Shown here piece by piece: positions 1 through 52,177 of a stretch of DNA of 52,177 nucleotides. The number at the start of each line of letters is the position of its first letter. Within the stretch, counting starts at the first letter, position 1. The stretch comes from a virus (taxonomy: Duplodnaviria > Heunggongvirae > Uroviricota > Caudoviricetes), in IMG/VR virus record IMGVR_UViG_2563366958_000018; one strand, written 5' to 3'. The translations under genes and the position numbers were made by a program. The notes below the pieces were generated by a model that saw only the letters and a list, made by a program, of their open reading frames with translations, made no database searches and was not told the origin of the DNA.

Positions 1-3000
1 ATGCCTGTCGACTTTCTAACCTCTGACCAAAAACAGAATTACGGTTGTTATGCTGCAGAACCTAATGACGTGCAACTGGCGCGCTATTTTCATCTTGATG
101 AACGGGATCTGGCCTTCATTAACCAACGACGGGGCAAACATAATAGGCTGGGCATTGCGCTTCAGCTCACCACAGCCCGTTTTCTGGGAACATTTCTGAC
201 GGATTTAACTCAGGTTCTGCCTGGTGTTCAACATTTTGTCGCGGTACAGCTTAATATCCACCGTCCAGAAGTTCTCTCCCGCTATGCTGAACGGGACACT
301 ACCCTTAGAGAACATACTGCATTAATTAAGGAATATTACGGCTATCATGAATTTGGTGATTTTCCATGGTCTTTCCGCCTGAAGCGTCTGCTATATACCC
401 GGGCGTGGCTCAGTAATGAGCGACCGGGTCTGATGTTTGATTTTGCCACTGCATGGTTGCTTCAAAATAAGGTATTACTGCCCGGAGCAACCACACTAGT
501 ACGTCTCATCAGTGAAATTCGTGAAAGGGCAAATCAGCGGCTGTGGAAAAAGCTGGCCGCACTGCCGAACAAATGGCAGGCAGCTCAAGTGATGGAGCTT
601 CTGGTCATTCCGGAAGGTCAGCGTGTATCAGCACTGGAACAGTTGAAAAAAGGCCCTGTTACAGTCAGTGGACCTGCGTTTAATGAGGCGCTGGAACGAT
701 ATATCCGATTACGAAGTCTTGAGTTTTCCCGACTGAACTTTTCCGGTCTGCCTGCCATTCAACTGCGTAATCTGGCTCGTTATGCTGGCATGGCGTCGGT
801 AAAATATATCGCTCGAATGCCACAGCAGAGAAAGCTTGCTGCACTTACTGCATTCGTTAAAGCACAGGAAATAACGGCATTAGACGATGCCGTTGATGTG
901 CTTGATATGCTAATTCTGGACATTATCCGCGAAGCAAAGAAAACCGGGCAAAAAAAAAGACTCAGGACACTGAAAGATCTTGATCAGGCCGCATTGTTAC
1001 TGGCGCGGGCATGTGCATTGTTGCTGGATGATAATACAGATGTCCCAGATCTCAGGCAGGTTATCTTCAAGTGCGTACCCAAAAACAGACTGGCAGAATC
1101 TGTAAGCAAGGTTAATGAACTTGCTCGTCCACAGAACAATAATTTCCATGACGAAATGGTTGAGCAGTACGGTCGGGTTAAACGTTTTCTTCCGGCGGTG
1201 TTGCGGGACCTGCATTTCCGTGCGGCACCGGCAGGTGAACATGTACTGGCTGCGATTCATTATCTGGCAGAACTGAATGGTTCGAAAAAGCGCATCCTTG
1301 ATGATGCGCCTGAACATATTATCACCGGTCCCTGGAAACGCCTCGTATACGATGCGGAGGGACGGATACAGCGTGCAGGTTATTCACTATGTTTGCTGGA
1401 ACGCCTTCAGGATGCACTGCGCCGCCGGGACATCTGGCTTGAAAACAGTGATCGCTGGGGAGATCCTCGCGAGAAGTTGTTGCAAGGTGAAGAGTGGCAG
1501 ACTCAGCGTATTCCTGTCTGTCGGGCACTGGGACATCCTGTCGATGGACGTAAAGGTGTGCAACAACTGGCTATTCAGCTGGATGAGACCTGGAAAGCCG
1601 TGGCATCACGATTTGAAAAGAATGCGGAAGTTCATATCTGTAATGAAGGTAAATATCCATCCCTGACTATCAGTTGTCTGGAGAAACAGGAAGAGCCACC
1701 ATCATTGCTTCGTCTAAATAATCGGATCAAACAGCTACTCCCACCGGTAGATTTAACGGAACTGTTACTTGAGATAGATGCCCAGACAGGATTTACACAT
1801 GAGTTTGCGCATGTCAGTGAATCTGGTGCTCGAGCGCAAGATTTGCACATCAGTTTATGTGCGGTATTGATGGCTGAAGCCTGTAATATCGGACTGGAGC
1901 CGCTGATAAAGCACAATATACCAGCACTGACCCGCCATCGGCTCAGTTGGGTGAAACAGAATTACCTTCGTGCAGAAACGCTGGTCAGCGCCAATGCCCG
2001 CCTGGTTGATTTTCAGTCCACACTGGAGCTTGCTGGTCGTTGGGGAGGTGGAGAAGTGGCATCAGCTGACGGCATGCGCTTTGTCACACCAGTGAAGACC
2101 ATCAACTCAGGATCTAACAGAAAATATTTTGGTTCTGGACGAGGCATCACCTGGTATAACTTCGTATCTGATCAGTACTCTGGGTTCCATGGCATTGTGG
2201 TACCCGGTACATTACGGGATTCGATTTTTGTACTGGAAGGACTTCTTGAGCAGCAGACAGGGCTGAATCCAGTTGAAATCATGACAGACACTGCGGGTAG
2301 CAGCGATATTATTTTCGGTCTGTTCTGGCTACTGGGGTATCAGTTTTCCCCCCGGCTTGCCGATGCAGGTGAGGCGGTGTTCTGGCGGGTGAATAAATCG
2401 GCAAACTACGGAGTACTGGATAAGTTGGCCCGAGGATATGCAGATCTGTCAAAAGCGGAGAGTCAGTGGGATGAGATGATGCGAACCGCTGGTTCGCTGA
2501 AGTTGGGTACAATTCATGCGTCAGAACTCATTCGCTCTTTACTGAAAAGCTCGCGCCCATCAGGACTGGCACAGGCAATTATGGAAGTAGGGCGTGTAAA
2601 CAAAACGCTATATCTCCTCAATTATATTGATGATGAAGATTATCGTCGGCGGATCCTGACGCAGCTTAATCGAGGAGAAGGCCGCCACGCTGTGGCTCGT
2701 GCGATTTGTTACGGACAACGCGGAGAGATCAGAAAGCGTTATCGTGAAGGGCAGGAAGATCAACTGGGGGCGCTGGGCCTGGTTACTAATGCAGTGGTTC
2801 TGTGGAACACGCTCTATATGGAGGAAGCGTTGAGCTGGATGCGCCGTAATGGCGAAGAAATTATAGATGAAGATATCGCTCGGCTATCTCCCCTGATGCA
2901 CGGGCATATCAATATGTTGGGCCATTATACATTCACGTTGCCAGAGGATATTTTAAAAGGGGAACTGAGAGCTCTAAATTTAAATATAAACAACGAATTA

Positions 3001-3009
3001 TCTCCTTAA
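1..3009 (+). CDS. tnpA: Tn3-family transposase TnpA (Tn1000/gamma-delta-like), 1002 aa
   Basis: Full-length ORF starting MPVDFLT; conserved Tn3-family TnpA blocks (RPGLMFD, GGGEVASADGMRFV, LSPLMHGHINMLGHY); stop codon lies inside the terminal IR as in Tn3-family elements. Confidence 0.9.
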   Translation: MPVDFLTSDQKQNYGCYAAEPNDVQLARYFHLDERDLAFINQRRGKHNRLGIALQLTTARFLGTFLTDLTQVLPGVQHFVAVQLNIHRPEVLSRYAERDTTLREHTALIKEYYGYHEFGDFPWSFRLKRLLYTRAWLSNERPGLMFDFATAWLLQNKVLLPGATTLVRLISEIRERANQRLWKKLAALPNKWQAAQVMELLVIPEGQRVSALEQLKKGPVTVSGPAFNEALERYIRLRSLEFSRLNFSGLPAIQLRNLARYAGMASVKYIARMPQQRKLAALTAFVKAQEITALDDAVDVLDMLILDIIREAKKTGQKKRLRTLKDLDQAALLLARACALLLDDNTDVPDLRQVIFKCVPKNRLAESVSKVNELARPQNNNFHDEMVEQYGRVKRFLPAVLRDLHFRAAPAGEHVLAAIHYLAELNGSKKRILDDAPEHIITGPWKRLVYDAEGRIQRAGYSLCLLERLQDALRRRDIWLENSDRWGDPREKLLQGEEWQTQRIPVCRALGHPVDGRKGVQQLAIQLDETWKAVASRFEKNAEVHICNEGKYPSLTISCLEKQEEPPSLLRLNNRIKQLLPPVDLTELLLEIDAQTGFTHEFAHVSESGARAQDLHISLCAVLMAEACNIGLEPLIKHNIPALTRHRLSWVKQNYLRAETLVSANARLVDFQSTLELAGRWGGGEVASADGMRFVTPVKTINSGSNRKYFGSGRGITWYNFVSDQYSGFHGIVVPGTLRDSIFVLEGLLEQQTGLNPVEIMTDTAGSSDIIFGLFWLLGYQFSPRLADAGEAVFWRVNKSANYGVLDKLARGYADLSKAESQWDEMMRTAGSLKLGTIHASELIRSLLKSSRPSGLAQAIMEVGRVNKTLYLLNYIDDEDYRRRILTQLNRGEGRHAVARAICYGQRGEIRKRYREGQEDQLGALGLVTNAVVLWNTLYMEEALSWMRRNGEEIIDEDIARLSPLMHGHINMLGHYTFTLPEDILKGELRALNLNINNELSP

Positions 3010-3042
3010 CGTACGTTTTCGTTCCATTGGCCCTCAAACCCC
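3005..3042. repeat. 38-bp Tn3-family terminal inverted repeat (Tn1000-like)
   Basis: CTTAACGTACGTTTTCGTTCCATTGGCCCTCAAACCCC is the reverse complement of a GGGGTTTGAGGGCCAATGGAACGAAAACGTACGTTAAG-type IR; overlaps the tnpA stop. Confidence 0.85.
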
Positions 3043-3843
3043 GATCTTTACGAGGTTGACGTAATAGTCATGGGGTAAGTTTGTCATGGTGATAGTTCCC
3101 TTAAAGGTTAAGGATACTCACCACCGTCTGGTTCCAATCATTGGGTGGTGAGACGTACAGGGTTGGAACTACCGGTCACCATGGAATCCGGCGAGTCTTA
3201 CGACTCCCCCGCACGCCCCACCATAATTTGGGTGTAGCAGTGCTTTACGCATAAAAAAACCGCTAACGCGGTATGCGCCATGATGATTATCGGGGTTCCA
3301 ATCCCGACCGTAGATTTTGCTACGGCTCGGAAAGTGTCCACCAATGGCGCATTCATGTCAATACGGCGGGATTTTAACAGAGACAACCACATAGCGTGGG
3401 TTTATTGGTAGGCAGAAACAAAAAAACCGCCCTATTGAGGACGGTTCTTTCGTGCTGATCGGATTCGCGGTCCTTTCAGCATAACGTCGTTGTATAAACA
3501 ACCACGCAAGCACAAGCAGCAAGTTAATTTTACCCAAAAGGTAATAATAGTCCACTATTATGCTTCAAAAAATTGTGGTTCTTGTTGTGCCTGCAAACTC
3601 ACAGATTGTGGGTAGGTTACTGATTTTGTGAAAATAAACGAGTTTTTTCGTTTAATTTCTTTCCTATTACTAATCTTAAAATAATCGTAAAATACCTGTG
3701 GACCTTCCCGCCGATTCGCACCCGGGCACCGACTTTAGGGGAGGATTCTCCGTTGCCGTACATGCAAGCACAAGCAGCCGTGCTTGCTCTCGCGTTGTTT
3801 TCGTCGGTGGGGATGCCGTGAAACGGCCTGTAAGGGCCATACA

Positions 3844-3966
3844 ATGAAAAAATACTGTATGTGTATTTTTATCGTTGTTACTGGGGCTTTGTTTACGCCA
3901 CATGGGGAGGGTTGGAAGATTACTGATAACGCTCTGAATGTGACGATAAACATTAGCAGCAAGTAG
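3844..3966 (+). CDS. Small hydrophobic ORF (40 aa, MKKYCMCIFIVVTGALF...), hypothetical
   Basis: ATG with weak upstream purine tract; single hydrophobic segment; followed directly by a strong hairpin plus T-run. Confidence 0.2.
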   Translation: MKKYCMCIFIVVTGALFTPHGEGWKITDNALNVTINISSK

Positions 3967-3971
3967 CGATT

Positions 3972-3995
3972 AGGCCCCTTCGGGGGCCTTTTTTA
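3972..3995 (+). terminator. Rho-independent terminator
   Basis: AGGCCCC-TTCG-GGGGCCT stem followed by TTTTTT. Confidence 0.5.
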
Positions 3996-4004
3996 TGGTT
4001 GAAT

Positions 4005-4154
4005 TTAAACGCTGGAGCGCATTAAGCCTTTCAGAACTGCTTCACGTACCCATTCTGGCCTGGTGGATAGCAGGGCAAATAAGCGACCAGCTTTCAGCCG
4101 TTTGAGGTCGGTTAGACGAGTTTTCAGTAACCGTGTATATTGTTGCTCGGACAT
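4005..4154 (-). CDS. Small basic hypothetical protein (49 aa, MSEQQYTRLLKTRL...)
   Basis: ORF with strong RBS (AAGGGGA-N7-ATG) downstream of the partition operon. Confidence 0.35.
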   Translation of the reverse strand: MSEQQYTRLLKTRLTDLKRLKAGRLFALLSTRPEWVREAVLKGLMRSSV

Positions 4155-4216
4155 AACAAATTCCCCTTGTTGTGTCGCGACGGCCAACAGTTGGCGCTGG
4201 AGGCCGTCACCTTCTC

Positions 4217-4465
4217 TTACTTCTGGTTGTATTGAGCCTTGAGTAACTCAAAAGATTTTGTCAGCACTTCTTTCAATGACATATCCATTGAGCTGGCGAA
4301 CGTTTTGTACTCGCGTTTAAATTCAGGGTCGACGTTAAACGCCATTTGTGCCCCACCTGATTTGGTTCTGGTTGGCGTTTCAGTCGGGTCGAAAACCTGC
4401 GGTTGTTCGATCGATGGCGGTACGCCTTTGCTGTTCTTCTTTGGTGGTTTTGATGGTCCGGCCAT
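4217..4465 (-). CDS. ParG-like ribbon-helix-helix centromere-binding partition protein
   Basis: 82 aa, disordered basic N-terminus and C-terminal RHH-like segment (MAFNVDPEFKREYKTFASSMDMSLKEVLTKSFELLKAQ); directly downstream of ParA-like ATPase; strong RBS. Confidence 0.55.
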   Translation of the reverse strand: MAGPSKPPKKNSKGVPPSIEQPQVFDPTETPTRTKSGGAQMAFNVDPEFKREYKTFASSMDMSLKEVLTKSFELLKAQYNQK

Positions 4466-4477
4466 GTGTATCCCCTC

Positions 4478-4508
4478 TTATATAAATCTATAAAACTATA
4501 ATTATATA
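4478..4508. repeat. AT-rich palindromic repeat block (TATAAATCTATA / TATAATTATATA) between the two partition genes
   Basis: Same motif family as at 5187-5287 and five other intergenic sites. Confidence 0.5.
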
Positions 4509-5177
4509 TTACGCGGCAGTAGTCAGAGCCTCAAGCTGGTTGATAATCCCCTGAATAACGTCGTCTGCCTTTTTGCGTGGCGCAACGTATGAGCATTCAA
4601 TGAGGCTTAAGCCCTTATCCTGAGCTTTGCTCAGAGCTGGCTTGTGGGGAATGTACTTATCGACAACAAAGTATGGCGTATTAGCTAGGTACTCTTGGGC
4701 TTCAATGTAGTCGGCTTCGTTTTCAGCCGCGCCTGAGAACACCATGCAAATTTTCTTGATTGGCACACCCTTTTTAACGATGCCGTGAGCTGTGTTAACG
4801 GTGGTTTCTAGGTCATCGGTAGAGAATCTGGTTGGCAAAATAACCATATCCAGAAATTCAGAGAGCTTCGGTACTGATTCAGATGCGTAGGCACCGCCAT
4901 CGACGATAACCAGGTCGTATACTTCTGATTCGATGATTTTCTGGACTTGTGATGGCGTGCCGCACGGCTGCGCCGCGATTGCAGGTTCGATATTGTTGGC
5001 CATTCTGCGTTGTACCCAACGCGTTACCGTTCCGTTAAGCACATCCATATCGATCAGGCATACATTCCAGCCGGCCTTTGCATAAGCAACTGCTAAAGCA
5101 CGGGCAATTGTTGATTTGGTTACGCCGCCTTTTCCGTTGAAAATACCTACAGAGATAGTCATTTGTCGAGACTCCAT
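4509..5177 (-). CDS. ParA/ParF-type partition ATPase (small ParA)
   Basis: Deviant Walker A (GIFNGKGGVTKST) near N-terminus, 222 aa; alternative start at 5162 (MTISV...) has the better RBS. Confidence 0.85.
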   Translation of the reverse strand: MESRQMTISVGIFNGKGGVTKSTIARALAVAYAKAGWNVCLIDMDVLNGTVTRWVQRRMANNIEPAIAAQPCGTPSQVQKIIESEVYDLVIVDGGAYASESVPKLSEFLDMVILPTRFSTDDLETTVNTAHGIVKKGVPIKKICMVFSGAAENEADYIEAQEYLANTPYFVVDKYIPHKPALSKAQDKGLSLIECSYVAPRKKADDVIQGIINQLEALTTAA

Positions 5178-5186
5178 GTGTTTGGT

Positions 5187-5287
5187 TATATAATTCTATA
5201 AATCTATATTTATAGAACGAGGTAAGCATAACCAACTTTTTGGCGGATGAAAAGCGTTTTATATAATTATATAAATCTATAATCATG
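5187..5287. promoter_or_regulatory. Candidate centromere/operator region upstream of the partition operon (two AT-rich palindromic repeat blocks)
   Basis: TTATATAATTCTATAAATCTATATTTATAGA (5187-5217) and TTTATATAATTATATAAATCTATAATCATG (5258-5287) immediately upstream of the ParA start. Confidence 0.45.
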
Positions 5288-5312
5288 TAAGCGGGCGTTA
5301 GCCCGCTTTCAG

Positions 5313-5687
5313 TCAGAGGTCAGCTATCGTTGATATCAGTTGATTTGCTAGCTGTCGCTGTTTACGTGAGAGGGTGAGAGCAGCTTCTGAGCGGTCGCTA
5401 AGAGGGGTGTTTTCATCAAGAATCATGAGGCATACAGAAATAATAGCCCTGTTATATGCCATCAATGGCTGGCACAGCTTCGATATCGCTGGCACATCGT
5501 ATTGTAAGGCCGTTTTGAGGCAGACTTTTTGTTCTGATGCCAGATGAAGGATAGATTCTATCCAGTCGATATCTTTCTCATTATCAATGATTTGGCATAA
5601 CATACACTCAATCGCTATGTTCAACGCTTGGATTTCGATTCCAGCAGTGATCAGAGTTTCGTTTTTATTGGCTGTATGTAATTCCAT
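5313..5687 (-). CDS. Hypothetical protein (124 aa), first leftward gene downstream of cI
   Basis: ORF preceded by a CI-type operator palindrome at 5723-5737. Confidence 0.45.
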   Translation of the reverse strand: MELHTANKNETLITAGIEIQALNIAIECMLCQIIDNEKDIDWIESILHLASEQKVCLKTALQYDVPAISKLCQPLMAYNRAIISVCLMILDENTPLSDRSEAALTLSRKQRQLANQLISTIADL

Positions 5688-5722
5688 GCGTAGCCTCTTT
5701 TATACTTTTACATGTTGTCAAA

Positions 5723-5737
5723 ACCACAAAATGTGGT
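5723..5737. promoter_or_regulatory. CI-type operator (ACCAC-AAAAT-GTGGT), OL-like
   Basis: Perfect 5+5 inverted repeat matching the operator consensus seen in the cI-cro intergenic region. Confidence 0.5.
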
Positions 5738-5779
5738 TTTTTTGAGCGTAGAAATGCACGGCTTTCGCCGTGCTGTGTA

Positions 5780-6436
5780 TCATAACCAGTTGACAACACT
5801 AACTACGCGGCCAAGAACTTTATAACGCTTAAATTCCTCGTTATTCAGATGCTTAGTGTTCATTTCAGCATCCCTTTCGGTTGACAGCATAACAGCATTG
5901 TCACCCGGTATGACTCTACAGTGCCTCAAAACAACCAGGCCATTTCTGTCTTCAAGGGCATAGATCCCCTCATGAATCTCTGTATCGTCTGTATTAATCA
6001 GGACTTGGGAGCCTGGGGATATTGTTGGTGACATTAACTCATCGTTGCTCTGGAGAACTGACAGAGACGATGGGTTGATGTTCTTGCTTCGTAGAATCTC
6101 CTGTTCTATCGCCAGCACTGGCTTTTCTCCGGCGTGCGATGCTATGTCATTTTTTATAGCTACAAGCCCAGGAATAACAGGAGCGTTAGTATTCTGGGGT
6201 GGGAACGGGTTATCTGTTAAGCACGCGATATAAGGCGCTGATGCTTTCAGGGCGTGCGCGATTTTCTTGATGGCAGGTATAGATGGTTGTCTTAATCCGG
6301 CCTCATAGTTCTGCAAGGTGCTTAAGCCTATTCCAGTGACTTGCTGGAGATCTCCGGCAGTCATGCCGGATTGTTTCCGTAGAGTCTGAATGCGCAGACC
6401 TATTTCTTTCTTGATGTTCTCGTCGTTGCTTTTCAT
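5780..6436 (-). CDS. cI: CI-like phage repressor (XRE-type HTH + S24/LexA-like autopeptidase domain)
   Basis: N-terminal HTH (LRKQSGMTAGDLQQVTGIGLSTLQNYEAG), Ala-Gly cleavage-site candidate, Ser (LMSPT) and Lys (KVLGRV) of the S24 dyad; divergent from the Cro-like gene. Confidence 0.85.
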   Translation of the reverse strand: MKSNDENIKKEIGLRIQTLRKQSGMTAGDLQQVTGIGLSTLQNYEAGLRQPSIPAIKKIAHALKASAPYIACLTDNPFPPQNTNAPVIPGLVAIKNDIASHAGEKPVLAIEQEILRSKNINPSSLSVLQSNDELMSPTISPGSQVLINTDDTEIHEGIYALEDRNGLVVLRHCRVIPGDNAVMLSTERDAEMNTKHLNNEEFKRYKVLGRVVSVVNWL

Positions 6437-6473
6437 GTCTCATCAATCGTGAATGGTGGGTTATTTATACATT

Positions 6474-6591
6474 ACCACATTTAGTGGTTTTCACATGGTA
6501 AGACGAGAGGTGGACCACAAATAGAAGGTTATTTTTTGTTTCGCCCATTGAAAAACTCACGATATGTGGTTTTAATACCACATATCGTGGT
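6474..6591. promoter_or_regulatory. OR-like operator region: three ACCAC-N5-GTGGT palindromes between cI and the Cro-like gene
   Basis: ACCACATTTAGTGGT (6474-6488), CTCACGATATGTGGT (6556-6570), ACCACATATCGTGGT (6577-6591). Confidence 0.6.
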
Positions 6592-6610
6592 TTTAACTGG
6601 AGTTCGTTAA

Positions 6611-7105
6611 ATGACCTTTCAGGAGTGGGTTGACGAAAATGGAGGCCAAATTGGTGTTGCCAGAAAGTTTGGCTTTACGTCATCACTGATTGGTGCCTGG
6701 TATCGCTTCGAGAGATTCCCTCGTGCGGATAACCTGACGCTGCTGGTGGCGTATTCGGAAGGCCGGATTAACGTCCAGCAATGGGCGGCAGATTTTGCCG
6801 AACGTCAGCGCCAGCGTAGCGATGGCACATCGGTTCGGCAGAACAAGATCAAAGGGAATCTCCCTGTTAACTGCTTATCAAGGCTGAAAGCGGTTTTCTC
6901 TGAGCTGGGGATGCCTGCGGAGCGTTGCAATCTACGCGGTCCGCGATTCATTGCTCGCTGGAAACACTCACATGTAACCGTTTCAGAGGTTCGTGATGCG
7001 ATTACCGTGCTGGAGCTTAAGAATAAAGATTCCAGCGATATCGAGCTGATTCATAAGGAGATTAGCAACGCCCGGCGTTCAGCACTTGGGAGGCTTGAGG
7101 AATGA
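6611..7105 (+). CDS. Cro-like HTH regulator (N-terminal HTH, 164 aa)
   Basis: Divergent from cI across the operator region; HTH-like segment GGQIGVARKFGFTSSLIGAWY. Confidence 0.5.
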   Translation: MTFQEWVDENGGQIGVARKFGFTSSLIGAWYRFERFPRADNLTLLVAYSEGRINVQQWAADFAERQRQRSDGTSVRQNKIKGNLPVNCLSRLKAVFSELGMPAERCNLRGPRFIARWKHSHVTVSEVRDAITVLELKNKDSSDIELIHKEISNARRSALGRLEE

Positions 7106-7617
7106 TGATTCTGGCCTTCTTTGGTGATAATCACCAGATTCAATCGCAGGTGGTGCACTACCTTGATCAAACGATTAAAGGATTTGTTATCGATCATATT
7201 GATAACGATAGCAAACGTCTATCTGTAGAGCAGAAAATTGGAGGTGTGCAGCGACTGGTTGCCAGCCGTAACAGACGTGACACCGTAACAGTCGTTACGG
7301 GGATTACGGAGGTCATGGAGTACCAGATGTTGCTGCATCGTGGAGCTGTTTTCTGCGTTCTTCCTGGTATTCTGCCAGCAATTCTTGCTCGTGGTTTTGT
7401 CCCTATTGATGAGTCGTTCTTATATGTAACCCCAAGCCGTTCCCTTCTGGATACGGAGGCGAAGCGTCGCATTTATATGATGCCGGACGAGGCATTTTCT
7501 GAATGTTACCGCCGTGAAATGAGGTTGGGTAAACGAGAAGTGTCTGTTGTTCGTGATGGCAGGTTTTTAAGAAGCCGCACGGTGAAAAGCACCAGAAATG
7601 ACGGGGGCCATCAATGA
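7102..7617 (+). CDS. Hypothetical early protein (171 aa)
   Basis: Overlapping start/stop with neighbours, same operon as the Cro-like gene. Confidence 0.45.
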   Translation: MMILAFFGDNHQIQSQVVHYLDQTIKGFVIDHIDNDSKRLSVEQKIGGVQRLVASRNRRDTVTVVTGITEVMEYQMLLHRGAVFCVLPGILPAILARGFVPIDESFLYVTPSRSLLDTEAKRRIYMMPDEAFSECYRREMRLGKREVSVVRDGRFLRSRTVKSTRNDGGHQ

Positions 7618-7847
7618 GTAGTTATGTTCGCGGTGCTGCGATGCATTGCCAGAATCCCCAATTCTGGCGCTTTCTGGTCAGTAAAACAGGGAAGAACGTT
7701 TCAAACAGTTCTGAGGCCTCTGTGATTCTGCGTGAGTTTTGCGGGATCTCATCCCGTAAAGAGCTGGCAAAGAACTACGCGGCCAGAAGCATGTATGTCC
7801 AGTTAATCAACGAGTTCAACCTCTTTATCAATGGTAAGGGGCGCTGA
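7614..7847 (+). CDS. Hypothetical early protein (77 aa)
   Basis: Translationally coupled ORF. Confidence 0.4.
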   Translation: MSSYVRGAAMHCQNPQFWRFLVSKTGKNVSNSSEASVILREFCGISSRKELAKNYAARSMYVQLINEFNLFINGKGR

Positions 7848-8251
7848 TGAACGGACGTACACCAACGAAGAAAGAGAAACTTTATATACAAGCGGTGCTC
7901 ACTCACGTGGGTTGCATAGCTTGCATTATTGATGGCCGTGAAATTGAGAATCCAGAGCTGTGGACGGAGCTACATCACGATCCTGATTACGGCAGCGTTG
8001 ATGAGAATTGCCACTTCCATAGCTTTGGGTTGTGCGCACCACATCATCGCGGTGTTGTGCCTGGTGGTGGGCGTGTGCCTCCGCATATTGCCGTTCGTCA
8101 CCCTCCCCTGAGTAATTGTGCTCGCTTTGTTGAGCGTTATGGCACAGATGAATTTTTGTGTGCGCAGACGTGGGAGCTGTTGCCGCAGTCAGTTAAAGAC
8201 GAAATTGGGTTTGATCTTAGTCTTGGTGAAGTACCAGGGGATACCAAATGA
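7847..8251 (+). CDS. HNH-motif zinc-binding nuclease-like protein (nin-region type)
   Basis: CxxC ... HH ... N ... H ... C ... HH arrangement (CIAC, ELHHDPD, DENCHFH, CAPHH). Confidence 0.4.
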   Translation: MNGRTPTKKEKLYIQAVLTHVGCIACIIDGREIENPELWTELHHDPDYGSVDENCHFHSFGLCAPHHRGVVPGGGRVPPHIAVRHPPLSNCARFVERYGTDEFLCAQTWELLPQSVKDEIGFDLSLGEVPGDTK

Positions 8252-8580
8252 GATATACCGGCTTTCGCAAACCAGCGACAAGGAAAAGCAAATACGGCAA
8301 TAAAAAAACGGTTGTCGATGATATCGCTTTTGATAGCAAAAAAGAGGCTGATTACTACTGCGAACTGAAGCTACTGAGAAAAGCTGGCCGCGTTGTGACG
8401 TTTCTTATGCAGGTGCCTTTTCATCTGCCAGGTGGTGTCGTTTATAAACTTGATTTCATGGTGTTTTATGACGATGGGACGATTGATTGTGTCGACACTA
8501 AAGGTGTGCGAACAGACGTCTACATCATGAAGAAAAAGCAGGTAGAGGCGCTTTATCCCGTCACGATACGGGAGATCTGA
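8248..8580 (+). CDS. DUF1064-like phage protein
   Basis: YGNKKT and FDSKKEA motifs typical of DUF1064 as recalled. Confidence 0.55.
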   Translation: MRYTGFRKPATRKSKYGNKKTVVDDIAFDSKKEADYYCELKLLRKAGRVVTFLMQVPFHLPGGVVYKLDFMVFYDDGTIDCVDTKGVRTDVYIMKKKQVEALYPVTIREI

Positions 8581-8583
8581 ACA

Positions 8584-8961
8584 GTGAGACGCGATCTGGA
8601 TAGCTTGTTTGAGCTATGGGCGCTGTGGGTGCGCAATGGCTGCAACGCCCGTAGCGGTTTCGCGTCGATGTTAGAAATGATGATGGTTACGCGCTGCCAG
8701 TTTACCGGAGGGGGCGGCGCACCAAATGACTCACTGGAAACCAGTATAGAGGGAGCGGTGACGGCCCTCACGGTAGTTGATGAGACTGCGGCGCTGGTTG
8801 TCCGAATTGAATACGGGGCGTGGGAGATTCGGGGCCTCGACATAAATGCACCGCATATTGATAAAGCCCACGCCCTTTCTCTTAGCCTCAGACAGTATCG
8901 CCGGAAGCTGGCAAAAGCCAGGGCGTATGTTGTCGACTATTTGAAAAAGCGAAGAGAGTAA
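8584..8961 (+). CDS. Possible Q-like late antiterminator (short Q family)
   Basis: 125 aa, GTG start, position after nin-like genes and N-terminal pattern (LFELWALW) reminiscent of short Q proteins; weak. Confidence 0.35.
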   Translation: MRRDLDSLFELWALWVRNGCNARSGFASMLEMMMVTRCQFTGGGGAPNDSLETSIEGAVTALTVVDETAALVVRIEYGAWEIRGLDINAPHIDKAHALSLSLRQYRRKLAKARAYVVDYLKKRRE

Positions 8962-9010
8962 AAGTGTCATTTTGAGCTGTTTTGATGGTGTGTAGACATC
9001 GGGAACATCG

Positions 9011-9130
9011 AAAATCTATAAATATATAATTATAGATTTATATAAAAAGTGCTTTACAGGTGGGAAAAAATTTCCTATGGTTATACCCGAAACCGAGCGA
9101 TACCCGCCCTGGTTAAACCGGAGAAATCTG
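9011..9130 (+). promoter_or_regulatory. Conserved promoter/operator/leader cassette, copy 1
   Basis: AT-rich palindrome + TTTACA-N17-TATGGT + 50-nt leader ending GGAG-N8-ATG; near-identical copies at 15968-16081 and 48828-48941. Confidence 0.5.
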
Positions 9131-10198
9131 ATGAATAAACAAGTAATTATTTCTGACTGGATCAACAACCCTAACAGCCTGTTAAGCACTGATACTGGCT
9201 ACCTATTACGCCATGTTAATGGTCGTATGGTCAAAAGCGATGAGCACGAAACCTTTTTCTTTGTTGAAGACGATGGGCGTATCTATGAGGATGGTTACTC
9301 TTATGAAGCCCAAACTGGTTGTATCCCTGCGGAGCTGGTGGATGTAACAGAAGATCTGCGCAAAGCATGGCTTGAACAGCAGCAGCGCGGAGATGATTAC
9401 GTAAACACCTATCAGGAACGCCAGAACGCGCGTCTTGCCCGATATATTGCTCGTGCAGAAAAAGCCAGAAAAGAAGGTGCGGTAGCGCATAAGCGAGCGC
9501 ATGACCTGTTGGATGTGATCCCGTTAGGCCAGCCGATTTTAGTTGACCATTATAGCGCGAAAGGCCATCGCCGCCGTTTGTCTAAAGCTGATGCGTTATT
9601 CAGAAAAGCGTTTGTTGAATGCGAAAGTAAAGCATCACACTACGAGAGCAAAGCCGCAGGTGTTGGTCGTAATGGAATTTCGTCTGATGATCCTGATGCG
9701 CTATTTAAGTTGCTTCGTAAGCTGCAAGGCTGCATGAAGTCACACGTCAAAATGAAGGCCGCAAATAAGGCCATTCGCAAATACAAAAAAGACCAAATAC
9801 AGCAGCTTTCTGCATTAATCGATCTCAGGTTTACAGAAAGCGAAGCCAAAGAGTTACTGGCCGGAGATTTCTGTGGGCGCATCGGATTCCCTTCATACGC
9901 ACTGAGCAACAATAACGCCGAAATCAAACGACTACAGAGCCGTATTAAGGAGCTTGAATCGGTCAAGTCTGTAACAGGAGCACAGCGCGAAGAATACGAC
10001 GGCTTTTCTATGGAGATAGATCCAGAGGATAACCGCATCCTGTTTTATTTCCCTGGCAAACCAGAGGCAAACATTCGTTCGCTGCTTAAATCACGCGCCT
10101 TTAAGTGGAGTCCAACCCGTAATGCATGGGTTCGCAAGATTACTCCAAACGCCCTGGCTGATGCCCGATATCTGAAAGAATCGCTATTGAAAGCCTGA
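9131..10198 (+). CDS. DUF3560-like protein (355 aa)
   Basis: GQPILVDHYSAKGHRRR and C-terminal FKWSP...NAWVR segments resemble DUF3560; start taken at the ATG after the conserved leader rather than the in-frame ATG at 9077. Confidence 0.55.
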   Translation: MNKQVIISDWINNPNSLLSTDTGYLLRHVNGRMVKSDEHETFFFVEDDGRIYEDGYSYEAQTGCIPAELVDVTEDLRKAWLEQQQRGDDYVNTYQERQNARLARYIARAEKARKEGAVAHKRAHDLLDVIPLGQPILVDHYSAKGHRRRLSKADALFRKAFVECESKASHYESKAAGVGRNGISSDDPDALFKLLRKLQGCMKSHVKMKAANKAIRKYKKDQIQQLSALIDLRFTESEAKELLAGDFCGRIGFPSYALSNNNAEIKRLQSRIKELESVKSVTGAQREEYDGFSMEIDPEDNRILFYFPGKPEANIRSLLKSRAFKWSPTRNAWVRKITPNALADARYLKESLLKA

Positions 10199-10275
10199 CA
10201 GTAAGCCTACGGCGGGATGTCTCCCGCCGTATATAGAATTATATATTTATATAAATGTATAAGGACGCCTCGACA

Positions 10276-10557
10276 ATGAAACGCAAAATTATTAACCCCC
10301 AAGATGTGATTAATTTCCTGACCGATCACCCATGTTCAAAAGTGGACGTAATCGCGGAGCACATTGGTGTGTCGCAGAACTCTATGCGTTGCAGACTGAG
10401 AAGCATGGTTGCCGAAGGACAGATAACAACCAGGAAAATAAATGGTTGCCTGTACTACTCCGCTAAACCGGAATTGCCATTTGGCATGAATCCTAACTCC
10501 ATGTTGTTTAACACCTTATTAGCCAAAGTTAAGCCGTTGAGAGGGGCTGTGGCATGA
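10276..10557 (+). CDS. Winged-helix DNA-binding protein (93 aa)
   Basis: HTH-like segment VDVIAEHIGVSQNSMRCRLRSMVAEGQI; RBS AAGGA upstream. Confidence 0.45.
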   Translation: MKRKIINPQDVINFLTDHPCSKVDVIAEHIGVSQNSMRCRLRSMVAEGQITTRKINGCLYYSAKPELPFGMNPNSMLFNTLLAKVKPLRGAVA

Positions 10558-10919
10558 GCATCAAAACACATACCGGAATAATCATTACCAATGATGGTGA
10601 GAAAAAAGTGAAGTTGCGCGAGACGCCGACAACCTGGTGTGTTGGTCCGAAAGAAACATATCGCAAGGAAGATGGCCGTCGTTGTGGGGCACCACTTTCC
10701 CGCCGTCGCCTCCTTTTGAGCACGATAAAACCTATCGGGCAGGTTGAGCAACCAACGACTCCGGTAACGAAGATTTCAGACAAGAGTCTGGCAAACCTGA
10801 TCGCCGATGCGGACAAGGTGCTGGAGCGGAACACCCCCGTTGCAGATGAGGAATGGTGGCAGGATTTCCGAGCCGCAATGCTAGAGCTTCAGGAACGTCG
10901 TCGGGAGGAGTTGAAGTGA
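10554..10919 (+). CDS. Hypothetical protein (121 aa)
   Basis: ATGA overlap with upstream gene. Confidence 0.45.
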   Translation: MSIKTHTGIIITNDGEKKVKLRETPTTWCVGPKETYRKEDGRRCGAPLSRRRLLLSTIKPIGQVEQPTTPVTKISDKSLANLIADADKVLERNTPVADEEWWQDFRAAMLELQERRREELK

Positions 10920-11107
10920 GCAAGAAAAATGCCGGATGGGTCAGGCCAATGAAGGCGAATAAACATCATTATTTTAATGAAGGTGAAGTAACCAGCATTT
11001 GCGGCCGTTGGATGTATTTTGGTGATTACCGTGAGCCAGACACTTTTGAGAGTCCTGATGATTGCGTGTCTTGTCGCCGGAAATTGAACAAGGTGGCTTC
11101 TAAATGA
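10916..11107 (+). CDS. Small Cys-containing hypothetical protein (63 aa, GTG start)
   Basis: GTG with GGGAGGAG RBS; C-x2-C near C-terminus. Confidence 0.35.
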   Translation: MSKKNAGWVRPMKANKHHYFNEGEVTSICGRWMYFGDYREPDTFESPDDCVSCRRKLNKVASK

Positions 11108-11796
11108 AAGAACGTGGTGTTGTTTTTAATGACGATATGGTTAGGGCCATCCTCGAAGGAAGGAAGACGCAGACTCGCCGACCTGTAAAAAATGTCAGGG
11201 CCGATAACTGCCTGGTTATCCGTAAACCGACAAAGAAACGCAATGGTGTCTATACCCACGTTATGGATGCACCGGAACATGGTTTATGCCCGTTCGGTAA
11301 CGTTGGTGATCGCATATGGGTCCGTGAAGCGTGGGCGATATTAGGCAATGAGGATGGTTGCAGTGTGGACTGGAACGACAACCTTTGTCGTGGCGATGAG
11401 AAGAACGCAGCAAGGATTTATCGGGCCAGTTGTGAGCAAAAGTCTGGTGATTACGGTTTATGGTCGATACCCGATGATGCCGACTGGAAACCTCACACTG
11501 TGAATGAAAAGTTTGATGGCGGGTGGCGTCCATCAATTCACATGCCGCGCTGGGCTTCACGTATTTTGCTGGAAATTACCGACGTGCGTGTGGAACGGCT
11601 GCATGACATGAGCGAGGCAGATGCTAAAGCGGAAGGCGCATCTCCGGCGACGTACAAGATTACACCGCCGGAAGCTGTTTATCGCGTTGGCTTTGGTGAT
11701 ATCTGGCGCGGTATTTACGGGCAAGAGAACTGGCTATCTAACCCGTGGGTATGGGTAATTGAGTTTAAACGTATTCAGGGGGCAACCAGTGAGTAA
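11104..11796 (+). CDS. ASCH/PUA-like domain protein (230 aa)
   Basis: N-terminal AILEGRKTQTRRP matches the GxKxxExR-type ASCH signature. Confidence 0.45.
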   Translation: MKERGVVFNDDMVRAILEGRKTQTRRPVKNVRADNCLVIRKPTKKRNGVYTHVMDAPEHGLCPFGNVGDRIWVREAWAILGNEDGCSVDWNDNLCRGDEKNAARIYRASCEQKSGDYGLWSIPDDADWKPHTVNEKFDGGWRPSIHMPRWASRILLEITDVRVERLHDMSEADAKAEGASPATYKITPPEAVYRVGFGDIWRGIYGQENWLSNPWVWVIEFKRIQGATSE

Positions 11797-12046
11797 TTCC
11801 GCACGGCTACAGCTTGGTTTTTCACCGCTATCAAAAACCATCGTGTTGGCCAAAATGCGCGATTTAGGTGACGGAACAAAACGCCGTGTAGGCAATGATC
11901 GCGGTCGTGATGTAACCAACGAGGCCGCACAACTCGTTTGGCATCTTGTCATGGCAGAAGGCGGTGAAATCAATTGGGAGCTGGATGATGGTTCTCGCAT
12001 GGTGTTAAGGGCAGAAAAGCAGGGGGCAAACGATGAAAAACCGTAA
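11789..12046 (+). CDS. Hypothetical protein (GTG start; alternative TTG at 11759)
   Basis: ORF in operon context; start uncertain. Confidence 0.3.
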   Translation: MSNSARLQLGFSPLSKTIVLAKMRDLGDGTKRRVGNDRGRDVTNEAAQLVWHLVMAEGGEINWELDDGSRMVLRAEKQGANDEKP

Positions 12047-12225
12047 AGCAAAGATGCTTATTTCCCGTGTATACAGACTTTGCTACCCCAGCCAGTGGTT
12101 GAGAGTTAGCAATCGCCGTGTGGTGTTGTTTTCATTTTCTGGAATTGCCAGAGAGGGAGTCAAAGATAAGCGCAGCGCGGCGCAAAACCGCTGGAAAAAC
12201 CACTTGCGTACTAAAGGAGAGTGAT

Positions 12226-12435
12226 ATGGCTGTTGCCGCAAGTTACACCATGCATCTCTATTGTGACTGCCGCCAGTGTACGGAAGGTGTATATCCAGTA
12301 CCAGACTTCGGTGAATATATCGGTACGTCATGGGCTGGCTGTGCAAAAGAGGCACGTAAAGATGGGTGGCGAATAAGCGCCGACAAAACGCGTGCTTTTG
12401 CGCCCGGGCATAAAGTTTTGAGGATTAACAAATGA
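12226..12435 (+). CDS. Small Cys-rich hypothetical protein (69 aa, CDCRQC motif)
   Basis: ATG with AAGGAGA RBS 5 nt upstream. Confidence 0.35.
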   Translation: MAVAASYTMHLYCDCRQCTEGVYPVPDFGEYIGTSWAGCAKEARKDGWRISADKTRAFAPGHKVLRINK

Positions 12436-12839
12436 CCACTTTAACCGACAAAGAACTGATTAAAGAAATCAAAGAGCGCATAGGCAGCCTGGACGTCCGA
12501 GACAATATTGAGCGCCGTGCTTATGAAATTGCTCTGGCATCACTGGAAGCAGAGCCGGTAGCGTGGGAATGCGGTGAAAACATAATCCTGTTTAACCCTG
12601 ACACAGTTGAAGCATACGCAAAACGTGCGGAAATATCACCTAAACCTCTATTCTCCGCGCCGCCAACGGTGGTAGTGCCGGATGATGGGCGCGAAAAGTT
12701 CGAAGCACTTGTCAGGTTTCATGCGGGTGATAAAAACCATGAAACATTATTGATTCGTGCCAACGAAGGGATGAATTACCAGGACCCGAATGTTGATCTG
12801 GCGTGGATATTCTGGAAGTCCAGTCGTGAACATATATAA
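12432..12839 (+). CDS. Hypothetical protein (135 aa)
   Basis: ATGA overlap with upstream ORF. Confidence 0.45.
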   Translation: MTTLTDKELIKEIKERIGSLDVRDNIERRAYEIALASLEAEPVAWECGENIILFNPDTVEAYAKRAEISPKPLFSAPPTVVVPDDGREKFEALVRFHAGDKNHETLLIRANEGMNYQDPNVDLAWIFWKSSREHI

Positions 12840-13180
12840 GCTGTAGTGAGAATCCATGCGATTACGAGCAGTATTCAGATATTCAGAGCGGGTAATGAAG
12901 CACATACAACCGAAAACATGGCAGAAACTGGACTCTATGGGAGCTAAGTTGGAGAAGATTACTCAACTTAAGCAGTGGCATATCGGCGAATATTATGGAA
13001 GTCCTGGTCGGGATGTTCGGTTGGTAAAAAGTTGAACATTGTTTTTTTATTGATCGATTAACCACGATATGAAGGTTTTTTTATGGAAAAACCTTGTTTT
13101 AGATGGTAACTGGGTGTAGTGTTTCATTTAACGTAGTAAAACTGCGTTAAGCGATTACCGCGTAATTTGTTGCTTTATGA

Positions 13181-13211
13181 AGCCCTGCCTTTTTCGGCGG
13201 GGCTTTTTTTT
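13181..13211 (+). terminator. Rho-independent terminator immediately upstream of the lysis cassette
   Basis: AGCCCTGCC-TTTTTC-GGCGGGGCT stem then a run of eight T. Confidence 0.5.
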
Positions 13212-13224
13212 AACGAGGATTTCA

Positions 13225-13620
13225 ATGTCAGCAGAACCAATTTCCGGTACGGCCGTTGCTGCTGGTGGCCTGATGGGTGCCAGCGTTTTTGGTATTGCAA
13301 CTGGTATTGATTACGGCGTTGTATTCGGGGCATTTGCTGGCGCTGTTTTCTATGTTGCTACAGCGGTGAATATTAGCCGTCTCAAGCTGATTGGCTATTT
13401 CTTTACATCGTTCATTGTTGGAGTGATTGGAGCGCCGTTAGTTGGCTCATTTCTTGCCAAATGGACCAGCTACAACGATCGACCTCTTGATGCGCTTGGT
13501 GCGGTTATTGTGGCTGCATTGACAATTAAAATCCTCACGTTCGTAAACAGCCAGGATCTCGGTAGCATCTTTGGAATGCTTTCCCGCTTACGTGGAGGGG
13601 GTTCAAATGGTAAGCAGTGA
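13225..13620 (+). CDS. Putative holin (multi-pass membrane protein)
   Basis: Gly/Ala-rich hydrophobic helices; first gene of the lysis cassette; RBS GAGGA. Confidence 0.5.
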   Translation: MSAEPISGTAVAAGGLMGASVFGIATGIDYGVVFGAFAGAVFYVATAVNISRLKLIGYFFTSFIVGVIGAPLVGSFLAKWTSYNDRPLDALGAVIVAALTIKILTFVNSQDLGSIFGMLSRLRGGGSNGKQ

Positions 13621-13903
13621 CCCGTCAGCACTGATTAATGCGGTGCTTTGCACAGTAATAGTAATGGCGCTGATGCTTTATCAACGGAAAGACTCCAGGC
13701 ATCGTCCATTTGTTTCCTTTCTGGCTTATATCTACGTCATTGTATACGCCAATGTTCCCTTCCGTTATGTGTTCGGTCTTTATCAAGAATCCCACTGGCT
13801 GGTGGTTATTGGAAATCTGATTATCTGCATCGTTGTTCTGTATTTCAGGGGCAATCTGGCGCGGATAGTTGACGCATTAGGATTTAATCATGACCAAAGA
13901 TGA
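13607..13903 (+). CDS. Small membrane protein (holin/antiholin partner candidate)
   Basis: Two to three hydrophobic helices, between holin and endolysin. Confidence 0.4.
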   Translation: MVSSDPSALINAVLCTVIVMALMLYQRKDSRHRPFVSFLAYIYVIVYANVPFRYVFGLYQESHWLVVIGNLIICIVVLYFRGNLARIVDALGFNHDQR

Positions 13904-14432
13904 GATTTTTAACAGCATTCTTGGAAAAGAGGGCGGCTATGTGGATCACCCTGACGACAAGGGAGGCCCAACAAAGTGGGGCATTACTCAGAACACTGCC
14001 CGTGCTCATGGATACCGTGGCGATATGCGCGATTTAACCCGCGAACAGGCACTAGAAATCCTTGAGGCTGATTACTGGTACGGACCACGCTTTGATCAGG
14101 TGGCCGCATTATCCTCTGATATTGCCGCAGAGCTGTGTGATACCGGTGTGAATATGGGGCCAACAGTGGCGTCCAAAATGCTTCAACGCTGGCTGAATGT
14201 GTTCAATCTGCGTGGGAAGCTGTATCCCGATTTGGATGCAGATGGACGAATCGGTCCACGTACCATTAATGCGCTGCGTGCTTATCTTGGGAATCGGGGA
14301 AAAGACGGCGAACGGGTGATGCTGACGTCGCTGAACTGTACGCAGGGCGAACGCTATCTGGAGCTGGCGGAGAAGCGCGAGGCGAATGAGTCGTTTGTCT
14401 ACGGCTGGATGAAAGAGCGAGTGGTGGTATGA
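13890..14432 (+). CDS. Endolysin, GH108-type N-acetylmuramidase with peptidoglycan-binding domain
   Basis: N-terminal ILGKEGGYVDHPDDKGGPTKWGIT signature of GH108 lysozymes. Confidence 0.8.
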   Translation: MTKDEIFNSILGKEGGYVDHPDDKGGPTKWGITQNTARAHGYRGDMRDLTREQALEILEADYWYGPRFDQVAALSSDIAAELCDTGVNMGPTVASKMLQRWLNVFNLRGKLYPDLDADGRIGPRTINALRAYLGNRGKDGERVMLTSLNCTQGERYLELAEKREANESFVYGWMKERVVV

Positions 14433-14707
14433 CTGGTTTGAAGGCCGTTTTGTCATTTATTGGCACAATTATATTGGTTGCATTCGGCGCGTTTGGTTTT
14501 GGTCGTATGAAGGGGCGAGAAAAGGCCGAAGATGAAGCTGAAAAGCAGCGCATTAATGAGAATGCAGCCGCCGTAAAAGCCACTGCGGAGCGGCGTATAG
14601 AAGTGACAAAAGAGGCGGGGAATGTACAGCAGAGTGTTAACCATATGGCTGATGACGATGTTGATCGCGAGCTGCGGGAGTCGTGGAAGCGTCCCGGTGG
14701 TGGTTGA
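14429..14707 (+). CDS. i-spanin (Rz-like)
   Basis: N-terminal TM helix, charged coiled-coil region, directly after endolysin. Confidence 0.6.
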   Translation: MTGLKAVLSFIGTIILVAFGAFGFGRMKGREKAEDEAEKQRINENAAAVKATAERRIEVTKEAGNVQQSVNHMADDDVDRELRESWKRPGGG

Positions 14708-14831
14708 TACCGCCTGTGATTGGGTAAAGCCCATCTACCTGACTGATCACGACATCGATGTTATGGACCGCCAGACAAAGAAAGATATTCTGGCTCATAA
14801 CAGGGCATGGGAAATCAACTGCCGAAAGTAA
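14622..14831 (+). CDS. o-spanin (Rz1-like lipoprotein), overlapping the i-spanin 3' end in another frame
   Basis: Signal peptide with lipobox LIAS-C, Pro-rich mature part. Confidence 0.6.
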   Translation: MYSRVLTIWLMTMLIASCGSRGSVPVVVDTACDWVKPIYLTDHDIDVMDRQTKKDILAHNRAWEINCRK

Positions 14832-15000
14832 TATATATTTCTATAATTATATAAATATATAGTTACAACATTCTATGCGCTTTTCTCATGGGCGCACGCA
14901 TCAACCATGTTTGTCTGATATGCCGCCGCGCCCAAAAATCCTGAATTTATTGGCTGGGATTTTCGTGCGCGGCGCCACACCAGACAAACAAATCAAATAT

Positions 15001-15076
15001 GGCCCCTTAGCTTAGTGGTTAGAGCAGGCGACTCATAATCGCACGGTCATCGGTTCAAATCCGGTAGGGGCCACCA
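15001..15076 (+). tRNA. tRNA with CAU anticodon, most similar to tRNA-Ile2 (ileX-type, lysidine-dependent AUA decoder); could also be a Met tRNA
   Basis: Cloverleaf folds: acceptor GGCCCCT/AGGGGCC, anticodon loop CUCAUAA, T-loop TTCAAAT, 3' CCA encoded. Confidence 0.85.
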
Positions 15077-15383
15077 ATTCACCCTCACACATAAAGATAA
15101 GCGCGGTGGAGTTACTTCTTCGTGCTCATCTTTATGCGTGCCTGGTGCGCATTTCGGGCGAACGTGGGGCTAAGTTACAGGCAGGGCCTGTTATCCGCAA
15201 AGGGGTAAAAGCTGGAGCGGCACGGAACTGTAGCCGTGTTACCAAAACAGCGTTGTCGGGCGATATCCGGCACACAACAGGCAAGGGCATTAATCAGTCT
15301 GGTTAGTGCCCTTTTCGTTGTGTCTGCTGTAGAGCTGGTCAGCGTTATGACTGCCGGAGATAAGCGCCGGAGGCACAACTAAC

Positions 15384-15971
15384 ATGGAGGCAATTGCATT
15401 GTTTAATCTGATTTATGCAGATCCCCCCTGGGAATACAAAGATAAGTGTAAGGATGGGAATCGTGGAGCTGGTTTTAAGTATCCAACGATGAAAGCTGAG
15501 GATATTGCTCGTATTCCTGTCTGGCAGCTTGCTAATCCTGAATCGTGTTTGTTGGCCATGTGGTGGGTTCCGACTCAGCCAGAAGAAGCGTTGCTGGTGG
15601 TGAAAGCATGGGGATTCAGGCTTATGACCATGAAGGGCTTCACATGGAACAAATGTGGTAGCCGACAACCAGATAAGCTGGTGATGGGGATGGGGCATAT
15701 GACTCGTGCAAACAGTGAAGATTGCTTGTTTGCGGTAAAAGGCAAATTGCCGACCCGCCTTGATGCGGGGATCATTCAGTCGTTTACATCGCCTCGTCTG
15801 GAGCATTCTCGGAAGCCTGATGTGGTTCGTGACAAGCTGGTAAGGCTGTTAGGTGATGTTCCTCGTATTGAGCTGTTTGCTCGCGGTGATTTACCTGATG
15901 GTTGGCATGGCTGGGGCAACCAGTGCAATGGAGGTATCCAGTTGCATGATGCTCTCTGGCAAGTGGCATAG
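15384..15971 (+). CDS. MT-A70-family N6-adenine DNA methyltransferase (orphan)
   Basis: Catalytic DPPW motif (IYADPPWEY), 195 aa; no adjacent restriction endonuclease. Confidence 0.8.
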   Translation: MEAIALFNLIYADPPWEYKDKCKDGNRGAGFKYPTMKAEDIARIPVWQLANPESCLLAMWWVPTQPEEALLVVKAWGFRLMTMKGFTWNKCGSRQPDKLVMGMGHMTRANSEDCLFAVKGKLPTRLDAGIIQSFTSPRLEHSRKPDVVRDKLVRLLGDVPRIELFARGDLPDGWHGWGNQCNGGIQLHDALWQVA

Positions 15972-16081
15972 AATTATATAATTATAGATTTATATAAAAA
16001 GTGCTTTACAGGTGGGAAAAAATTTCCTATGGTTATACCCGAAACCGAGCGATACCCGCCCTGGTTAAACCGGAGAAATCT
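15968..16081 (+). promoter_or_regulatory. Conserved promoter/operator/leader cassette, copy 2
   Basis: Identical to copy 1 over ~100 bp. Confidence 0.5.
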
Positions 16082-16352
16082 GATGAAAGTACAAGACCGT
16101 GAAGTAGTAAAAAACCTCCTGCAATACCTGACCTCAAAAAACCTGACGGGCAGCGTTGAGTTCCGTGAAGCGTTAAAACATTTCAACGTCACTACGGTTT
16201 ATCGTTGGGAAAACAAACATTCTGAAAGACCGTATGTGGTGGATGTTTTTGCGCCTGATATTGAGTGCGGTTTTGAGCGTCATTCGTTCAAGGAGAAACA
16301 TTCTGCTGATTTTTTTTGTGAGGTTGTATGTGCGGCAGGAGATGATGAGTGA
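16082..16352 (+). CDS. Hypothetical protein (90 aa)
   Basis: First ORF after cassette copy 2. Confidence 0.45.
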
Positions 16353-16549
16353 TGCGTATTTCCTTCAAACGTGCGACTGAGCAGCAACGCAAAGAGTTCC
16401 TGGCTGATGATGTAGCGACCGTTTATGACCTCATGAAAGAGGTTGTGGAATCAGGGAACTACACGGCGGCAAAGATGCTTAAACTGCAATTCTTGCTGGG
16501 CGACCTGAAATACAAATCCGAAGTTGTCGCCGGACGACGCGAGCATTAA
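16349..16549 (+). CDS. Hypothetical protein (66 aa)
   Basis: Overlapping start with upstream ORF; terminator follows. Confidence 0.4.
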   Translation: MMRISFKRATEQQRKEFLADDVATVYDLMKEVVESGNYTAAKMLKLQFLLGDLKYKSEVVAGRREH

Positions 16550-16572
16550 ACCGTAACGATAACGAACAACGA

Positions 16573-16598
16573 GCCTCGGCAATTGCCGGGGCTTTTTT
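16573..16598 (+). terminator. Rho-independent terminator
   Basis: GCCTCGGC-AATT-GCCGGGGC then TTTTTT. Confidence 0.5.
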
Positions 16599-16623
16599 AC
16601 ATCCAGACAAAGGAGAACATGGG

Positions 16624-16923
16624 ATGCCTTCGACAAGCACCAAAAAAGAAATGGCGGTTAGTGATGTGCTTTACGCGCTTTCGACTATATGTGACGGAGC
16701 AATGATGAGGATGAAAGTCCTCCGTGAAGCATACGGAAAAAGTCACGATGAGGCAGCTAAAGAATGCCTGAATGAGATTGTGGACTTCATTGATAACCAT
16801 CGTTCAGTTATATCGCGTCAACCGACAGAGTCGTCCATCACGATTAGCGCACCGGTTATCAATATATCAGTAACTGCGGCGTGTAAATCAGCAGCGGAAG
16901 ATGATCGTGCTTATGCCGAGTGA
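16624..16923 (+). CDS. Hypothetical protein (99 aa)
   Basis: AGGAGA RBS 7 nt upstream. Confidence 0.45.
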   Translation: MPSTSTKKEMAVSDVLYALSTICDGAMMRMKVLREAYGKSHDEAAKECLNEIVDFIDNHRSVISRQPTESSITISAPVINISVTAACKSAAEDDRAYAE

Positions 16924-17113
16924 TTTGTTCTGGTTTCAGCTTCCAATAAGAGATTTGTTGGTATTTCTGGCTGGCGCTTACGTCTGGAGAAAAGCGAAAG
17001 ATACCTCGTTATCTTTGAGGTTTGTCTTAGCTATATCGGTAGGAACCGCGCTGGGTACGGCGTATCTCTTGATATTACTGGAGGTATTCATTGAAAAATG
17101 GATAGTTTCATGA
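16901..17113 (+). CDS. Small membrane protein (70 aa)
   Basis: Two hydrophobic helices. Confidence 0.3.
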   Translation: MIVLMPSDLFWFQLPIRDLLVFLAGAYVWRKAKDTSLSLRFVLAISVGTALGTAYLLILLEVFIEKWIVS

Positions 17114-17262
17114 ATGGTCTTGGCATTTTTCTGATGGTTGTGGCTGTGTGTTTTTGTATCTCGCTGGTGGTTATTGCTGGTGTCCTGTGGCGCATCTTAG
17201 TGGCGCAGAGAGCTTTTCGGCTTAAGCGGGAGCAAATGCGCCTTGATTTCTATCGAAAGTAA
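17110..17262 (+). CDS. Small single-TM protein (50 aa), below the ORF-track size cut-off
   Basis: ATGA overlap with upstream ORF; hydrophobic helix; terminator follows at about 17271-17300. Confidence 0.3.
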   Translation: MNGLGIFLMVVAVCFCISLVVIAGVLWRILVAQRAFRLKREQMRLDFYRK

Positions 17263-17309
17263 CTCTTACAGCCTCGCGTGTCGCGGGGCTTTTATTTTCA
17301 GGTGATGTT

Positions 17310-17720
17310 ATGGAAAAGAAAGAAGATAAACCGATTGCCATTGGTGCAGAGTCTGTTCCGTTTAAGTTTGAATTATCCCAACTGGTAACAATGCGTATCA
17401 GTGAAGAGTGGGGAGAAGTTCAAGCCCGTGCTCAGTATGCAAATGGCGAAAACCAGTATTTGATTCACTATCAGGCGGCTGATGGTCGTGCTACCACAGA
17501 GTGGTTCGGTGAATCGATGTTGATTGCGATGGAAGATGATCGTTATCCAGGCTGCCCTGTTTTTGCCTGTGTTGATTTGCCAGAAGGCGCGGTACTTGAA
17601 GACGACAAAGAAGAATGCTCGTCTGATGGCGAACTTGTCATTACTGGAATCGTTGATGGTAAGCCGGAATACTCTCGTATTGAGGTAAATAACGGCCGCA
17701 TCCGTTTGATCCCTGCGTAA
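17310..17720 (+). CDS. Hypothetical acidic protein (136 aa)
   Basis: ORF followed by a 10-bp stem hairpin plus T-run. Confidence 0.45.
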   Translation: MEKKEDKPIAIGAESVPFKFELSQLVTMRISEEWGEVQARAQYANGENQYLIHYQAADGRATTEWFGESMLIAMEDDRYPGCPVFACVDLPEGAVLEDDKEECSSDGELVITGIVDGKPEYSRIEVNNGRIRLIPA

Positions 17721-17954
17721 CGCATTACAGCAGCTCTTGTGCTTACCAGGGGCTGCGATAATGCGCAAACCAAAGCTGCCTCATTAACTCCAGCTCGCTG
17801 TGGAGTTAATGCTGGTGGCTTTTTTATTACTGGAAGGTGGGCGACCGCCGTCAGTTGCGACCTGACGACAGTCATTCATACCCACAGGGTGCCGTGGATA
17901 CAAACCGAGGCCCACTTGCTTGCACAAGCGAGGGGATTTTAGCGGATAAACGGC

Positions 17955-18578
17955 ATGACAAAACATCTTAATGTGGTTTCTTTACCACTTTCTGTGTTGA
18001 TTGGTTATGAAAAGAACGCTCGCACACACTCCGTGGAGCAGGTAGATCAGATTATTGCCAGCATACAGGAGTACGGATGGACTAATCCGATCCTGATAGA
18101 CGAGAACAACGTTGTAATTGCTGGTCATGGTCGAATTGCTGCGGCCACTCAGTTGGGGATGGATGATGTTCCCTGCATTGTTCTGGCTGGGCTAACGGAG
18201 AATCAGAAGAAGGCATATCGTCTGGCCGACAACCGTATTCCGCTGAATGCTGGTTGGGATGAAGAGTTGTTAAGCGCGGAGCTTGCAGATCTTGCGGCCG
18301 ATGATTTTGCTCTGGACTCAATTGGTTTTACTCAGCGCGAACTGGATAACTTATTGAGTGCGGCGGTCTACGATGACACAGAGGGTATGGATATCCCATT
18401 TGAGAAGGATGAGGCCAAATCAGGCGTAAAAGTTCAGTACCTGTCATTTGGAGGTCATAAAATCCCGGCAACGGATGAGGAAGCGGATCGTTTTGACTGC
18501 GCGGTGTCTCGTTATGTTGATGATAATGGCAGCTATATCGGATTTGTATCCGCATTGCTGGCTGGGGAGGTGTGCTGA
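17955..18578 (+). CDS. ParB/Srx-like nuclease-domain protein (207 aa)
   Basis: N-terminal ParB-type fold with GHGR arginine motif (VIAGHGRIAAA); paralogue of 21244-21834. Confidence 0.7.
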   Translation: MTKHLNVVSLPLSVLIGYEKNARTHSVEQVDQIIASIQEYGWTNPILIDENNVVIAGHGRIAAATQLGMDDVPCIVLAGLTENQKKAYRLADNRIPLNAGWDEELLSAELADLAADDFALDSIGFTQRELDNLLSAAVYDDTEGMDIPFEKDEAKSGVKVQYLSFGGHKIPATDEEADRFDCAVSRYVDDNGSYIGFVSALLAGEVC

Positions 18579-19951
18579 TGCTTCACCTCAATTACGACAT
18601 AACGCACCTACGCGGCGCGGAATATAACCCGCGTTTTATCGGTGAGGATGATCTTGCGAGGCTGGCGGAAAGCGTCAGGGAGCTGGGGCTTGTGAAGCCA
18701 TTGATAGTGCGCGGCGATTTGCTGGTGGCGGGACACCAAAGGACGAAGGCGCTACGTAAGTTGGGAATAACGCGTGCTGCGGTGTATGTGTTGCCCTGTG
18801 AAACGACGGTATACGACGAAGTACGGTTTAACCAACTGCATAACGGAACGGATTTTGATAGCGGAGATGAGCGTTGCAGGGTGTCCGGTCTGGAAGATAA
18901 GCATGGTTTTGTTCAGGTATCGGCAAGCCAGATCTCAGGCAATATGCGCGCGAAAATGGCATATGTTCGAAAGAACATAGCGGAACTGGTTATCAAGTAT
19001 GGTCCGTGGGGTGGTTGTGTTGCTACTCAGTCTGGTGAGGTTATTCACTGTGCTCAGTATGCATTAGCAGCGAAAATGACGCGCACACCGCTAACGGTGT
19101 TTGTGATCCCTGATGTTGAGAAGGAAAAATACCAAAGTTATCTGAATAAAACTTATGGTGTATTTGAGTATTCTCATCTGGAGAAAACAACATACATCCA
19201 GACGTATGCGCAGCTTATGCGGTTGCGTAATGGTGGCAGCCTGAAATCAAATCTGTATGAGTCGTTGATCCTCCCGATCGTTGCCAAGACGCCAAGAGGA
19301 ATTGATTTTGGTTCGGGGCAGGGAGACTACGCGCGAATGCTCAGGGCAAAGGGATATAACCTGCATGATCTTGAGCTTTTTCGCCGTAAGGGCGCTGGAA
19401 ACACTCTGGATAGGGCTGCAACAAACCGAATGATTGATACGCTGGTGGACGACTTAAAAACGCGAGGGCGTTACGACTACGTGATTTGCGATAGCGTTTT
19501 GAACTCGGTCGATAGTGTCGAGGCTGAATGGTCCGTTCTGACGGTTCTGAAAGGCCTGTGTAAAGCTGGTGGGTCAATATTCTTTTCTGGTCGTAGCCGT
19601 GGAGAGCTGGAAACAGTCCTGAAGCAAACACAAGCGGCGAGTTCCAAAAGCCGGCTTTATTTTATTGATCATAACGGTTTTACCGCGTTGTACCGGAAGG
19701 GGCACTGGTTTTACCAGAAGTTTCACTCTGATGATGAAGTGAAGCAGTTGTGTCGTGTACATGGTTTCAGGATTAAGCGGTCAATATTCAACTGTAATAG
19801 CTGGTATTTGCACGTCATTAACGATGATTCCCTTAGTTGGGCGAGTCTGGAGAAAGCTGTTCGTTTTGAGTTTGAGTTGCCGTTGCCTGGTGGTTCAACA
19901 ATCGGACGATCTGATGATGTGCTGGCGGCTTTCCGGCCGTTGATTAAGTAG
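18578..19951 (+). CDS. ParB/Srx-like N-terminal domain fused to a class I SAM-dependent methyltransferase domain
   Basis: N-terminal LVAGHQRTKA ParB motif; C-terminal motif I GIDFGSGQGDYA and acidic post-I motif (YVICDSVLN); no DPPY/NPPY motif seen. Confidence 0.6.
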   Translation: MLHLNYDITHLRGAEYNPRFIGEDDLARLAESVRELGLVKPLIVRGDLLVAGHQRTKALRKLGITRAAVYVLPCETTVYDEVRFNQLHNGTDFDSGDERCRVSGLEDKHGFVQVSASQISGNMRAKMAYVRKNIAELVIKYGPWGGCVATQSGEVIHCAQYALAAKMTRTPLTVFVIPDVEKEKYQSYLNKTYGVFEYSHLEKTTYIQTYAQLMRLRNGGSLKSNLYESLILPIVAKTPRGIDFGSGQGDYARMLRAKGYNLHDLELFRRKGAGNTLDRAATNRMIDTLVDDLKTRGRYDYVICDSVLNSVDSVEAEWSVLTVLKGLCKAGGSIFFSGRSRGELETVLKQTQAASSKSRLYFIDHNGFTALYRKGHWFYQKFHSDDEVKQLCRVHGFRIKRSIFNCNSWYLHVINDDSLSWASLEKAVRFEFELPLPGGSTIGRSDDVLAAFRPLIK

Positions 19952-19967
19952 TGTGTAGGAGGCGCTG

Positions 19968-20687
19968 GTGGCTGACAGAATTGAGATAAAGATGGATTTT
20001 TCTTCTCAGGATATTCAACGACAACTCCAGCGCCTTGAAGAACGCGAATTGCCGTTCGCAATGGCGCTTGCGGCAACCAGAACGGCAAAGGCTTCTCAGG
20101 CTGCGATTAAGAATGAAATTAATCGGGTATTTGACAGGCCCACGCCGTGGATTCAGAACTCTACTTACGTTTTGGCCGCAAAGAAGAGTGATCCTACAGC
20201 CATTGTGTATGCTCGTGAATGGGGAGGAACGCCAGCCCCTGTAACGTTGACTCCGCAAATCGAAGGTGGCCAACGACAGTACAAACGCTCAGAAGGGGCG
20301 CTAAGGGCTGGTGGATATTTGCCTAACGGCTGGCAGCTTGCTCCTGGTCCCGGCGCAAAGCTGGACAAATACGGGAATATTTCGCGGGGGCAATTACAGC
20401 AGGTCTTATCTGGCCTAAGAGTTCAGCGAGATGCGCATCAAAATCGCCGTCAGGGCAAGCCTACGGAGTTTTTTGTTGTTCGACCTGGTACAAGTAACCC
20501 GCTTCAACCAGGCGTCTGGCAGCGCGTTGGGCGGCGTCCTACGTTGATCCTTACGTTTATCCAGCAACCTAACTATTCGCAGCGTCTTGATTGGCATGGC
20601 GTGGCGCTGCGTGCTGGTGAGGATGCGTTTGCTGATGAAGTCACAAAGGCTATTGATGACATTCTTTCTAAGACCTTCTCTCGTTAA
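19968..20687 (+). CDS. Hypothetical protein (239 aa, GTG start)
   Basis: AGGAGG RBS upstream. Confidence 0.45.
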   Translation: MADRIEIKMDFSSQDIQRQLQRLEERELPFAMALAATRTAKASQAAIKNEINRVFDRPTPWIQNSTYVLAAKKSDPTAIVYAREWGGTPAPVTLTPQIEGGQRQYKRSEGALRAGGYLPNGWQLAPGPGAKLDKYGNISRGQLQQVLSGLRVQRDAHQNRRQGKPTEFFVVRPGTSNPLQPGVWQRVGRRPTLILTFIQQPNYSQRLDWHGVALRAGEDAFADEVTKAIDDILSKTFSR

Positions 20688-20879
20688 TCATCGTGTGGTT
20701 GATGGTGTTGTTATGCAGAGTGTATTCACTGTGTTCTGTAGCGTCGCTCGCTGGCTGTCTGTGGGGGAGCACGAGCATCGTTTCATCGTCCGGCAGAATT
20801 GGGTCCTTCTGGCCAAAAGCGTTGGATGCGGGTCATTCGAACCCCGATATTCGGCTAGCTAAACGTGAAAAAAGTTAGG

Positions 20880-21243
20880 TTAAAAGTTGCGGTAAAAGAA
20901 ATTTACTCATCTCATTGAAAAATATCGGGAAAACGTGATTTTTTCTGTATTTGTGCTGGTAAAAAGAAAGTGGAAAATTTTCTTTTAGATCATCAAGATA
21001 CGCGCAGATCTTTAACCAATGTGATGTTGTTCTGATAAAAATCGTTATAAATCATGCAAATACATCCAATCTTTTAACCAAAACACCATCGCAAGATCCT
21101 TTTTACTTATAAAAACTTAATAAAATCAGATAATTATGCTGGTTTGTGTGATTTTTCATGAGTAAAAAGATCGTCATTTTTCTCTTTTAGTATCAATAAG
21201 TTAAACAGTTTTCTTTAACCTGTTGTGTTATGGCGGTTAAAAA
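20880..21243. promoter_or_regulatory. AT-rich intergenic region upstream of the packaging genes; candidate cos/pac and late regulatory region
   Basis: Three TCTTTAACC-type repeats (about 21009, 21070, 21212) and four AGATC sites in about 200 bp. Confidence 0.3.
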
Positions 21244-21834
21244 ATGGCTCTAAAAATCGAATATTTACCAGTCGGTAAGTTGCTCAGATATGCCAAAAAT
21301 TCACGGACTCATTCAGATGAGCAAGTTGAACAGTTGGTGAACAGTATCCGTGAGTTCGGTTTCACTAATCCTGTGCTGATCGATGAAAAGAATGAACTGA
21401 TTGCGGGGCATGGGCGGCTTGCAGCAGCCGAAATTCTGGAAATGGATAAAGTTCCGGCGATTCGGTTGAGTAACCTTTCTGAAAAACAGAAGAAGGCTTA
21501 CAGGATTGCAGATAACAAGCTGGCCTTAAATGCTGGCTGGGATATGCAGCTTCTGGCCGAAGAAGTCAAAGAGTTAATGGATGATGATTTTGATATTGAT
21601 CTGCTTGGGTTTAATGATGCAGAGCTTGACGAAATGTTAAGCGATGAACAGCCGCAGGAAGAAGACGATAATTCTTCCCCTGTTGTTCAAATTAAGTACC
21701 TGGCTATTGATAAAGAACGTATTCCCGCGACGGATATGGAAATTGCATTGTTGCTGGATGTTTATCGTCAGTACCACGACGCGCATGAAACGCATGAGGG
21801 ATTTGTTCAGTATCTTGCTAATGGTTGCAAGTAA
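21244..21834 (+). CDS. ParB/Srx-like nuclease-domain protein immediately upstream of terminase small subunit
   Basis: LIAGHGRLAAA motif; clear paralogue of 17955-18578. Confidence 0.7.
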   Translation: MALKIEYLPVGKLLRYAKNSRTHSDEQVEQLVNSIREFGFTNPVLIDEKNELIAGHGRLAAAEILEMDKVPAIRLSNLSEKQKKAYRIADNKLALNAGWDMQLLAEEVKELMDDDFDIDLLGFNDAELDEMLSDEQPQEEDDNSSPVVQIKYLAIDKERIPATDMEIALLLDVYRQYHDAHETHEGFVQYLANGCK

Positions 21835-22385
21835 TGGCCATCGTCAGTAAGTCAGAGTTTGCCCGCCGGAAAGGTATTTCTCCGGCAATGGTTACGAAGC
21901 TCTGTTGTTCCGGTCGCATTCCAGTGCTGAAAAGCGGCAAGCTGGATTTTGATAAAGCCAGTGCGGCTTATGAAGCGAGCCGACAGGTTGGTCGTGAGGT
22001 ATCTGCTGAAAATGGAAAAAGAGGGCATGGGATATCTTCGGAACAACCAGAGTTACCCGCTGATGATGCCGGATTAGCTGGTGGTACTTCCGGTGTTGCG
22101 GTGCAATTCAACAAGGCTAAGACCGCAGAAAAAATTTATCAGGCAAAGCTGAAACGCCTTGAATTTGAAGAAAAGGAAGGCTCTCTCATCGCTAAAGATG
22201 CGGTCAGGGATGATGCATTTCTGGCAGCTAATGAATTGCGTAGCCGCTTATTTAGTATTGCTCCAAGAGCAGCTCCCCGTTGTGAAGGCAAAACAGCCAG
22301 GGAGATCGAGCGCATTATTGAAGACGAGATTAATTTTGCGCTTCAGGCGCTCCAGGAATCCCGATTTATTAAGCAGGAAGAATAA
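21834..22385 (+). CDS. Terminase small subunit (Nu1-like)
   Basis: N-terminal HTH (SKSEFARRKGISPAMVTKL) and position directly upstream of the large subunit; TAATG coupling. Confidence 0.6.
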   Translation: MAIVSKSEFARRKGISPAMVTKLCCSGRIPVLKSGKLDFDKASAAYEASRQVGREVSAENGKRGHGISSEQPELPADDAGLAGGTSGVAVQFNKAKTAEKIYQAKLKRLEFEEKEGSLIAKDAVRDDAFLAANELRSRLFSIAPRAAPRCEGKTAREIERIIEDEINFALQALQESRFIKQEE

Positions 22386-22390
22386 ACCTC

Positions 22391-24247
22391 ATGGGCGAAA
22401 CAGTATGGAGCACCGCTTTTTTCCGTGCGCTTCGCCCTAAATCACGGCTAACTGTTTCCGAATGGGCTGATAAGTATCGTCATGTAGCGCCGGGAACGTC
22501 TCCAGAGCCAGGGCCGTGGCGTACAAGCCGAGTGCCATATTTGCGTGAACCAATGGATGTTATTGGTGACGCTGATACAGAAACAGTAGTGATGCAATGT
22601 AGCTCGCAAATTGGTAAATCCGAATTACAGCTAAATGTTATGGGTTACTTTGCAGATCAGGAGCCATCTCCTCAGTTGATGATTTATCCAACGGTAGAGG
22701 CGGCTGAGGCTTTTTCAAAAGAGCGTATTGATCCGACGTTCAAATATTCCCCTGGTTTGAAACACAAGCTGCATGAAGGGAAAGAGGGGCGCGGTGCAGC
22801 CAAAAAGTCCAGCACGACTATACGTATGAAGCATTACGCTGGTGGATATATAGCACTTGTTGGTGCTAATTCCCCAGCAGGTCTTGCATCCAGGCCAATT
22901 CGAATACTGTTAGCTGATGAGATTGATCGTTACGGTGTGACGCAGGAGGGCGACCCACTAAAACTAGGTATTCAGCGTACTACCAACTTTCATAATCGTA
23001 AGAAAGTTTTTGTTTCTACTCCTGTTTTGGAGGAAACAAGCAAAATCCACAAGTGGTTTAAGCTCTCCGATCAGCGTTACTACCATGTTCCTTGCCCATG
23101 TTGTGGCACCATGCAGGTGATGAAATGGTCGCAAGTCAGATGGGATAAGAGCGATTCAGGTGAGGCGTTACCGGAAACGGCCAGATATGAGTGCTGTGAG
23201 TGCGGCGGGATTATGCGCGGATCTGGTAAACCAGACGTTGATTGGTTGGCGAAGGGGGTATGGATAGCTGAACATACTGGAGTTAAAGGTATTGTTGGTT
23301 TTCATATTAACAGTCTTTACTCCCCGTGGGTTGCATTGTCAGAGCTGGTTGAAGAATTTACGGAAGCAACCAGAAACCGCGATAAAAATGGATTAATGGA
23401 GTTTATTAACCTTAAGCTGGGTGAGCCATGGAAAGAGGATGCTAAAGACGATATCGATCCTGAATACTTGTTGCAACGCAGAATAAGGTTTGAAGAGTTT
23501 TTACCAGATGATGTTTTATTGTTAAGTGCTGGTGTTGACGTACAGGACACGTATTTAGTTTGTGAATTGGTCGGTTGGGGAAAAGGTAAGGAGTCATGGG
23601 GGATAGAATATAAAATATTCCCAGGTGATCCCGCACAAGATGTTGTCTGGAAACAACTTGATGAATACTTACTCCGTAGCTGGTCATTCCGTGACGGTCG
23701 AAAATTACAGATTTCTTCCGTTTGTATTGACTCTGGTGGGCATTTTACGACAGAGGTATATCGCTTTACTAAGCCGAGAGAATCAAGGCGAATATACTCT
23801 ATCAGGGGGCGTGGTGGGGTAGGTTTACCATTTATAGGAAAGCCAAGTAATAATAACCGTGTGGGTGCTATGTTGTTTAATTTGGGGGTTGATGATGGTA
23901 AAGGGACCATCATGGCAAGAATTAAACTACATGATCCTGGTCCTGGTTATATGCATTTCCCATTAGATTCTGACAGAGGATATGATACCGAATACTTTAA
24001 AGGATTATTATCAGAGAAAAAAATATTTGAATATAAAAATGGGCAGACAAAAGAAAAGTGGGTGAAAGTCTACGAGCGTAACGAGCCTCTTGATTGCCGT
24101 AACTATGCAACTGCCGCGATGGAAATTCTGAACCCTAATTTTAACTGGCTTGCCGAACAGGAAATGCGAGGTAATGTGTATGTGCAGAACTCGTCAGGTA
24201 TACGTAGAAGACGCCGTAGAGTTATAAGTAAAGGCGTAACCATATAG
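22391..24247 (+). CDS. Terminase large subunit (lambda gpA family)
   Basis: 618 aa; gpA-like layout with PCPCCG zinc motif and C-terminal nuclease domain. Confidence 0.9.
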   Translation: MGETVWSTAFFRALRPKSRLTVSEWADKYRHVAPGTSPEPGPWRTSRVPYLREPMDVIGDADTETVVMQCSSQIGKSELQLNVMGYFADQEPSPQLMIYPTVEAAEAFSKERIDPTFKYSPGLKHKLHEGKEGRGAAKKSSTTIRMKHYAGGYIALVGANSPAGLASRPIRILLADEIDRYGVTQEGDPLKLGIQRTTNFHNRKKVFVSTPVLEETSKIHKWFKLSDQRYYHVPCPCCGTMQVMKWSQVRWDKSDSGEALPETARYECCECGGIMRGSGKPDVDWLAKGVWIAEHTGVKGIVGFHINSLYSPWVALSELVEEFTEATRNRDKNGLMEFINLKLGEPWKEDAKDDIDPEYLLQRRIRFEEFLPDDVLLLSAGVDVQDTYLVCELVGWGKGKESWGIEYKIFPGDPAQDVVWKQLDEYLLRSWSFRDGRKLQISSVCIDSGGHFTTEVYRFTKPRESRRIYSIRGRGGVGLPFIGKPSNNNRVGAMLFNLGVDDGKGTIMARIKLHDPGPGYMHFPLDSDRGYDTEYFKGLLSEKKIFEYKNGQTKEKWVKVYERNEPLDCRNYATAAMEILNPNFNWLAEQEMRGNVYVQNSSGIRRRRRRVISKGVTI

Positions 24248-24258
24248 AGGAAATATAA

Positions 24259-24498
24259 ATGAACAATGAAGCATTTTCTCTGACTGAAGCCAGAGAGATG
24301 TTATCTGTCTGGCGGGAAGCATATCGCGCTATTGCTATTGGCGGTCAGTCATATAAATTTGGTACGCGGCAGTTAACTCGTGCGGATTTATCAGAAGTCA
24401 GAAAAGAGATGGATTACTGGCGTAATGAAGTAGAAAGATTATCAGCAGGTGTACGCCGAGGCCCACGAATTAAACGAGTGGTGATAAGAGATTTATGA
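24259..24498 (+). CDS. Head-tail joining protein (gpW-like)
   Basis: 79 aa ORF between terminase and portal, the position of lambda W. Confidence 0.5.
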   Translation: MNNEAFSLTEAREMLSVWREAYRAIAIGGQSYKFGTRQLTRADLSEVRKEMDYWRNEVERLSAGVRRGPRIKRVVIRDL

Positions 24499-26069
24499 AT
24501 ATTCTTGATCGAGTTATTGCGCCGTTTTCACCTCAGAGGGCATTAAATCGAGCTTTGGCAAGAAAACGGTTAGAAGCACTTGAAGGTATTAATAACCTTG
24601 GATATTCACGTCATGGTGCAAGCACTCATAAAAAATCATTAAGGGGTTGGTTTAGTAAAGCTGGTTCTCCTGATGATGATGTTGTTAAAAATATAGATAA
24701 ATTGCGTGAGCGTTCTCGTGATCTCTTCATGGGAAACCCGCTATCTGTTGGCGCAATAAAAACTATCAGGACAAACGTTGTTGGTTCCGGTTTAAAACTA
24801 AATGCGAACATTGATGCCGATTTCTTGGGGATGACGCAGGAAGAAGCGCGAGCATGGGAAAAGCATGTTGAGCGTGAGTTTAGATTATGGGCTGATTCTC
24901 CAAATTGTGATGCATCAAGAATGTGTACTTTTGGACAATTGCAATCATTGGTCCAAATATCTGCGTTAACATCTGGCGATATATTTGCTGCGCTACCAGT
25001 TATTAAGCGTAAGGGTGTTATATATGATTTGTGCGTCTATTTAATTGAAGGTGATCGTGTTTGCAATCCAGAGGATCGTTTTATACCAAATCTTTACGGT
25101 GGCGTAGAGGTTGGTGAATTTAGCGAGCCTGTGGCGTACTGGGTTGCAAAACATCACCCAGCCGGGACTTCTGGTTTTGTAACCCGCAAGTGGGAACGTA
25201 TTCCCGCATATGGGAGTAAAACAGGAAGAAGAAATATTCTGCATGTCATGCAGGATTTTGAAAGGCCTGGGCAACGCCGTGGCGTTCCTGTCCTTGCTCC
25301 TGTAATTGAAGCATTGAAGCAGTTAGGACGATACACCGATGCTGAATTGGTTGCTGCGGTTGTGTCAGGGATGTTTACTGTCTTTATTAAAACAGACGCT
25401 CCTGATGGGCCAGTCGGTGAATCGGGTATCCCTCAGTACGAGCAGATCGATAACCATGATAATAACACCCAAGAAATGGGGAATGGCTCCATAGTAAGTT
25501 TGGGTGAAGGTGAGTCGATAGATACAGCAAATCCCGGGCGACCAAATACGGCATTTGATGGTTTTGTTGTCGCCATATGCCGTCAAATTGGGGCTGCTTT
25601 AGAACTCCCTTACGAACTCTTGGTAAAGCATTTTACAGCAAGTTATAGCGCAAGCAGGGCCGCATTACTTGAAGCCTGGAAAATGTTCCGTATGCGACGT
25701 GACTGGATGGTTCAGTCATTTTGCCAACCGATCTATGAGGAATGGTTGGCCGAAGCCGTTGCTAAAGGTCGTGTTATTGCCCCTGGTTTTTTTTATGGGC
25801 CTGAATATCGCGCTGCATGGAGTGGCGCTCAATGGTATGGCCCATCACAAGGCCAATTAGATCCCCTTAAAGAAGTCAAAGCTGCAAAACTGCGTGTTGA
25901 GGAAACATTCTCTACCCGTGAAAAAGAAGCGGCTGAAATGTCAGGTCTTAACTGGGAAGAAACCGCACAAATCTGTGGCAGAGAAGAGAATGCTCGCCGT
26001 GAGTTGGGGCTTATTACACCTCCTGTTTCTGAGGTAAATGAACAAAATATGGAGACTGATGATGCCTAA
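24495..26069 (+). CDS. Portal protein (lambda gpB family)
   Basis: 524 aa, position and size. Confidence 0.85.
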   Translation: MNILDRVIAPFSPQRALNRALARKRLEALEGINNLGYSRHGASTHKKSLRGWFSKAGSPDDDVVKNIDKLRERSRDLFMGNPLSVGAIKTIRTNVVGSGLKLNANIDADFLGMTQEEARAWEKHVEREFRLWADSPNCDASRMCTFGQLQSLVQISALTSGDIFAALPVIKRKGVIYDLCVYLIEGDRVCNPEDRFIPNLYGGVEVGEFSEPVAYWVAKHHPAGTSGFVTRKWERIPAYGSKTGRRNILHVMQDFERPGQRRGVPVLAPVIEALKQLGRYTDAELVAAVVSGMFTVFIKTDAPDGPVGESGIPQYEQIDNHDNNTQEMGNGSIVSLGEGESIDTANPGRPNTAFDGFVVAICRQIGAALELPYELLVKHFTASYSASRAALLEAWKMFRMRRDWMVQSFCQPIYEEWLAEAVAKGRVIAPGFFYGPEYRAAWSGAQWYGPSQGQLDPLKEVKAAKLRVEETFSTREKEAAEMSGLNWEETAQICGREENARRELGLITPPVSEVNEQNMETDDA

Positions 26070-27126
26070 TTGGTGGGAAATAAAAAATAGCACGGGTGAA
26101 GATGACTCTCCGGCTGAACTTTTAATTTACGGGTATATTGGTGAATTTGATGAGGTTTCTTCTTCTGACATAGTTAATAAATTAAAGGATATTTCATCAA
26201 ATACTATCAACGTAAAAATTAATAGTTATGGTGGTTCTGTTTTTACTGCTCAAGCTATTCTTTCATCATTAAAGCGTCATAAGGCGAATATTACGGTTTA
26301 TATCGACGGGATTGCTGCATCGGCTGCAACTATTATTGCAATGGCGGGTGATAAAATTATTATCCCATCTAATGCTATGATGATGATCCATAATCCGTGG
26401 ATATTTGCTGCTGGCGATGCGGATGAATTGCGTGATATTGCTGAGATGATGGATAAGATACGCAATAGTATTTTATCTGCATATAAGGAGAAAACAGGGC
26501 TTTCTGAGGATAAATTAATTGAACTAATGGATCAGGAAACATGGCTAAATGCAGAAGAGGCTGTAGAGCTTGGATTTGCTGACGAAGTTGAAAAACCAAT
26601 ACGCTTATCCGCTTCTATAAAGGAAGGGATGCTTTCGCTTAATGGAATAACTTTTGAAGCATCAAGGTTTTCAAAATTACCTGATTCACTCGCAAAGTTG
26701 CCGCAAAATAAAAATGAGTTATCTACTGAATCAAATGAACAAAATGAGGACGATATTGTGACTCTTGATGAATTAAAAAATAAATATCCAGAATTATACA
26801 ATCAGGTTTTTAATGCTGGTAAAGACGAGGGCGTTAAATCAGAACGCGAGCGCATTGAAACAATCGAGAATAGCGTGATTCCTGGTCATGACGACCTGGT
26901 TAAGAATGCAAAATTCAAAACAGGAGTTTCTGCGGCTGAACTTGCTTTGGAAATTATGAATGCAGAGCGAGCGCGTAACAAAAACTTTCTTAATCAACGG
27001 CAAGAAGACGCAAGTGAGGTGAATGATTCAGTTGATGTTAATCAACCAGAAAACAACGGCAACAAACAGGCTGAAGCAGTAAAAAATGTTATTGGGTCAG
27101 TATTTAAAAACCGCGATAAAAATTAA
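26059..27126 (+). CDS. Prohead protease (ClpP/S49-like) with C-terminal scaffold-like domain
   Basis: Ser-His-Asp region (DGIAASAATIIAMAGDK, MMIHNPW) plus coiled-coil acidic C-terminus. Confidence 0.8.
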   Translation: MMPNWWEIKNSTGEDDSPAELLIYGYIGEFDEVSSSDIVNKLKDISSNTINVKINSYGGSVFTAQAILSSLKRHKANITVYIDGIAASAATIIAMAGDKIIIPSNAMMMIHNPWIFAAGDADELRDIAEMMDKIRNSILSAYKEKTGLSEDKLIELMDQETWLNAEEAVELGFADEVEKPIRLSASIKEGMLSLNGITFEASRFSKLPDSLAKLPQNKNELSTESNEQNEDDIVTLDELKNKYPELYNQVFNAGKDEGVKSERERIETIENSVIPGHDDLVKNAKFKTGVSAAELALEIMNAERARNKNFLNQRQEDASEVNDSVDVNQPENNGNKQAEAVKNVIGSVFKNRDKN

Positions 27127-27135
27127 GGTGAGTTT

Positions 27136-27519
27136 ATGCGAGAGTCTTTTTCATTTGAACCAGATAATCTGATTATTTCTGGTGGTATGCCAGCAATTCC
27201 AGCAAGTATTAAACTTGCCAGCGGTAAAGTAAAACGGGGTGAGTTACTTGCTTTTGTCAGTATTGATCAGACAACAAATGTTGTCACTGTGGCGCCAATA
27301 AATCTCTCTGGTGAAGGGGAGGCAAAAGAACCGTATTGTATCGCTCAACACAATATTGATGCGACTGATTCAGCGCAAGTCGGAACAGCATGGCTGACCG
27401 GAATGTTCAATGCACATGCGGTTATCCTTCCTGAATCAGCAAAAGTTGCCGATGTATATCTGGCTTGCCGGAAGGTTGGAATATTCCTTAATACCGCACA
27501 ACAAAATCCATCTGCATAA
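27136..27519 (+). CDS. Head decoration protein (gpD-like)
   Basis: 127 aa ORF directly upstream of the major capsid gene. Confidence 0.5.
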   Translation: MRESFSFEPDNLIISGGMPAIPASIKLASGKVKRGELLAFVSIDQTTNVVTVAPINLSGEGEAKEPYCIAQHNIDATDSAQVGTAWLTGMFNAHAVILPESAKVADVYLACRKVGIFLNTAQQNPSA

Positions 27520-27539
27520 TATAAAGAGGTCGTATTTTT

Positions 27540-28583
27540 ATGCCGAATATTGATATTTTTGAACGACGTACGATGCTTGAGCCTGTTATTCAGAATTTCA
27601 AGGCTCGTCGTTTTCTTCTTCGTACCTTTTTTCCTGGTGTTCAGACCTTTAATACAAAGAAAGTTGATCTGGATTTTGTTCGCGGTGGCCGTACTATGGC
27701 TCCGTTTGTTGGTAAAGGTTTTGGCTCAAAAACCGTTGAGCGACGCGGCTTTGTAACGAGAACTCTGGAGCCACCACTTGTTGCACCTGATTTGGTAACA
27801 ACAGCCGAGCTGCTTTTAAACAGGCTTCCGGGTGAGAATATTTACAACGCAAAATCGCCAGCAGAACGAGCCGCCGAGCAATTAGGTAAAGATTTGCTTG
27901 AGCTTGATGAAATGGTTAACCGCCGTGAAGAATGGATGTGTGCACAAGTCTTGTTTACGGGGCAGGTTGATATTGTTGGTGAAGGAGTGGATGACACAGT
28001 TTATTTTTGGCCTGAAGAGGAAGGAGATAAACCATATCTTGAACTGACAGGTGATGATTTATGGAGTGCAGCAAAATCAGATCCGTTAGTCAATGTTCGC
28101 AACTGGAAACGTCGGGTATCACTAACTTCAGGTTTTACACCTCGTGTTGCCGTAATGGGCGCAAAAGTTGTTGATGCCTTCGTTAAAAATGAAGCAGTAA
28201 CTAAATATCTTGATAATCGCCGAAAAGAGCTTGGGTATATTGAGCCTAAAGAGTTAGAAGAAGGCGTAACTCATTATGGCAATCTTGAAGGTGTCGATTT
28301 TTATGGTTACGACGAACTTATTCGCAATGATAAAACAGGAAAACCTGAACCATTAGTACCGGAAGATAAGATCCTCTTTGGCTCTCCTGGTCGAGGAACG
28401 ATGCTGTATGGTGCTGTAGAGCTTGTAGATGACGCCGAAAAGACTCTAACGATTGTTGAGTCACCACGAGTTCCAGACACTTGGGTAACTCGTAAGCCGG
28501 CTGGCCGTTATGTTGCCATGAAGTCATCTCCACTGCCTAATCCTGGTGTGGCTGATGCCTATCTGGTGGCTAAGGTGGTTTAA
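27540..28583 (+). CDS. Major capsid protein (lambda gpE family)
   Basis: 347 aa; position after protease and decoration genes. Confidence 0.8.
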   Translation: MPNIDIFERRTMLEPVIQNFKARRFLLRTFFPGVQTFNTKKVDLDFVRGGRTMAPFVGKGFGSKTVERRGFVTRTLEPPLVAPDLVTTAELLLNRLPGENIYNAKSPAERAAEQLGKDLLELDEMVNRREEWMCAQVLFTGQVDIVGEGVDDTVYFWPEEEGDKPYLELTGDDLWSAAKSDPLVNVRNWKRRVSLTSGFTPRVAVMGAKVVDAFVKNEAVTKYLDNRRKELGYIEPKELEEGVTHYGNLEGVDFYGYDELIRNDKTGKPEPLVPEDKILFGSPGRGTMLYGAVELVDDAEKTLTIVESPRVPDTWVTRKPAGRYVAMKSSPLPNPGVADAYLVAKVV

Positions 28584-28976
28584 ATGGCCAGACTGATTAA
28601 AAACATTGATACGATAAGCCACGGCTCGCTAAAAGCGGGCCGTTTGCTTAATGGGCTAATGGATAACTCCAGAATTGCCGAACTGATTGCGTCAGGACAT
28701 GCTATTGCCACCGAAGAGGATGGTGATTTGGCATCGGCTGGGGGCTATGATGCTGCTAAGTTAGCTTTTGAGCATGGATACGCATCTGCTGTTAATGATG
28801 CTGTGGACGCGGGGTTGATTACGCGAACGGAGGCGGGTAGCTGTGTATTCGAGGTTGAGTTTGAGGATGATGGCGGCAATGAGGAAATGGTTGCTGATGA
28901 TTCATCTGAATCTGTAGCTACTTCTGATACCAGTAATGCGAAAAAATCAACGCAAAAAAAAGGTAATAAGAAGTAA
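28584..28976 (+). CDS. Hypothetical head-associated protein (acidic C-terminus)
   Basis: Position only. Confidence 0.35.
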   Translation: MARLIKNIDTISHGSLKAGRLLNGLMDNSRIAELIASGHAIATEEDGDLASAGGYDAAKLAFEHGYASAVNDAVDAGLITRTEAGSCVFEVEFEDDGGNEEMVADDSSESVATSDTSNAKKSTQKKGNKK

Positions 28977-29320
28977 TGAACTCCTTCAAAGAGGTTATAG
29001 CGCAAGATATTTCTGCAATATTCCTCAATGAAAAAGAGTTTGCCGATACATATAACATAGACGGCAAGGATATCCTTGCCGTTATTGATACAGACCTTAT
29101 TCATGAGCGGAATAAACGCTCATATGCTGAGTTTGCAGAGGGAATAAATCAGGGGCAAATAATATTATTTGTTTCAAGAAAAGATTTTCCTGTTCTCCCT
29201 GTCAAAGACCAGTCAATGAAAATCAACGGTAAAAATTATATTGTTGATGAAGTATCAGATAATGTTGGTGTATTGGAAATAACTCTCACTGTTAATACTA
29301 ACAGAGGAATGCCGATTTGA
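28976..29320 (+). CDS. Putative head-tail connector/adaptor protein
   Basis: Position and size only. Confidence 0.4.
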   Translation: MNSFKEVIAQDISAIFLNEKEFADTYNIDGKDILAVIDTDLIHERNKRSYAEFAEGINQGQIILFVSRKDFPVLPVKDQSMKINGKNYIVDEVSDNVGVLEITLTVNTNRGMPI

Positions 29321-29802
29321 TTAATCTTTTGATAGATGCAATAAAAAATCGGTTGGAACATGAGGTTTTCCATGATTTATTAGTGCAGGGGCCTCCTTAT
29401 GATGAAACAGACAGCGATATTAAATTGTTTGTTCCAACAATATTTAAAGGGTACTTGCCTCCTAAATCACAACCATCTCCAGATAAACCGCCAGAATTTC
29501 CTCATGTGATTATCAGGCCCACGGAAGGAGGAATGCAGCCTGAAACGGATGAAGTTAAGGTTAAGTTTCTTCTAGGTGGTTTTTGTGAGGACCATACTGG
29601 ATATGAATGGGTAATGGCTCTTCTTGAAAGGATGATGTTTCATTTTCAGGAGAAGCCTTTACTTGAAGAGAAATTTCTCTTTCAGGGTGATATCAGATGG
29701 CGAATGTTTGATGATCAACCATATCCATATTGGATAACGGAAGCAACTGGAACGTGGCTAGTATTAAAGCCTCAGAATATTCAGTCTCAGGAGTTTATCT
29801 AA
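29317..29802 (+). CDS. Putative neck/tail completion protein
   Basis: Position and size only. Confidence 0.4.
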   Translation: MINLLIDAIKNRLEHEVFHDLLVQGPPYDETDSDIKLFVPTIFKGYLPPKSQPSPDKPPEFPHVIIRPTEGGMQPETDEVKVKFLLGGFCEDHTGYEWVMALLERMMFHFQEKPLLEEKFLFQGDIRWRMFDDQPYPYWITEATGTWLVLKPQNIQSQEFI

Positions 29803-30093
29803 ATGGCTAATAAGAAAAGTAGTAAAGAAGATATAGAAAAGAAGGAAGATGTTGCTCAAACATTTGTATATATAGGGCCAACAATCCCTCAACTCTCAAT
29901 TTTGAAGCATAAACTATTTAAGAATGGCTTATCTCCAGAGTGTGAAAAATTAATATCACATATTCCTGGTGCAAAGTGTTTGTTTGTGGCAACCAGTGAT
30001 TTTTCAGATGCAGAAAAAAGACTTTCTGATAAAACCAGTGTCGAGTATGTAATGTACTCTAGAGTTTCTTCTTCTATCATGGAGATTAAATAA
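29803..30093 (+). CDS. Hypothetical protein (96 aa)
   Basis: Position only. Confidence 0.35.
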   Translation: MANKKSSKEDIEKKEDVAQTFVYIGPTIPQLSILKHKLFKNGLSPECEKLISHIPGAKCLFVATSDFSDAEKRLSDKTSVEYVMYSRVSSSIMEIK

Positions 30094-31556
30094 TGGGAAA
30101 TCGCCACGGTATTTATATATCTGAGCTGGCTACATCTATAACTCCTCCAGTACAAGTTAGTGCTGGGTTGATTGTCGCATTTGGTACAACTCCTGTTAAT
30201 CAGTTAGAAGATCCAGCCTCAGCGGTAAATAAACCTATCATTGCTTATACATACGCAGAGGCCGTATCTAAAATAGGATATAGCACAAACTTCGAGAAAT
30301 ATACTTTAAGCGAAGTAATTAAAGTCGCATTTGGAATATATGGTGTTGCGCCAGTTGTATTTATCAATGTGCTTGATCCAGCAAAGCATAAGAAAGACGT
30401 AACTGATGAGGTAGTAAAACTTTCTGGCGGGAAAGGTACGCTCTCTAACGATGGTGTCTTATATAAATCTGTTGTTGTGAAAAAAGCAGATGGTGATTCT
30501 CCAGGGTTAACGGTTGATACAGATTATGTACTGGCGCTGGATGATAATGGCTATACGGTCATTACCGCTATTAGCGGAGGAAAAATTACTGAAAAAGACG
30601 CCACTCTTAAGGTTAGTTATACGCATCTTGATCCCGGGGCTGTAACTAAAAACGATATTATTGGTGGTGTGGATTCCAACACTAAAGCGAATACGGGGCT
30701 TGAGTTACTGTCGGATGTTTATCCCCGCTTCAAACTAGTTCCAGGACAAGTGATTGCGCCTGGATTTAGTTCTGATAGTGAAGTTGGCCAGCTAATGGCG
30801 GCTAAAGCTGCGCTGATTAGTGAATTGTTCAAAGCAGAAGCTATCACCGATGCGCCGACTGATAAATCTACTATCAGTGATTATTCTGCTGTTCCTGAAT
30901 GGAAGCAGAACAATAATCATATGGCAGCTAACCAGACAGTGTGCTGGCCGATGGTGAAACTTGGTGACAATATTTACCATCACTCAACCCATTTAGCGGC
31001 AGCAACATGCTTGCTGGATAGTCAGTATGGTGATATTCCATCACGTTCTCCGTCAAATATAAAACTACAGATGGACGGTGCTGTACGTAAAGATGGCAGT
31101 GAGGTATGGCTTAACATTAGCCAGGCAAACTACTTAAATGGACAGGGGATTGTAACAAGCCTTAATTTTGATGGTTGGAAATCATGGGGAAACCGTAATG
31201 CTATTTATCCAACATCTACAGACCCCAAAGACGCATTTCGTGTTTGCCGACGTATGTTTAACTGGGTGGGTAATACGTTAATTCTTTCGCATTGGTCAAA
31301 AATAGACAATCCTGCAAACCGTCGATTAATTGAATCGATTGTTACTAGTGCGAATATTTGGCTTAACGGCCTCACTGGTAATCAGGATATTGCAGGTGGT
31401 GTTGTTACCTTTGATCAGTCTGAAAACACGATTACGTCATTGATGGACGGGATTGTTAAATTCCATGTAAAAATGACACCATTCTCACCTGCCAGAGATA
31501 TAGAGTTCGTCATGGAATATAATCCTGATTATCTGCTGAACTTGTTTTCTGAATAA
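30093..31556 (+). CDS. Contractile tail sheath protein
   Basis: 487 aa; followed by tube, chaperone and tape-measure genes. Confidence 0.8.
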   Translation: MGNRHGIYISELATSITPPVQVSAGLIVAFGTTPVNQLEDPASAVNKPIIAYTYAEAVSKIGYSTNFEKYTLSEVIKVAFGIYGVAPVVFINVLDPAKHKKDVTDEVVKLSGGKGTLSNDGVLYKSVVVKKADGDSPGLTVDTDYVLALDDNGYTVITAISGGKITEKDATLKVSYTHLDPGAVTKNDIIGGVDSNTKANTGLELLSDVYPRFKLVPGQVIAPGFSSDSEVGQLMAAKAALISELFKAEAITDAPTDKSTISDYSAVPEWKQNNNHMAANQTVCWPMVKLGDNIYHHSTHLAAATCLLDSQYGDIPSRSPSNIKLQMDGAVRKDGSEVWLNISQANYLNGQGIVTSLNFDGWKSWGNRNAIYPTSTDPKDAFRVCRRMFNWVGNTLILSHWSKIDNPANRRLIESIVTSANIWLNGLTGNQDIAGGVVTFDQSENTITSLMDGIVKFHVKMTPFSPARDIEFVMEYNPDYLLNLFSE

Positions 31557-31572
31557 ATAATAGGAGGTTGCT

Positions 31573-32094
31573 TTGAGCAATCAAATTCCTGAGAGACTTA
31601 TTAACTTTACAGTATACGGTGAAGGAAACCGTATTATCGGTGTTGCTGACGCAAAGCTGCCATCAATTGAGATGATGACAGAAACTGTTAGTGGTGCAGG
31701 TATCGCTGGAGAGCTTGAGAGCGGAACGCTGGGGCATTTCAAACCAATGACTGTCTCTCTTAAATGGCGAACTCTGACCTCTGCTGGTACAAAATTATTT
31801 CTATCCTCATCGCATCAGGTAGATTTTCGCGGTAGCCAGCAGGTTTATGATGCAGGAACAGGAAAATATAAAACGGTTCCTATTCGGGCTTCAATGAAGC
31901 TAAACCCTAAAAAACTGGATTTAGGTTCGCTACAGGTGGCAAAGGCTACTGATTCAGAGAATGAATTTGAAGTTCTCTATATCAAATTATTTATTGATGG
32001 AAAAGAAGTCCTGGAAATTGATAAGTTGAACTTTATTTGTATCTTTGATGGTGAAGATATATTAAAAAGCGTTCGTGATGATTTAGGTTTATAA
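31573..32094 (+). CDS. Tail tube protein
   Basis: 173 aa directly after sheath; TTG start with AGGAGG RBS. Confidence 0.75.
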   Translation: MSNQIPERLINFTVYGEGNRIIGVADAKLPSIEMMTETVSGAGIAGELESGTLGHFKPMTVSLKWRTLTSAGTKLFLSSSHQVDFRGSQQVYDAGTGKYKTVPIRASMKLNPKKLDLGSLQVAKATDSENEFEVLYIKLFIDGKEVLEIDKLNFICIFDGEDILKSVRDDLGL

Positions 32095-32103
32095 GGTGAC
32101 AAA

Positions 32104-32385
32104 ATGGAAACCGTTAAATTAAGTAAAGAATATAGTTTTGAAGACTTTGAGCCGGTGACTGAACTCAACCTTGATTTAGACAACCTAAAAGGCAGTGATA
32201 TTTTAGAGGTATCGGACTTACTGCAATCTCAAGGGCATGTTTCAGTTCAAACATCACTTGATAATAAAGTCCATGCAGCCTTGGCTGCTCGCTGTATTGG
32301 TCGTCCAATAGAGTATCTGAATGGATTACCAGCGAAAGACTTTGTTAAAGTTTGTCAAAAGGTACAGAATTTTTTGCTCTCGTAG
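32104..32385 (+). CDS. Tail assembly chaperone (G/E-like)
   Basis: Small acidic protein between tube and tape measure. Confidence 0.55.
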   Translation: METVKLSKEYSFEDFEPVTELNLDLDNLKGSDILEVSDLLQSQGHVSVQTSLDNKVHAALAARCIGRPIEYLNGLPAKDFVKVCQKVQNFLLS

Positions 32386-32534
32386 GTTTTGATGAGCAAA
32401 AACCTATTGATAAGCAAATAATGAGGGCCGCGAGTTCTCTATCTCAATCATCTCAATCAACACCTATATCCTACTGGCTTTCGCTTCGGTTGAGGCGAAT
32501 CGTCGCATGGATTGACGTGTTTAATGAGGATTAA
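32352..32534 (+). CDS. Putative -1 frameshift extension of the tail assembly chaperone (GT/E+E'-like)
   Basis: Overlapping -1 frame ORF; slippery heptamer T_TTT_TTG at 32370-32376 just before the 0-frame stop. Confidence 0.45.
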   Translation: MSKGTEFFALVGFDEQKPIDKQIMRAASSLSQSSQSTPISYWLSLRLRRIVAWIDVFNED

Positions 32535-32539
32535 TACTA

Positions 32540-35332
32540 ATGGCCAGCAATAAGAACTTTAAGCTGGCTTTTGAAATTGGCGGCAAAGTTGCCGCCTCTC
32601 TCCCCAAAAGTTTTACTACAGCTAATCAGGCTGTTGCTAAATTAAATGCAGAGCTTGCTGGATTAACGAAAGAACATGGGGAAATTCAAAAGCTACAATC
32701 TGTAAAAGTAAAGGTTGGACAGACTGCCCTCGAATATCATAAAGCTGCCGCTCGCGTTGAAGAGTTACAGAAGCAAATAAAAAACACGGCCAATCCAACC
32801 AGAGCGATGCTTCGTGACTTTGAGAAGGCAAAAACACATTCATCAAATTTACGAGCATCACTACGTTCTCAGCGTGAAGAACTGGCCGCTTTAAAGTCTG
32901 CCTATCAGGGAGCTGATACATCTGCCAGAGCTTTGGCCTCAAGAGAGAAAGAGCTTAAAGCCAGCATTGATCGTAATCGTGAGGCTCAGGCCCGTAGCGT
33001 TGAGCAGGTTAACCGCTACAGAACGGCTTTGGCTTTAGCCAGAGCAAATGTTCAGCAAGTGAAAAAACAGCAGGAGGAACTTAACCGGGCATTAGAAAAA
33101 CAACGTATTGATAAAATTAACAGCTATAAAAATGCGTTGGCTGAAGCACGGAAAAATGTTCTTGCAGTAAAACGTGCTCAGGAGGAGTTAAACCGCGCGT
33201 TGGAAAGGCAGCGTGAATTGAAGCGAGAGCATCTTGGTGAGGCAAAGAGTCAACTTGTAAGGTCAGGATTACAAACTGGTGCTGTAGCGGCTGGTGCATT
33301 TGCTGCTGCTAACAATGCAGCAAATTTCAATCGTGAAAACAAAATGATTGGTCTTACGGCAGATATGAAGCCGGAAGAAGTTCAGGCGATGGGGCAGGCG
33401 ATGCTTGTTACCGGAACGGCTACCAACCAGTTTGCATCTGATATTCAGGCCGCTCAGGGTTTTCTCGTCGCTGCTGGGCAGGATTATAAAGAGGCTCAGG
33501 CGAATCTACTAACTATTGGGCGAACAGCTACAGCTACTGGCTCTGATATCCTCGATGTCTCGAAAGCATCATTTACATTAAGTGACTCATTGAAGATTGA
33601 TCCATCTCAAATGAAGTCTGCAATGGGGATTCTGGTTCAGGCAGGGAAAGAGGGGAACTTTGAATTTAAAGATATGGCCAAAAATCTTCCTGTGCTTGGT
33701 GCTCAGTTCCAGGCATTAAAAATGGGAGGTAAAGAAGCAGCCGCGACGATGGGTGCAGCTTTGCAGATAGCTCGCAAGGGGGCTGCAACTTCGGATGAGG
33801 CTGCTAATAATATGAACAACTTTTTGGCAAAAATACTTTCCCCTGAAACACTAAAAAAAGCAAAGAAAAATTTCGGTGTAGATTTATATAAAATTGTTAC
33901 AACAGCGCAGAAAAAAGGGAAGAATCCATTCGAAGCTGCAATGCATTCTGTCATGAAAATGACTAAGAACGGAGATCAGAAGTTACTTGGTGAACTATTT
34001 GGCGATATGCAGGTTCAGAACTTTGTTCGTCCGATGATTCAAAACTGGAAGGAATACCAGAGAATCAAAGCAACATCTCTTGGAGCTGGAAGTGCTGTTA
34101 TTGACCGCGATTTTGCCAACATAACGAAAGATAATGCGGAGCGATTGAAACAATTACGTATTCAGGCTAGCAATGCATCATTAAGTTTTGGTCAGGCCTT
34201 GCAACCTGCTTTGAATGCCGCGCTTAGTGTTTTGGTTCCGCTGATTACAAAAATTAGTGAATTTGTAGCTAACAACCCCAATTTTGTGTCTCAGATAGTG
34301 ATGGCGGCAGGTGCGTTTCTAACCATGAAAAGTGTGGTTATAGCGTGTAGGGTAGCTATGCTGGCTTTATCTGTAGCGACAAAGCTAACACCCTTCGGGT
34401 GGATTCAGATGGCTATATCTGCGCTGGTTGCCGCAGGAATATTGCTCTATCAGAATTGGGATAAGATCAGAGATTATGCTGTCAGAGTTTGGCCTTCTGT
34501 TAAGGAATATACAGTTAAATCATTTGAGGCTATAAAAAACTTTATCTTAAACTTTGACCTCAATGGATGGATTATATCTATGTTTGGTAAAGCATGGGAT
34601 TATCTTTCCAACATAAACTGGAGTTCGGCAGGAGTAAGAATTTACAGTACATTAATTAGTGCTTTTAAATGGATGTCTCCGCTTCCGTTCTTAATTAAAG
34701 CATTTAAAATTACAACAAATTACCTTTCTGGCATTAACTGGAGCGAAACAGGAAAGAAAATCATAGATACACTGGTATCTGTTTTTATGCGTTTTTCACC
34801 AGTTGGACTCTTTATAAGAGCATTCCAATCTGTAACGACTTATTTATCTGGAATAAACTGGAGTGAGTCAGGCGCAAAAATAATTGAGACGTTAATCACT
34901 GGGATAAAATCAAAAGCAAATGCTTTAATTAATGAAGTGAAAGGCGTTTTTTCTTCTGTACGTGAGTATTTACCGTTCTCTGACGCGAAAAAAGGTCCAT
35001 TCTCACAGCTAACAAAGTCAGGTGGTGCAATAATGACTACTCTGGCATCAGGTGTTAGCAGGAATAACAGCTTACAGAATGCAATAGCAAGCAAGTTCGG
35101 GCAATCAAATTTATCACCTCACGGGATATCTGCCGCTGGGACTTCTGGACCTCGCCAGAACGTTAACGCTGTGACTGGTGGAATAACCTATTCACCTGTA
35201 ATCAATCTTCCGGCTGGTTCACCAAAGGAAACTGAGGCGGCAGCTAAAAGAGCATTAGATGCGGGATATTCTGATTTTGAGAAGAAATTGAGTGCTCATA
35301 TGTTCCAACAACGGAGATTAAGTTTTGGATGA
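32540..35332 (+). CDS. Tail tape measure protein
   Basis: 930 aa, coiled-coil N-terminal half, hydrophobic central segment. Confidence 0.85.
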   Translation: MASNKNFKLAFEIGGKVAASLPKSFTTANQAVAKLNAELAGLTKEHGEIQKLQSVKVKVGQTALEYHKAAARVEELQKQIKNTANPTRAMLRDFEKAKTHSSNLRASLRSQREELAALKSAYQGADTSARALASREKELKASIDRNREAQARSVEQVNRYRTALALARANVQQVKKQQEELNRALEKQRIDKINSYKNALAEARKNVLAVKRAQEELNRALERQRELKREHLGEAKSQLVRSGLQTGAVAAGAFAAANNAANFNRENKMIGLTADMKPEEVQAMGQAMLVTGTATNQFASDIQAAQGFLVAAGQDYKEAQANLLTIGRTATATGSDILDVSKASFTLSDSLKIDPSQMKSAMGILVQAGKEGNFEFKDMAKNLPVLGAQFQALKMGGKEAAATMGAALQIARKGAATSDEAANNMNNFLAKILSPETLKKAKKNFGVDLYKIVTTAQKKGKNPFEAAMHSVMKMTKNGDQKLLGELFGDMQVQNFVRPMIQNWKEYQRIKATSLGAGSAVIDRDFANITKDNAERLKQLRIQASNASLSFGQALQPALNAALSVLVPLITKISEFVANNPNFVSQIVMAAGAFLTMKSVVIACRVAMLALSVATKLTPFGWIQMAISALVAAGILLYQNWDKIRDYAVRVWPSVKEYTVKSFEAIKNFILNFDLNGWIISMFGKAWDYLSNINWSSAGVRIYSTLISAFKWMSPLPFLIKAFKITTNYLSGINWSETGKKIIDTLVSVFMRFSPVGLFIRAFQSVTTYLSGINWSESGAKIIETLITGIKSKANALINEVKGVFSSVREYLPFSDAKKGPFSQLTKSGGAIMTTLASGVSRNNSLQNAIASKFGQSNLSPHGISAAGTSGPRQNVNAVTGGITYSPVINLPAGSPKETEAAAKRALDAGYSDFEKKLSAHMFQQRRLSFG

Positions 35333-35543
35333 TTATAGAACGGTTCAAGGGGACTCATGGGATAGTATCGCTTTAAAGTTGTATGGTAATGAGTACCTGT
35401 CTTATCTTCTTATTGATGCTAATACTGAGCACCGCTTTACGGTGCTTTTTTCTGCGGGAATTATTCTTAAAGTTCCTGATGCTCCGGTTATGCCAATATC
35501 AGTAAACAATTTTCCTCCGTGGAGACGCAATAGTGTTACGTAA
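35325..35543 (+). CDS. Tail protein X-like (LysM-like, P2 gpX family)
   Basis: 72 aa with QGDSWDSIALKLYG motif; TTG start. Confidence 0.55.
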   Translation: MDDYRTVQGDSWDSIALKLYGNEYLSYLLIDANTEHRFTVLFSAGIILKVPDAPVMPISVNNFPPWRRNSVT

Positions 35544-36534
35544 AACGCTTTTTGATGTTATATATCAGAATGTAAATATTACCGCTCATATGTCACCTGA
35601 TGTTTTGTCAATGTCTTATACAGATAATGAAGATGGTCAGGTCGATGATATTTCTATTATATTAAAAAATGATGATGGGAAATGGTCTGGAGACTGGACA
35701 CCTAAAAAGGGTGATTTTATTGATTTGAGCTTTAAGCCTATAAATCAAATCGTCCTTGAGTGCGGGAAATTCCAGGTAGATGGCATAACTTGCTCTGGAC
35801 CACCTTCTGTGGTTGAGGTAACTGCTGTTTCTGTTCCTGTTTCATCAGGCATTAGACGTGATTTAAAAAGTAATGCATGGGAAAAAACAACTCTTAAAGA
35901 TATAGCAACTTCTATAGCTAAATTAGCTAACCTTGAACTGTTGTTTCTTATTGATGGTGATAGTAATCCATATTATGCGCGTGAAGATCAAATGGAGGAA
36001 AGCGATTTAAAATTTCTCCATCGACTTTGCCAGGATGAAGGGTTGTCGTTAAAGGTCACTGATAGCCAATTAATAATATTTGCTCAAGAGATGTTTGAGC
36101 AAAAAGATCCTATCGCTACGCTTACGTTAGGTATTGATGAGATAATCAGATATAGCTTTAGCACACAATCTACAGATTTGTATAAAAGTTGCACGTGCAA
36201 ATATCGCGTACCTAAAAAAAGAAAGTCGCTTTCGTATACTTGGGTAGATCCATCCGTAGAAGAAGGGTCGAATCTTAAGATAAGAAAACTGGTAGCTAAT
36301 TTAGATGAAGCAAAACGTAAGGCAAAGGCTGCTTTGCGGCTTAAAAATAGATATCAAAATACCGGATCTTTAGTATTGGTTGGAGACACCAGATTGGTAG
36401 CTGGTGTAACTATAAATCTGGAGGGATTCGGTTCATTTTCTGGAAAATATCTTATATCGAAAGCTGTGCATTCAATTGGGACTAGTGGTTATACCACCTC
36501 GATTGATGTCCGAAGAGTAATTAATGGGTATTAA
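35533..36534 (+). CDS. Baseplate hub/late control gpD-like protein
   Basis: 333 aa, position after tape measure and X; GTG start. Confidence 0.55.
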   Translation: MLRKTLFDVIYQNVNITAHMSPDVLSMSYTDNEDGQVDDISIILKNDDGKWSGDWTPKKGDFIDLSFKPINQIVLECGKFQVDGITCSGPPSVVEVTAVSVPVSSGIRRDLKSNAWEKTTLKDIATSIAKLANLELLFLIDGDSNPYYAREDQMEESDLKFLHRLCQDEGLSLKVTDSQLIIFAQEMFEQKDPIATLTLGIDEIIRYSFSTQSTDLYKSCTCKYRVPKKRKSLSYTWVDPSVEEGSNLKIRKLVANLDEAKRKAKAALRLKNRYQNTGSLVLVGDTRLVAGVTINLEGFGSFSGKYLISKAVHSIGTSGYTTSIDVRRVINGY

Positions 36535-36536
36535 TT

Positions 36537-37157
36537 ATGAATGATTTAGAAACATTATTACGTCAGACTATAAGAGTTGGCGTTGTTTCTGATATTGATG
36601 ATGGTGATGTTACAGCAAGAGTTACTTTCGATGATCAGGATAACGTCACTTCGGCAAAGTTATCAGTTATTGTGAAAAATACAGATAAGAATGCTGATTA
36701 CTGGATGCCAGATATTGGTGAGCAAGTTTTGTGTATCTTTCATCCCGCGGGGCCGCAACAAGGTTTTATTCTTGGTAGTTTTTATGATGAAACACAGAAG
36801 CCGCCATCTAATACTGTTAATAAACGCGTCATTAGATTTAATAACGGAACTCGTATTGAGATAGACAGAGAATCTAATTTACTCCTTGTTGATGCTGTCG
36901 GAGATGTAACCATTAAGGCTACAGGAACCGTAACTATTGATGCTCCAGAAACCATCATTACCGGAAATGCTACAGTTGAAGGATTACTAACCTTCAAAGG
37001 TGGAATGAAAGGATCTTCTGCTGGAGGTGTTGCAGCTACAATTTCTGGGAATGTTAAGGTTGTTGGTGGTGATATAGATGTTGATGGGATTAAATCTAAA
37101 GGCCACCATCACACAGCTCAGGGGGAATACGCTCCGACAACGGAGGCTCAGGCATGA
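36537..37157 (+). CDS. Baseplate spike protein (gpV-like)
   Basis: 206 aa with Gly-rich C-terminal repeat region. Confidence 0.55.
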   Translation: MNDLETLLRQTIRVGVVSDIDDGDVTARVTFDDQDNVTSAKLSVIVKNTDKNADYWMPDIGEQVLCIFHPAGPQQGFILGSFYDETQKPPSNTVNKRVIRFNNGTRIEIDRESNLLLVDAVGDVTIKATGTVTIDAPETIITGNATVEGLLTFKGGMKGSSAGGVAATISGNVKVVGGDIDVDGIKSKGHHHTAQGEYAPTTEAQA

Positions 37158-37621
37158 TTGTGGGTATGCTTGGTACAATGCCTTTTGTTGCCTCATCAAT
37201 AGTGGTGAATACGTTCAACAATTTTAAAAGGACGTCAAAGCGTCGTGTAGCGCGCCATGATGTTATTGGGCTTAAACCTGTTCTGGAGGATATAGGTCCA
37301 GATCTGGATGAAGTTAGTTTTAATATGCGGTTGGATACAACACTTGGCATTGTTCCATTGGCTGCGCTTTCATTACTTAGGACAATGCAATCAATTCAGG
37401 AAGTAAATCCTGTTGTAATTGGTATTCAGTATTTTGGTAATTTTATAATTACAGATATAGAGGAATCATGGACTTATTTCGGTCCAACTGGGAATCCACG
37501 AGTGATTATCGTCGGCATTAAATTACAGGAAGTCGGACAGACCTCTCTGAAAGAAGCATTAGTTGATATTGCTGGCAATATAGAGTCAAAAACTAGAAGT
37601 GCGTTAGGTAAATTATTATGA
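37154..37621 (+). CDS. Hypothetical baseplate protein (155 aa)
   Basis: Position within baseplate module. Confidence 0.4.
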   Translation: MIVGMLGTMPFVASSIVVNTFNNFKRTSKRRVARHDVIGLKPVLEDIGPDLDEVSFNMRLDTTLGIVPLAALSLLRTMQSIQEVNPVVIGIQYFGNFIITDIEESWTYFGPTGNPRVIIVGIKLQEVGQTSLKEALVDIAGNIESKTRSALGKLL

Positions 37622-37938
37622 ATAATACGTTTACCATATCATCACCTTCTTACTCGATTGATTGGTCGCCCAAAACAGTTGTAGAAGAAGTTTTGCAAAA
37701 TGTCTCTACTATTATTAATACTCAAATTGGCACTGTACCATATGCCAGAAAATTAGGAATTAATTCAAGTCTTGTTGATAGCCCTAGTCCAATTTTTATT
37801 GCTACAGCAACACGAGAAATAATTCAAAAAATTAGTGAGTTTGAGCCTAGAGCGATTATCCATTCTGTTACTTTTGAAAGAACGGACGTTTCTGATGGTT
37901 TTATTAGGCCAAAACTTGTGATAGGAGTTAGAGAATGA
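37618..37938 (+). CDS. Baseplate wedge protein (gpW/gp25-like)
   Basis: 106 aa with EPR motif (EFEPRAIIHSVTF). Confidence 0.65.
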   Translation: MNNTFTISSPSYSIDWSPKTVVEEVLQNVSTIINTQIGTVPYARKLGINSSLVDSPSPIFIATATREIIQKISEFEPRAIIHSVTFERTDVSDGFIRPKLVIGVRE

Positions 37939-39059
37939 CGTTGCCGCGTGGTGGTTTGCCAGATATTACTTTCGCAGATTCTAACCCGACTGATATAACA
38001 ACTCGTTCAATCAGGGCTTTTGAGAGTATAACAGGTGAAACATTAGCACCTGCTGATCCACGTAGATTATTCATCTTATCATTGTGTGAGATTATTATAC
38101 AGCAAAGAAAAGCTATCGATTTTTCTGCAAAACAAAACCTTCTTACATATGGTGAAGGTGAATATCTCGACCATATAGGCTATCTGACGGATACGCCTAG
38201 GCTGGAAGCTCAATCTGCCTTGACTACATTTGAGTTTAATCTGTCAACAAAATTATCGGGGATATATACAATACCTGCTGGCACTCAAGTTTCAACTGGA
38301 AATGGTGTTATTTTCCAAACAGATATTTTGTTGGAAATACCTGCTGGGAAAACAGTTGGTACAGTCTCAGGATATGCTGTTATACCTGGTTTATCTGGGA
38401 ATGGCTTTTTACCAGGGCAAATAAATGAGTTGGTGACTCCGTTGCCGTATGTTTCCAGAGTAAGGAATGTAACAACATCTAATTCTGGTGCTGATACGGA
38501 GTCAGATGATAATTATGCTGAAAGAATAAAACTGTCGCCGGAAAAACTGTCTACAGCAGGGCCGGAGGATTCTTATAAATATTGGACAAGAACAGCCAAT
38601 CAGAATATAAAAGATGTGAATGTATATACACCATCGCCCGGAATTGTAGAAATCCGTTCTTTGTTAGAGAACGGAGATATACCTTCTGATGAACTATTAG
38701 AGCAGATAAATAGCGTTCTCTCTGCAACTAATATTCGACCATTCACAGATAAAGTTCTTGTTAAGAAACCAGAGAGCATTGAATACGATATAATAATTAA
38801 ATACTGGATTAACTCATCGGACAAAAACAGAACAACTTTAATTCAAAGTGAGGTTGAGAAAGCTATTGATGAGTATAAACAATGGCAACGTTCGGTTATG
38901 GGAAGAGATATAAATCCAGATGAAATTATTCAACGTTTAAAAAATGCTGGGGCTAAAAGATTAGAAATATCAAGTCCTGTTTTTAATGTGGTTGGAGAGA
39001 CACAGGTCGCCAGAGAGAGAAATATAAATTGCCAGTATGCGGGGTTAGAGGATGGCTGA
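37935..39059 (+). CDS. Baseplate J-like protein
   Basis: 374 aa following the gp25-like gene. Confidence 0.7.
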   Translation: MTLPRGGLPDITFADSNPTDITTRSIRAFESITGETLAPADPRRLFILSLCEIIIQQRKAIDFSAKQNLLTYGEGEYLDHIGYLTDTPRLEAQSALTTFEFNLSTKLSGIYTIPAGTQVSTGNGVIFQTDILLEIPAGKTVGTVSGYAVIPGLSGNGFLPGQINELVTPLPYVSRVRNVTTSNSGADTESDDNYAERIKLSPEKLSTAGPEDSYKYWTRTANQNIKDVNVYTPSPGIVEIRSLLENGDIPSDELLEQINSVLSATNIRPFTDKVLVKKPESIEYDIIIKYWINSSDKNRTTLIQSEVEKAIDEYKQWQRSVMGRDINPDEIIQRLKNAGAKRLEISSPVFNVVGETQVARERNINCQYAGLEDG

Positions 39060-39633
39060 TATCTTTAATGTTAGCTTGTTGGATGTTTTACCTCCTAACT
39101 TAGCTAGCGATCCCAACGTGATAGCTATGTCGAAAGCTATTGATGATGAACTACAAGCAATTAACAATTTAATATATAAGACAGAAATATATAGCGTTGT
39201 TGATAACCTGGACTCAGTTGTTCTCGATCATTTAGCTTGGCAATGGAATGCTGATACATGGAGGGATAGTTGGCCTGTATCGTTAAAGCGTTCTGTTTTT
39301 AAATCAATAATACGAACAAAGCGAATAAAGGGTACAAGGGCAGCGGTTGAAGATGTAGTAAATAGCTTGGGTGGAGAGGTAAACATAACAGAATGGTTTG
39401 AAACATCACCACCTGGCGAACCATATACAGCCTCAATTGTTGCTTCGATTAACTCTTTTGATGGTGCTGTTCCTTCGAAAGAGATGTTGGAGGATACGTT
39501 AAGAAGTATCAAGAGTGCAAAGTCGGCAAGAACACTATTTACATTTTCGCAAGCAACCAATGTTTCAGGTGGTGTTGGTATTGTCGGTGCTTTCCAGCCT
39601 GTGTCTTATGTACGATTAATTGGTGAGTGCTAA
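39052..39633 (+). CDS. Tail protein I-like (baseplate)
   Basis: 193 aa between J-like gene and tail fibre gene. Confidence 0.6.
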   Translation: MADIFNVSLLDVLPPNLASDPNVIAMSKAIDDELQAINNLIYKTEIYSVVDNLDSVVLDHLAWQWNADTWRDSWPVSLKRSVFKSIIRTKRIKGTRAAVEDVVNSLGGEVNITEWFETSPPGEPYTASIVASINSFDGAVPSKEMLEDTLRSIKSAKSARTLFTFSQATNVSGGVGIVGAFQPVSYVRLIGEC

Positions 39634-39663
39634 TTTGCGATTTGTTAATCCAAGGAATTAAGC

Positions 39664-42510
39664 GTGAGTAAATTATTATTTACGATGACTGACGCCGGGC
39701 GTAAGGCGCTGGTTAATGCCAACAAGACTGGAACAAATAAAGTTGAGATCGTTTCTGTTGGTTTAGGTAGTAGATATTATGCCACATCAACCACACAAAC
39801 AAAAATAACAGATGAAATAAAGCGACTTACCACAATAGGAGGCAAAGTCGTTTCTCCTGATACCATTCATGTAACTGCGAAGGATGATAGTAAAGATGAG
39901 TATGTTGTCCATACAATAGGTTTGTATACAAATAAAGGAACATTGTTTGCTGTATACTCGCAAGAACAAGTAATAATAAATAAAGCATCTTCTACAATTG
40001 CTTTAATATCAAGTGATATAGCAATTAAAAATCTTGATACTAAAAACATTACATTTGGTGATGTTGAGTTTATTAACCCTCCCGCAACCGAAACTGTTGT
40101 TGGAGTAGCAAGATTTGCTAATGAACAAGAAATTGATGCAGGTACAGATGATTCCCTGGCTGTTTCAGCAAAGCGGCTTAAGCAAGCTATTGTAAAACAT
40201 GAGCAATCACGTAATCATCCTGATGCAACTTTAACATCAAAAGGCATTGTTCAACTCAGTAATGCCACCAATAGCACGTCTGAAAAGCTCGCAGCGACGC
40301 CTAAGGCTGTTAAGGCTGCATATGACCTGGCTAACGCTAAATACACCGCACAGGACGCTACCACGGCGCGAAAAGGGATTGTTCAGCTCAGTAGTGCCAC
40401 TAACAGTACGTCTGAAACGCAGGCGGCAACGCCAAAAGCGGTCAAGGCAGCAAATGACAACGCAAATTCACGTCTGGCGAAAAATCAGAACGGTGCAGAT
40501 ATCCAGGATAAATCAGCTTTTCTGGACAATGTTGGCGTTACCAGCCTGACGTTTATGAAAAACAATGGCGAAATGCCGCTTGATGCTGATCTGAATACGT
40601 TTGGTCCTGTTAAGGCTTATTCAGGTATCTGGTCTAAAGCAACATCCACCAACGCAACACTGGAGAAAAATTTCCCGGAAGATAATGCTGTCGGTGTGCT
40701 TGAGGTTTTTGCTGCCGGCAATTTTGCAGGTACGCAACGCTTTACCACGAGAGACGGCAATGTATACATGCGTAAACTCGCCAATAAGTGGAATGGCACT
40801 GATGGTCCGTGGGGCGTATGGCGTCACACTCAATCTGCTACCCGCCCTTTGAGTACGACTATAGACCTGAATACGCTTGGAGCCGCCGAGCATCTTGGTT
40901 TATGGCGTAACAGTAGCTCAGCTATAGCTTCATATGAACGCAATTATCCAGAGGAAGGCGGCTTTGCTCAGGGGATGCTTGAGATCCTCGAAGGCGGAAA
41001 TTATGGAAGAACGCAACGTTATACCACTCGCCGTGGAAATATGTATGTCCGCTGTCTTGCGGCAAGCTGGGATGCATCAAATCCGCAGTGGGAACCGTGG
41101 TTAAGAGTCGGTCATCAGTCAGAGAGTCGTTATTACGACGGTGATTTGAATGATGTAACCTCACCAGGTATTTACAGCGTTACAGGTAAAGCGACCAACG
41201 GTCCAATACTGGACGGAAACGGCGTGACAGTCCTCGGTATTCTGGAGGTGTTGAGGCGCTTTGATGGTGTTAATGTATGGCAGCGTTATACAACTGCCGG
41301 AACAGGTACAACCCTTAAAGGCCGCACCTTTGAGCGCGTCTTTACCGGCAGCTCATGGAGCGAATGGCGGGAAGTCTACACCTCGTATTCACTTCCCCTG
41401 AATCTGGGTATCGGCGGTGCTGTGGCAAAGCTCACCAGCCTGGACTGGCAGACCTACGATTTTGTGCCGGGCAGTCTGATAACCGTTCGGCTTGATAACA
41501 TGACCAATATTCCCGACGGTATGGACTGGGGCGTCATTGATGGCAACCTGATAAACATCTCAGTCGGTCCGAGTGATGATTCTGGTTCGGGACGCTCAAT
41601 GCATGTATGGCGCAGCACTGTAAGTAAAGCCAACTACCGCTTTTTTATGGTTCGCATTTCAGGAAATCCGGGAAGCCGCACGATCACGACAAGACGTGTG
41701 CCAATTATCGACGAAGCTCAGACATGGATGGCGAAACAGACATTCAGCGGTGGTCTTTCAGGCGAACTATCCGGCAATGCTGCTACAGCAACAAAGCTGA
41801 AAACGGCAAGGACAATTAACGGCGTAAAATTTGACGGCTCGGCAAATATTGAAGCGTTTCCGCCAGGTGTTCCGCTGCCGTGGCCATCAGATACGCCACC
41901 TGCAGGTTATGCAATCATGCTGGGGCAGACGTTTGATAAGGCAGCATATCCGAAACTGGCTATTGCCTATCCTTCTGGTGTTATTCCAGATATGCGCGGC
42001 TGGACAATCAAGGGCAAACCCGCCAGTGGTCGGGCCGTATTGTCTCAGGAACAGGATGGCATTAAATCGCACACCCACAGTGCCAGCGCATCCAATACGG
42101 ATTTGGGTACGAAAACCACATCGTCGTTTGATTACGGTACTAAATCAACGAATAACACAGGTGCACATACCCATAATGTATCTGGTACTGCAAATAGTGC
42201 TGGCGCACATACTCATACCGTTCCATTAAGGAGACCAAACAGTGGCGGTATGAATTTCGACTGGCTGGATGGTTCATCAAGTGGCACGGTGGTGGGGAAT
42301 GGAACTGTGCCTTCTTCTGGCGCACATACCCACTCAGTATCAGGTACCGCTACAAGTGCTGGGGCACATGCACACACTGTTGGTATTGGCGCTCATACGC
42401 ACTCTGTTGCGATTGGTTCACATGGACACACCATCACCGTTAACGCTGCTGGTAACGCGGAAAACACCGTTAAAAACATCGCATTTAATTATATTGTGAG
42501 GCTTGCATAA
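39664..42510 (+). CDS. Tail fibre protein (P2 gpH-like N-terminal domain, His-box C-terminal repeats)
   Basis: [30 protein letters not shown]...[29 protein letters not shown] block closely resembles P2 gpH as recalled; C-terminal GAHTHxVSGTA repeats. Confidence 0.85.
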
Positions 42511-43127
42511 TGGCATTCAGAATGAGTGAACAATCACGTACCGTAAAAATTTATAACCTGCTGGCCGGAACTAATGAGTTTATTGGTGAAGGTGACGCAT
42601 ATATTCCACCTCATACAGGGCTGCCAGCTAATTCTACAGATATCGCCCCACCGGAAATTCCTGCTGGCTTTGTGGCAGTTTTTAACAGTGAAAATGAATC
42701 GTGGAATATTGTTGAAGACCATCGTGGTAAAACGGTCTATGACGTGGCGTCGGGGGACGCATTGTTTATTTCTGAACTCGGACCGCTACCAGAGAATGTC
42801 ACCTGGTTGTCGCCAGCAGGGGAGTATCAGAAGTGGGACGGCGTATCCTGGGTGAATGATGAGGAAGCAGAAAAACTGTTTCGGATACGGGAAGCGGAAG
42901 AGAAAAAGGCAAGGTTGATCCAGGAAGCAACAGATAACATCGCAATTCTGCAGGATGCAGTTAATCTTGAAATAGCAACAAACGAGGAAAATTCACAACT
43001 GGATTCCTGGAGAAAATACAGAGTATTAGTGAGTAGAATTGACACCAGTACAGCTCCGGATATCGTATGGCCAGAGCTGATGAATCAGGGTTATGTTCGG
43101 GAGGACGAGCAGATAACTTCAGACTGA
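42510..43127 (+). CDS. Tail fibre assembly protein (Tfa/gpG-like)
   Basis: 205 aa ORF coupled to the fibre gene stop (ATAATG). Confidence 0.7.
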
Positions 43128-43446
43128 AATTTAGTGATGAATGTTGAATCATCAGGAATATCATGCAATACCAATGCATGAGCACCTATTGTGACATTGT
43201 TTCCTATACGCACTTTGCCACCAAGAATGGTGGCATTACAACCAATGGTCACATTATGCCCTATAACAATATCCATATCATTAAATTCCCCGCGAAGTCC
43301 AATAGTTACTCCGGGCTTAATTGAACAATTTTCACCGATTGTTACTTTGTGACCGATAACAACACTGTTGAGATAAGAAATATCAAAGCCTTTCCCTATA
43401 TTTACAGTTAAAGGGACTGTTACATTATATTTATCAAGAATGAAAC
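43091..43446 (-). pseudogene. 3' portion of a hexapeptide-repeat (LbH) acetyltransferase gene interrupted by the Tn3 remnant
   Basis: Frame encodes repeated [LIV]-G-x-x-x-x hexapeptides (VIGHKVTIGENCSI, IVIGHNVTIGCNATILGGKVRIGNNVTIGAHALV); reading frame joins in-frame with 45016-45222 when the insertion and one TTCTA copy are removed. Confidence 0.6.
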
Positions 43447-43451
43447 GTTCT

Positions 43452-43489
43452 AGGGGTCTGACGCTCAGTGGAACGAAAACTCACGTTAA
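43452..43489. repeat. Tn3 38-bp terminal inverted repeat (bla-proximal end)
   Basis: GGGGTCTGACGCTCAGTGGAACGAAAACTCACGTTAAG. Confidence 0.9.
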
Positions 43490-43599
43490 GGGATTTTGGT
43501 CATGAGATTATCAAAAAGGATCTTCACCTAGATCCTTTTAAATTAAAAATGAAGTTTTAAATCAATCTAAAGTATATATGAGTAAACTTGGTCTGACAG

Positions 43600-44472
<873 letters not shown>

Positions 44473-44642
44473 TCAATATTATTGAAGCATTTATCAGGGT
44501 TATTGTCTCATGAGCGGATACATATTTGAATGTATTTAGAAAAATAAACAAATAGGGGTTCCGCGCACATTTCCCCGAAAAGTGCCACCTGACGTCTAAG
44601 AAACCATTATTATCATGACATTAACCTATAAAAATAGGCGTA

Positions 44643-45222
<580 letters not shown>

Positions 45223-45637
45223 AAGATAATCATGTGACCAATTATTGTAATAATTTTAATGGTATGTTTCTACTGGCTATCCAGCGTGTCTGATATCCAG
45301 TAACAAATCGTCAACACGGGTGCAATCAAATAGTGAGTGTTAAGACTGACCACTTATTACCAGGTATGAGTGGCCAGCATTAAATCAGAACAGCCCTTTA
45401 ACTGAACTGGCCGCGCTGTTAAGGGATGATGTCACCTTATCTTTGAAGCCGGACAGCATATTGCTGAACGATGAGTTTACCGCAGGTTTCTGGCTGGGAA
45501 TCATTGACTGGAGTTAGGCCAGTAGTATGATGCTCGCAAAACGAGATCCAATTTAGATCCTTTTACTGGTGGATTATCGTTCGATCAGTGAGAGACTTCG
45601 TGCATGACCGAAAGTGTTGTGGTAGAGTTCTCTTAAA

Positions 45638-45652
45638 ACCACGTAACGTGGT
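45638..45652. promoter_or_regulatory. CI-type operator palindrome (ACCAC-GTAAC-GTGGT) in the repA promoter region
   Basis: Perfect match to the ACCAC-N5-GTGGT consensus (extended AACCAC/GTGGTT), about 40 bp upstream of the repA leader, overlapping a TATGAT -10 candidate. Confidence 0.4.
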
Positions 45653-45688
45653 TATGATTGTGGGTGTCTGGTTGGAAAGTGACCAGAT

Positions 45689-46669
45689 ATGGAAACAAAA
45701 AGCCCGCAGATAAATCTGCGGGCTTCTTGCGACATCCACGGAAAACCAACAACAACAATCCATGGGCGCCTCGACAACTCCCATTATACGTTGGTTTTCC
45801 GTGGACGCAAGAGCGAACATATGGATAGACCAATGCCGTCTCTACGTTCAGCTTACGTTTGTAATTTGTCGCCGGAGTTCCAGCCTCCAAAGCACCATAC
45901 GCACAAGCTGCCGCTGGTGTTATCTGATGCTTTACAGCGCATTAATGGGCGTGATCTTACGTGTGAGGTTGCGTTCTACGTTAATCAACCGTCAGAGCGG
46001 AAGCGCCGGATAAACGAGCATCGTCGTCGGGCGATTAATGCTGTGATCGCTGCGATTTTGCACCATGTAAACATCATTTCTAAGCGGGTTCTGGCTAGTG
46101 CTGAGGCGTTGGCTGATTTTTGCGGCCTGTCTACCGTATCCGAAGCTGGGAACAAGTCTATAACGCGCTGTACAAGGGCGTTGTCGCAACTGAAAGCGTT
46201 AGGTTTTATTGATTATGAACGTCGCTGGGATCGGGTGAATAAACAGTATTGGCCAGCGAAAATAGAGATTCGTGATCAACTGCTGGAAACCGTTGGTATT
46301 ACTGAACAAGCATGGAGACGTGCGGTTAGCCAGAAACTTAATTACTTCAATGCGAAGAATAGCGAACGGCTTAAAAAAGCGATAACGGAGGCTGATTATA
46401 AGCGTATTGTTATTCAGGAGCAGATGGAGAATGTATGGCGTCAGAGGAAGACGGCCAGAGAGATAAAGGCAAAACAGAAAGCAGCGGAGAGAGCTGCGCG
46501 TCTTGTTCGGGAAAAGGGAGAGGCCGAACTTCGTCATCAAATCACCAGAGAGGTTAGTCAGGAATTTGCTGATGGCATGTATCCTGGTGCTGACCTTGCA
46601 TATTTACGATCCCTCGTTGAGCAGCGTTATAACAGGTTAAGAAAGACCTGGAAATCACTCCAACATTAA
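45689..46669 (+). CDS. repA: Plasmid replication initiator RepA (IncFII RepA1 / I-complex RepZ family)
   Basis: Conserved RRRAINAVIAAILHH and CGLSTVSEAGNKSITRCTRALSQLKALGFIDY blocks align with IncFII RepA1 as recalled; likely true start at ATG 45821 (282 aa), with 45689-45820 being leader. Confidence 0.85.
   Translation: METKSPQINLRASCDIHGKPTTTIHGRLDNSHYTLVFRGRKSEHMDRPMPSLRSAYVCNLSPEFQPPKHHTHKLPLVLSDALQRINGRDLTCEVAFYVNQPSERKRRINEHRRRAINAVIAAILHHVNIISKRVLASAEALADFCGLSTVSEAGNKSITRCTRALSQLKALGFIDYERRWDRVNKQYWPAKIEIRDQLLETVGITEQAWRRAVSQKLNYFNAKNSERLKKAITEADYKRIVIQEQMENVWRQRKTAREIKAKQKAAERAARLVREKGEAELRHQITREVSQEFADGMYPGADLAYLRSLVEQRYNRLRKTWKSLQH
45699..45810 (+). promoter_or_regulatory. repA leader with two strong hairpins (candidate antisense-RNA target / translational control region)
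   Basis: AGCCCGCAG-ATAAAT-CTGCGGGCT (45701-45723) and CCACGGAAAACCAAC...GTTGGTTTTCCGTGG (15-bp stem, 45736-45804). Confidence 0.35.
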
Positions 46670-47300
46670 CCCACCTGAATGATGAATCCGGTTTTACCGG
46701 AGGATTATCTACGTCGCAATAAAATATCTGTTCAAAAAACAATCTAAATTAATTTTCTCTAAACCTGAACACAGCAAAAATATCGCCTTTACAGGCATCG
46801 GCTAATAAAGTTATCCACAGTTCTGATATGTATATGCAAATGGTTTTTTATAATAGATGCACTAAACAAATAAATGCAAAATCACTTTCTTTTATTAAGA
46901 CTTTCTTTATTTAACTTACGCAGGCTTTGCCTGTGAATATGTTCGCCCTTGCAGCGAGCTAAAGCTCGCGCCGGTTCGAGTCGCTACGCTCAAATATACC
47001 TCCTCCGGCACTTGCCGGAGGCATGGAGCAGCCTGATCATCCTTTTCGAAACGGCACGTTTCGAACTATACAAAATCAATTTATATAAGGCCGAAATAAG
47101 GCCTACGGCCGGGCTTTGCAGGAGGAAGGGGCGAGCCTTATCAATAAACGTCGATAAATACGCACACAGTAGCCATCAGAACGCGATAAAATGTAAGAAA
47201 CATCATTTCCTATTAGACATAGAAAACTTGTCTTATACGCAATGTAGTAAATTTCTATTGCCACATAGGAAAAGATTTCCTACCATCGTAGATATAATAA
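46670..47300. other. Probable replication origin region downstream of repA (AT-rich, DnaA box)
   Basis: TTATCCACA at 46811-46819; AT-rich tracts and GC-rich hairpins (for example CGAAACGGCACGTTTCG). Confidence 0.4.
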
Positions 47301-47312
47301 ATGGAGATGGTT

Positions 47313-47600
47313 ATGGATAAAGATACTGTTTTAAAAATGTTGAATCCGGCTTGTTTAAAAAAAGCGGATGAATGGGAATCTCCTACATGTGGAGAAGTTC
47401 GGGCAGTCATTGGCCTGACCGGAATGAGCGGCTCGCAGTTAGCCAAAAAACTAGGCTTAAAAGATAGTCGCAATGTTCGCAACTGGCAGATGTTAAAGGA
47501 GTCCACATCCAGATCCAGCATTCCGTATGCAGCCTGGGCGCTGCTGTGTTACTTCGCTGGGTTAGGGTTAATCTTCATTGATAACAAAACAGATGTTTGA
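47313..47600 (+). CDS. Hypothetical HTH-like protein (95 aa)
   Basis: GGAG RBS; segment GEVRAVIGLTGMSGSQLAKKLGL resembles an HTH. Confidence 0.4.
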   Translation: MDKDTVLKMLNPACLKKADEWESPTCGEVRAVIGLTGMSGSQLAKKLGLKDSRNVRNWQMLKESTSRSSIPYAAWALLCYFAGLGLIFIDNKTDV

Positions 47601-47623
47601 AACATGCAAATATGAGGTTTGTT

Positions 47624-47887
47624 ATGGAACTTGTACGCAAAACACGCAAAGAGTTCTTGGACCTGTATCGCATGGGAGCTTTCACTTGTGTTGTGGCTAC
47701 CCAGGACGAAGTGACAAAAAGCTGGCGGCTTTTTGCTCTCAATAAAAAAGGGATTGCCGTTTTCATTGAAAAAGCCCGTGGTGGTATCCGCGAATGGGCG
47801 GGATTGAATTATGTGGCTGATTTTTGCGCAGCTATGGGGATTCGTCGCTGGGAAGTCCATATGCCAGGAGTAAAGTCACAAAAATAG
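47624..47887 (+). CDS. Hypothetical protein (87 aa)
   Basis: GAGG RBS 6 nt upstream. Confidence 0.4.
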   Translation: MELVRKTRKEFLDLYRMGAFTCVVATQDEVTKSWRLFALNKKGIAVFIEKARGGIREWAGLNYVADFCAAMGIRRWEVHMPGVKSQK

Positions 47888-48131
47888 GGCTTTCGCGTCG
47901 AAAATGAGGCGAAACTGAAAACGAGATTTCATTAACAAATAAGCAACATAAAAAACGGTGGAAAACGCCCAGGAAAACATGATCTTTTGAGCGGATTTTT
48001 TAGATCCGACAATGAACGGTGATCCGGTGGTGCCGATAACGTCCATTATGTTAAATAGCCCCGTTTTTCTTGAAATTATAACTCACAGGTTATATAGTTA
48101 GTGATATAAACTACAGGTTATAGGATTGAGC

Positions 48132-48479
48132 ATGTGGACGGTACTTTTTAGCCAGCGATTTGACGACTGGCTAAATGAGCAAGAAGACGCTCTTCAGGAA
48201 AAGGTTTTGGCTGATTTGAAAAAGCTACAGGTTTACGGACCTGAGTTACCCAGGCCATATGCCGATACCGTAAAAGGTTCTCGGTACAAAAATATGAAAG
48301 AGCTTCGCGTTCAGTTTTCTGGCCGTCCGATAAGAGCCTTTTATGCGTTCGATCCGATTCGCCGGGCCATCGTTCTTTGTGCAGGAGACAAAAGTAACGA
48401 TAAGCGGTTTTATGAAAAACTGGTGCGTATAGCTGAGGATGAGTTTGCAGCACATCTGAACACACTGGAGAGCAAGTAA
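48132..48479 (+). CDS. RelE/ParE-superfamily toxin (HigB / Gp49-like)
   Basis: 115 aa, toxin-first gene order, TAATG coupling to a downstream HTH antitoxin. Confidence 0.6.
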   Translation: MWTVLFSQRFDDWLNEQEDALQEKVLADLKKLQVYGPELPRPYADTVKGSRYKNMKELRVQFSGRPIRAFYAFDPIRRAIVLCAGDKSNDKRFYEKLVRIAEDEFAAHLNTLESK

Positions 48480-48778
48480 TGAGAACATTAGATGAGGCGA
48501 TTGCCAGCCGTTCACCTGAAAGCCAGGCGCGAATTAAAGAAATGGCAGATGAGATGATTCTTGAGGTCGGCTTGCAGATGATGCGTGAAGAACTCCAGTT
48601 ATCACAAAAACAGGTTGCTGAGGCGATGGGTATAAGCCAGCCAGCAGTAACAAAGCTGGAGCAGCGCGGAAATGATTTAAAGCTGGCGACATTAAAGCGT
48701 TACGTTGAAGCTATGGGAGGCAAATTAAGCCTGGATGTTGAGCTTCCCACAGGAAAACGAATAGCGTTTAACATCTGA
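48479..48778 (+). CDS. HigA-like XRE-family HTH antitoxin
   Basis: HTH (LQLSQKQVAEAMGISQPAVTKLE) in C-terminal half; coupled to upstream toxin. Confidence 0.6.
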   Translation: MRTLDEAIASRSPESQARIKEMADEMILEVGLQMMREELQLSQKQVAEAMGISQPAVTKLEQRGNDLKLATLKRYVEAMGGKLSLDVELPTGKRIAFNI

Positions 48779-48793
48779 TCAGAACGAATGATA

Positions 48794-48820
48794 AGCCCCT
48801 GTTGCAAAGGGGCTTTTTTG
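48794..48820 (+). terminator. Rho-independent terminator
   Basis: AGCCCCT-GTTGCAA-AGGGGCT then TTTTTT. Confidence 0.45.
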
Positions 48821-48827
48821 CGCTCAT

Positions 48828-48941
48828 AGAATTATATAATTATAGATTTATATAAAAAGTGCTTTACAGGTGGGAAAAAATTTCCTAAGGTTATACCCGA
48901 AACCGAGCGATACCCGCCCTGGTTAAACCGGAGATAACCCG
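48828..48941 (+). promoter_or_regulatory. Conserved promoter/operator/leader cassette, copy 3
   Basis: Identical to copies 1 and 2 except a T-to-A change (TAAGG vs TATGG) and a divergent last 10 nt. Confidence 0.5.
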
Positions 48942-49322
48942 ATGAGCATGATTAAAATCCGCAAAAACGCTTTCCTTAAAATTCAAACTATCCTGGCTGG
49001 TTCTGTTGGCGTGATTTGCCGTTCTTCTTCAAGCCGCATCGATGACGGCTACGATGATGAGTATCGTTTGTCCTCGTGCGATGAGGCTTTAACCTGGCTG
49101 AAGGAGAATCAGGAACGTGCCCAGGTATATCTGGAAACAGAGAACGGCAATCAGATGCTCCGTATTAGCGGTCGTTATGGATTTGAAACCACATTCATGG
49201 CCTATTTTAATCAGGCTTACTTTGACAAGGAGTTGGCCTGGTACACTGATCGCATGAGCAAAAGCGAGCCAGCCCCGATTACACCGCCGAACGATAAACC
49301 ATTTTTATTCCTCGTTAAGTAA
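48942..49322 (+). CDS. Hypothetical protein (126 aa)
   Basis: First ORF after cassette copy 3. Confidence 0.45.
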   Translation: MSMIKIRKNAFLKIQTILAGSVGVICRSSSSRIDDGYDDEYRLSSCDEALTWLKENQERAQVYLETENGNQMLRISGRYGFETTFMAYFNQAYFDKELAWYTDRMSKSEPAPITPPNDKPFLFLVK

Positions 49323-49425
49323 ACACAATGCGCAAAGTGTCAAAATGACACTTTGCGAGTGTTAATATAGGGGGCGTTTGAAGATAGATAACTTATTGTG
49401 GGGCAAGCCGATAACTTACATTGGG

Positions 49426-49851
49426 TTAGCTTGAATAGGTAGTTGGTATTTTGAGCATATGGCCAATCTCTTCGAGATGCTTAGATGGATTCTCCCCAGT
49501 CTTACCTTCATGTATTGACGCTATATAGTTCAAATTTTGAGCTGCCCCAAGAATCTCGGTGGCTGATGGAACAAGACGAAAGCCGATATGTAACTTTTTG
49601 ATATAGAAAGGTAAAGTGGAATATTTCGCCATTAACTGTGCTGCGGAATCTTTTAGATCATGAATGATTTCTGGCTTTAAGTTCGAGCCAGGATTCACTA
49701 TTTTTGCTTGGTTACACAATAACAGATTGGATATTTTCCCTAGCTGTTCCCTGAATGAAATGTAAGGCTCAATAGCTCCTTTGACGATGAGTTGGCCTAG
49801 AACAAAAACACTTACACCAGTGACCACGGTGACAAAAGCAGATGAACTCAT
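49426..49851 (-). CDS. Single-pass membrane protein (141 aa), hypothetical
   Basis: N-terminal hydrophobic helix AFVTVVTGVSVFVLGQLIV; divergent from an HTH gene. Confidence 0.45.
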   Translation of the reverse strand: MSSSAFVTVVTGVSVFVLGQLIVKGAIEPYISFREQLGKISNLLLCNQAKIVNPGSNLKPEIIHDLKDSAAQLMAKYSTLPFYIKKLHIGFRLVPSATEILGAAQNLNYIASIHEGKTGENPSKHLEEIGHMLKIPTTYSS

Positions 49852-49952
49852 TTTTTACCTAAAGCCTAAAGATTGGATTGTTAATACATCTTATTTTGTC
49901 GTGAGTGGCTATGTCTAATTTATTGAATATCTAGGGAAAGGTAGAGGATGTA

Positions 49953-50213
49953 ATGACGGGTTACGAATTGAAATTATGGCGTCGTGGGATGAACTGGACG
50001 CAGGAGCGAGCCGCCGAAGAGTTTGGGATATCGTTGGCTACATATAAGCGATATGAGAAGGGTGAGCCGCCGAGGGTCATTGAGATGGCCATTCGCGTTC
50101 TGTCGTTTGACGATATGGTTAAGGATCTTTCACACCTTGATAAAGATGTGATTCTGTTAAGGCTGCAAACCCTTGTATGGGAAAAGGTTAAAGTGTCGTC
50201 AGAATTGGAATAA
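49953..50213 (+). CDS. XRE-family HTH transcriptional regulator (86 aa)
   Basis: HTH (MNWTQERAAEEFGISLATYKRYEKG); GAGGA RBS. Confidence 0.55.
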   Translation: MTGYELKLWRRGMNWTQERAAEEFGISLATYKRYEKGEPPRVIEMAIRVLSFDDMVKDLSHLDKDVILLRLQTLVWEKVKVSSELE

Positions 50214-50275
50214 GGGATCAAATGATCCTTTACGGATCGTTTTATGGTGGTGTAATGTAAGCGCCAGAAAGACAA

Positions 50276-50300
50276 AAACCGCCTTGCCGGGCGGTTTTCA
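50276..50300 (+). terminator. Rho-independent terminator
   Basis: CCGCC-TTGCCG-GGCGG then TTTTCAG. Confidence 0.45.
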
Positions 50301-51010
50301 GTCTGAAATTTAAATCTTGCTTGGTAGGCTGGATTTAAAAAGACACCTCTTGATTGGGGCGGCTTTCTTGCGTCTAAAGATAATCAAATCTTTTTGCGCC
50401 TGCAACCCCTTTTTTACTGGTGCCCATTTCAGACTCACGCTCGCGTCGTTGTCTTTGCCACTTCGTTGGGTTCGGTGTTTTTGGGCGAAGTGGCGCGCGG
50501 GTATGCGTACAAGGGGAAAGTGTGCTGACGCAAGCCAGGAACAGCGATCTAAACTAAGTCGAGTCTGAGAAAGGCAGGAGTGCGACAACTCGCCTGTGCT
50601 CTATGAGCAGAAGAAGGTATATCAGACGACCAATGGCATGATTGTGGGCCACAGGGCGCACACGGCGGCGAAGCATTGGAAACAATGTGGAGCTATCTGG
50701 TGGCATGAGTTCCGGTACTCGATCTCGAGCTTTTTTTGATGCTTTTGAGAAGGGGCCGGAACTCCGGTAAAGGGCACCCTGTATGGGGGGAGGGGGGGTT
50801 GTGTCTGAAGGGTGGTTATCGGTTATGGTGGAATTATGATGCGTAGAAAAGCGAGTTTGCTGCAAGCTATTGGGTCCATTATTTCTTTGTTTCCGGCAGT
50901 TGATCATTTTCGTCATATGGCGACGCGTTCCAGTATGGGCTTGGCGCGTGATGCTGACGCTATTCGAAAGGATTTTCAGAAAGTCTCTGGCGTTGATAAG
51001 AGAGAAAAGA

Positions 51011-51032
51011 GTAAGGGGCCGTAGCCCCTTGT
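51011..51032 (-). terminator. Hairpin terminator downstream of the antirepressor gene
   Basis: AAGGGGC-CGTA-GCCCCTT, T-rich tract on the minus strand. Confidence 0.4.
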
Positions 51033-51034
51033 AG

Positions 51035-52177
51035 TTATGGTCTGCTTTTCTGTGCCAGCTTATCAGCACATGTTTTTATCAGATCCTGTAGTGTCTTGGC
51101 TGGCAGGTTTGCATCCAGTACGCTGAGTATGCTGTTGTGATCAGCTTGGTCGACTACTTTGCCTGTCGGTGGTAGTAGCTTGAGCTGAGGATTCAGGTTT
51201 TCGTCAAAGCTGATAAGTGCTCTGGCGTTTCTGAGCAGATCAAGAAGTAAGGCTGATATCACATTTTCCTGAGTCATTGCTGGCAGATTTAGCGCCGCTT
51301 TGGTTTTCCCTGTTGCCTTGTCAAACGCCTTGATTAGTTCCTTCCTGTAGTTCGGTTCCGTTAATAGCCGATTATGCTCTGTTGCCGCGCGGATAATCGT
51401 TTTTTCCTGGTACAGTCGTTTAGCCAGATCACGCTCGTACTGTGTTTTTAACACGCTGCTGATAGCGTTAAAGGCTTCAATGTAGGCCAGCTTGATATCT
51501 TTCACGCTTGGACCGTCGATGCTCTCCATGAGCAAGGTAAATCCGTCTTTTGTCATGCGATAGATTGTTATTTCGCGGTCGCTTCCTTCCAGCGGTCGTT
51601 GCTCTTTAAAGAAGTGACGCGCCGCAGCCGTGCGAGGAATGCGTAGCGCATCGATGGCCATAACGATGGAATTGTTTGTGGTGCTGAATGCTTGGGCAAC
51701 ATCGGCTGAGGTTGTGAGTGGCTCGTTGTTGCACACTTTAATGTAAAACATCGGTTTGGCGTTGAGCGTATCGACAACCTCACGAGCATTGTTTGGCGAG
51801 ACGGTTACGGTCGCGGCCGTTTGCGCGTTCTGGCTGAAATAGCAGTCTTCCAGCCGTTCGAATACATCCCACGCCTGATCGGTTTCGAGCATTTTGGCGT
51901 GACGTGCAGCCCCGCGTTCTGTCCAGAGAATGAGGGAGCGGGCATTTTTACCAACTAACCCGATTGTTTCAGGTCTGTTCTTGAACTCGCGTAATTCGTT
52001 TTTTTCAATTTTAAAGTAATGCTTTCCGGCTATGAATCGCGTCGTGTTGTTCAGAAAGTTATCAGAAATGTTTTTGATTTTTGTTCCGTATAACTGCGCC
52101 AGAAGTTCAGTTGTAATAACGGGGATCTGGTTATGCAAGATAGGCTGTAGGGTGTTAACGGTCGGAAGCGTTTTCAT
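51035..52177 (-). CDS. Phage antirepressor (AntA/ORF6N-type N-terminal domain, Rha-like central region)
   Basis: 380 aa; N-terminal ITTELLAQLYGTKIKNISDNFLNN...RFIAGKHYF; start codon is the last three bases of the window so the true start may lie beyond it. Confidence 0.7.
   Translation of the reverse strand: MKTLPTVNTLQPILHNQIPVITTELLAQLYGTKIKNISDNFLNNTTRFIAGKHYFKIEKNELREFKNRPETIGLVGKNARSLILWTERGAARHAKMLETDQAWDVFERLEDCYFSQNAQTAATVTVSPNNAREVVDTLNAKPMFYIKVCNNEPLTTSADVAQAFSTTNNSIVMAIDALRIPRTAAARHFFKEQRPLEGSDREITIYRMTKDGFTLLMESIDGPSVKDIKLAYIEAFNAISSVLKTQYERDLAKRLYQEKTIIRAATEHNRLLTEPNYRKELIKAFDKATGKTKAALNLPAMTQENVISALLLDLLRNARALISFDENLNPQLKLLPPTGKVVDQADHNSILSVLDANLPAKTLQDLIKTCADKLAQKSRP

Follow-up and report, generated by a model that had tools for sequence, protein, structure and literature searches.

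A Tn1000-interrupted, C4-type antirepressor operon front and a divergent timPR-like toxin-antitoxin locus beside the partition genes of a phage-plasmid

The window analysed here (the whole 52,177-nucleotide stretch of DNA from IMG/VR record IMGVR_UViG_2563366958_000018) comes from a myovirus-type phage-plasmid with genes for terminase, portal, head, sheath, tape measure and fibre proteins, a CI repressor and an antirepressor. The region at 3043-3966, which extends from the end of a Tn1000 transposon to the partition genes, very probably consists of two independent RNA-controlled modules of known kinds. On the minus strand, positions 3400 to 3043 are the front of an antirepressor operon of the P1 immI/Gifsy-1 isrK type, and positions 3419-3994 are a complete, divergent timPR type I toxin-antitoxin locus that is untouched by the transposon (Table 1). 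Three RNA families are matched over their full length and above the curated gathering scores (E-values of 4e-37 for ryfA, 8e-16 for C4 and 1e-13 for isrK), and a terminator scan returned seven terminator-like sites against 2.1 +/- 1.5 expected. All transcript ends given below were set by homology and consensus elements. In a preliminary description, the region had been labelled as structured and non-coding, and small RNA genes had been proposed for it. Every feature listed there exists, with small corrections of coordinates, and the proposed RNA genes can be assigned from Rfam matches and alignment as C4, an IsrK-like leader, a TimR-like sRNA and the ryfA/timP mRNA, but the region, with a TimP-like open reading frame (ORF) and the start of a leader ORF, is not simply non-coding.

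Table 1. Features mapped at the Tn1000 end, in the antirepressor operon front and in the timPR-like locus (positions in the window)
Feature	Position	Strand	Basis or remark
Tn1000 (gamma-delta) terminal inverted repeat (IR)	3010-3042	-	exact 33-nt match, unique in the window
Leader ORF, first 15 codons of 63, MTNLPHDYYVNLVKI	3043-3087	-	icd/orf45-like; from translations; truncated by Tn1000
b2-type C4 target, GGAACUA + UCACCAUG	3085-3099	-	spans the ribosome site and AUG of the leader ORF
a2-type C4 target, GAUUGGAACC	3130-3139	-	complementary to C4 GUUCCAA
C4 antisense RNA	3141-3228	-	Rfam RF01695, clan CL00128; repressor RNA of the antirepressor operon
IsrK-like leader RNA	3253-3326	-	Rfam RF01394, 70.2 bits vs gathering score 50
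Intrinsic terminator of the IsrK-like leader	stem 3259-3272, T-run 3253-3258	-	terminator scan
Decoy sites in the IsrK-like leader	a1 3294-3303, b1 ~3278-3286	-	covary with C4
Operon promoter-like element (putative)	3333-3361	-	TTGACA (3361-3356), 17 nt, GACACT (3338-3333); read from sequence
Putative CI-type operator palindrome, ACCACATAGCGTGGG	3386-3400		14/15 positions of ACCAC-N5-GTGGT
TimR-like antitoxin sRNA, ~102 nt	3419-3520	-	5' end GCUGCUUGUGCUUGCGUG = antisense element (repeat copy 1, 3503-3520)
Terminator of the TimR-like sRNA	hairpin 3427-3448, U-run 3419-3426	-	folds at -21.3 kcal/mol
Promoter-like element of the TimR-like gene	3527-3554	-	TGGACT, 16 nt, TAAAAT; start ~3520
Likely timP -10 hexamer, TAAAAT	3688-3693	+	read from sequence
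timP (ryfA) mRNA, 297 nt	3698-3994	+	Rfam RF00126, 141.8 bits vs 80, model positions 1-296/296
Stem-loops SL1 and SL2 of timP mRNA	SL1 ~3703-3745, SL2 ~3764-3787	+	
TimR site in timP mRNA (repeat copy 2)	3761-3778	+	
Pseudoknot arms of timP mRNA	CACCGAC 3727-3733, GUCGGUG 3803-3809	+	
SL4 of timP mRNA	3825-3838	+	contains the Shine-Dalgarno sequence
TimP-like small hydrophobic protein, 40 aa, MKKYCMCIFIVVTGALFTPHGEGWKITDNALNVTINISSK	3844-3966	+	N-terminal KK and hydrophobic stretch
timP terminator	3972-3989 and T-run	+	terminator scan

The C4 RNA scores 84.3 bits against a gathering score of 45, and aligns with positions 1-87 of the 87 in its model; its fold, at -44.3 kcal/mol, leaves the two stretches that bind the targets single-stranded. 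It is complementary to all four sites, a1, a2, b1 and b2; the a2 site is a 10-nt direct repeat of a1, and b2 is complementary to C4 positions 58-64 and 46-53. Overlapping the IsrK-like leader, the c4-a1b1 model RF03163 reaches 38.2 bits, under its gathering score of 46.7. C4, a1/a2 and b1/b2 show three-way covariation across six relatives with three specificity types: in relatives, the C4 loop CAUGGUG changes to CAUUGUG together with the change of the target from CA(C/U)CAUG to CACAAUG, and in plasmid JE86-ST05_p3, GUUCCAA in C4 is replaced by AGGCUAA together with the replacement of UUGGAAC by UUAGCCU. The family thus includes at least three C4 specificity types.

The promoter-like element upstream of the leader RNA is invariant in six diverged relatives, and the start placed from it, near 3326, coincides with position 1 of the IsrK model. 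This element is absent from the output of a consensus promoter scan because its -10 hexamer, GACACT, is weak. Further upstream, the ACCAC-N5-GTGGT palindrome also occurs in three copies in the cI/cro intergenic region (6474, 6557 and 6577) and once at 5723, so as to flank the gene for the cI-like repressor (218 aa); with one mismatch allowed, it has 24 matches against 6.8 +/- 2.8 expected. The minus-strand, terminator-like hairpin noticed previously at 3253-3275 ends the IsrK-like leader, and the near-match to the CI operator, noticed at the same time, turns out to be kept in six of six relatives, in which the conserved block of the antirepressor operon begins with it and the sequences further upstream differ. 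The centre of the predicted operator is some 67 nt away from the probable start, on its upstream side, rather than over the promoter, so that repression by CI is not self-evident. In P1, a C1-controlled promoter lies upstream of a constitutive one. The preliminary description recognized neither C4 nor IsrK.

At its downstream end, the operon front breaks off within the leader ORF. In the intact relative pMB9698_3 (L001), this ORF of 63 codons occupies 5854-6045 and overlaps by ATGA the start of the gene for an ORF6N/Rha antirepressor, and the same coupling is present in intact relatives. The 63-aa product has no match in Pfam or NCBIfam; PHROG 7886, which it matches over the full length, is its sole family match, whereas the ORF6N+Rha gene downstream matches antirepressor PHROGs. 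In the window, the coupling is broken by Tn1000, and the antirepressor gene starts at the far end. Over bases 1-3042, identity to tnpA and the IR of Tn1000 in plasmid F and other plasmids is 99.9-100%, and these two are the only parts of the transposon inside the window. The junction lies at 3042|3043, where the backbone restarts at a base equivalent to position 6001 of pMB9698_3; the leader ORF is cut after codon 15, 45 nt in, and its frame stops two codons into the IR. Comparison with an uninterrupted relative had been suggested as a check, and pMB9698_3, 100% identical on both flanks of the insertion, indeed supplies the pre-insertion sequence, with 3043 inside the 63-codon ORF. The second IR and the missing 143 bp of the leader ORF were not found elsewhere in the window and, like the target duplication, lie outside it, and the junction occurs in no record of the plasmid and E. 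coli genome collections searched. With one transposon end in view, the event may be a simple insertion or an insertion combined with a deletion. Because Tn1000 lies in the leader ORF, it separates the promoter, leader, C4 and C4 target from the antirepressor gene; expression of this gene from its own control region should have ceased, and the prophage-plasmid may be unable to induce via its antirepressor. The earlier ideas of a toxin/antisense pair and of a locus disturbed by the transposon both hold, but for separate modules: Tn1000 cuts the C4-controlled antirepressor operon, whereas the toxin/antisense pair is intact.

For the working of the intact operon, we adopt the published logic of isrK-orf45-anrP and of P1 c4-icd-ant (PMC4825925, PMC8546580, PMC6906374). 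Transcription would start near 3326, downstream of a CI-type operator that precedes the promoter, and most transcripts would end at the IsrK-like terminator (3253-3272). Transcripts that read through would contain C4 (3228-3141), which would then be excised. The two unpaired stretches of C4 are predicted to pair with a2 and with b2, in which the leader ORF has its ribosome site and AUG, such that translation of the leader ORF and, via the ATGA overlap, that of the ORF6N/Rha antirepressor would both be blocked; the a1 and b1 copies in the leader, further upstream, would compete for C4.

The resemblance to the immI operon of P1 and P7 (c4-icd-ant1/2) extends to a C4 antisense RNA, predicted to be processed, that shares a transcript with the targets located downstream of it, to paired a and b sites upstream (a1, b1) and downstream (a2, b2), and to the placement of b2 on the ribosome site of a small leader ORF with a coupled antirepressor. 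As in the heteroimmunity of P1 and P7, a few bases in C4 and its targets set the specificity type (PMC8546580, PMC6906374), and the carrier, like these two, exists as a plasmid prophage and has a virion of the myovirus type. The likeness to P1 described here is one of the C4 RNA, the sites and the layout, and the antirepressor is an ORF6N+Rha-domain protein; furthermore, the present element is of about 48 kb compared to 94 kb for P1, and its operon, unlike those of P1 and P7, is interrupted by Tn1000. With isrK-orf45-anrP of Salmonella Gifsy-1, the operon shares an IsrK-family leader RNA with its own terminator and read-through into a small ORF that is translationally coupled to the antirepressor (PMC4825925), as well as a stable RNA released by processing from the stretch that separates IsrK from the ORF, STnc1160 in Gifsy-1 and presumably C4 here; Gifsy-1 is integrated, whereas the present module resides on a plasmid prophage.

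The second module comprises, on the plus strand, an mRNA whose match to ryfA, at 142 bits, scores lower than those of other plasmid copies (214-235 bits) and which is 61.5% identical to ryfA of E. coli K-12. The four stem-loops and the SL1-SL3 pseudoknot are 99.1% paired in eight homologues compared to 40-50% in slid controls (RNAalifold consensus), and the 7-bp pseudoknot is 100% paired, with three of the seven pairs changed on both sides. This layout agrees with the published timP architecture of four stem-loops and a pseudoknot (PMC11228461). The relation to the chromosomal ryfA locus is visible only by covariance model, hidden Markov model (HMM) and direct alignment; blastn in 'distant' mode yielded no link between the two. 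A match to Atu_C8 at 3915-4003 (23.5 bits, E = 0.57) overlaps the ryfA terminator and was discarded as a chance hit.

The 40-codon hydrophobic ORF and the terminator directly after it, both as given in the preliminary description, belong to this mRNA, and the type I toxin/antisense pair that had been considered there can now be specified: the ORF probably encodes a TimP homologue within the ryfA/timP mRNA, and its partner is a TimR-like antisense sRNA. The ORF begins at +147 of the mRNA, compared to +145 for timP in Salmonella (PMC7667032). The peptide aligns with positions 1-40 of the 40 in NCBIfam NF040796 (toxic_TimP) at 23 bits (E = 7e-5), under the curated cut-off of 45, and is identical to K-12 TimP in 16 of 41 residues (39%) and to the annotated TimP of pGDT4 in 50%. 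Despite about 40% divergence of the RNA, all copies examined have retained the open ORF, its position and its N-terminal pattern, MK..C.CI..IV.GAL.T ... SSK. Competing reading frames were set aside: the minus-strand ORFs 3198-3392, 3358-3555, 3617-3844 and 3676-3903 cut across the RNA genes and are unannotated in the relatives inspected, and in a TTG-extended 60-aa form (3784-3966, plus strand), only the AUG at 3844 aligns with TimP.

Divergent from this mRNA lies the TimR-like sRNA, which is 62.5% identical to K-12 TimR over the full length, with GCUG as the 5' end of both. Its body is conserved in relatives, the spacer beyond 3525 diverges, and hexamers equivalent to those of its promoter are kept in all relatives. 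The hairpin that ends it, previously noticed at 3418-3450 as the second minus-strand, terminator-like structure, was not picked up by a simple terminator scan. A match to an RNAI-like RNA at 3419-3514 (Rfam, 26 bits, E = 0.21, gathering score 47) was rejected as a chance hit, the stretch being homologous to TimR instead.

The sRNA and the mRNA share the direct repeat GCAAGCACAAGCAGC, an exact 15-mer that had been reported at about 3509 and 3765; the repeat is real, but its copies are at 3506-3520 and 3764-3778. It grows to 18 nt with one mismatch (3503-3520 and 3761-3778), and only one other 15-mer in the 52 kb of the window recurs at a distance of up to 600 nt. In the preliminary description, the repeat was not connected with antisense pairing. 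Judged from complementarity, it is the pairing site of TimR and timP: the predicted sRNA/timP duplex of 18 nt comprises 17 Watson-Crick pairs and one G-U pair at -35.5 kcal/mol, against -21.5 +/- 2.5 for shuffled sequences and -21.9 and -18.9 kcal/mol for the non-cognate pairs with K-12 TimR and timP. Two compensatory changes between the repeat copies are found within the family, and the duplex falls at -88 to -60 from the AUG in 10 loci, including those of plasmids pGDT4 and pJSRIV001_1. These values pertain to the 5' end of the sRNA, which we consider the informative form of the test; the full-length sRNA-mRNA duplex prediction, which we judged to be the wrong test, scored no better than shuffles. 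Because the chromosomal locus of E. coli uses another pairing sequence, no cross-talk is expected.

The chromosomal timPR loci of Salmonella and E. coli (timR was formerly STnc2070 or RyfB) have the same design. Two adjacent, divergent genes give an sRNA (about 100 nt) and an mRNA (about 300 nt). In the 5'UTR of the latter, which has four stem-loops, an SL1-SL3 pseudoknot and the Shine-Dalgarno sequence in SL4, the 5' end of the sRNA pairs with SL2 at a distance of over 60 nt from the ribosome site (PMC7667032, PMC11228461). The protein, of 38-41 aa, has a charged N-terminus and a hydrophobic, signal-like segment. The K-12 locus, with timR of 100 nt on the minus strand, ryfA of 304 nt on the plus strand and TimP of 41 aa, has the same layout, although its intergenic spacer is 399 bp compared to 177 bp here. 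The differences are that the present locus is on a phage-plasmid beside parAB, whereas the chromosomal copy lies between sseA and sseB, that identity is limited to about 62% for the RNAs and 39% for the protein, with TimP under the NCBIfam cut-off, and that the pairing sequence is wholly recoded, with no cross-talk predicted. The C-terminal half of the TimP-like peptide (GW.I..N...V.IN) is closer to those from the conjugative plasmids pGDT4 and pJSRIV001_1 than to the chromosomal copies.

The block is conserved in 58 plasmids, three Yersinia phages and eight IMG/VR contigs, and both modules recur in the three Yersinia phages and in about 60 phage-plasmids of 47-49 kb from E. coli, E. fergusonii, E. 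albertii and Klebsiella. The IMG/VR contigs were retrieved with a degenerate timR pattern, which found 11, of which eight were kept; in the remaining three (L014, L015 and L018), the pattern fits GC-rich coding sequence by chance. None of the phage-plasmid and Yersinia phage records inspected annotates the RNAs or the small ORF, the entries there being 'none' or 'hypothetical protein'; each of these records thereby lacks three RNA genes and one toxin ORF. The literature searched does not mention timPR on a phage or plasmid, and the papers describe a system of enterobacterial chromosomes whose physiological role is unknown (PMC7667032, PMC11228461, PMC13000454). The copies on the phage-plasmids, pGDT4 and pJSRIV001_1 might form a mobile-element branch of timPR with orthogonal pairing that serves as an addiction or defence module, a proposal that we make tentatively and rate at somewhat less than an even chance; if true, it would give a testable role to a family whose chromosomal function remains unknown. 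The phage-plasmid locus, with its recoded and seemingly non-cross-reacting antisense site, also offers a natural example of orthogonal TimR/timP pairs. Both modules are additional members of known systems and leave the understanding of either system unchanged.

By analogy with the chromosomal systems, the timP mRNA would give rise to a membrane-directed peptide of 40 aa. Its Shine-Dalgarno sequence would be held in SL4, with translation expected to need the SL1-SL3 pseudoknot, as in Salmonella; pairing of the first 18 nt of the TimR-like sRNA with SL2, 66-83 nt upstream of the AUG, would then keep TimP from being made. In general design, the locus resembles hok/sok of plasmid R1, with an mRNA for a small, membrane-directed toxin, a sequestered ribosome site, silencing by a short antisense RNA and a place in the maintenance region of a low-copy plasmid, but there is no homology between the two, the antisense gene does not overlap the toxin gene here, and neither an mRNA processing step nor a leader ORF comparable to mok is expected. 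Given that the locus adjoins parAB on a plasmid prophage, its most likely role is stabilization of the element through post-segregational growth inhibition. Post-segregational killing is not a known effect of timPR. Salmonella without TimR continues to grow when expression is at its native level (PMC7667032), so that an addiction role is not assured. The pair could alternatively serve the biology of the phage, by superinfection exclusion through abortive infection or by permeabilization during lysis, considering that the element is a virion-forming phage, that the family already has a RelE/HigB-like addiction-type module in addition to its partition system, and that a connection between type I toxins and abortive infection has been reported (hok/sok and T4, as cited in PMC13000454). 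We regard this as rather doubtful because the locus belongs to the plasmid-maintenance segment, next to parAB, instead of the lysis or late region, and homologous pairs occur on conjugative plasmids that are not phages.

As for the left half of the region, C4, the IsrK-like leader and the operator could have been dead since Tn1000 cut the operon and be mere decaying remnants, as would fit the physical separation of the antirepressor from its control region and the lack of any cis target downstream of the C4 target. We find this improbable: the 361 bases at 3043-3403 are 100% identical to those of intact relatives and accordingly show no decay yet. C4 of P1 acts in trans and makes the cell immune to superinfection by relatives that share its specificity type (PMC6906374), so that C4 could still work here, and the same holds for the short IsrK-type RNA, which is trans-acting and, in Gifsy-1, activates translation in trans (PMC4825925). 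The Tn1000-bearing element is a natural insertion mutant in which the antirepressor is split from its RNA switch.

It appears very unlikely that the ryfA-like transcript is mainly a regulatory non-coding RNA (RyfA), with an incidental small ORF and with the minus-strand RNA as a RyfB-type modulator. The match to the RNA model is far stronger than that to the protein model (ryfA versus TimP), RyfA is described (PMC8205139, PMC10664665, PMC13188913) as an sRNA for stress resistance, biofilm formation and virulence in uropathogenic and avian pathogenic E. coli (UPEC/APEC), and Shigella RyfB1 lowers the level of RyfA1, as cited in PMC7667032; the TimP-like ORF and its N-terminal pattern are nevertheless kept in all copies examined, and compensatory changes have maintained both structures that control translation, namely, the pseudoknot and SL4 with the Shine-Dalgarno sequence. 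The RyfA-RNA and TimP-toxin roles are not mutually exclusive.

Finally, we give little credence to the hairpin at 3418-3450 being mainly a plus-strand terminator for transcription from the left instead of the end of a minus-strand sRNA, even though, in the ATCC 25922 plasmid and phage vB_YpM_39, an extra plus-strand gene ends directly upstream of it: the long, uninterrupted T-run is on the minus-strand side, a C-A mismatch in the plus-strand stem is a U-G wobble in the minus-strand RNA and U-A in two relatives, and homology to TimR covers the whole stretch from the hairpin to the repeat. Termination at this hairpin may be bidirectional.

The stretch is a myovirus-type phage-plasmid that encodes a terminase, portal, major head protein, tail sheath, tape measure protein and tail fibre, along with a CI-like repressor and an antirepressor. 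Region 3043-4000 matches 58 non-mobilizable plasmids of 47-49 kb at 96-100% identity; these carry repA and parA, and almost all come from Escherichia. Three isolated Yersinia phages, vB_YpM_39, 41 and 44, match it at 86-90%. This region consists of two modules, both of which belong to described families: a minus-strand C4/IsrK antirepressor control region on the left (3400 to 3043) and a timPR type I toxin-antitoxin locus on the right (3419-3994). Every element listed in the preliminary description, namely a Tn1000 inverted repeat, two minus-strand terminators (of which the one near 3418-3450 was missed by a simple scan), a direct repeat, a near-operator and a 40-codon hydrophobic ORF ending at a terminator, is present, with coordinates corrected slightly; those of the ORF and its terminator stand as first described.

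Features of the two modules and their left flank
Feature	Position	Strand	Evidence
Tn1000 tnpA and terminal inverted repeat	1-3042		99.9% identity to the plasmid F copy
C4 target UUGGAAC, downstream	3131-3137	minus	within 10-nt direct repeat 3130-3139
C4 antisense RNA	3228-3141	minus	Rfam, 84.3 bits (threshold 45)
IsrK	3326-3253	minus	Rfam, 70.2 bits (threshold 50)
Terminator near 3253-3275	stem 3259-3272, T-run 3253-3258	minus
C4 target UUGGAAC, upstream	3295-3301	minus	within 10-nt direct repeat 3294-3303
Near-operator ACCACATAGCGTGGG	3386-3400		14/15 positions of ACCAC-N5-GTGGT
Terminator near 3418-3450	stem ~3427-3448, T-run 3419-3426	minus	fold -21.3 kcal/mol
TimR-like RNA	3520 to 3419	minus	62.5% identity to K-12 TimR over its whole length
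TimR-like promoter element	start at ~3520	minus	TGGACT-16-TAAAAT
Direct repeat GCAAGCACAAGCAGC	3506-3520, 3764-3778		exact 15-mer; 18 nt with one mismatch
ryfA/timP mRNA	3698-3994	plus
Pseudoknot arms CACCGAC, GUCGGUG	3727-3733, 3803-3809	plus
TimP-like ORF	3844-3966	plus	NCBIfam TimP, end to end, E = 7e-5, 23 bits (curated cut-off 45)
timP terminator	3972-3989	plus

An Rfam scan of the region yielded three families above their curated thresholds, each over the full model. C4 and IsrK both map to the minus strand of the left half, the third family being ryfA (141.8 bits, threshold 80), and the model for the a1/b1 target, the decoy site for C4 in the IsrK-like leader, overlaps IsrK with a score just under threshold. 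In pMB9698_3, a plasmid that is 100% identical on both sides of the insertion and served as the reference for the uninterrupted locus, a leader ORF of 63 codons starts with the AUG equivalent to window position 3087, and its stop codon shares the sequence ATGA with the start codon of the next gene, which encodes a 380-aa ORF6N+Rha protein that matches antirepressor PHROGs. This layout is the same as in the P1 immI operon (c4, icd, ant; PMC8546580, PMC6906374) and in the isrK-orf45-anrP locus of Gifsy-1, where transcription passes the terminator of a leader RNA and enters a small ORF whose translation is coupled to that of the antirepressor, with a stable processed RNA between the leader RNA and the small ORF (PMC4825925).

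The C4 fold leaves two stretches unpaired. One, CAUGGUGA, is complementary to UCACCAUG at the leader-ORF AUG and to a near-copy in the leader; the other, GUUCCAA, is complementary to UUGGAAC on either side of C4, and the 10-nt direct repeat mirrors these two target copies. The predicted pairing expected of a C4-type switch is present in the window. The strongest sequence-based argument for the switch comes from comparative covariation. In an alignment of window positions 3043-3420 with relatives L002 (phage vB_YpM_39), L004 (the ATCC 25922 plasmid) and L005-L007, there are three specificity types among six relatives, with C4 and both targets changing in concert: CAUGGUG with CA(C/U)CAUG becomes CAUUGUG with CACAAUG, and GUUCCAA with UUGGAAC becomes AGGCUAA with UUAGCCU. 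The immunities of P1 and P7 are set apart by the same logic (PMC6906374), and the phage-plasmid family has at least three C4 specificity types, which implies heteroimmune subgroups like P1 and P7. Such a switch would hold the antirepressor untranslated in lysogeny and set immunity specificity. Related isrK-C4 modules occur at 60-80% identity in more than 160 phage records, mostly of lambdoid and Stx phages.

Among the six relatives, a promoter-like TTGACA-17-GACACT is invariant, its inferred start coinciding with position 1 of the IsrK model, and the CI-type palindrome is kept in all six, bounding the conserved block upstream even where the flanking DNA differs. ACCAC-N5-GTGGT recurs at 5723 and three times (6474, 6557, 6577) in the interval that separates the CI-like gene from its divergent neighbour. 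Further exact ACCAC-N5-GTGG palindromes are found at 35799-35813, 41023-41037 and 45638-45652, distant from the repressor gene and in or near late and other genes. Between the near-operator at 3386-3400 and the TimR terminator (window 3403-3414), some relatives carry an accessory plus-strand gene. In the ATCC 25922 plasmid (L004 887-1459), pHN68-3 and pO145_122715_2 it is an HTH/XRE gene of 573 bp, and in vB_YpM_39 it is an ORF of 540 bp (L002 5496-6035); the interval seems to be a preferred site for accessory genes.

Tn1000 interrupts the leader ORF behind its codon 15, and the cut frame stops two codons into the inverted repeat, so that the promoter, leader, C4 and C4 target lie on one side of the transposon and the antirepressor gene on the other. 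We infer that antirepressor expression has been lost through this split; Tn1000 has disconnected the switch from its gene, although C4 might still work in trans. The window lacks the rest of the leader ORF (143 bp), a further 2.9 kb of Tn1000 and the 5-bp duplication that such an insertion should leave. It was probably cut out of a larger record, as each of its ends coincides exactly with a start codon (that of tnpA, ATG, at base 1, and that of the antirepressor gene, as its complement, at the last base, 52177). No record in the plasmid and E. coli collections searched matches the Tn1000/backbone junction.

Module B, where the preliminary description had considered small RNA genes or a type I toxin/antisense pair, is a complete timPR locus. 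The layout is that of E. coli K-12, where a gap separates a 100-nt timR on the minus strand from a 304-nt ryfA on the plus strand and timP encodes 41 aa. In the window, the 40-aa ORF begins at mRNA position +147 and shares 16 of the 41 residues of K-12 TimP; its score below the cut-off probably explains why it has never been annotated. The TimR-like RNA begins with GCUG, as does K-12 TimR, and its 3' end is the terminator hairpin at 3418-3450. In the K-12 timR-ryfA spacer, we observed a 16-nt copy of the ryfA 5' end (CGGCCCTTTCCGCCGT; L003 2535-2550) that may be a remnant of a duplicated ryfA.

Apart from the direct repeat, a single 15-mer recurs within 600 nt in the entire window. The direct repeat joins the two genes: the minus-strand reading of its first copy is the 5' end of the TimR-like RNA, and the second copy lies in stem-loop 2 (SL2) of the timP 5'UTR, where the homologous position in K-12 is the TimR site. 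The resulting duplex has 18 contiguous pairs and -35.5 kcal/mol, compared to -21.5 +/- 2.5 for shuffled sRNA ends and -35.9 for the cognate K-12 pair. The window/K-12 cross-combinations reach -21.9 and -18.9 kcal/mol, that is, background, so that by these calculations the element's pair should not interact with the chromosomal pair of the host. In the plasmid family, the repeat copies covary at two positions (AAGCAG to AAACAG and CAGC to CGGC/CGGU), and the 170-bp spacer between the genes has diverged freely. Ten loci share the arrangement and have their duplex at the same place, between -88 and -60 relative to the AUG (-36 to -49 kcal/mol), including the conjugative plasmids pGDT4 of Yersinia pseudotuberculosis, where timP is annotated by RefSeq, and pJSRIV001_1 of Serratia. 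The complete pairs of these two plasmids (L008 2356-2653 and L009 2355-2657, respectively) both adjoin a phospholipase D-family gene, have ryfA scores of 235 and 214 bits, above that of the phage-plasmid copy, and encode TimP C-termini similar to that of the phage-plasmid.

The published timP 5'UTR folds into four stem-loops, of which SL2 carries the TimR site and SL4 contains the Shine-Dalgarno sequence; translation requires a 7-bp pseudoknot between SL1 and SL3 (PMC11228461). An alignment of eight homologues recovers the same four stem-loops. With the pseudoknot included, 99.1% of cells are paired, compared to 40-50% with the partners slid, and eight pairs show changes on both sides. The pseudoknot itself is paired in all sequences, with three of its seven pairs changed on both sides; the K-12 arms are CGCUGGC and GCCAGUG.

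TimR bound to SL2 would silence the stable timP mRNA; in Salmonella, this binding destabilises the pseudoknot needed for initiation. The most likely role of module B would be post-segregational growth inhibition, given that parAB adjoins the locus, that the prophage-plasmid is low-copy and that timP mRNA is reported to be more stable than its antitoxin RNA TimR (PMC7667032). Native-level derepression of timP in Salmonella does not stop growth (PMC7667032). The alternatives are that the locus acts in phage exclusion or yields a regulatory RNA of the RyfA type.

In the library searched, timPR is described only as a chromosomal locus, and we found no link of ryfA or timP to phages or phage-plasmids in that literature. 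What appears to be new is a divergent timPR copy with predicted orthogonal pairing that is a conserved, unannotated part of a phage-plasmid lineage. The copy is present in 58 plasmids, in 3 phages and in 8 IMG/VR contigs, and no timP or timR homologue turned up outside this lineage in the viral collections that were searched.

A 60-codon minus-strand ORF (4005-4187) converges on the timP terminator, between timP and a small parB-like gene (4217-4465); relative L006 has an annotated hypothetical protein in the corresponding place (1808-1957). Elsewhere, the phage-plasmid carries a tRNA gene (15001-15073, plus strand; Rfam tRNA, 65.8 bits) and three near-identical promoter/leader cassettes of ~118 bp (9017-9134, 15967-16087 and 48826-48945; TTTACA-17-TATGGT ... 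GGAGAAATCTGATG). Each cassette copy ends where a plus-strand gene begins, at its ATG, suggesting one common control element over three operons.

Follow-up and report, generated by a model that had tools for sequence, protein, structure and literature searches.

Why does a phage-plasmid carry, far from its partition genes, the same A/T-rich repeats that flank those genes, and which protein reads them? The window, the whole 52,177-nt stretch of DNA analysed here, is a ~47-kb Escherichia coli myovirus-type phage-plasmid with inserted Tn3-family and blaTEM pieces. Related ~47-kb phage-plasmids account for 65 PLSDB records (61 Escherichia, 3 Salmonella, and 1 Klebsiella); GTDB genomes also hold relatives, and three related phages have been recovered on Yersinia pestis. 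Members can bear blaTEM, as the window and Serratia p2 do. This family of Enterobacterales phage-plasmids is poorly characterised and falls outside the ten typed phage-plasmid groups (PMC12977533), and our literature searches found no description of its arrays or its partition system.

Phased arrays in the non-structural arc

The window contains eight arrays, each composed of three or four contiguous 8-bp units with the consensus TTATATAA and the variants ATCTATAA and TTATAGAT (Table 1). All eight lie within a few bases of where a preliminary description of this DNA had placed them. That description called the dispersed ones always intergenic and mostly at operon starts; every one of the eight is indeed intergenic, and all belong to the non-structural arc of the genome, most of them where an operon begins. 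It also called the motif palindromic, which holds for the commonest unit, TTATATAA, but not for the oriented variants mixed into the arrays. Three arrays belong to the parA–parG locus, and three are located just 5′ of the −35 element of a promoter that is present in three copies; of the other two, one directly adjoins a ribosome-binding site and the other is found ahead of a tRNA region. A 127-nt module repeated three times (96% and 87% identical) contains the sites at 9014, 15966, and 48824, which are therefore paralogous rather than independent occurrences. No Rfam family overlaps any of the arrays.

Enrichment of the motif beyond expectation is confirmed by counts of hits and clusters and by a dinucleotide model. 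With up to two mismatches, TATAAATCTATA has 46 matches, compared with 5.7 expected. The phased pattern TATA-N4-TATA-N4-TATA (up to one mismatch) is found 26 times against 0.15 expected, in all cases inside the eight sites. Two consecutive WTMTATAW units (up to two mismatches) give 50 matches against 1.95 expected, 48 of them in the eight arrays; the strays at 33876 and 37441 equal the number expected by chance. Eight clusters are observed, where chance would produce ~0.05. The autocorrelation inside the arrays is 0.74 at lag 8 and 0.72 at lag 16, and does not exceed 0.58 at other lags. Four TATA words in phase are ~11-fold enriched (15 versus 1.33) relative to simulations from the arrays' own dinucleotide content (300 simulations, maximum 8).

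The partition locus and the dispersed sites

Table 1 Coordinates of the partition genes, arrays, and associated promoters in the window.
Feature	Coordinates	Strand	Description
parA	4509–5162	−	217 aa, small ParF-like type Ib partition ATPase
parG-like gene	4217–4465	−	82 aa; 43 bp downstream of parA
Array 1	4478–4509	−	Four 8-bp units; fills the parA–parG gap; ends 2–3 nt before the parG Shine-Dalgarno
Array 2	5186–5217	−	Four units, ~+2 to +33 of the putative parA promoter; just 5′ of the parA ribosome-binding site
Putative parA promoter	5225–5253	−	−35 TTTTCA (5253–5248), 17-nt spacer, −10 TATGCT (5230–5225)
Array 3	5259–5282	−	Three units directly 5′ of the parA −35 (~−41 to −64); the upstream gene's terminator lies before it
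Array 4	9014–9045	+	Four units, −74 to −43 of module promoter copy 1
Module promoter copy 1	9053–9081	+	TTTACA-N17-TATGGT and conserved 5′UTR; from promoter scan and 127-nt triplication
Array 5	10231–10262	+	Four units, flanked by a terminator hairpin and by AAGGACGCCTCGACAATG, the ribosome-binding site preceding the MarR-like gene 10276–10557
Array 6	14831–14862	+	Four units abutting the −35-like TTACAA
Array 7	15966–15997	+	~3.5–4 units, 5′ of module promoter copy 2 (16005–16033)
Array 8	48824–48855	+	~3.5–4 units, 5′ of module promoter copy 3

ParA contains a deviant Walker A motif (GKGGVTKS, residues 10–17) and no N-terminal HTH domain. It matches CbiA/ParA/MipZ in Pfam and seven PDB entries, including ParF (4dzz, E = 3e-4), whereas its match to the NCBIfam model ParA_partition (E = 4e-22) is below that model's cutoff. 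In relatives, the product is annotated as "ParA family protein". The gene probably starts at 5162 and not at an upstream ATG at 5177.

The product of the parG-like gene is composed of a Lys/Pro-rich flexible N-terminal tail (about residues 1–39) and a predicted C-terminal ribbon-helix-helix (RHH), of which Q40-M-A-F-N-V45 is the predicted ribbon. Searched as a single sequence, it has no match in Pfam (E ≤ 0.01), in NCBIfam, or in the PDB by phmmer, and matches only an unannotated family in PHROGs; a word-indexed search retrieves only relatives of at least 80% identity. A profile of 17 homologues matches the RHH protein 2kel (E = 0.007) and TP228 ParG (1p94, E = 0.024) over the strand and both helices, and an hhalign comparison with the RHH region of ParG reaches 90% probability. 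Members of the family match the Pfam RHH families RHH_10, Antitox_RHH, and ParG, the last of these (PF09274) being matched by only 2 of the 17 homologues (best E = 1e-4). By profile comparison, the window protein is kin to TP228 ParG at the level of the fold or superfamily and is not a PF09274 member. An AF2 monomer model, built on a shallow alignment and of low confidence (pLDDT 65), has disordered residues up to about 40 and helices at 47–59 and 62–79. It shows no strand, and Foldseek found no fold match for it in the PDB. The RHH fold requires dimerisation; for this protein, strand and dimer are predictions.

The type Ib features that we looked for, namely a small ParA, a downstream RHH-like protein with a tail, and adjacent repeat arrays, are present, and no other repeat family is found beside parA. 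By its anatomy, the locus is a type Ib (ParF/ParG-like) partition system. The layout terminator–array–promoter–array–ribosome-binding site–parA–parG is repeated in PLSDB and IMG/VR relatives, and most relatives examined have a −35/−10-like pair at the same place between two arrays. In the window, the putative parA promoter, read from sequence, scores 8/12 against the consensus, which is below the scanner threshold. Promoter-like matches on the + strand (5166–5194 and 5240–5267) were discarded, as they are only TATAAT words within arrays.

Each copy of the module promoter leads into a different gene. Copy 1 drives a DUF3560/primase-like gene (9131–10198; Pfam and PHROG matches), copy 2 drives the gene at 16086–16352 and those following it, and copy 3 (−35 at 48863–48868; −10 TAAGGT at 48886–48891) drives the gene at 48942–49322. 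The spacer of each copy carries a separate dyad, and for the conserved 5′UTR of the module no consensus RNA structure is supported (−0.7 kcal/mol, no covariation). The gene behind array 5 has a PHROG match to the MarR family. Downstream of array 6 are a large hairpin (14908–14990), a tRNA gene (15001–15073), and an MT-A70 methyltransferase gene; the promoter assignment is tentative there, because no convincing −10 element was found downstream of TTACAA.

Class switching of the arrays with the predicted ribbon

We compared the window with 13 related elements. Across the 14 elements, arrays occupy the same kinds of places and fall into five sequence classes, and any one element uses a single class for its ~2–8 arrays, both at par and at dispersed (mostly promoter) sites. 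The class tracks the predicted DNA-facing ribbon residues of the ParG-like protein. Class 1 units (WTMTATAW; window and Salmonella) accompany the ribbon QM[AS]FNV. Class 2 units (WTMTTTAW; Serratia, L043, L049, and L052) accompany [AL]MNFNV or PLNFNV, class 3 units (GATATA-type) accompany QLLL[RQ]L, and class 5 units (TTTAWACA) accompany PMHFNV. Class 4 units (CAGAAA-type), which are not purely A/T, accompany GLNFKV and occur at the par and promoter sites of L054. In cross-scans, classes 1, 2, and 4 are mutually exclusive, and the patterns of classes 3 and 1 partly cross-match because both hold TATA at 8-bp phase.

Two relatives illustrate the switch. In a syntenic Serratia plasmid, the ribbon reads AMNFNV instead of QMAFNV, and all eight arrays, par-linked and dispersed, are made of ATCTTTAA/TTAAATAA units; a scan of this plasmid found no TATA-N4 array remaining. 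TTAAAGAT-type units stand in the place of array 1, and ATCTTTAA units at the site orthologous to array 5. A further Serratia match, at 26636 beside repA, looks like AT-rich origin-region DNA and was not counted as an array. In a Salmonella relative with a ParG 89–90% identical to that of the window, all eight TATA-type sites are kept while the flanking DNA has diverged. Array 1 is kept; array 4 is kept with its promoter next to an unalignable upstream flank; array 5 is identical at 31 of 32 positions between diverged flanks; and array 6 is kept together with GTTACAACATTC. At the position of array 2, arrays are also found in L043–L052, Salmonella, and Serratia. Even in divergent relatives, the array position is fixed relative to the −35 hexamer or the ribosome-binding site, and the linker AAAGnnC before the −35 is conserved.

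The ribbon positions that vary, 40, 42, and 44, are the alternate positions expected to face DNA. In addition, an R/Q difference in the ribbon goes with a G/A difference in the units when L044-type elements are compared with L046. RHH ribbons are known portable determinants of specificity (PMC3413123). Repeats in 8-bp phase precede parA in distant non-phage ParA/ParG loci as well, for example in L013.

A candidate reader of the arrays

The preliminary description had proposed, by analogy with TP228, that the ParG-like protein may bind the dispersed sites too. The comparison of relatives, through both the class switching with the ribbon and the footprint left in Salmonella, argues for this proposal, and we consider it probable that the ParG-like RHH centromere-binding protein binds all arrays, linking segregation to gene control. 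The product of 4217–4465 would be the RHH centromere-binding protein of the type Ib system. Each 8-bp unit would be read by one dimer, with dimers loading side by side on the three to four units of an array. The three parA–parG arrays, bracketing the parA promoter, would be centromere and autoregulatory operator, and the five identical dispersed arrays would necessarily be recognised by the same protein. Four of the five abut the 5′ edge of a −35 element (those of the three module promoters and the −35-like TTACAA), and the fifth abuts a ribosome-binding site. At the dispersed arrays, ParG would most likely throttle transcription, through occlusion of the UP/alpha-CTD zone or through contact with RNA polymerase. 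Several non-structural operons of the phage-plasmid would thereby be tied to the level of ParG, and the dispersed arrays may be accessory centromeres in addition. Unoccupied arrays, A/T-rich and placed in the UP-element zone, could act as UP elements.

Tandem 8-bp units are also found in the met-boxes of MetJ, which number two to five per operator, each bound by one RHH dimer with cooperativity between adjacent dimers. MetJ, a chromosomal metabolic repressor, requires a co-repressor and has no partition role. KorB of RK2 is a global repressor acting from 12 OB sites. In N15, the SopB sites IR1–IR4 are partition-protein sites scattered over a phage-plasmid (PMC7205306), as is proposed for the arrays of the window. 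SopB and KorB, however, belong to the large type Ia HTH ParB/SopB proteins, which spread and slide from single palindromes, and are not RHH dimers on arrays.

In the ParF/ParG/parH–OF system of TP228, as in the window, a small ATPase of the ParA kind is followed by an RHH protein whose tail is mobile. The two also share arrays upstream of the operon, with direct and inverted boxes at 8-bp centre-to-centre spacing and A/T-rich DNA between them; in TP228 these are both operator and centromere, and one ParG dimer binds each box in either (PMC3130281). The boxes of TP228 are ACTC with 4-bp AT-rich spacers, whereas the units of the window are TATA-centred and lack ACTC. The 20 boxes of TP228 form one upstream block, and dispersed sites are not described in PMC3130281. 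The window, in contrast, has an extra array between parA and parG, and its protein misses the Pfam ParG model.

Omega of the inc18 plasmid pSM19035 is likewise a small centromere-binding protein of the RHH type; it has a flexible N-tail and a small Walker-type ParA as partner. Its contiguous short repeats of mixed orientation take about one dimer each, and its arrays, which lie upstream of several promoters of the replicon or at their −35, are operators and parS at once (PMC4627068, PMC9499535); the operators at PcopS, Pdelta, and Pomega are parS sites too (PMC4627068). The window has arrays at several such places, namely the parA promoter, the three module promoters, the site adjacent to a ribosome-binding site, and the tRNA-region site. 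The two differ in unit length (7 bp, WATCACW, for omega; 8 bp, TTATATAA-type, in the window), in repeats per array (6–10 versus 3–4), in host (a Firmicute plasmid versus an enterobacterial phage-plasmid), and in the genes regulated. Sequence homology between them is not detectable: only 1 of the 17 members of the ParG-like family matches Omega_Repress (PF07764), at a non-significant E = 0.21.

Could the sites be just stretches of A/T-rich, UP-element-like or curved DNA that no dedicated protein binds, resembling the par repeats only in composition? The preliminary description had named UP-element-like tracts as its alternative, and the A+T content of the arrays (92%) and the location of five of the eight at about −40 to −75 of a −35 or −35-like hexamer, in the UP-element zone, would suit it. 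We find it scarcely credible. It is contradicted by the strict 8-bp register, which is enriched even over the arrays' own dinucleotide model, and by the class switching, as the units of relatives differ at the same places, always match the relatives' own par arrays, and contain G/C in the CAGAAA-type units of L054. Of the 30 window segments with at least 84% A+T, 22 are without arrays and only 8 with them, and three arrays are not 5′ of a −35 (one follows the parA transcription start and two adjoin a ribosome-binding site). Iterons of RepA were also considered and rejected; RepA is of the IncFII type, and its origin region is without an array.

The covariation indicates a shared trans factor without identifying which, and the arrays might be operators through which another element-encoded regulator controls par and the other promoters, ParG binding elsewhere or to a subset. 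Genes for several small uncharacterised proteins and for HTH proteins lie nearby, and the dyads in the module promoter spacers make multi-factor control plausible. This is nonetheless unlikely: type Ib systems put the repeats of the centromere-binding protein beside parA, where the arrays are the only repeat family; the distant non-phage loci also have phased repeats there; and the array class follows the ParG ribbon, including the R/Q versus G/A difference. Individual candidates were rejected as well. The CI/cro control region of the CI-like repressor (6437–6610) has different palindromes and no arrays, p124 (from the 124-aa upstream gene) is absent outside E. coli and Salmonella and is not conserved in the family, and p60 (a 60-aa conserved ORF, 4005–4187) is too conserved across classes, with 78% identity between class 1 and class 3 elements. 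Even if ParG binds all arrays, the dispersed ones might mainly be extra centromeres in a multi-site partition complex like those on the dispersed SopB sites of N15 or the three parS sites of pSM19035, with little regulatory consequence. Most arrays have four contiguous units, which is omega's minimum for full ParA-ATPase activation on parS (PMC9499535), the operator and centromere boxes of TP228 are interchangeable as centromeres (PMC3130281), and the centromere of the N15 prophage-plasmid consists of four separate IR sites (PMC7205306). A pure centromere, however, would not need the fixed position relative to the −35 or ribosome-binding site or the conserved linker, and all arrays lie in the non-structural arc, mostly at operon starts. 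We give this reading a small chance, although centromere and regulatory roles of the dispersed arrays are not mutually exclusive.

Binding of all arrays by the ParG-like protein remains the preferred explanation. If it controls five further promoters, plasmid maintenance would be coupled to phage gene expression. Cloned arrays should then destabilise the element (incompatibility) and derepress it, which would offer a handle for curing the element or for studying the phage-plasmid lysogeny switch. The theme of a partition protein as global regulator, represented by omega and KorB, would be extended to the type Ib systems of Gram-negative phage-plasmids, and the phage-plasmid family would constitute a natural specificity-swap series for RHH–DNA recognition.

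A more far-reaching possibility, which we hold only tentatively and regard as doubtful, is that ParG would be both the builder of a multi-site centromere and the master regulator, coupled to copy number, of the entire non-structural half of the genome, the ribbon/unit classes being a recognition code. ParG would in that case set the replication-associated, methylase/tRNA, and regulatory operons, and the five classes would be readable as a code of one residue to one base pair. In the code proposed, A/S42 would correspond to a central TA and N42 to AA/TT (window TTATATAA versus Serratia TTAAATAA), and R44 versus Q44 to G versus A (units AAAGATATA and AAAAATATA of the L044-type comparison). Segregation and the choice between plasmid and phage lifestyle would then be wired through one RHH protein.

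Phased arrays in the window

The preliminary description placed an AT-rich motif at the partition locus and at five other intergenic sites. All eight sites are present and, read in register, each consists of three or four contiguous 8-bp units (31 in total). The palindrome TTATATAA is the most frequent unit (9/31), and the main variants are ATCTATAA/TTATAGAT and TTCTATAA/TTATAGAA. Enrichment in the window reaches extreme values. TATA-N4-TATA-N4-TATA with at most one mismatch has 26 matches against 0.15 expected, all within the eight sites; the two-unit pattern has 50 against 1.95, of which 48 are within arrays and the two strays are a chance number; array clusters number eight against 0.05. 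Base autocorrelation in the arrays is 0.74 at lag 8 and 0.72 at lag 16, and at most 0.58 elsewhere. Phased TATA is enriched about 11-fold even over simulated sequences that match the arrays in dinucleotide content, and 22 other window segments with at least 84% A+T are free of arrays. Therefore, the eight arrays are not generic AT tracts. All are located in the plasmid/early arc and none in the ~27-kb morphogenesis arc.

The par locus, read along the minus strand, runs from the upstream gene's terminator through array 3, the promoter, array 2, a ribosome-binding site (RBS), parA, array 1 and a second RBS to the 82-aa gene. The arrays at 9014, 15966, and 48824 are parts of a 127-nt module in three copies (96% and 87% identity), positioned in each copy at roughly -74 to -43 relative to a TTTACA-N17-TATGGT promoter. 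A conserved leader follows, ending in AAACCGGAGA and then the start codon; a search of this leader for RNA structure supported none. The -35/-10 spacer of the module contains a dyad (GGGAAAAAATTTCC in the window, TAGGA..TCCTA in Serratia, TTAGGAC..GTCCTAA in L044-type elements), which a second regulator of the same promoters could use as its operator.

Between array 6 and the tRNA gene (15001-15073) is an imperfect hairpin (14908-14990; 34-nt arms, 85% complementary), which may be a signal for processing, an attenuator or an origin-like structure. parA (5162-5177) and the MarR-like gene (10262-10278) have in common a translation-initiation region of unusual conservation, GGAG(T/C)CTCGACAA(A)TG or AAGGACG(C/T)CTCGACAATG, which is retained in distant relatives (L005, L043-L050).

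Coordinates of features in the window and of one distant relative
Feature	Position	Strand	Context
Array 3	5282-5259	-	after terminator of upstream gene, before parA -35
parA promoter, inferred	5253-5225	-	-35 TTTTCA, 17-nt spacer, -10 TATGCT; below promoter scanner's threshold
Array 2	5217-5186	-	about +2 to +33 of inferred parA promoter
parA	5162-4509	-	preceded by RBS
Array 1	4509-4478	-	between parA and RBS of 82-aa gene
82-aa gene	4465-4217	-	preceded by RBS
127-nt promoter + 5'UTR module, copies 1-3	9017-9143, 15969-16095, 48827-48953		
Array 5	10231		between terminator hairpin and RBS of MarR-like gene
Array 6	14831		adjoins -35-like TTACAA; downstream: long hairpin, tRNA gene, MT-A70 methylase
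Complete tnpA + 38-bp IR	IR 3004-3042		within 1-3042
IR	43453-43491		second Tn3-family site
blaTEM	43600-44460		second Tn3-family site
Truncated resolvase	44643-44975		ends at another IR-like sequence
C4 antisense RNA (P1/P7 immunity type), Rfam	3141-3228	-	directly downstream of par locus
isrK, Rfam	3253-3326	-	directly downstream of par locus
ryfA, Rfam	3698-3994	+	directly downstream of par locus
ParG-like distant relative	8524-9371		Yersinia pestis pTP33 (L004)

The ParG-like protein and the array classes of relatives

Judged from its sequence, the 217-aa ParA of the window belongs with the deviant-Walker-A ATPases of ParF type. The 82-aa protein as a single query had no match in sequence searches. 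Its C-terminus reads as a ribbon-helix-helix (RHH), with a QMAFNV strand followed by helices PEFKREYKTFASS and LKEVLTKSFELLKAQ. A profile from 17 homologues matches the RHH protein 2kel (E=0.007) and TP228 ParG (1p94; E=0.024) over the strand and both helices; hhalign against the ParG RHH region gives 90% probability, and members of the family match the Pfam families RHH_10, Antitox_RHH, and ParG. In the AF2 monomer, residues 1-40 form a disordered tail, and helices span 47-59 and 62-79; a fold search with this weak model returned nothing informative. Given the RHH-like C-terminus, the profile, hhalign and Pfam matches, and the predicted helices, we treat the protein as a ParG-like centromere-binding protein, a fold-level relative and not a PF09274 member.

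Using the 82-aa protein in tblastn searches and pattern scans, we found syntenic elements with diverged ParG. The ParG of a Salmonella Weltevreden plasmid is 89-90% identical to that of the window and has the ribbon (predicted DNA-reading strand, residues 40-45) QMSFNV. All eight TATA-type arrays are retained at orthologous sites, arrays and promoters being nearly identical and flanks diverged or unalignable. Serratia marcescens p2 encodes a ParG of 46-50% identity with the ribbon AMNFNV, and a scan of p2 for TATA-N4 arrays found none. It carries eight arrays of ATCTTTAA/TTAAATAA units (phased box pattern, 0.13 expected by chance), seven at window-equivalent positions: in the parA-parG gap, flanking the parA promoter on either side, 5' of the -35 in its own three-copy module (promoter TTGCAG-N17-TAATAT, same leader as the window module), and beside the orthologous RBS AAGGACGTCTCGACAATG.

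Eleven further IMG/VR loci were compared, with 13-20 kb sampled each. Most share the par architecture of the window, and each has ~2-8 arrays of its own class, at par and dispersed; the dispersed ones, where read, are directly 5' of the -35 in promoters of the same family. Classes 1, 2, and 4 exclude one another in cross-scans, and classes 1 and 3 partially cross-match because both have TATA at 8-bp phase.

Array classes and ParG ribbons
Class	Unit	Ribbon	Elements
1	WTMTATAW	QM[AS]FNV	window, Salmonella (L002, L042)
2	WTMTTTAW	[AL]MNFNV or PLNFNV	Serratia (L005), L043, L049, L052
3	GATATA/TATATC-type	QLLL[RQ]L	L044, L045, L046, L048, L050
4	CAGAAA-type (CTGTATTT/CTGGCTTT)	GLNFKV	L054
5	TTTAWACA	PMHFNV	L047

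On at least four occasions, the par-linked and dispersed arrays have switched sequence together, with the adjoining promoter and leader still recognisably the same. Such joint change is the mark of a trans-acting reader that all arrays share and that co-evolves with them, and array class follows the ParG ribbon. The ribbon positions that vary among classes (40, 42, and 44) alternate with hydrophobic M/F/V. In RHH proteins, ribbon residues alternating with hydrophobic ones point into the major groove, and positions 40, 42, and 44 should, by this rule, face it. RHH ribbons are known as portable specificity modules (PMC3413123). L046 alone in class 3 has Q rather than R at position 44 (KQLLLQLD); its arrays have AAAAATATA/TATATTTTT (8/8) where the R-bearing elements (L044, L045, L048, L050) have AAAGATATA/TATATCTTT, possibly an Arg-guanine contact recorded in natural variation.

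The tracking of the ribbon by array class supports the earlier proposal that the ParG-like protein binds the dispersed sites. The alternative offered with it, that the arrays are UP-element-like AT tracts, accords with their location in the UP zone but fails on the strict 8-bp register, the class switching, and class 4, whose units contain G/C. When nothing is bound to them, the arrays could also act as UP elements. Another co-evolving factor as reader is disfavoured. As candidates for it, we considered the CI-like repressor (the palindromes in its CI/cro control region are unrelated, and the region is free of arrays), the 124-aa upstream gene product (gene not conserved in the family), the 60-aa downstream ORF product (78% identity across array classes), and RepA (IncFII-type, with no array at the origin), and rejected all four.

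The palindromes of the divergent CI/cro-like control region (6437-6610) are of CACGATATGTGG/CCACATATCGTGG type, and similar words occur at 5716-5743, 17956-17983, and 45631-45658; they differ from the ParG-type arrays and are candidates for the operators of the CI-like repressor. More distant ParG-like proteins, with the ribbon LNFKV, are encoded both by other phage-plasmids and outside phage contexts (L004, L013, L008, L011), and L013 has 8-bp-phased ACGAAA-type repeats 5' of parA.

The element and its genome

Over positions 3900-9100, the window shares 99-100% identity with ~57 non-mobilizable plasmids (46-52 kb, almost all from E. coli) and 98.9% with three Yersinia myophages (vB_YpM_39, 41, and 44). 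The annotation of one of the identical plasmids, pMB9698_3, is that of a phage-plasmid with terminase, portal, sheath/tube, baseplate, and lysis genes, an IncFII-type RepA, a RelE/ParE-family toxin-antitoxin pair, a CI-like HTH-S24 repressor, and parA. The element belongs to none of the ten typed phage-plasmid groups (PMC12977533).

Beyond this content, the window has blaTEM and Tn3-family pieces, the latter at two separate sites (1-3042 and 43453-45016). The RepA-to-Rha segment lies between them, indicating that the transposon was rearranged or that two insertion events occurred. Serratia p2 carries blaTEM-1 independently. The C4, isrK, and ryfA matches suggest a P1-like antisense immunity module beside the ORF6N-Rha protein (51035-52177).

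Proposed functions of the arrays

We propose, on the model of TP228 ParG, that one RHH dimer would bind per 8-bp unit and that dimers would load cooperatively on four-unit arrays. In TP228, one ParG dimer binds per box at 8-bp box spacing, and the same boxes provide operator and centromere (PMC3130281). At par, the two promoter-flanking arrays and the parA-parG gap array would serve autoregulation and as centromere. At the five dispersed sites, the fixed position relative to the -35 hexamer or RBS argues for transcriptional control by the ParG-like protein. The closest precedent for such control is omega of pSM19035, whose repeat arrays upstream of PcopS, Pdelta, and Pomega act as operators and as parS sites alike; this protein makes contact with RNA polymerase and can activate at low and repress at high occupancy (PMC4627068). 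An accessory centromere function of the dispersed arrays is plausible, since full ParA activation in the omega system needs at least four contiguous repeats (PMC9499535) and, in the N15 prophage-plasmid, SopB works from four separate sites (PMC7205306). For the window arrays, both the sign of regulation and any centromere activity are inferences.

A partition protein that doubles as a multi-promoter regulator is established for omega, as it is for KorB, and these strong precedents limit the interest of the finding. Our literature searches turned up neither such a regulator among ParG-like type Ib systems of Gram-negative phage-plasmids nor any paper on arrays of the window type. The clean natural specificity series adds to the interest, as does the fact that these elements are abundant among clinical E. 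coli.

What the first reader, a model, noticed from the sequence alone, without database searches (positions are those of the whole stretch)
5723..6591. CI repressor operators defined by ACCAC-N5-GTGGT; an OL-like site precedes an unknown leftward gene
Three operator palindromes lie between cI and the Cro-like gene (6474-6488, 6556-6570, 6577-6591) and a fourth lies upstream of ORF 5313-5687. This gives a lambda-like OR1-3 plus OL layout, with the 124-aa protein in the position lambda uses for N. It has no arginine-rich motif, so it is unlikely to be an N-type antiterminator and may be a new early regulator or kil-type function.
Basis: seen in the sequence. Interest (0 to 1): 0.5.

Follow-up and report, generated by a model that had tools for sequence, protein, structure and literature searches.

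The report
Repressor operators of a phage-plasmid

Summary
ACCAC-N5-GTGGT occurs exactly at 5723, 6474 and 6577. 6556-6570 is a one-mismatch copy (CTCAC). Chance expectation is 0.03 exact matches per window. Across nine lineages whose intergenic DNA is otherwise diverged, the half-sites are almost the only invariant columns.

The window is a ~48-kb E. coli phage-plasmid: 58 near-identical plasmids, including one of ATCC 25922, and three Yersinia myophages.

- **Layout.** It is not lambda OR1-3. Two sites 21 bp apart cover the rightward promoter, one site 82 bp away covers the cI promoter, and a conserved hybrid half-site lies between.
- **Site at 5723.** It follows the cI terminator and lies 35 nt before ORF 5313-5687, a terminator-bracketed single gene.
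- **ORF124.** The model is an acidic, confidently folded four-helix bundle, so it is not N-like. It has no informative relatives and always lies between cI and parA.
- **Missed site.** An equally strong operator (45638-45652) abuts the -10 of an IncFII-type repA and is conserved in Salmonella. This is the N15/phiKO2 logic.
- **CI.** It lacks the LexA-type cleavage residues. A P1-type c4 RNA/antirepressor module is present.

ORF124's function remains unknown. Its promoter is not canonical.

The parts
5720..5740 (.). Operator before ORF124 ('OL-like'). The core is 5723-5737, ACCACAAAATGTGGT, and the full element is a perfect 21-bp palindrome, AAAACCACA-AAA-TGTGGTTTT, centred on 5730. It has the highest score in the window.
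   Evidence: 31.1 bits; 10 of 10 half-site columns invariant in nine lineages. It is present even in the most diverged relative, L015.
5313..5687 (-). ORF124: a 124-aa acidic four-helix-bundle protein of unknown function. The start codon and GAGAGG ribosome-binding site are conserved. It is a single-gene unit.
   Evidence: 38 invariant columns in 8 homologues at 48-97% identity to the window protein; pLDDT 91.6; only 7 representatives among 1.84 billion proteins; no family except phrog_7632, function unknown. Synteny cI-ORF124-parA holds in every locus that extends that far.
5291..5306 (-). GC-rich hairpin (GCGGGC-TAAC-GCCCGC) just after the ORF124 stop codon. It is terminator-like and separates ORF124 from the par promoter/centromere repeats at 5186-5286.
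   Evidence: I21; hairpin conserved in the Salmonella, Yokenella and Citrobacter relatives, followed there by TTTAT.
5756..5773 (-). cI terminator hairpin (GCACGGC-GAAA-GCCGTGC). The U-tract is weak in this window and is T6-T7 in relatives.
   Evidence: stem invariant, loop variable, changes on both arms of the stem in L016; hairpin present in the predicted fold.
5780..6436 (-). cI-type repressor, 218 aa: N-terminal HTH_3 domain plus an S24-like C-terminal domain that lacks the Ala-Gly cleavage site and the Ser and Lys catalytic residues.
6474..6488 (.). Operator at the cI promoter (ACCACATTTAGTGGT). Its cI-proximal half-site is fused to a conserved extended -10 element (minus strand TGG-TAATGT, 6477 down to 6469).
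   Evidence: ACCACT-AATGTGGTAA nearly invariant in nine lineages; 23.9 bits. The promoter assignment is inferred.
6513..6530 (.). Conserved hybrid site, GACCAC-N6-AAGGTT, midway between the divergent promoters: a CI-type half-site joined to a different half-site.
   Evidence: (D2). The same hybrid motif occurs at 13060-13077.
6556..6570 (.). Operator in the spacer of the rightward promoter (CTCACGATATGTGGT, one mismatch). It lies between the -35 TTGAAA (6548-6553) and the -10 TTTAAT (6571-6576).
   Evidence: (23.5 bits). The promoter hexamers are inferred; the tool's strict scan did not list them.
6577..6591 (.). Operator over the predicted start site of the rightward transcript (ACCACATATCGTGGT). 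It is 21 bp centre to centre from the previous site.
   Evidence: 30.5 bits. The 21-bp spacing is kept in all relatives.
6611..7105 (+). First gene of the rightward operon, 164 aa, in the Cro position. Evidence for an HTH is weak.
   Evidence: phrog_35 E = 0.0023, residues 1-53; YdaS_toxin E = 0.028 in 1 of 8; single-sequence model, pLDDT 51, unusable.
45638..45652 (.). Operator at the repA promoter (AAAACCACGTAACGTGGTT). It directly abuts a TATGAT -10 at 45653-45658.
   Evidence: 30.1 bits; conserved in Salmonella pAR-0407-1 at 14712 and in the ATCC 25922 plasmid at 13018. It is absent upstream of repA in two unrelated plasmids with 36-37% identical RepA.
45821..46669 (+). IncFII-type RepA replication initiator. 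This is the likely true start; the 326-aa ORF starting at 45689 is not conserved in Salmonella.
   Evidence: NF040977 RepA_IncFII_LM, 232 bits against a cut-off of 70.
3386..3400 (.). Candidate weak operator (ACCACATAGCGTGGG) upstream of the c4 RNA/antirepressor operon. Doubtful.
   Evidence: (17.8 bits, below the single highest shuffle maximum of 21.8). It lies about 25 nt upstream of the conserved -35, is degenerate in Citrobacter and Yokenella, and is absent in the Salmonella lineage.

Best explanation
The AAAACCAC-N5-GTGGTTTT palindromes are the operator set of the prophage repressor (CI, 5780-6436) of a ~48-kb E. coli phage-plasmid.

Proposed mechanism, all inferred:
- **Rightward promoter.** Two CI dimers on the pair 6556-6570 and 6577-6591, 21 bp (two helical turns) apart, cover the spacer and start site of the rightward early promoter and shut off the lytic operon.
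- **cI promoter.** One dimer on 6474-6488 sits on the extended -10 of cI's own promoter and gives negative autoregulation.
- **repA.** One dimer on 45638-45652 fills the spacer of a repA promoter, so the same repressor holds down plasmid replication.
- **ORF124.** One dimer on 5720-5740, the best site of all, lies just past the cI terminator and 35 nt before ORF124. It overlaps every candidate -35 or spacer position for that gene. ORF124 would therefore be silent in the plasmid-prophage state and switched on when CI is inactivated.

CI cannot self-cleave. Inactivation is therefore expected to come from the P1-type c4 RNA/icd/antirepressor module.

ORF124 is a cytoplasmic, acidic four-helix bundle with no nucleic-acid-binding features. 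My best guess is that it acts by binding another protein early in lytic development, for example as a P1 Coi-like antagonist of CI that makes the switch irreversible, or as a modifier of the neighbouring partition system or of replication. That last step is a guess.

What is shown: the sites exist, are far beyond chance, are conserved as footprints, and have fixed geometry. What is inferred: that CI rather than another protein binds them, the promoter positions, and the direction of regulation.
For: - Motif statistics: 5 exact matches against 0.03 expected.
- A matrix trained on other lineages picks out exactly these sites, with a gap from 23.5 to 13.2 bits apart from the doubtful 17.8-bit site.
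- Phylogenetic footprints: p = 1e-9 and p = 4e-6.
- The motif is retained at the same places even in L015, the most diverged relative.
- The pair spacing is strictly 21 bp and the gap to the third site is 81-83 bp in all lineages.
- CI has an HTH_3 domain and matches the phage repressor family.
- The ORF124 site follows a conserved hairpin plus T-run terminator and precedes a conserved ribosome-binding site and start codon.
- ORF124 is bracketed by hairpins.
- The repA site is conserved in Salmonella and abuts TATGAT.
- RepA identity is confirmed.
- The S24 catalytic residues are absent.
- A C4 antisense RNA scores 84 bits against a gathering score of 45, next to an ORF6N/Rha protein.
- In N15 and phiKO2 a non-cleavable CB repressor binds OR1-3 plus OL sites on the repA promoter and lowers copy number (PMC4997575).
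- ORF124 fold and charge: for the fold; the sequence has 16 Asp/Glu against 10 Lys/Arg.
Against: - There is no binding or expression data.
- No canonical sigma-70 promoter exists for ORF124. The perfect TTGACA next to the operator has no -10 at 16-18 nt, the best layouts score only about 5-8 bits, and they differ between lineages.
- The inferred rightward -10 (TTTAAT) lacks the usual A at position 2 and was not listed by the promoter scan.
- All relatives share one operator specificity, so co-variation of repressor and operator could not be tested.
- The Cro-position protein might bind the same sites.
- Fold searches for ORF124 return only generic helical bundles, so its activity is unsupported by any homology.
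Confidence: 0.6

Rival explanations
1. The 5720-5740 site is mainly a distal auxiliary operator. CI bound there loops to the sites 750-850 bp away at the cI/cro spacer, as with lambda OL-OR octamers or the 186 flanking sites, and so sharpens repression and autoregulation. Any effect on ORF124 is secondary. This can coexist with the main explanation.
For: It is the strongest and most symmetrical site (31.1 bits). It flanks the cI gene at a distance that is kept in all relatives. No convincing ORF124 promoter overlaps it. Oligomerisation and long-range cooperation have been raised for phiKO2 CB (PMC4997575).
Against: The site sits at a fixed short distance, about 43 nt from its centre to the ATG, from a gene insulated by terminators on both sides. 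That is the arrangement expected for direct promoter control. The repA site shows that single isolated operators in this element sit on promoters.
Confidence: 0.2
2. CI activates rather than represses ORF124. The operator lies immediately upstream of a -35-like TTGACA, much as lambda OR2 sits at PRM. ORF124 would then be a lysogen-expressed accessory gene, for example for exclusion, defence or plasmid maintenance, like rexAB next to lambda cI.
For: In the E. coli and Yokenella lineages the operator ends 1-2 nt before TTGACA or TTGACG. Genes next to the repressor gene and on the same strand are often lysogenic-conversion genes (general knowledge).
Against: No -10 element lies 16-18 nt after that -35; the sequence there is AGAGGC, the ribosome-binding site. 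The TTGACA is not conserved: it reads TTTAGT, TTAACG or TTTACC in other lineages. The operator centre would lie near -44, not -41.5. PADLOC gives no defence hit.
Confidence: 0.1
3. ORF124 is an N-type antiterminator that lets leftward transcription read through into par and the antirepressor genes.
For: Only its position after cI and an OL-like site, together with the presence of terminator-like hairpins downstream.
Against: The model is a confidently folded four-helix bundle (pLDDT 91.6). The protein has net charge about -6 and no arginine-rich motif. No conserved nut-like element was seen in the short leader (by inspection). The par operon has its own repeat-flanked promoter region.
Confidence: 0.02
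4. The palindromes are not protein-binding sites but chance repeats or RNA hairpins/terminators.
For: Each forms a short AT-flanked hairpin, and the promoter/terminator tool lists the 6557-6590 palindrome as terminator-like.
Against: The expected number is 0.03. The half-sites are invariant while the central 5 nt vary freely, which is a protein footprint and not a stem-loop pattern. The sites occur on promoters in both orientations and at repA.
Confidence: 0.03

Closest known systems
immB region of the linear phage-plasmids N15 and phiKO2 (CB repressor, Cro, OR1-3, OL1-2 at repA)
   Same: The element is a phage-plasmid. The repressor lacks the RecA cleavage site and the Ser/Lys residues. Several operators lie between the divergent repressor and cro genes. 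Further operators lie beyond the 3' end of the repressor gene. The same repressor has an operator on the repA promoter, linking immunity to copy number (PMC4997575; window).
   Different: The operator sequence differs: 15-21-bp ACCAC-N5-GTGGT here against 16-bp T-A-N10-T-A. The gene after the repressor here is the orphan ORF124, not repA. repA is of the IncFII type and lies elsewhere on the element, about 39 kb away in this window's coordinates, with a single operator. The plasmid is circular and the virion is a P2-like myovirus. The 2+1 site layout has a hybrid half-site in between.
Lambda immunity region (CI, Cro, OR1-3, OL1-3, PL-N)
   Same: Divergent cI and cro-position genes have palindromic operators over both promoters. 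A terminator follows cI, then an operator, then a leftward gene. CI has an HTH plus an S24-fold C-terminal domain.
   Different: There is no tripartite adjacent OR. There is a single 'OL' site. No evidence was found for positive autoregulation. CI is not self-cleaving. The leftward gene is a folded acidic bundle, not N, and the leftward unit ends at a terminator-like hairpin after one gene.
Phage P1 immunity circuitry (C1 operators dispersed over the genome; immI c4-icd-ant; Coi next to c1)
   Same: A c4 antisense RNA (Rfam RF01695, 84 bits) with an icd-like small ORF and an antirepressor-type gene is present. Repressor sites are dispersed to distant promoters. A Ref nuclease gene sits in the early operon. 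A small gene next to the repressor gene and under repressor control recalls coi (my knowledge of P1).
   Different: The repressor is a lambda-type HTH protein with symmetric operators, not C1 with asymmetric 17-mers. ORF124 has no sequence similarity to Coi. The CI-like site at the c4 operon is weak and lineage-specific.
IncFII (R1/R100) replication control: CopB repressor at PrepA plus CopA antisense RNA
   Same: RepA belongs to the IncFII family. There is a conserved upstream promoter, a repressor-binding site at a second repA-proximal promoter, and a conserved leader hairpin with a T-run on the opposite strand, as expected for an antisense RNA.
   Different: No copB gene is present, and the phage CI site takes that position. 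No Rfam CopA match was found.

Membership tests
Lambda-type CI/Cro switch | Repressor with an N-terminal HTH and an S24-fold C-terminal domain, divergent from a cro gene | tested here: met
   HTH_3 E = 4.5e-11; Peptidase_S24 weak (E = 0.0018, below the cut-off); phrog_4 E = 1e-26. The gene is divergent from ORF 6611-7105.
Lambda-type CI/Cro switch | Three adjacent operators (OR1-3) spanning both divergent promoters, allowing pairwise cooperativity and positive autoregulation | tested here: not met
   The sites are centred at 6481, 6563 and 6584, giving spacings of 82 and 21 bp. The same spacing is found in all relatives.
Lambda-type CI/Cro switch | RecA-stimulated self-cleavage (Ala-Gly site, catalytic Ser and Lys) | tested here: not met
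   In the MAFFT alignment with LexA, lambda CI and UmuD, Ser aligns with Glu, Lys with Arg, and Ala-Gly with Ile-Lys. The catalytic Ser is replaced in all four family members aligned.
Lambda-type CI/Cro switch | The first rightward gene is a Cro-type DNA-binding protein | tested here: inconclusive
   phrog_35 E = 0.0023 over residues 1-53; YdaS_toxin E = 0.028 in 1 of 8 homologues; no PDB hit; the AF2 single-sequence model has pLDDT 51.
Lambda N antiterminators | Small basic protein with an arginine-rich RNA-binding motif, largely disordered, acting at nut sites | tested here: not met
   Four helices cover nearly the whole chain at pLDDT 91.6. The sequence has 16 acidic against 10 basic residues and no Arg-rich run. 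No N family hit in Pfam, PHROGs or NCBIfam.
N15/phiKO2 immB-type phage-plasmid switch | Non-cleavable repressor with operators both at cro/cB and at the repA promoter | tested here: met
   for the window; PMC4997575 for the reference system. Binding itself was not tested.
N15/phiKO2 immB-type phage-plasmid switch | repA lies directly after the repressor gene behind OL1-OL2; 16-bp T-A-N10-T-A operators | tested here: not met
   The gene behind the site is ORF124. repA is at 45821-46669 and has one site. The operator consensus is different.
P1-type immI (c4 antisense RNA, icd, ant) | c4 RNA gene with upstream target repeats, followed by a small ORF and an antirepressor | tested here: met
   RF01695 C4, 84.3 bits (gathering score 45). 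RF01394 isrK, 70.2 bits (gathering score 50). c4-a1b1, 38 bits, below its gathering score. An ORF6N/Rha protein follows in relatives. In this window the 63-aa ORF is cut by a transposon end.
IncFII RepA replicons | RepA initiator of the IncFII family | tested here: met
   NF040977, 232 bits against a cut-off of 70.
IncFII RepA replicons | CopA-type antisense RNA in the repA leader | tested here: inconclusive
   A conserved hairpin at 45699-45730 has a T-run on the minus strand, but there is no Rfam CopA hit.

The most novel reading that the evidence does not exclude
ORF124 founds a new, lineage-restricted class of repressor-controlled switch protein. In this reading it is a four-helix bundle made only when CI falls. 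It then binds CI (a Coi-like commitment factor), or the ParA/RepA machinery, to convert a partitioned low-copy plasmid into a freely replicating lytic genome. Together with the CI site on an IncFII repA promoter, this would be a compact circuit coupling immunity, copy number and partition in a clinically common, resistance-carrying phage-plasmid.
Probability: 0.2. Interest if true: 0.65.

Novelty: new member of a known kind. Interest (0 to 1): 0.38.

Why it matters
This phage-plasmid family is common in E. coli. There are 58 near-identical plasmids in PLSDB, including one in the reference strain ATCC 25922, and three infectious Yersinia phages. The copy in this window carries TEM beta-lactamase.

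Knowing the repressor's operator set gives a testable map of how the element decides between plasmid maintenance and lytic growth. The map predicts that the prophage repressor also sets plasmid copy number, and hence resistance-gene dosage, through repA. It also singles out one uncharacterised gene as a tightly controlled switch component worth a knockout.

The regulatory principle itself is already known from N15/phiKO2, lambda and P1.

Tried and rejected
- **Promoter for ORF124.** The strict consensus scan finds none. A weighted -35/-10 scan over ten lineages gives no layout that is both good and conserved. The perfect TTGACA beside the operator has no partner -10.
- **Co-variation of operator with repressor.** This could not be done, because every relative found, including the most diverged (L015), keeps ACCAC/GTGGT.
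- **Cro-like protein.** The single-sequence model was unusable at pLDDT 51. The profile search against PDB sequences found nothing.
- **LexA boxes.** None lies near any regulatory region. The single match, at 29289, is in a structural gene.
- **35799-35813.** This exact core match lies inside a tail gene, has poor flanks and is mutated in the ATCC 25922 plasmid. Rejected as chance.
- **3386-3400.** Considered as an operator of the c4/antirepressor operon and downgraded. It is upstream of the conserved promoter and absent in the Salmonella lineage.
- **Long-range RNA pairing 5711-5721 / 5786-5800.** It appears in the fold but is not conserved in relatives. Rejected.
- **RepA scan of genome contigs.** It found no relatives.
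- **Literature.** No paper on this element's regulation was found. pSLy3 turned out to belong to the SSU5 group, not this element. A 2026 preprint on phage-plasmid heteroresistance could not be opened.
Full report
**What the window is.** The 2-kb region around the finding is 99-100% identical to 58 circular, non-mobilizable plasmids of 46-51 kb, almost all from E. coli. One of them is a plasmid of E. coli ATCC 25922. The region is also about 99% identical to three Yersinia pestis myophages, vB_YpM_39, 41 and 44. The element carries P2-like tail genes, a lambda-like head module, a small ParA with an 82-aa partner, an IncFII-family RepA, toxin-antitoxin genes and, in this window, a Tn3-family transposase and TEM beta-lactamase. 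It is therefore a phage-plasmid. I found no paper on its regulation.

**Checking the observation.** ACCAC-N5-GTGGT occurs exactly five times in the window, against 0.03 expected, and none of 100 shuffles reaches five. It is the mirror image of 6577-6591, and together they form a palindrome with 14-bp arms at 6557-6590. The element is longer than stated. All copies carry A/T-rich flanks, giving the consensus AAAACCAC-N5-GTGGTTTT, and 5720-5740 is a perfect 21-bp palindrome.

**Relatives.** I collected diverged relatives through the ORF124 protein, from Salmonella, Yokenella, Citrobacter and several metagenomic contigs. ORF124 identity in the aligned set is 48-59%, and further representatives from the exhaustive search are more diverged. 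All keep the order cro-position gene, cI, ORF124, and every locus that extends far enough continues with parA and the 82-aa gene.

**Conservation.** In an alignment of nine lineages the half-sites stand out as footprints.
- In the cI/cro spacer, 26 of 30 half-site columns are invariant against 41 of 151 other columns (p = 1e-9).
- At the site before ORF124, 10 of 10 are invariant against 23 of 93 (p = 4e-6).
- The central five bases vary freely.

**Independent scoring.** A weight matrix trained only on the non-E. coli lineages ranks the window as 5723 (31.1 bits), 6577 (30.5), 45638 (30.1), 6474 (23.9), 6556 (23.5) and 3386 (17.8). The next score is 13.2. The maximum over 50 shuffles averaged 9.3, with a single highest value of 21.8. 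The exact match at 35799, inside a tail gene, is not among the top twelve and is altered in the ATCC 25922 plasmid. I take it as chance.

**Anatomy of the cI/cro spacer.** The layout is not lambda's three adjacent operators. Two sites lie 21 bp apart, which is two helical turns.
- Site 6556-6570 fills the 17-bp spacer between TTGAAA (6548-6553) and TTTAAT (6571-6576).
- Site 6577-6591 covers the expected start point of the rightward transcript.
- The third site, 6474-6488, is 82 bp from the pair. On the cI strand its half-site runs straight into a conserved TGG-TAATGT, an extended -10 element for cI.

These spacings, 21 bp and 81-83 bp, are the same in every lineage. The promoter hexamers are my inference. 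The strict scan did not list them, and TTTAAT lacks the usual A at position 2.

Midway between the promoters lies a conserved hybrid element, GACCAC-N6-AAGGTT (6513-6530). The same hybrid occurs upstream of the lysis genes at 13060-13077 and at both places in the relatives. It may belong to a second regulator.

**The site before ORF124.** On the minus strand the order is as follows.
- cI stop codon.
- A GC hairpin at 5756-5773. Its stem is invariant, its loop varies, and it is followed by T6-T7 in relatives but by a weak tract here.
- About ten bases.
- The operator.
- About 25 variable bases.
- A conserved GAGAGG ribosome-binding site.
- The ATG at 5687.

After ORF124 comes another conserved GC hairpin (5291-5306), then the repeat-rich par promoter/centromere region. 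ORF124 is thus an insulated single-gene unit.

I could not identify a convincing promoter. The perfect TTGACA that follows the operator in E. coli has no -10 at 16-18 nt, and it is not conserved. The other layouts place either a -35 inside the operator or the operator in the spacer. They score modestly and differ between lineages. In every layout the operator overlaps the core promoter, which favours repression by occlusion, but this is inference.

The operator at 45638-45652 (AAAACCACGTAACGTGGTT) directly abuts a TATGAT at 45653-45658, upstream of an IncFII-family RepA (232 bits against a cut-off of 70). The site, the -10 and a strong upstream promoter are conserved in the Salmonella relative. 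The annotated long repA start at 45689 is not conserved, so RepA probably starts at 45821. Two unrelated plasmids with 36-37% identical RepA have no such site. The repA leader contains a conserved hairpin with a T-run on the opposite strand, as expected for an antisense RNA, but Rfam gives no CopA match.

**The repressor and induction.** CI aligns with LexA, lambda CI and UmuD over its C-terminal domain. It should therefore not self-cleave. Rfam finds a P1-type C4 antisense RNA (3141-3228, 84 bits) and isrK (3253-3326, 70 bits). In relatives these are followed by a 63-aa ORF and an ORF6N/Rha antirepressor-type gene. In this window the 63-aa ORF is cut by the transposon end near 3046. A weak CI-like site at 3386-3400 lies upstream of that operon's conserved promoter. 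It is degenerate or absent in other lineages, so I list it only as a candidate.

**Comparison with known systems.**
- **N15/phiKO2.** This is the closest described system. [quoted passage not shown] The present element works like that but is not a member of that family. The operator sequence is different, the gene behind the 'OL' site is ORF124 rather than repA, repA is of IncFII type and lies elsewhere with a single site, and the genome is circular with a myovirus virion.
- **Lambda.** The element shares the divergent cI/cro plan and the terminator-operator-leftward-gene topology. It lacks the tripartite OR, self-cleavage and N.
- **P1.** The element shares the c4/icd/ant module, dispersed repressor sites and a Ref nuclease gene.

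**Verdict.** The sites are an ordinary repressor regulon in a not-yet-studied but common phage-plasmid. The layout is a new member of the N15/lambda kind of switch. The added value is threefold: the corrected geometry, the repA operator, and the definition of ORF124 as a lineage-restricted, terminator-insulated, presumably CI-repressed gene whose function remains open. Interest is moderate.

Noticed in passing
window 45638-45652 (and 45504-45532, 45699-45730): A full-strength CI-type operator abuts the -10 of an IncFII-type repA. A conserved strong promoter (TTGACT-N16-TATGAT) lies about 110 nt upstream, and a conserved antisense-RNA-like hairpin lies in the leader. The annotated 326-aa RepA start (45689) is not conserved in Salmonella, so the real start is probably 45821.
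   Followed up: yes
window 3141-3339 (minus strand); 3386-3400: A P1-type immI module: C4 antisense RNA (84 bits), isrK (70 bits) and a sub-threshold c4-a1b1 match. In relatives a 63-aa ORF and an ORF6N/Rha antirepressor-type gene follow. A weak CI-like site lies upstream but is not conserved in the Salmonella lineage.
   Followed up: partly
window 1-3046 and 3047-3087: A Tn3-family transposon end (tnpA 1-3009, inverted repeat to about 3046) interrupts the 63-aa icd-like ORF upstream of the antirepressor gene (51035-52177). This copy may therefore be impaired in induction.
   Followed up: partly
window 6513-6530 and 13060-13077: A hybrid motif, (G/A)ACCAC-N6-AAGGTT, occurs in the middle of the cI/cro spacer and again upstream of the lysis genes. 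It is at both places in the Salmonella and ATCC 25922 relatives. It may be the site of a second regulator, such as the 164-aa Cro-position protein or a late activator.
   Followed up: partly
window 17963-17977 and 17984-17998: Two weak operator-like sequences lie exactly 21 bp apart at the start of a ParB/Srx-domain gene. They are conserved in three lineages but lie inside coding sequence, so the conservation may be due to coding.
   Followed up: no
window 5780-6436: The CI repressor has an S24-like C-terminal domain without the Ala-Gly site or the Ser/Lys dyad, so it should not be RecA-cleavable.
   Followed up: yes
window 3698-3994 (+): A strong Rfam match to ryfA RNA (142 bits, gathering score 80) lies between the par genes and the c4 region. 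It contains a small hydrophobic ORF and may be a type I toxin-antitoxin-like maintenance element.
   Followed up: no
window 5186-5286: Direct and inverted AT-rich repeats (TTATATAATTCTATAAATCTATA) lie between ORF124 and parA. They are conserved in relatives and are a probable par promoter/centromere.
   Followed up: no
window 43600-44975: TEM-type beta-lactamase (286 aa) with a truncated resolvase (110 aa). This is a second Tn3-family fragment, separated from the transposase at 1-3009, which suggests rearrangement.
   Followed up: no
window 8584-8961: A 125-aa protein late in the rightward early operon has a weak hit to the PA0613 family (E = 2.5e-4, below the cut-off). It sits where an N15-type Q antiterminator would lie. 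Not examined.
   Followed up: no

Follow-up and report, generated by a model that had tools for sequence, protein, structure and literature searches.

A block of small genes between a Q-like gene and the lysis genes of an Escherichia coli phage-plasmid as candidate self-promoted accessory cargo

Between a gene of possible antitermination function and a lysis cassette lies a run of closely packed small genes, and the question that it raises is what this cargo is and when it is transcribed. The earlier note on this DNA answered with a single functional module, perhaps for anti-defence or host takeover, at the place where some lambdoid phages have cargo under late-promoter control. From that reading the accessory nature of the right two-thirds and the unassigned role of DUF3560 survive; the lambdoid setting, the late promoter and the functional module do not. 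The window, by which we mean the whole stretch of 52,177 nucleotides that was analysed, is a ~52-kb circular E. coli phage-plasmid (family range ~48-52 kb) with RepA, ParA and a P2-like myovirus tail, and not a lambdoid prophage. It is near-identical to the E. coli plasmid pMB9698_3 (99.6-100% identity) and to ~65 PLSDB plasmids.

The block and its borders

The gene cluster is real and lies on the + strand where it was first placed, with corrections to its gene count, right end and coupling. Nine genes, rather than eight open reading frames, occupy 9131-12839 according to the RefSeq/PGAP annotation of pMB9698_3 and the list of open reading frames. As an unannotated tenth gene, g59, belongs to the same unit and is conserved across all relatives, the block ends at 13035 and not at 12839. 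It thus comprises ten small genes, all on the + strand, and since each product matches a PHROG family (E 1e-30 to 1e-234) we regard them as genes and not as chance reading frames. The features of the region are as follows.

8584-8961, + strand: 'Q-like' gene, 125 aa, last of the early rightward operon, with remote similarity to the QuuD family
9013-9046, unstranded: repeat array, four 8-bp units (TATAKAWW), with ~6 bp between its end and the -35
9017-9135, + strand: promoter-leader cassette, copy 1, with predicted -35 TTTACA (9053-9058) and -10 TATGGT (9076-9081)
9131-10198, + strand: DUF3560 protein, 355 aa (PF12083, E 4e-31)
10230-10263, unstranded: second 8-bp repeat array
10276-10557, + strand: winged-helix (wHTH) DNA-binding protein, 93 aa (phrog_1687 'MarR family', E 5e-32)
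10554-10919, + strand: g121 (phrog_7520, E 6e-84)
10949-11107, + strand: g52, small Cys-containing protein, variable (phrog_2358, E 6e-30)
11104-11796, + strand: ASCH-fold protein, 230 aa, with a GxKxxTxR octapeptide (G19, K21, T24, R26) and E177
11789-12046, + strand: DUF7446 protein, 85 aa, variable (PF24233, E 5e-17)
12033-12224, + strand: g63, variable (phrog_1380, E 3e-34)
12226-12435, + strand: g69, Cys-rich, variable (phrog_926, E 3e-35)
12432-12839, + strand: g135, variable, Ea22-like N terminus and DUF551-like C terminus (phrog_5117, 660, 924, 60)
12856-13035, + strand: g59, 59 aa, closing the block (phrog_9594, E 2.5e-45)
13037-13150, + strand: conserved non-coding block, nearly invariant at 13104-13150, including a hairpin at 13128-13150
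13179-13206, + strand: strong intrinsic terminator, stem of 11 pairs (7 of them G-C) followed by T8

The translational coupling that had been proposed for the whole operon fits six of the nine junctions, where genes overlap or abut (-4, -4, -8, -14, +1 and -4 nt); the remaining three have spacers of 77, 29 and 16 nt, the first of which, from DUF3560 to wHTH, contains the second repeat array. The Cys-rich small proteins can be read directly from the sequence. As for the flanks, a lysis cassette with holins, a GH108 endolysin and spanins does follow downstream, while the identity of the upstream gene is less firm. The Q-like protein has no Pfam match at E<=0.01 and did not match Q21 in the PDB; NCBIfam PA0613_fam matches it over its full length (E 2.5e-4). 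The profile phrog_79, 'anti-termination protein Q-like', picks up 9 of the 24 family members, the best at E 5.4e-4, and the window protein at E 0.091, colinearly, with residues 1-122 on profile positions 18-139 of 156. QuuD itself is phrog_79/PF06530, and hhalign of the window protein against QuuD gave a probability of 1%. These similarities point, weakly, to a distant kinship with the QuuD family.

Conserved flanks and a variable middle

At the left of the block, the DUF3560 assignment is clear (PF12083 scores 108 bits, the cutoff being 27), and the predicted fold consists of a small N-terminal beta domain, a long helical hairpin bundle and a C-terminal alpha/beta domain (AF2 pLDDT 90), for which a structure search returned no solved relative. 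The winged helix is likewise upheld by its PHROG match, with further weak similarities to FaeA and NolR/GntR. Within the phage-plasmid family DUF3560 is kept at 68-100% identity and the wHTH gene alongside it at 51-100%, while g121 homologues in L013, L110 and L124 are 57-81% identical. All three genes persist in E. coli, Salmonella and Klebsiella/Enterobacter-type relatives, and their loss is confined to more distant ones, so that they do not behave as swapped cargo in the immediate family. At the right, every family member has g59 immediately 5' of the non-coding block; the L117 and L118 copies are 58-61% identical. Distant relatives, whose Q-like protein is 34-65% identical, retain the order CI, early operon, Q-like gene; most of them (L119-L123 and L126-L128) lack DUF3560, wHTH and g121, and a g121 homologue is retained in L110 and L124. 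In those with detected lysis genes (L110, L120, L121, L123 and L124), the distance from the Q-like gene to lysis is ~6-8 kb, filled with other genes.

Between g121 and g59, gene content differs among near-identical relatives: the ASCH and DUF7446 genes, g52, g63, g69 and g135 are each present or absent, and further variants of the interval between g121 and the holin span 2-5.3 kb. Only some relatives carry a g52 homologue, DUF7446 also occurs in some distant relatives, g69 has homologues in Stx phages and phiV10, and the position of g135 is taken in relatives by PF13935 Ead_Ea22 or PF04448 DUF551 genes. DNA matches of the variable region lead to 933W L0065-68, phiV10, P1 and D6, all but P1 being matched at g69. 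The middle between the conserved flanks is a recombination hot spot, which would be filled from the small-gene pool of lambdoid phages, P1 and D6. The ea, exo-xis and nin regions of lambdoid phages (Ea22/Ead, DUF551, small ORFs) draw on the same pool, but those regions lie in the pL operon or before Q, whereas here the genes follow the Q-like gene in a different type of replicon.

One product of the middle allows a biochemical prediction, and the earlier statement that no gene here can be assigned a function was too pessimistic for it. The 230-aa protein has no Pfam ASCH match at E<=0.01, and its fold confirms the ASCH call. It retains the YqfB catalytic set, the octapeptide plus E177, the latter aligned to YqfB E74 by hhalign at low probability (17%), and may therefore be a YqfB-type amidohydrolase acting on N4-acylated cytosine in nucleoside, RNA or DNA. 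In contrast to the 103-aa N4-acetylcytidine deacetylases of that 'GKTR' octapeptide group, it is phage-borne and bears an insertion of ~120 residues with conserved motifs of its own (WVRExW and RPSIHMPRWASR).

An ASCH enzyme beside DNA-binding proteins, in a tightly packed operon with overlapping stop and start codons, could suggest that DUF3560, wHTH, ASCH and the small proteins cooperate in one nucleic-acid modification or anti-defence pathway. We consider this very improbable: the six variable genes come and go without co-inheritance, DUF3560 has no recurrent partner gene among 56 distant viral contigs, and the ASCH family (43,260 clusters) is spread over many unrelated contexts. On balance we favour a mosaic of genes that act independently, a view that we hold jointly with, and no more firmly than, the model of expression given below.

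The relatives of DUF3560 elsewhere bear on what such a gene might do. They occur on 422 plasmids, 231 of them conjugative, some annotated as ArdC, and include fusions to ArdC-N and LPD domains; one neighbourhood holds ParB, KorA, KleA and RadC, and another Rep and toxin-antitoxin genes. Leading or establishment regions of pO157 and other IncF plasmids carry the same Pfam family, and broad-host-range plasmids carry ArdC-like fusions; on pO157 the gene lies beside ssb and an antirestriction gene and is induced 5-fold by ciprofloxacin (PMC11125564). The family includes fusions to the N-terminal ssDNA-binding domain of ArdC, whereas the phage-plasmid protein lacks ArdC-N and has an additional ~90-aa N-terminal beta domain. 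Given this company of ArdC-N fusions and of plasmid establishment and leading regions, DUF3560 can reasonably be guessed to act in establishment or anti-restriction, and an anti-defence or establishment role for the block is plausible.

Terminator, promoter cassette and repeat arrays

Late-promoter control in the sense of the stx genes fits poorly, as the strong terminator and the conserved non-coding block lie downstream of the operon. The terminator ends 19 nt before the holin start (13225), and its stem in relatives shows one fully compensatory pair and several G-C/G-U changes that preserve it; in L120 a strong terminator (16720-16740) immediately precedes the holin, and in L124 one (15314-15337) lies upstream of a holin-like gene. 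Scanning revealed no terminator-like site at 8961-9131 and none convincing inside the operon. Since the only strong terminator is thus downstream, expression of the operon should be independent of antitermination. Further strong terminators lie within the co-directional late region (16571-16594 and 17270-17290), which implies processive antitermination there. The non-coding block stays conserved in a three-way alignment with Salmonella and Klebsiella-type relatives despite differing lysis genes; inverted repeats were found and a consensus fold was computed. It is a candidate late-operon start or antitermination site, a role that is a guess since no sigma70 promoter passes a scan of 13037-13150.

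Upstream, the operon has its own promoter cassette with plasmid-partition-type repeat arrays. After the predicted sigma70-type promoter, copy 1 continues through a conserved ~45-nt leader and GGAG to the ATG of the DUF3560 gene. The 120-bp cassette occurs three times in the window (9017-9135, 15967-16087 and 48825-48945), at 95-98% identity and with unrelated flanks, and in three copies per element in 62 of the 65 PLSDB matches; ~10% diverged relatives keep the -35, a dyad in the spacer (GGAAA-N3-TTTCC), the -10 and the leader.

This cassette could be a PR'-type promoter that loads the Q-like protein, in which case the block would be made late, with the lysis and virion genes. Copy 1 lies ~90 bp past the Q-like gene, a position like that of PR' in lambda, copy 2 stands upstream of two strong terminators and morphogenesis genes as a Q-loading promoter would, the spacer dyad may be a Q-binding element, and the Q-like protein is remotely similar to the Q family. 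We nevertheless think late expression rather unlikely. Even with Q loading at the cassette, an operon that precedes the terminator would be transcribed independently of Q; the separate, more conserved non-coding block directly precedes that terminator; and distant relatives bearing the Q-like gene lack the promoter-leader and have AT-rich arrays only, while the terminator before the holin persists. Moreover, a cassette fragment is found in a conjugative plasmid that has neither phage genes nor a Q-like gene, and the arrays of the cassette are shared with the partition locus.

Those arrays precede each of the three cassette copies, and three more flank parA (4477-4510, 5185-5218 and 5258-5289). 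There are 29 matches to three consecutive repeat units, at 8 window sites against 0.03 expected. The window's partition locus encodes a small ParA and an 82-aa protein whose RHH-like C terminus was judged from sequence pattern and which has no Pfam or PDB match. An unrelated conjugative plasmid without phage genes has the same arrays at 5 intergenic sites, together with a ParA/RHH pair whose RHH protein is 39% identical to the window's; the predicted beta-strand differs between the two proteins, although the arrays look alike. The arrays are most likely operators for a ParG/omega-like RHH protein. Partition proteins act as global regulators through dispersed sites in several systems, namely omega of pSM19035, ParG of TP228, KorB of RK2 and the SopB sites of N15. 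As in these, short repeat arrays occur here at the par promoter and at several other promoters of the replicon, and a small ParA accompanies the RHH-like protein; unlike them, the unit is 8 bp and very AT-rich, and the three putative targets are identical cassettes in a phage-plasmid.

A cassette that was constitutive in the plasmid-prophage would make the block a moron that benefits the lysogen, for example by exclusion of or defence against other mobile elements, with the terminator insulating lysis. An own promoter-like site with an own terminator is the classical moron architecture, and the variable middle resembles defence and exclusion hot spots. Still, no block product matches any PADLOC defence model, the arrays abutting the -35 suggest repression in the established state, and DUF3560 relatives lie in plasmid regions that are expressed upon entry or SOS induction; constitutive expression therefore seems to us quite unlikely.

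Early or establishment expression upstream of the gate

The arrangement shares with the late-operon start of lambda and Stx phages the order of early operon, Q-type gene, strong terminator, holin/endolysin/spanins and late operon, the last being long, co-directional and supplied with terminators of its own. It differs in the ~4.1 kb of genes that separate the terminator from the Q-like gene and in belonging to a plasmid-prophage whose tail is P2-like; neither a QBE nor a pause element was identified. In Stx phages the cargo follows tR' and is gated by Q, whereas here it precedes the terminator.

In our model, which we hold to be somewhat better than even and which is built from sequence comparison, the block is early/establishment or self-promoted accessory cargo upstream of the antitermination gate. 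RNA polymerase would enter by read-through from the early rightward operon, there being no terminator after the Q-like gene, and from the sigma70-type cassette that is present three times in the genome. If the arrays are RHH operators, the cassettes would be silenced in the established plasmid state and active on entry into a naive cell. Transcription of the block would end at 13179-13206, and the holin and ~30 kb of late genes would depend on antitermination, for which the remote Q21/QuuD-type protein is the presumed factor. Within the block, DUF3560 may be an establishment factor of the kind seen in plasmid leading regions and the wHTH protein a local regulator.

The element and its accessory block

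Nucleotides 8500-13200 of the window are 100% identical to the circular E. coli plasmid pMB9698_3 (47.7 kb) and 97-99% identical to many other E. coli plasmids of 47-52 kb; the Yersinia myophages vB_YpM_39, 41 and 44 are ~98% identical over the same stretch. The annotation of pMB9698_3 comprises a P2-like contractile-tail virion module, terminase, portal and capsid genes and a lysis cassette, alongside a CI-like repressor, RepA, ParA and a RelE toxin-antitoxin pair. This makes the element a phage-plasmid and not an integrated lambdoid prophage. Kinship with the pSLy3 group was also rejected, as pSLy3 belongs to a different phage-plasmid family that is related to SSU5. The window is colinear with pMB9698_3 except for two Tn3-derived segments (blaTEM-1 and tnpA), which lie ~7.2 kb apart relative to that plasmid. 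Plasmid sequence is duplicated over 5 bp on either side of the bla segment, and the tnpA segment replaces 143 bp beside a group of immunity RNAs, which were matched in Rfam above the gathering score. These and neighbouring features are as follows.

Features outside the block
1-3009 (+), Tn3 tnpA
43600-44460 (-), blaTEM-1
44643-44975 (-), truncated tnpR
3141-3228 (-), C4 antisense RNA (P1/P7 immI type)
3253-3326 (-), isrK
3698-3994 (+), ryfA
51035-52177 (-), Rha/ORF6N antirepressor-like gene
6470-6590, 5723-5737 and 3386-3398, inverted repeats CAC-N6-TGTGGT
6558-6589, 13-bp perfect palindrome pair
15384-15971, MT-A70 methyltransferase
17955-18578, ParB/Srx-domain protein
18572-19951, ParB-N/methyltransferase fusion

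The antirepressor-like gene adjoins the three RNA matches, with the Tn3 tnpA segment between them in the window, an arrangement that points to a putative P1-like antisense-RNA immunity layer on top of the CI-like repressor. The CAC-N6-TGTGGT inverted repeats are probably repressor operators. They occur near the immunity RNAs and in the stretch that separates the CI-like repressor from the early promoter; the promoter-leader cassette ahead of the block has none. The methyltransferase and ParB-domain genes beyond the lysis cassette are candidates for DNA modification (anti-restriction).

The cluster of eight ORFs that the earlier note had delimited at 9131-12839 is real, but nine genes are annotated in that interval and a tenth, the 59-aa gene g59, carries the block to 13035.

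Tenth gene of the block
12856-13035 (+), g59, 59 aa, phrog_9594 (E 2.5e-45), kept in every relative, no PGAP call

This gene is unannotated in the RefSeq copies. In all relatives it stands immediately ahead of a conserved non-coding block that precedes the lysis genes, and its product could be a small regulator. Six of the nine junctions between the block genes overlap or abut (-4, -4, -8, -14, +1 and -4 nt), and at the remaining three the genes are 77, 29 and 16 nt apart. With all genes on the same strand, stops and starts that overlap or abut, and no convincing terminator found inside the block, it has the make-up of the translationally coupled operon that had been described.

Every product of the block matches a PHROG family strongly, the winged-helix (wHTH) protein matching phrog_1687, annotated 'MarR family'. 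The g135 product has no Pfam match, hence neither to PF13935 (Ead/Ea22) nor to PF04448 (DUF551); it shares phrog_60, 660 and 924 with Ea22- and DUF551-type proteins, and both Pfam families are matched by genes that occupy its position in relatives. PDB sequence searches returned nothing significant for the DUF3560, ASCH, Q-like, RHH, wHTH, g121, DUF7446 and g69 products, and PADLOC defence-protein models gave no match among the nine annotated block genes and the Q-like protein. For block genes other than DUF3560, ASCH and wHTH we obtained no lead. An anti-defence role of the block is plausible from indirect context, namely the ArdC-N fusions and leading-region setting of DUF3560 homologues described below.

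The comparison of relatives, which ran from near-identical plasmids through Salmonella and Klebsiella/Enterobacter-type elements, divides the region into a conserved and a variable part. Throughout, the order Ref nuclease, DUF1064, 125-aa (Q-like) gene, DUF3560, wHTH, g121 is kept, the DUF3560 protein being 68-70% and the wHTH protein 51-61% identical, and g59 is always present. Even between elements with 98-100% identity elsewhere, the genes g52, ASCH, DUF7446, g63, g69 and g135 are variously retained, missing or exchanged for others, which bears out for most of the block the accessory nature that had been claimed. The replacements are mostly Ead/Ea22-like, DUF551 or other PHROG families without known function, the variable interval ranges from ~2 to 5.3 kb, and pieces of it are ~90% DNA-identical to Stx phages (933W L0065-68), phiV10, P1 and D6. 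The apparent 330-aa 'replacement' of DUF3560 in one relative (L094) was rejected, being merely a truncated DUF3560 copy. More distant relatives, whose Q-like protein is 34-65% identical, retain the synteny of CI, early operon and Q-like gene; most are without DUF3560, the wHTH gene and g121 (two retain a g121 homologue), and in those with detectable lysis genes ~6-8 kb of other genes still precede them. The occurrence of other genes at the same place indicates that the position is a long-standing accessory slot and that its content is not a functional unit. A model in which the block genes serve a single pathway is unlikely because they are not co-inherited. The block is an ordinary mosaic accessory region. 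Its locus has already been sequenced and annotated in >60 plasmids and the three Yersinia phages, and every gene belongs to an existing PHROG family.

Promoter cassettes and repeat arrays

The DUF3560 gene is preceded by a 120-bp promoter-leader cassette that occurs three times in the window at 95-98% identity with unrelated flanks, each copy ending at the ATG of an unrelated gene.

Cassette copies
9017-9135, copy 1, before the DUF3560 gene
15967-16087, copy 2, before an 89-aa gene
48825-48945, copy 3, before a 126-aa gene

Nearly all family members (E. coli, Salmonella and Klebsiella-type) have three cassettes each. A sigma70-like promoter is predicted in the cassette (TTTACA, 17 nt, TATGGT; 9 of 12 consensus positions), and the spacer dyad and the ~45-nt leader are conserved in relatives that are ~10% diverged. 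A -10-like pause element just past the -10 was considered and rejected, since that stretch is unconserved in relatives. Rfam gave no family match in the cassette, the operon or the non-coding block. Control of the cassette or block by the CI-like repressor was also rejected: the operator motif CACGATATGTGGT, found at the cI-PR region, is missing from the cassette, and its matches in the block are at chance level only.

Arrays of the 8-bp repeat TATAKAWW lie at the cassettes and elsewhere, at 8 sites where 0.03 would be expected.

TATAKAWW arrays in the window
4477-4510, 5185-5218 and 5258-5289, around parA
9013-9046, 15967-15998 and 48825-48856, at the three cassettes, four repeats directly upstream of each -35
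10230-10263, in the gap before the wHTH gene
14830-14863, further intergenic array

The parA gene is followed by a gene of 82 aa (4217-4465, -) whose C terminus is RHH-like. The conjugative plasmid NZ_CP037908.1, which is without phage genes, encodes ParA together with an RHH protein 39% identical to that of the window; the arrays recur at five of its intergenic sites, and it also carries a fragment of the cassette truncated by IS26. Arrays in the conjugative plasmid of our comparison, L100, lie at 1467-1498, 2941-2972, 3634-3665, 11983-12016 and 13758-13791. The partition RHH protein, we infer, binds these arrays, which probably serve as dispersed centromere or operator sites. That they are RepA iterons was rejected, as all 8 arrays are more than 2 kb from repA. 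If the arrays are sites of the RHH protein, the cassettes would be repressible in the established plasmid state. The proposed repression would resemble that by omega of pSM19035, ParG or KorB, or that through the dispersed SopB sites of N15.

The Q-like gene, terminators and expression of the block

The 125-aa gene upstream of the block has the position of a Q gene: it closes the early operon, and a terminator stands ahead of the late and lysis genes. A genome-wide scan placed its family at a single locus. Its product has no Pfam match at E<=0.01; in the test for Q21/QuuD (PF06530) one relative reached E 0.074. The family phrog_79, 'anti-termination protein Q-like', is matched by 9 of 24 members of the Q-like family (best E 5.4e-4) and by the protein of the window at E 0.091, colinear over its full length. 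E. coli QuuD is a member of both phrog_79 and PF06530; hhalign aligned a common N-terminal LERWGAW-type motif of the Q-like protein and QuuD, but at 1% probability, which is not significant, and a PDB search gave no Q21 match. The NCBIfam scan of the products yielded nothing useful save a weak full-length match of the Q-like protein to the PA0613 family, which adjoins the holin in the R-pyocin cluster and on which we found no functional work in the literature. Taken together, profile matches and gene position make the Q-like label plausible. Candidate Q-binding sites are the cassette spacer dyad and the non-coding block downstream of g59.

Features before the lysis genes and in the late region
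13037-13150, non-coding block
13128-13150, perfect 10-bp-stem hairpin within it
13179-13206, strong intrinsic terminator
16571-16594 and 17270-17290, two strong intrinsic terminators in the co-directional stretch from cassette copy 2 to the ParB-like, terminase and virion genes

The non-coding block is almost invariant in relatives whose flanking or lysis genes are different or diverged; it may act as a late promoter or as a loading site for the antiterminator, or encode a small RNA. The terminator that follows it ends 19 nt before the holin start, and its stem is kept in relatives through one fully compensatory pair and several G-C/G-U changes. One distant relative has a strong terminator just before the holin and another has one upstream of a holin-like gene. 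Terminators both before the holin and inside the late region imply that the late operon needs a terminator-resistant RNA polymerase or further promoters; unless there are such promoters, processive antitermination would be needed for the late genes.

These positions bear directly on how the block is expressed. The earlier note had likened its position to that of lambdoid cargo under late-promoter control. Such control is not supported: the block lies upstream of the terminator, so that whichever site loads the antiterminator it is, unlike stx, not gated by antitermination; it is also reachable by read-through from the early operon, as no terminator follows the Q-like gene, and transcription from its own cassette would offer a second route. 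The late-cargo model keeps some probability, because copy 1 of the cassette comes straight after the Q-like gene and copy 2 stands ahead of the morphogenesis genes. The block may instead be a moron-like unit expressed during lysogeny; a conserved promoter-like cassette and a strong terminator are predicted on either side of it. Its left three genes are conserved in the family. Early or establishment cargo is the reading that fits best. The interpretation offered in the earlier note is, overall, partly supported.

DUF3560, ASCH and a possible role in plasmid establishment

The early or establishment reading is in line with the place of DUF3560 on plasmids. The identification of this protein is secure (PF12083, 108.1 bits against a gathering cutoff of 27.2, profile positions 2-124 of 124). 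We found no functional work on DUF3560 in the literature, and genomic context tells more. Homologues form fusions with the N-terminal ssDNA-binding domain of ArdC and with LPD domains of polyvalent proteins. Of the 422 plasmids on which homologues occur, 231 are conjugative, and in some cases the annotation is ArdC; neighbours of the homologues include ParB, KorA, KleA and RadC and, elsewhere, Rep and toxin-antitoxin genes. The family has been reported on ~1000 plasmids (PMC6965323), and the member on pO157, whose place is in the leading region next to ssb and an antirestriction gene, responds to ciprofloxacin with 5-fold induction (PMC11125564). Across 56 distant viral contigs, no gene family was a neighbour of DUF3560 in >5 loci.

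The ASCH protein, too, was correctly named: the fold test returned an ASCH (PUA-like) beta-barrel, and the PGAP name of an identical protein is 'ASCH domain-containing', although a Pfam search gave no family at E<=0.01, the ASCH model included. It carries the octapeptide GxKxxTxR as G19-R-K21-T-Q-T24-R-R26, whose catalytic Lys, Thr and Arg have assigned roles (PMC6972931; bioRxiv 2026.02.27.708502). K21 is shared by all of 58 diverse homologues, among which T24, R26 and E177 are each at least 90% conserved; hhalign aligns E177 with Glu74 (E74) of YqfB at a probability of just 17%. Judged by these residues, the protein is probably an enzyme rather than a mere reader of modified bases. We found no functional work on phage ASCH proteins in the literature.

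We tentatively propose a wider scheme, one we consider rather doubtful as a whole, in which the partition RHH protein governs the three cassettes and the arrays as one regulon. The centromere-binding protein of the phage-plasmid would then double as a global switch, with the DUF3560 operon and the two other cassette units firing together in a naive cell, in a zygotic induction of establishment or anti-restriction functions, and being silenced after plasmid establishment. DUF3560 would be a cross-element establishment factor common to the leading regions of conjugative plasmids, and the ASCH enzyme would strip an N4-acyl mark from host tRNA or another nucleic acid.

As the element carries blaTEM-1, its establishment functions are of some clinical relevance. 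In the block, DUF3560 can be studied in a setting that is small, inducible and amenable to genetics. The family of the ASCH protein ranks among the largest of phage proteins (43,260 representatives, or clusters, at 50% identity), and the YqfB catalytic set provides a concrete enzyme hypothesis for it. The cassette and the arrays are the parts most deserving of experiment; together they suggest how a phage-plasmid may tie the expression of its accessory genes to plasmid state.

Follow-up and report, generated by a model that had tools for sequence, protein, structure and literature searches.

The closest described counterpart of the locus analysed here is the Q/PR'/tR' cassette of the phage 21 type (Q21, QuuD, PF06530). 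In this cassette the Q gene is followed by a promoter, a pause element, a terminator and the late genes, in that order, and the Q21 protein itself resembles region 4 of the ECF sigma factors (10.1101/651190). In Stx phages, early termination of the PR' transcript at tR' gives rise to a regulatory small RNA, StxS (PMC7547250). Further points of comparison are the put sites of phage HK022 and the N/nut system of lambda, the small RNA GcvB, and the scattered operators of the P1 type.

The window, i.e., the whole stretch of 52,177 nt that was analysed, represents a ~48-kb E. coli phage-plasmid with Tn3/bla (a Tn3-type transposase and a beta-lactamase gene). The junction of interest starts behind a gene that ends at 12839 and reaches to the ATG of the holin (13225). 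An optional small gene is followed there by a 176-nt RNA that is structured on the plus strand and ends in a terminator (T1), with nothing promoter-like before the holin. In the best explanation, which taken as a whole has about an even chance of being right, the region would mark the transition from the early/accessory operon to the lysis genes of the phage-plasmid. To our knowledge, neither the silencing of lysis genes in the plasmid state nor the switch has been described for these phage-plasmids, and current family libraries recognise none of the phage-plasmid regulators. The relevant features are as follows.

8584-8961, plus strand: candidate antiterminator of the Q21 family, 125 aa, directly after the DUF1064/resolvase gene
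9014-9143, plus strand: D1 cassette, comprising 8-bp AT-rich repeats in tandem, the promoter-like site TTTACA-17-TATGGT (9053-9081) and a 5'UTR that is conserved
12856-13035, plus strand: gene for a small, basic 59-aa protein (net charge +8), a real but optional member of the junction
13032-13037, plus strand: TTGAAC hexamer, read earlier as a -35 element; not a promoter element
13036-13211, plus strand: conserved structured leader or 3'UTR RNA, a constant unit of 176 nt bounded by the upstream stop codon and the last T of the T-run
13061-13077, plus strand: ACCAC-N5-GAAGGTT operator-like half site, also the 5' strand of helix P0 and the Shine-Dalgarno sequence of the mini-ORF
13072-13095, plus strand: hairpin SL1, AAGGTTTTT/AAAAACCTT, with arms 13072-13080 and 13087-13095
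13083-13109, plus strand: candidate mini-ORF, 8 codons long and reading M-x-x-P-C-F-(R/M/G)-W-stop, preceded by GAAGG at a distance of 6-8 nt
13104-13148, plus strand: near-invariant block of 44-45 nt, comprising the mini-ORF end, a G/U-rich single strand (13110-13126) and hairpin SL2 (13127-13151)
13179-13211, plus strand: intrinsic terminator T1, the tR' equivalent, with an 11-bp stem containing 7 GC pairs (stem-loop 13179-13206) and 8 T at 13204-13211
13215-13620, plus strand: holin Shine-Dalgarno sequence (GAGGA, 13215-13219) and holin gene (ATG at 13225), the first gene of the lysis cassette, which extends to ~14831
16571-16598, plus strand: intrinsic terminator T2, 10-bp stem (7 GC pairs), the next gene lying 25 nt downstream
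17270-17298, plus strand: intrinsic terminator T3, 9-bp stem (7 GC pairs), the next gene lying 12 nt downstream

As in the phage 21-type cassette, a strong terminator is located directly ahead of the holin and more are found before the morphogenesis genes. T1 is the strongest terminator of its kind in the region, with a hairpin energy of -18.8 kcal/mol and a tail of 8-9 U, and bears out the strong terminator that a sequence-only reading of this DNA had placed at 13181-13211. Its position is kept in all three lineages that carry the junction; the stem sequence differs, one pair being changed from CG to UA and two others showing wobble changes. The lysis cassette encodes a phrog_198 holin, a phrog_217 holin, a GH108 endolysin and an Rz-like spanin. 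A holin directly follows T1 in all 50 related loci, 42 of which contain one type and eight another, unrelated type. From the end of the T-run (13211) to the start of the holin Shine-Dalgarno sequence is only 4 nt (3 nt between), so that the lysis genes need read-through. T2 and T3 are strong terminators on the same strand, ahead of the morphogenesis genes, and their equivalents in Salmonella plasmid L015 are found at 46187 and 341, respectively. From the position of T1, together with T2 and T3, it is a sound inference that both the lysis and the morphogenesis genes depend on read-through, as the earlier claim of a need for antitermination had it. An N-terminal extension of the holin from an ATG at 13177 through the terminator was rejected, since the frame is lost where the T-run and loop lengths vary and the ATG is absent in other lineages.

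The open reading frame upstream of the leader had been given as 12896-13035 and regarded as of doubtful reality. This view turned out to be mistaken. The frame is longer (12856-13035), its product matches phrog_9594 from end to end (E 2.5e-45), and pS values of 0.61-0.75 against pN values of 0.24-0.32 indicate purifying selection. As this is a real gene, the true non-coding gap measures 189 bp (13036-13224) instead of 385 bp. Homologues occur in the three lineages, always just upstream of the leader, and none were found outside the phage-plasmid group; among 1.84 billion proteins the 59-aa protein forms only four clusters. The protein is arginine-rich at the N-terminus, has no Pfam, NCBIfam or PDB match, and is modelled by AF2 as one long helix (pLDDT 68). 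The gene is missing in 9 of the 50 related loci, full-size plasmids among them, and is therefore dispensable. The basic character of the protein, its arginine-rich N-terminus and its constant place beside the leader in the three lineages made a role as N-like or Q-like partner of the leader attractive. As a requirement this role was rejected on account of the loci that lack the gene, and it is further weakened by the lack of outside homologues and of PDB or family matches and by the single-helix model.

The gap itself does not provide a convincing promoter. The TTGAAC that had been taken for a -35-like hexamer is present, but it overlaps the TGA stop codon of the small gene (13033-13035) and is not accompanied by a -10 element, TCGATT, CGATTA and GATTAA being the hexamers found at a distance of 16-18 bp. 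Nor is it conserved, being variable among close relatives and absent in the two sister lineages. A scan of 11500-14500 lists no promoter of at least 9/12 on either strand of the gap, and no gap promoter of at least 7/12 with A2 and T6 kept is common to the three lineages. For the Salmonella relative, the scan lists no promoter in the spacer from its terminator to the holin. The pair TTGTTT (13095-13100) and TAGTGT (13117-13122), separated by 16 nt, has invariant hexamers and three variable spacer positions; it scores only 6/12, and by chance alone 400 bp would contain many such pairs. TTAAAA-17-TATTAT (9/12) lies over block A in the third lineage alone. An activator-dependent promoter that lacks a sigma-70 consensus, e.g., TTGTTT-16-TAGTGT or this site of the third lineage, could be present in the leader. 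Four different genes occur upstream of the conserved unit, and its left joint coincides in each case with the stop codon. That recombination joints lie at the stop codon of whichever gene precedes implies that the leader is transcribed from upstream. Of the lambdoid PR'/tR' layout proposed earlier, the tR'-like part is retained, with T1 ahead of the lysis genes, whereas the PR' part is not, in view of the absence of a conserved sigma-70 promoter from the gap.

The gene directly upstream of the gap (12856-13035) encodes the orphan 59-aa protein, and no Q gene is found in that place. A candidate is located at 8584-8961, with a gene for a Holliday-junction resolvase immediately before it and a promoter cassette immediately after it, as in the phage 21-type arrangement. 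By sequence the 125-aa protein is below every family threshold, with no Pfam match even at E 10. Its hhalign alignment with QuuD has E 0.014 and a probability of 3%, though it is collinear over 100 columns. The best full-length structural matches of this small, possibly sigma-R4-like protein are Q21 and AlpA. The D1 cassette that follows is present in three copies in the window (9017, 15969 and 48827), and two copies from Salmonella are almost the same. The promoter scan gives hits in D1, where TTTACA-17-TATGGT has four 8-bp AT-rich repeats in tandem beside it. D1 is plausible as the nearest promoter feeding T1, in the 'after Q' position ~4 kb upstream. AT-rich boxes of this kind are found at ~8 sites, the partition region among them, a distribution more in keeping with a global regulator than with a Q-binding element. 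No pause element could be assigned at D1. The locus also departs from the phage 21 type in several respects: T1 is ~4 kb from the candidate promoter instead of ~200 nt, the whole accessory operon lies inside the terminated unit, and the gap yielded neither a promoter nor a Q-binding element nor a sigma-dependent pause element.

The most striking feature of the junction, missed by the sequence-only reading, is the 176-nt conserved structured RNA with its near-invariant block. It occurs as a single copy in the window, and 29 distinct versions were collected from E. coli, Salmonella and metagenomes. An Rfam scan of the leader reveals no family that reaches its threshold. The region folds better than 200 of 200 shuffled sequences (z = -5.0), and the consensus structure is 97.6% paired on the plus strand, compared with 79-82% on the minus strand for three of its helices. 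The 9-bp stem hairpin noted earlier corresponds to SL1, and further hairpins at 13127-13151 and 13153-13167 show that the description as tandem hairpins is correct. SL1 is 95.6% paired on the plus strand and 80% on the minus strand. In the E. coli clade its one-sided changes are mostly kept as G.U wobble on the plus strand, and in the Salmonella-type SL1 two pairs are changed on both sides. Across the three lineages the near-invariant block varies only at 13113 (G/A) and 13141 (A/G), an invariance that is partly imposed by the 20-nt search pattern used to collect the sequences; the synonymous sites of the adjacent gene are saturated across the same lineages. Residues 13110-13126 are unpaired in the tested structure, with 13113 as the only variable position, and the UUGCU-UUU stretch is kept in the three lineages.

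SL1 hides the Shine-Dalgarno sequence of the mini-ORF, with the AUG in the loop. The ATG/GTG start, the in-frame TAA and the Shine-Dalgarno sequence are kept in 49 of 50 loci, one locus having ATA instead; in the third lineage the mini-ORF reads ATG-TAA-ATG. Its synonymous positions are invariant as well. A classical leader-peptide attenuator was rejected because the T1 hairpin is unchanged in all three lineages when the mini-ORF region is held single-stranded, and no alternative antiterminator/terminator pairing with T1 is observed. A 15-codon ORF over the invariant block (13103-13150) was also discarded: its stop is not kept by the third lineage, a ribosome-binding site is lacking, and synonymous variation is absent. 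The RfaH ops element contains a C3:G8 pair. The ops-like sequence GGGTGTAGTGTT at 13112 has 4/12 mismatches, among them the C3 position of this pair, and was rejected. DnaA boxes have a conserved T4, at which TTAACCACA shows a mismatch by eye, and a reading as DnaA box was likewise rejected.

At 13060-13071 the leader contains AACCACGATATG, in which ACCAC is one half of the palindromic CCAC-N5-GTGG operators. The half CI-operator claimed earlier is found here as an operator-like AACCAC. CCAC-N5-GTGG occurs in seven copies in the window, where 0.46 would be expected, with those at 6475 and 6578 in the immunity region. Like the scattered operators of P1 they are dispersed, over the immunity region, the region upstream of repA and the C4/isrK region, and the leader carries a variant half-site. 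Unlike these, the leader copy is only half an operator, with no promoter evident beside it. The extended motif ACCAC-N5-GAAGGTT is found exactly twice in the window (6514 and 13061, against 0.16 expected) and at the same two places in the Salmonella relative (plasmid L015). Its flanks are invariant, and its four central bases are hypervariable, with 11 versions.

These observations suggest a scheme in which transcripts would arrive from upstream, possible sources being a repressor-controlled early promoter near 6549-6577 and the promoter-like sites of the D1/AT-box type at 9053 and ~10230. In the plasmid-prophage state they would stop at T1, leaving the lysis genes silent. The lysis genes, and then the morphogenesis genes past T2 and T3, would be expressed once RNA polymerase has become termination-resistant. 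The likeliest agent would be the Q21-like protein, in the canonical order 'resolvase, Q, promoter', with D1 as its loading promoter. T1 would then act like lambda tR', with the equivalent of PR' ~4 kb upstream and the accessory genes inside the terminated unit. Terminator-gated read-through by such a factor, with T1 as the tR' analogue, is about as probable as not; T1 could also simply be leaky. The leader is not needed for a Q mechanism, which leaves its conservation unexplained, and its extreme conservation points to a second role. Most likely this second role is that of a released regulatory RNA, with a cis-acting read-through element as the main alternative. As with StxS, the terminated 3' end may be released as a stable regulatory RNA. 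Such an RNA would begin with a hairpin domain, followed by a single strand rich in G/U, another hairpin, a U-rich stretch and a long-U terminator.

Two other explanations would place the functional elements of the gap at the DNA level. A PR'-like promoter inside the gap might fire constitutively to produce a short RNA ending at T1, with a Q-type factor loaded there for read-through. TTGTTT-16-TAGTGT with its invariant hexamers and TTAAAA-17-TATTAT of the third lineage are weak candidates for such a promoter, and the operator-like half site is located upstream. However, none of the candidates is shared by all lineages at 7/12 with A2 and T6, the scan of the window lists none of 9/12 or more in the gap, the TTGTTT/TAGTGT pair does not exceed chance level, and TTGAAC is not conserved. 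Moreover, P0 and SL1, which lie upstream of the start that TTGTTT-TAGTGT would give, are under RNA-level constraint and hence are themselves transcribed. A promoter within the gap is quite unlikely. It is similarly improbable that T1 is an ordinary leaky operon-end terminator and that the conserved sequences are DNA sites, with a repressor (candidate: the CI-like repressor encoded at 5780-6436) or another protein bound at ACCAC...GAAGGTT, possibly as a roadblock, or with an activator site for an antisense promoter like lambda PaQ. The half-site motif is indeed shared with the immunity region in two lineages, and a hypervariable centre between invariant flanks is as found in protein-binding sites. 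Nevertheless, the G.U-type substitutions and the strand asymmetry indicate selection on the plus-strand RNA, the 44 invariant bases downstream are not explained by a DNA site, and T1 has the features of an efficient terminator.

For the RNA itself, one proposal, compatible with the best explanation, is that leader and T1 form the gene or the 3' end of a trans-acting small RNA of the Hfq type that would regulate mRNAs of host or phage via the G/U-rich single strand. The order of elements suits such an RNA, since a hairpin domain is followed by a G/U-rich linker, another hairpin, UUGCU-UUU and a terminator with 8-9 U. Traits of Hfq-type RNAs are present as well: the terminator has no fewer than 7 U, U-rich sequence precedes it, and a single-stranded region is conserved. 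The structure is on the plus strand, and StxS provides a precedent (PMC7547250). Like StxS, the RNA would end at a terminator guarding late/lysis genes, with a long U-tail and conserved upstream structure, and could be made in lysogens. It would differ from StxS in being the 3' end of a long operon transcript and not a short primary transcript, and the likeness drawn here is one of layout. In a search with 351 bp, the GcvB model (RF00022) gives a full-length match of 36.6 bits (E 1e-6), below the gathering threshold of 42, and the order of 5' hairpin, G/U-rich single strand, hairpin and terminator is that of GcvB. Homology to GcvB was rejected nonetheless: R2 is deleted in the alignment, the sister lineages are without a match (the Salmonella-type leader has none at E 10), and the reciprocal model R1 matches K-12 gcvB only at the terminator (14.9 bits, E 0.1). 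A small RNA is further opposed by the stem and loop of SL2, which are as invariant as the 'seed', unusual for a small RNA, and by the leader never being found away from a holin. No promoter of its own was found, and seed complementarities inside the window are only 10-12-mers, at chance level, with no target identified. The proposal is possible, though doubtful. A cis-acting antitermination signal resembling nut or HK022 put, after which polymerase would pass T1, T2 and T3 with or without a phage factor, appears still less probable. Structured RNA just upstream of several same-strand terminators on one transcript is the classic anatomy of processive antitermination, near-invariance would fit contact with the conserved host machinery, and the leader is always linked to the lysis cassette. 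In contrast to lambda N/nut, there is no boxA (the best sites have 2-3/8 mismatches, the closest lying in the T-run) and no GNRNA boxB hairpin. Nor is there an N-like factor common to all loci, the small basic protein next to the leader being absent in 9/50. With the covariance model of the leader no match is obtained at the put sites; against the whole HK022 genome with filters off it gives only terminator-like matches, the best with 19 bits in the nin region. In addition, a constitutive cis signal directly before T1 would leave T1 without a purpose if no regulated factor were required, and no such factor was identified.

A more far-reaching reading, somewhat less likely than not, is that the leader represents an undescribed RNA family specific to a widespread group of enterobacterial phage-plasmids, in which the 44-nt core has a defined molecular partner. 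It might be a new RNA for cis-antitermination or lysis timing that has neither boxA/boxB nor a put fold and is possibly read via the 8-codon mini-ORF. Alternatively, it might be a small RNA expressed in lysogens, cut off by the lysis-gene terminator and reprogramming the host via a GcvB-like G/U-rich seed. If the terminated leader is stable, it would be the second case after StxS of a lysis-gate terminator that doubles as the source of a small RNA, in this instance on a plasmid that spreads resistance genes. The junction provides a precise and cheap experimental handle in the form of a single terminator, a single conserved RNA and a single candidate gene of the Q-like kind.

The leader element is found almost exclusively on plasmids, in 71 of the 72 places at which it occurs in 70 of 5,426 E. 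coli genomes. Scans of genome contigs gave no match, and a literature search on Yersinia phage vB_YpM_39 returned nothing. The ~48-kb phage-plasmids are present in ~1.3% of complete E. coli genomes (70/5,426), the reference strain ATCC 25922 included, in which a 48.5-kb plasmid carries the element at 96% identity, and the same group also occurs in Salmonella, Klebsiella and E. albertii. The Yersinia phages vB_YpM_39, vB_YpM_41 and vB_YpM_44 are virion-forming members of this group.

The region studied here is part of a phage-plasmid of ~48 kb. Sequence with 95-99.7% identity to the gap between the upstream accessory gene and the holin gene (12840-13224) is present in 70 of 5,426 complete E. 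coli genomes, where plasmids of 46-52 kb account for 71 of its 72 occurrences. The gap sequence is also found on plasmids of E. fergusonii, E. albertii, Klebsiella aerogenes and E. coli ATCC 25922 and, with 97-98% identity, in the Yersinia phages vB_YpM_39/41/44. The window further contains genes for a Tn3-type transposase and a beta-lactamase, as well as an IncFII-type repA. This phage-plasmid group, common but unstudied, carries a conserved, unannotated RNA leader (13036-13211) at its lysis gate; PGAP annotates the gap not at all or as just 'hypothetical protein'.

The gene upstream of the gap stops at 12839. The holin gene starts at 13225 and matches phrog_198; after it come genes for another holin, a GH108 endolysin and a spanin. 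The intrinsic terminator noticed in the sequence-only reading is confirmed as T1, with a stem of 11 bp including 7 GC pairs (13179-13206), 8 T running to 13211 and a hairpin energy of -18.8 kcal/mol. The 9-bp stem hairpin was likewise located (13072-13080/13087-13095), with two further hairpins 3' of it (13127-13151 and 13153-13167); the 186-nt stretch with the gap hairpins folds better than 200 of 200 shuffles (z = -5.0). The T-run, which reaches 13211, leaves no space for a promoter ahead of the holin Shine-Dalgarno sequence starting at 13215, and the promoter scan lists none in the T1-holin spacer of ~50 nt in the Salmonella lineage. Judged from this layout, transcription would have to come in from upstream and cross T1 to reach the lysis genes. 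In 50 of 50 loci T1 is directly followed by a holin gene, which is of the E. coli type in 42 loci and of an unrelated 97-aa type in 8, whereas the gene preceding the leader is of four kinds, which ties leader and T1 to the lysis cassette. Two strong terminators, with equivalents at corresponding positions in the Salmonella plasmid, lie further downstream:

16571-16598, + strand, terminator T2, 25 nt ahead of a later gene
17270-17298, + strand, terminator T3, 12 nt ahead of a later gene

A series of terminators before lysis and morphogenesis genes is the signature of processive antitermination, and the suggestion that these genes need antitermination stands on the train of T1, T2 and T3 ahead of them.

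The leader was compared among three lineages, i.e., the E. coli type, the Salmonella type (which includes plasmid L015) and a third one represented by viral and metagenome contigs. In the alignment the small ORF ahead of the leader has ~60% protein identity, and the non-coding DNA after it is far more conserved. A search of public collections with a 20-nt leader core yielded 34 further loci, giving 29 distinct versions overall. The 5' part of the leader is organized as follows:

13040-13053, A/T-rich block; then, in order, invariant AACCAC, four hypervariable bases (11 versions), invariant TGAAGGTT, a variable hairpin top and invariant CCTTGTTTT
13061-13065 and 13103-13107, ACCAC and GUGGU, predicted to pair as helix P0

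The block 13104-13148 has two variable positions only; part of this invariance was imposed by the 20-nt search pattern, and the other 25 nt, as well as independent BLAST-derived Salmonella sequences, are equally invariant. The spacer before T1 is lineage-specific with UUGCU-UUU kept, and T1 itself is kept in position and strength, but not in sequence. RNAalifold predicts four helices, P0, SL1, SL2 and T1. Pairing of the plus strand is retained in 97.6% of cells, and 0 of 500 shuffles reach the observed pairing or covariation score. Two pairs of SL1 are changed on both sides, and where just one side has changed in the E. coli clade, a G.U wobble pair mostly still forms in the plus-strand RNA. 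SL1, SL2 and T1 pair in 96-98% on the plus strand versus 79-82% on the minus strand. The stronger plus-strand pairing and the wobble-keeping changes argue that the leader is selected as a plus-strand RNA. It occurs once in the window.

The earlier observation is largely right, with the promoter hexamer and the short ORF as exceptions. The -35-like TTGAAC is present (13032-13037), but there is no evidence of a promoter role: it shares bases with the TGA stop codon of the small ORF, has no -10-like hexamer 16-18 bp to its 3' side, differs between close relatives and is absent from the sister lineages. A promoter scan of the gap at a cut-off of at least 9/12 gave no site, and a relaxed scan (at least 7/12) no site common to the three lineages. 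Of the proposed PR'/tR'-like layout the tR'-like gate is thus retained, but not the location of the promoter. The operator-like half site is borne out as a sequence: AACCACGATATG lies at 13060-13071, and its ACCAC is one half of a palindromic CCAC-N5-GTGG operator, observed 7 times in the window versus 0.46 expected, with sites including:

3387, near the C4/isrK RNAs
5724, beside the repressor gene
6475 and 6578, in the immunity region
45639, upstream of repA

The longer form ACCAC-N5-GAAGGTT has exactly two copies in the window, at 6514 and 13061, and the Salmonella relative has it at the same two places. The half site in the leader could also mark repressor binding, either as a roadblock or for looping, but the strand-specific RNA constraints argue that it does more than bind protein as DNA. 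The immunity region itself (6437-6611), which separates a CI-like repressor gene (5780-6436, - strand) from the first rightward gene (6611), contains three CCAC-N5-GTGG operators. An inverted repeat with 14-bp arms (6557-6590) is formed by two of these and, by eye, overlaps a TTGAAA-17-TTTAAT promoter (6549-6577).

Family scans of 35 neighbouring proteins revealed no antiterminator. The 125-aa protein encoded at 8584-8961 is nevertheless a candidate Q21-type antiterminator, to which we give slightly less than an even chance. Its gene lies directly 3' of a DUF1064/resolvase gene, an order shared with rusA, ylcG, quuD in prophage DLP12. With its AlphaFold model (pLDDT 76), the top six Foldseek matches in the PDB are the phage 21 Q protein (probability 0.90-0.98, TM 0.45-0.54, E 0.08-0.3). 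Compared with the QuuD family profile, it aligns collinearly across 100 columns, though weakly (E 0.014, probability 3%); the QuuD family itself matches Q21 in sequence with E 6e-10. Directly 3' of this gene is the cassette D1 (9014-9143), with four tandem 8-bp AT-rich repeats (ATAGAATT ATATAATT ATAGATTT ATATAAAA), a TTTACA-17-TATGGT promoter-like site and a conserved 5'UTR. D1 (127 nt) is found at:

9017-9143, 15969-16095 and 48827-48953, three copies in the window (87-100% identity)
about 38170-38290 and 45570-45690, two nearly identical copies in L015 of the Salmonella lineage

Three unrelated genes have their start codons where this 5'UTR stops; 'MVIPETERYPPWLNRRNLM' N-termini given by the gene caller are this shared 5'UTR. 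The first copy precedes the accessory genes running up to T1, and the second (15969) is upstream of T2 and T3. Taken together, 8584-8961, D1 and T1 would form a 'Q gene, promoter, terminator, late genes' arrangement with the accessory operon within the terminated unit. However, AT-rich boxes like those of D1 recur at about 8 sites and could belong to another regulator. Intergenic boxes of the TATAATTATAGATTTATATAA type, which probably bind a global plasmid regulator, lie around parA, before a MarR-like gene, between lysis cassette and tRNA, and in every D1 copy:

4465-4510, 5186-5292, 9014, 10223-10264, 14823-14864, 15966 and 48824

A Q mechanism has no need of the leader, so that leader conservation wants another explanation. 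The reading favoured here, although tentative and with well under an even chance, is that RNA ending at T1 would be a stable regulatory RNA. The leader has the anatomy typical of Hfq-type sRNAs: an invariant G/U-rich single strand lies between a hairpin domain and a further hairpin, followed by a U-rich stretch and then a terminator with 8-9 U; StxS is an sRNA of this type, terminated at tR' in Stx phages (PMC7547250). The GcvB Rfam model aligns full-length (36.6 bits, threshold 42; E 1e-6 for a 351-bp search), and the order of elements is alike, but the leader is not a member: the score is below threshold, the R2 region is missing, Salmonella-type leaders give no match, and a covariance model from the leader matches K-12 gcvB at the terminator only. 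A cis-acting read-through element is ranked second and considered unlikely; the leader contains neither boxA nor boxB of nut, and its model gives no match at the HK022 put sites.

A mini-ORF is also present in the leader, with GAAGG (13071-13075), 6-8 nt, ATG or GTG at 13083, eight codons M-x-x-P-C-F-(R/M/G)-W and TAA (13107-13109). This arrangement is found in 49 of 50 loci, where the start codon varies in its first base only (A/G); variants are ATG-TAA-ATG in the third lineage and ATA in one locus. The Shine-Dalgarno sequence forms the SL1 5' arm, the AUG lies in the SL1 loop and the last codons form the P0 3' strand. Synonymous positions are also invariant, so that translation is no more than possible. 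A classical attenuator was rejected, since T1 is unchanged in all lineages with the mini-ORF region held single-stranded. The lysis gate is a variation on a known regulatory layout, and all that is said here of its transcription is deduced from sequence. Separately, UCAUUUAACG (13124-13133, invariant leader block) is complementary to CGTTAAATGA (6605-6614), a stretch that includes the start codon, at 6611, of the first early gene; this 10-nt complementarity is at chance level for the window and of interest by position only.

The short ORF, previously held to be of doubtful reality, is a real gene (12856-13035, 59 aa), with a phrog_9594 match over its full length (E 2.5e-45) and a purifying pattern of substitutions. 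Homologues of 64-66 aa occupy the same place in two diverged lineages, the Salmonella plasmids and the viral/metagenome third lineage. Between lineages pS is 0.61-0.75 (saturated) versus pN 0.24-0.32, with most change at third codon positions. With a net charge of +5 to +8 the protein is basic; it is modelled, at low confidence, as a single long helix. No match was found in Pfam, NCBIfam or the PDB, and no relatives outside the phage-plasmid group among 1.84 billion cluster representatives. The ORF is missing in 9 of 50 loci, and thus dispensable; there, including the 48.9-kb plasmid pMB9880_3, another gene stops exactly at the leader start.

Elsewhere in the window, 3141-3994 comprises a P1-like immI-type antirepressor control region and a chromosomal-type sRNA/toxin locus, and parts of a Tn3-family transposon lie at two separate sites (1-3042 and 43453-44975):

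1-3009, Tn3-family transposase; 3004-3042, inverted repeat
3141-3228, - strand, C4 antisense RNA (Rfam, above threshold)
3253-3326, - strand, isrK (Rfam, above threshold)
3698-3994, full-length ryfA RNA (Rfam, 141.8 bits, above threshold)
15001-15076, tRNA with anticodon CAT, between lysis cassette and MT-A70 methyltransferase gene
43453-43491, matching inverted repeat; 43600-44460, - strand, beta-lactamase gene; 44643-44975, truncated resolvase
51035-52177, - strand, ORF6N-Rha antirepressor-like gene

The two Tn3 sites enclose ~8.7 kb of phage-plasmid backbone on one side, which suggests transposon-mediated inversion or rearrangement, with insertion adjoining the antirepressor region. The tRNA is tRNA-Met according to ARAGORN and tRNA-Ile according to PGAP in a near-identical plasmid; the latter would imply a lysidine-modified CAT. 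Three ParB/Srx-domain genes (17955-21834) precede the terminase genes in the late region, unusual company for a head-gene neighbourhood; in relatives, one of the three is fused to a methyltransferase-like region.
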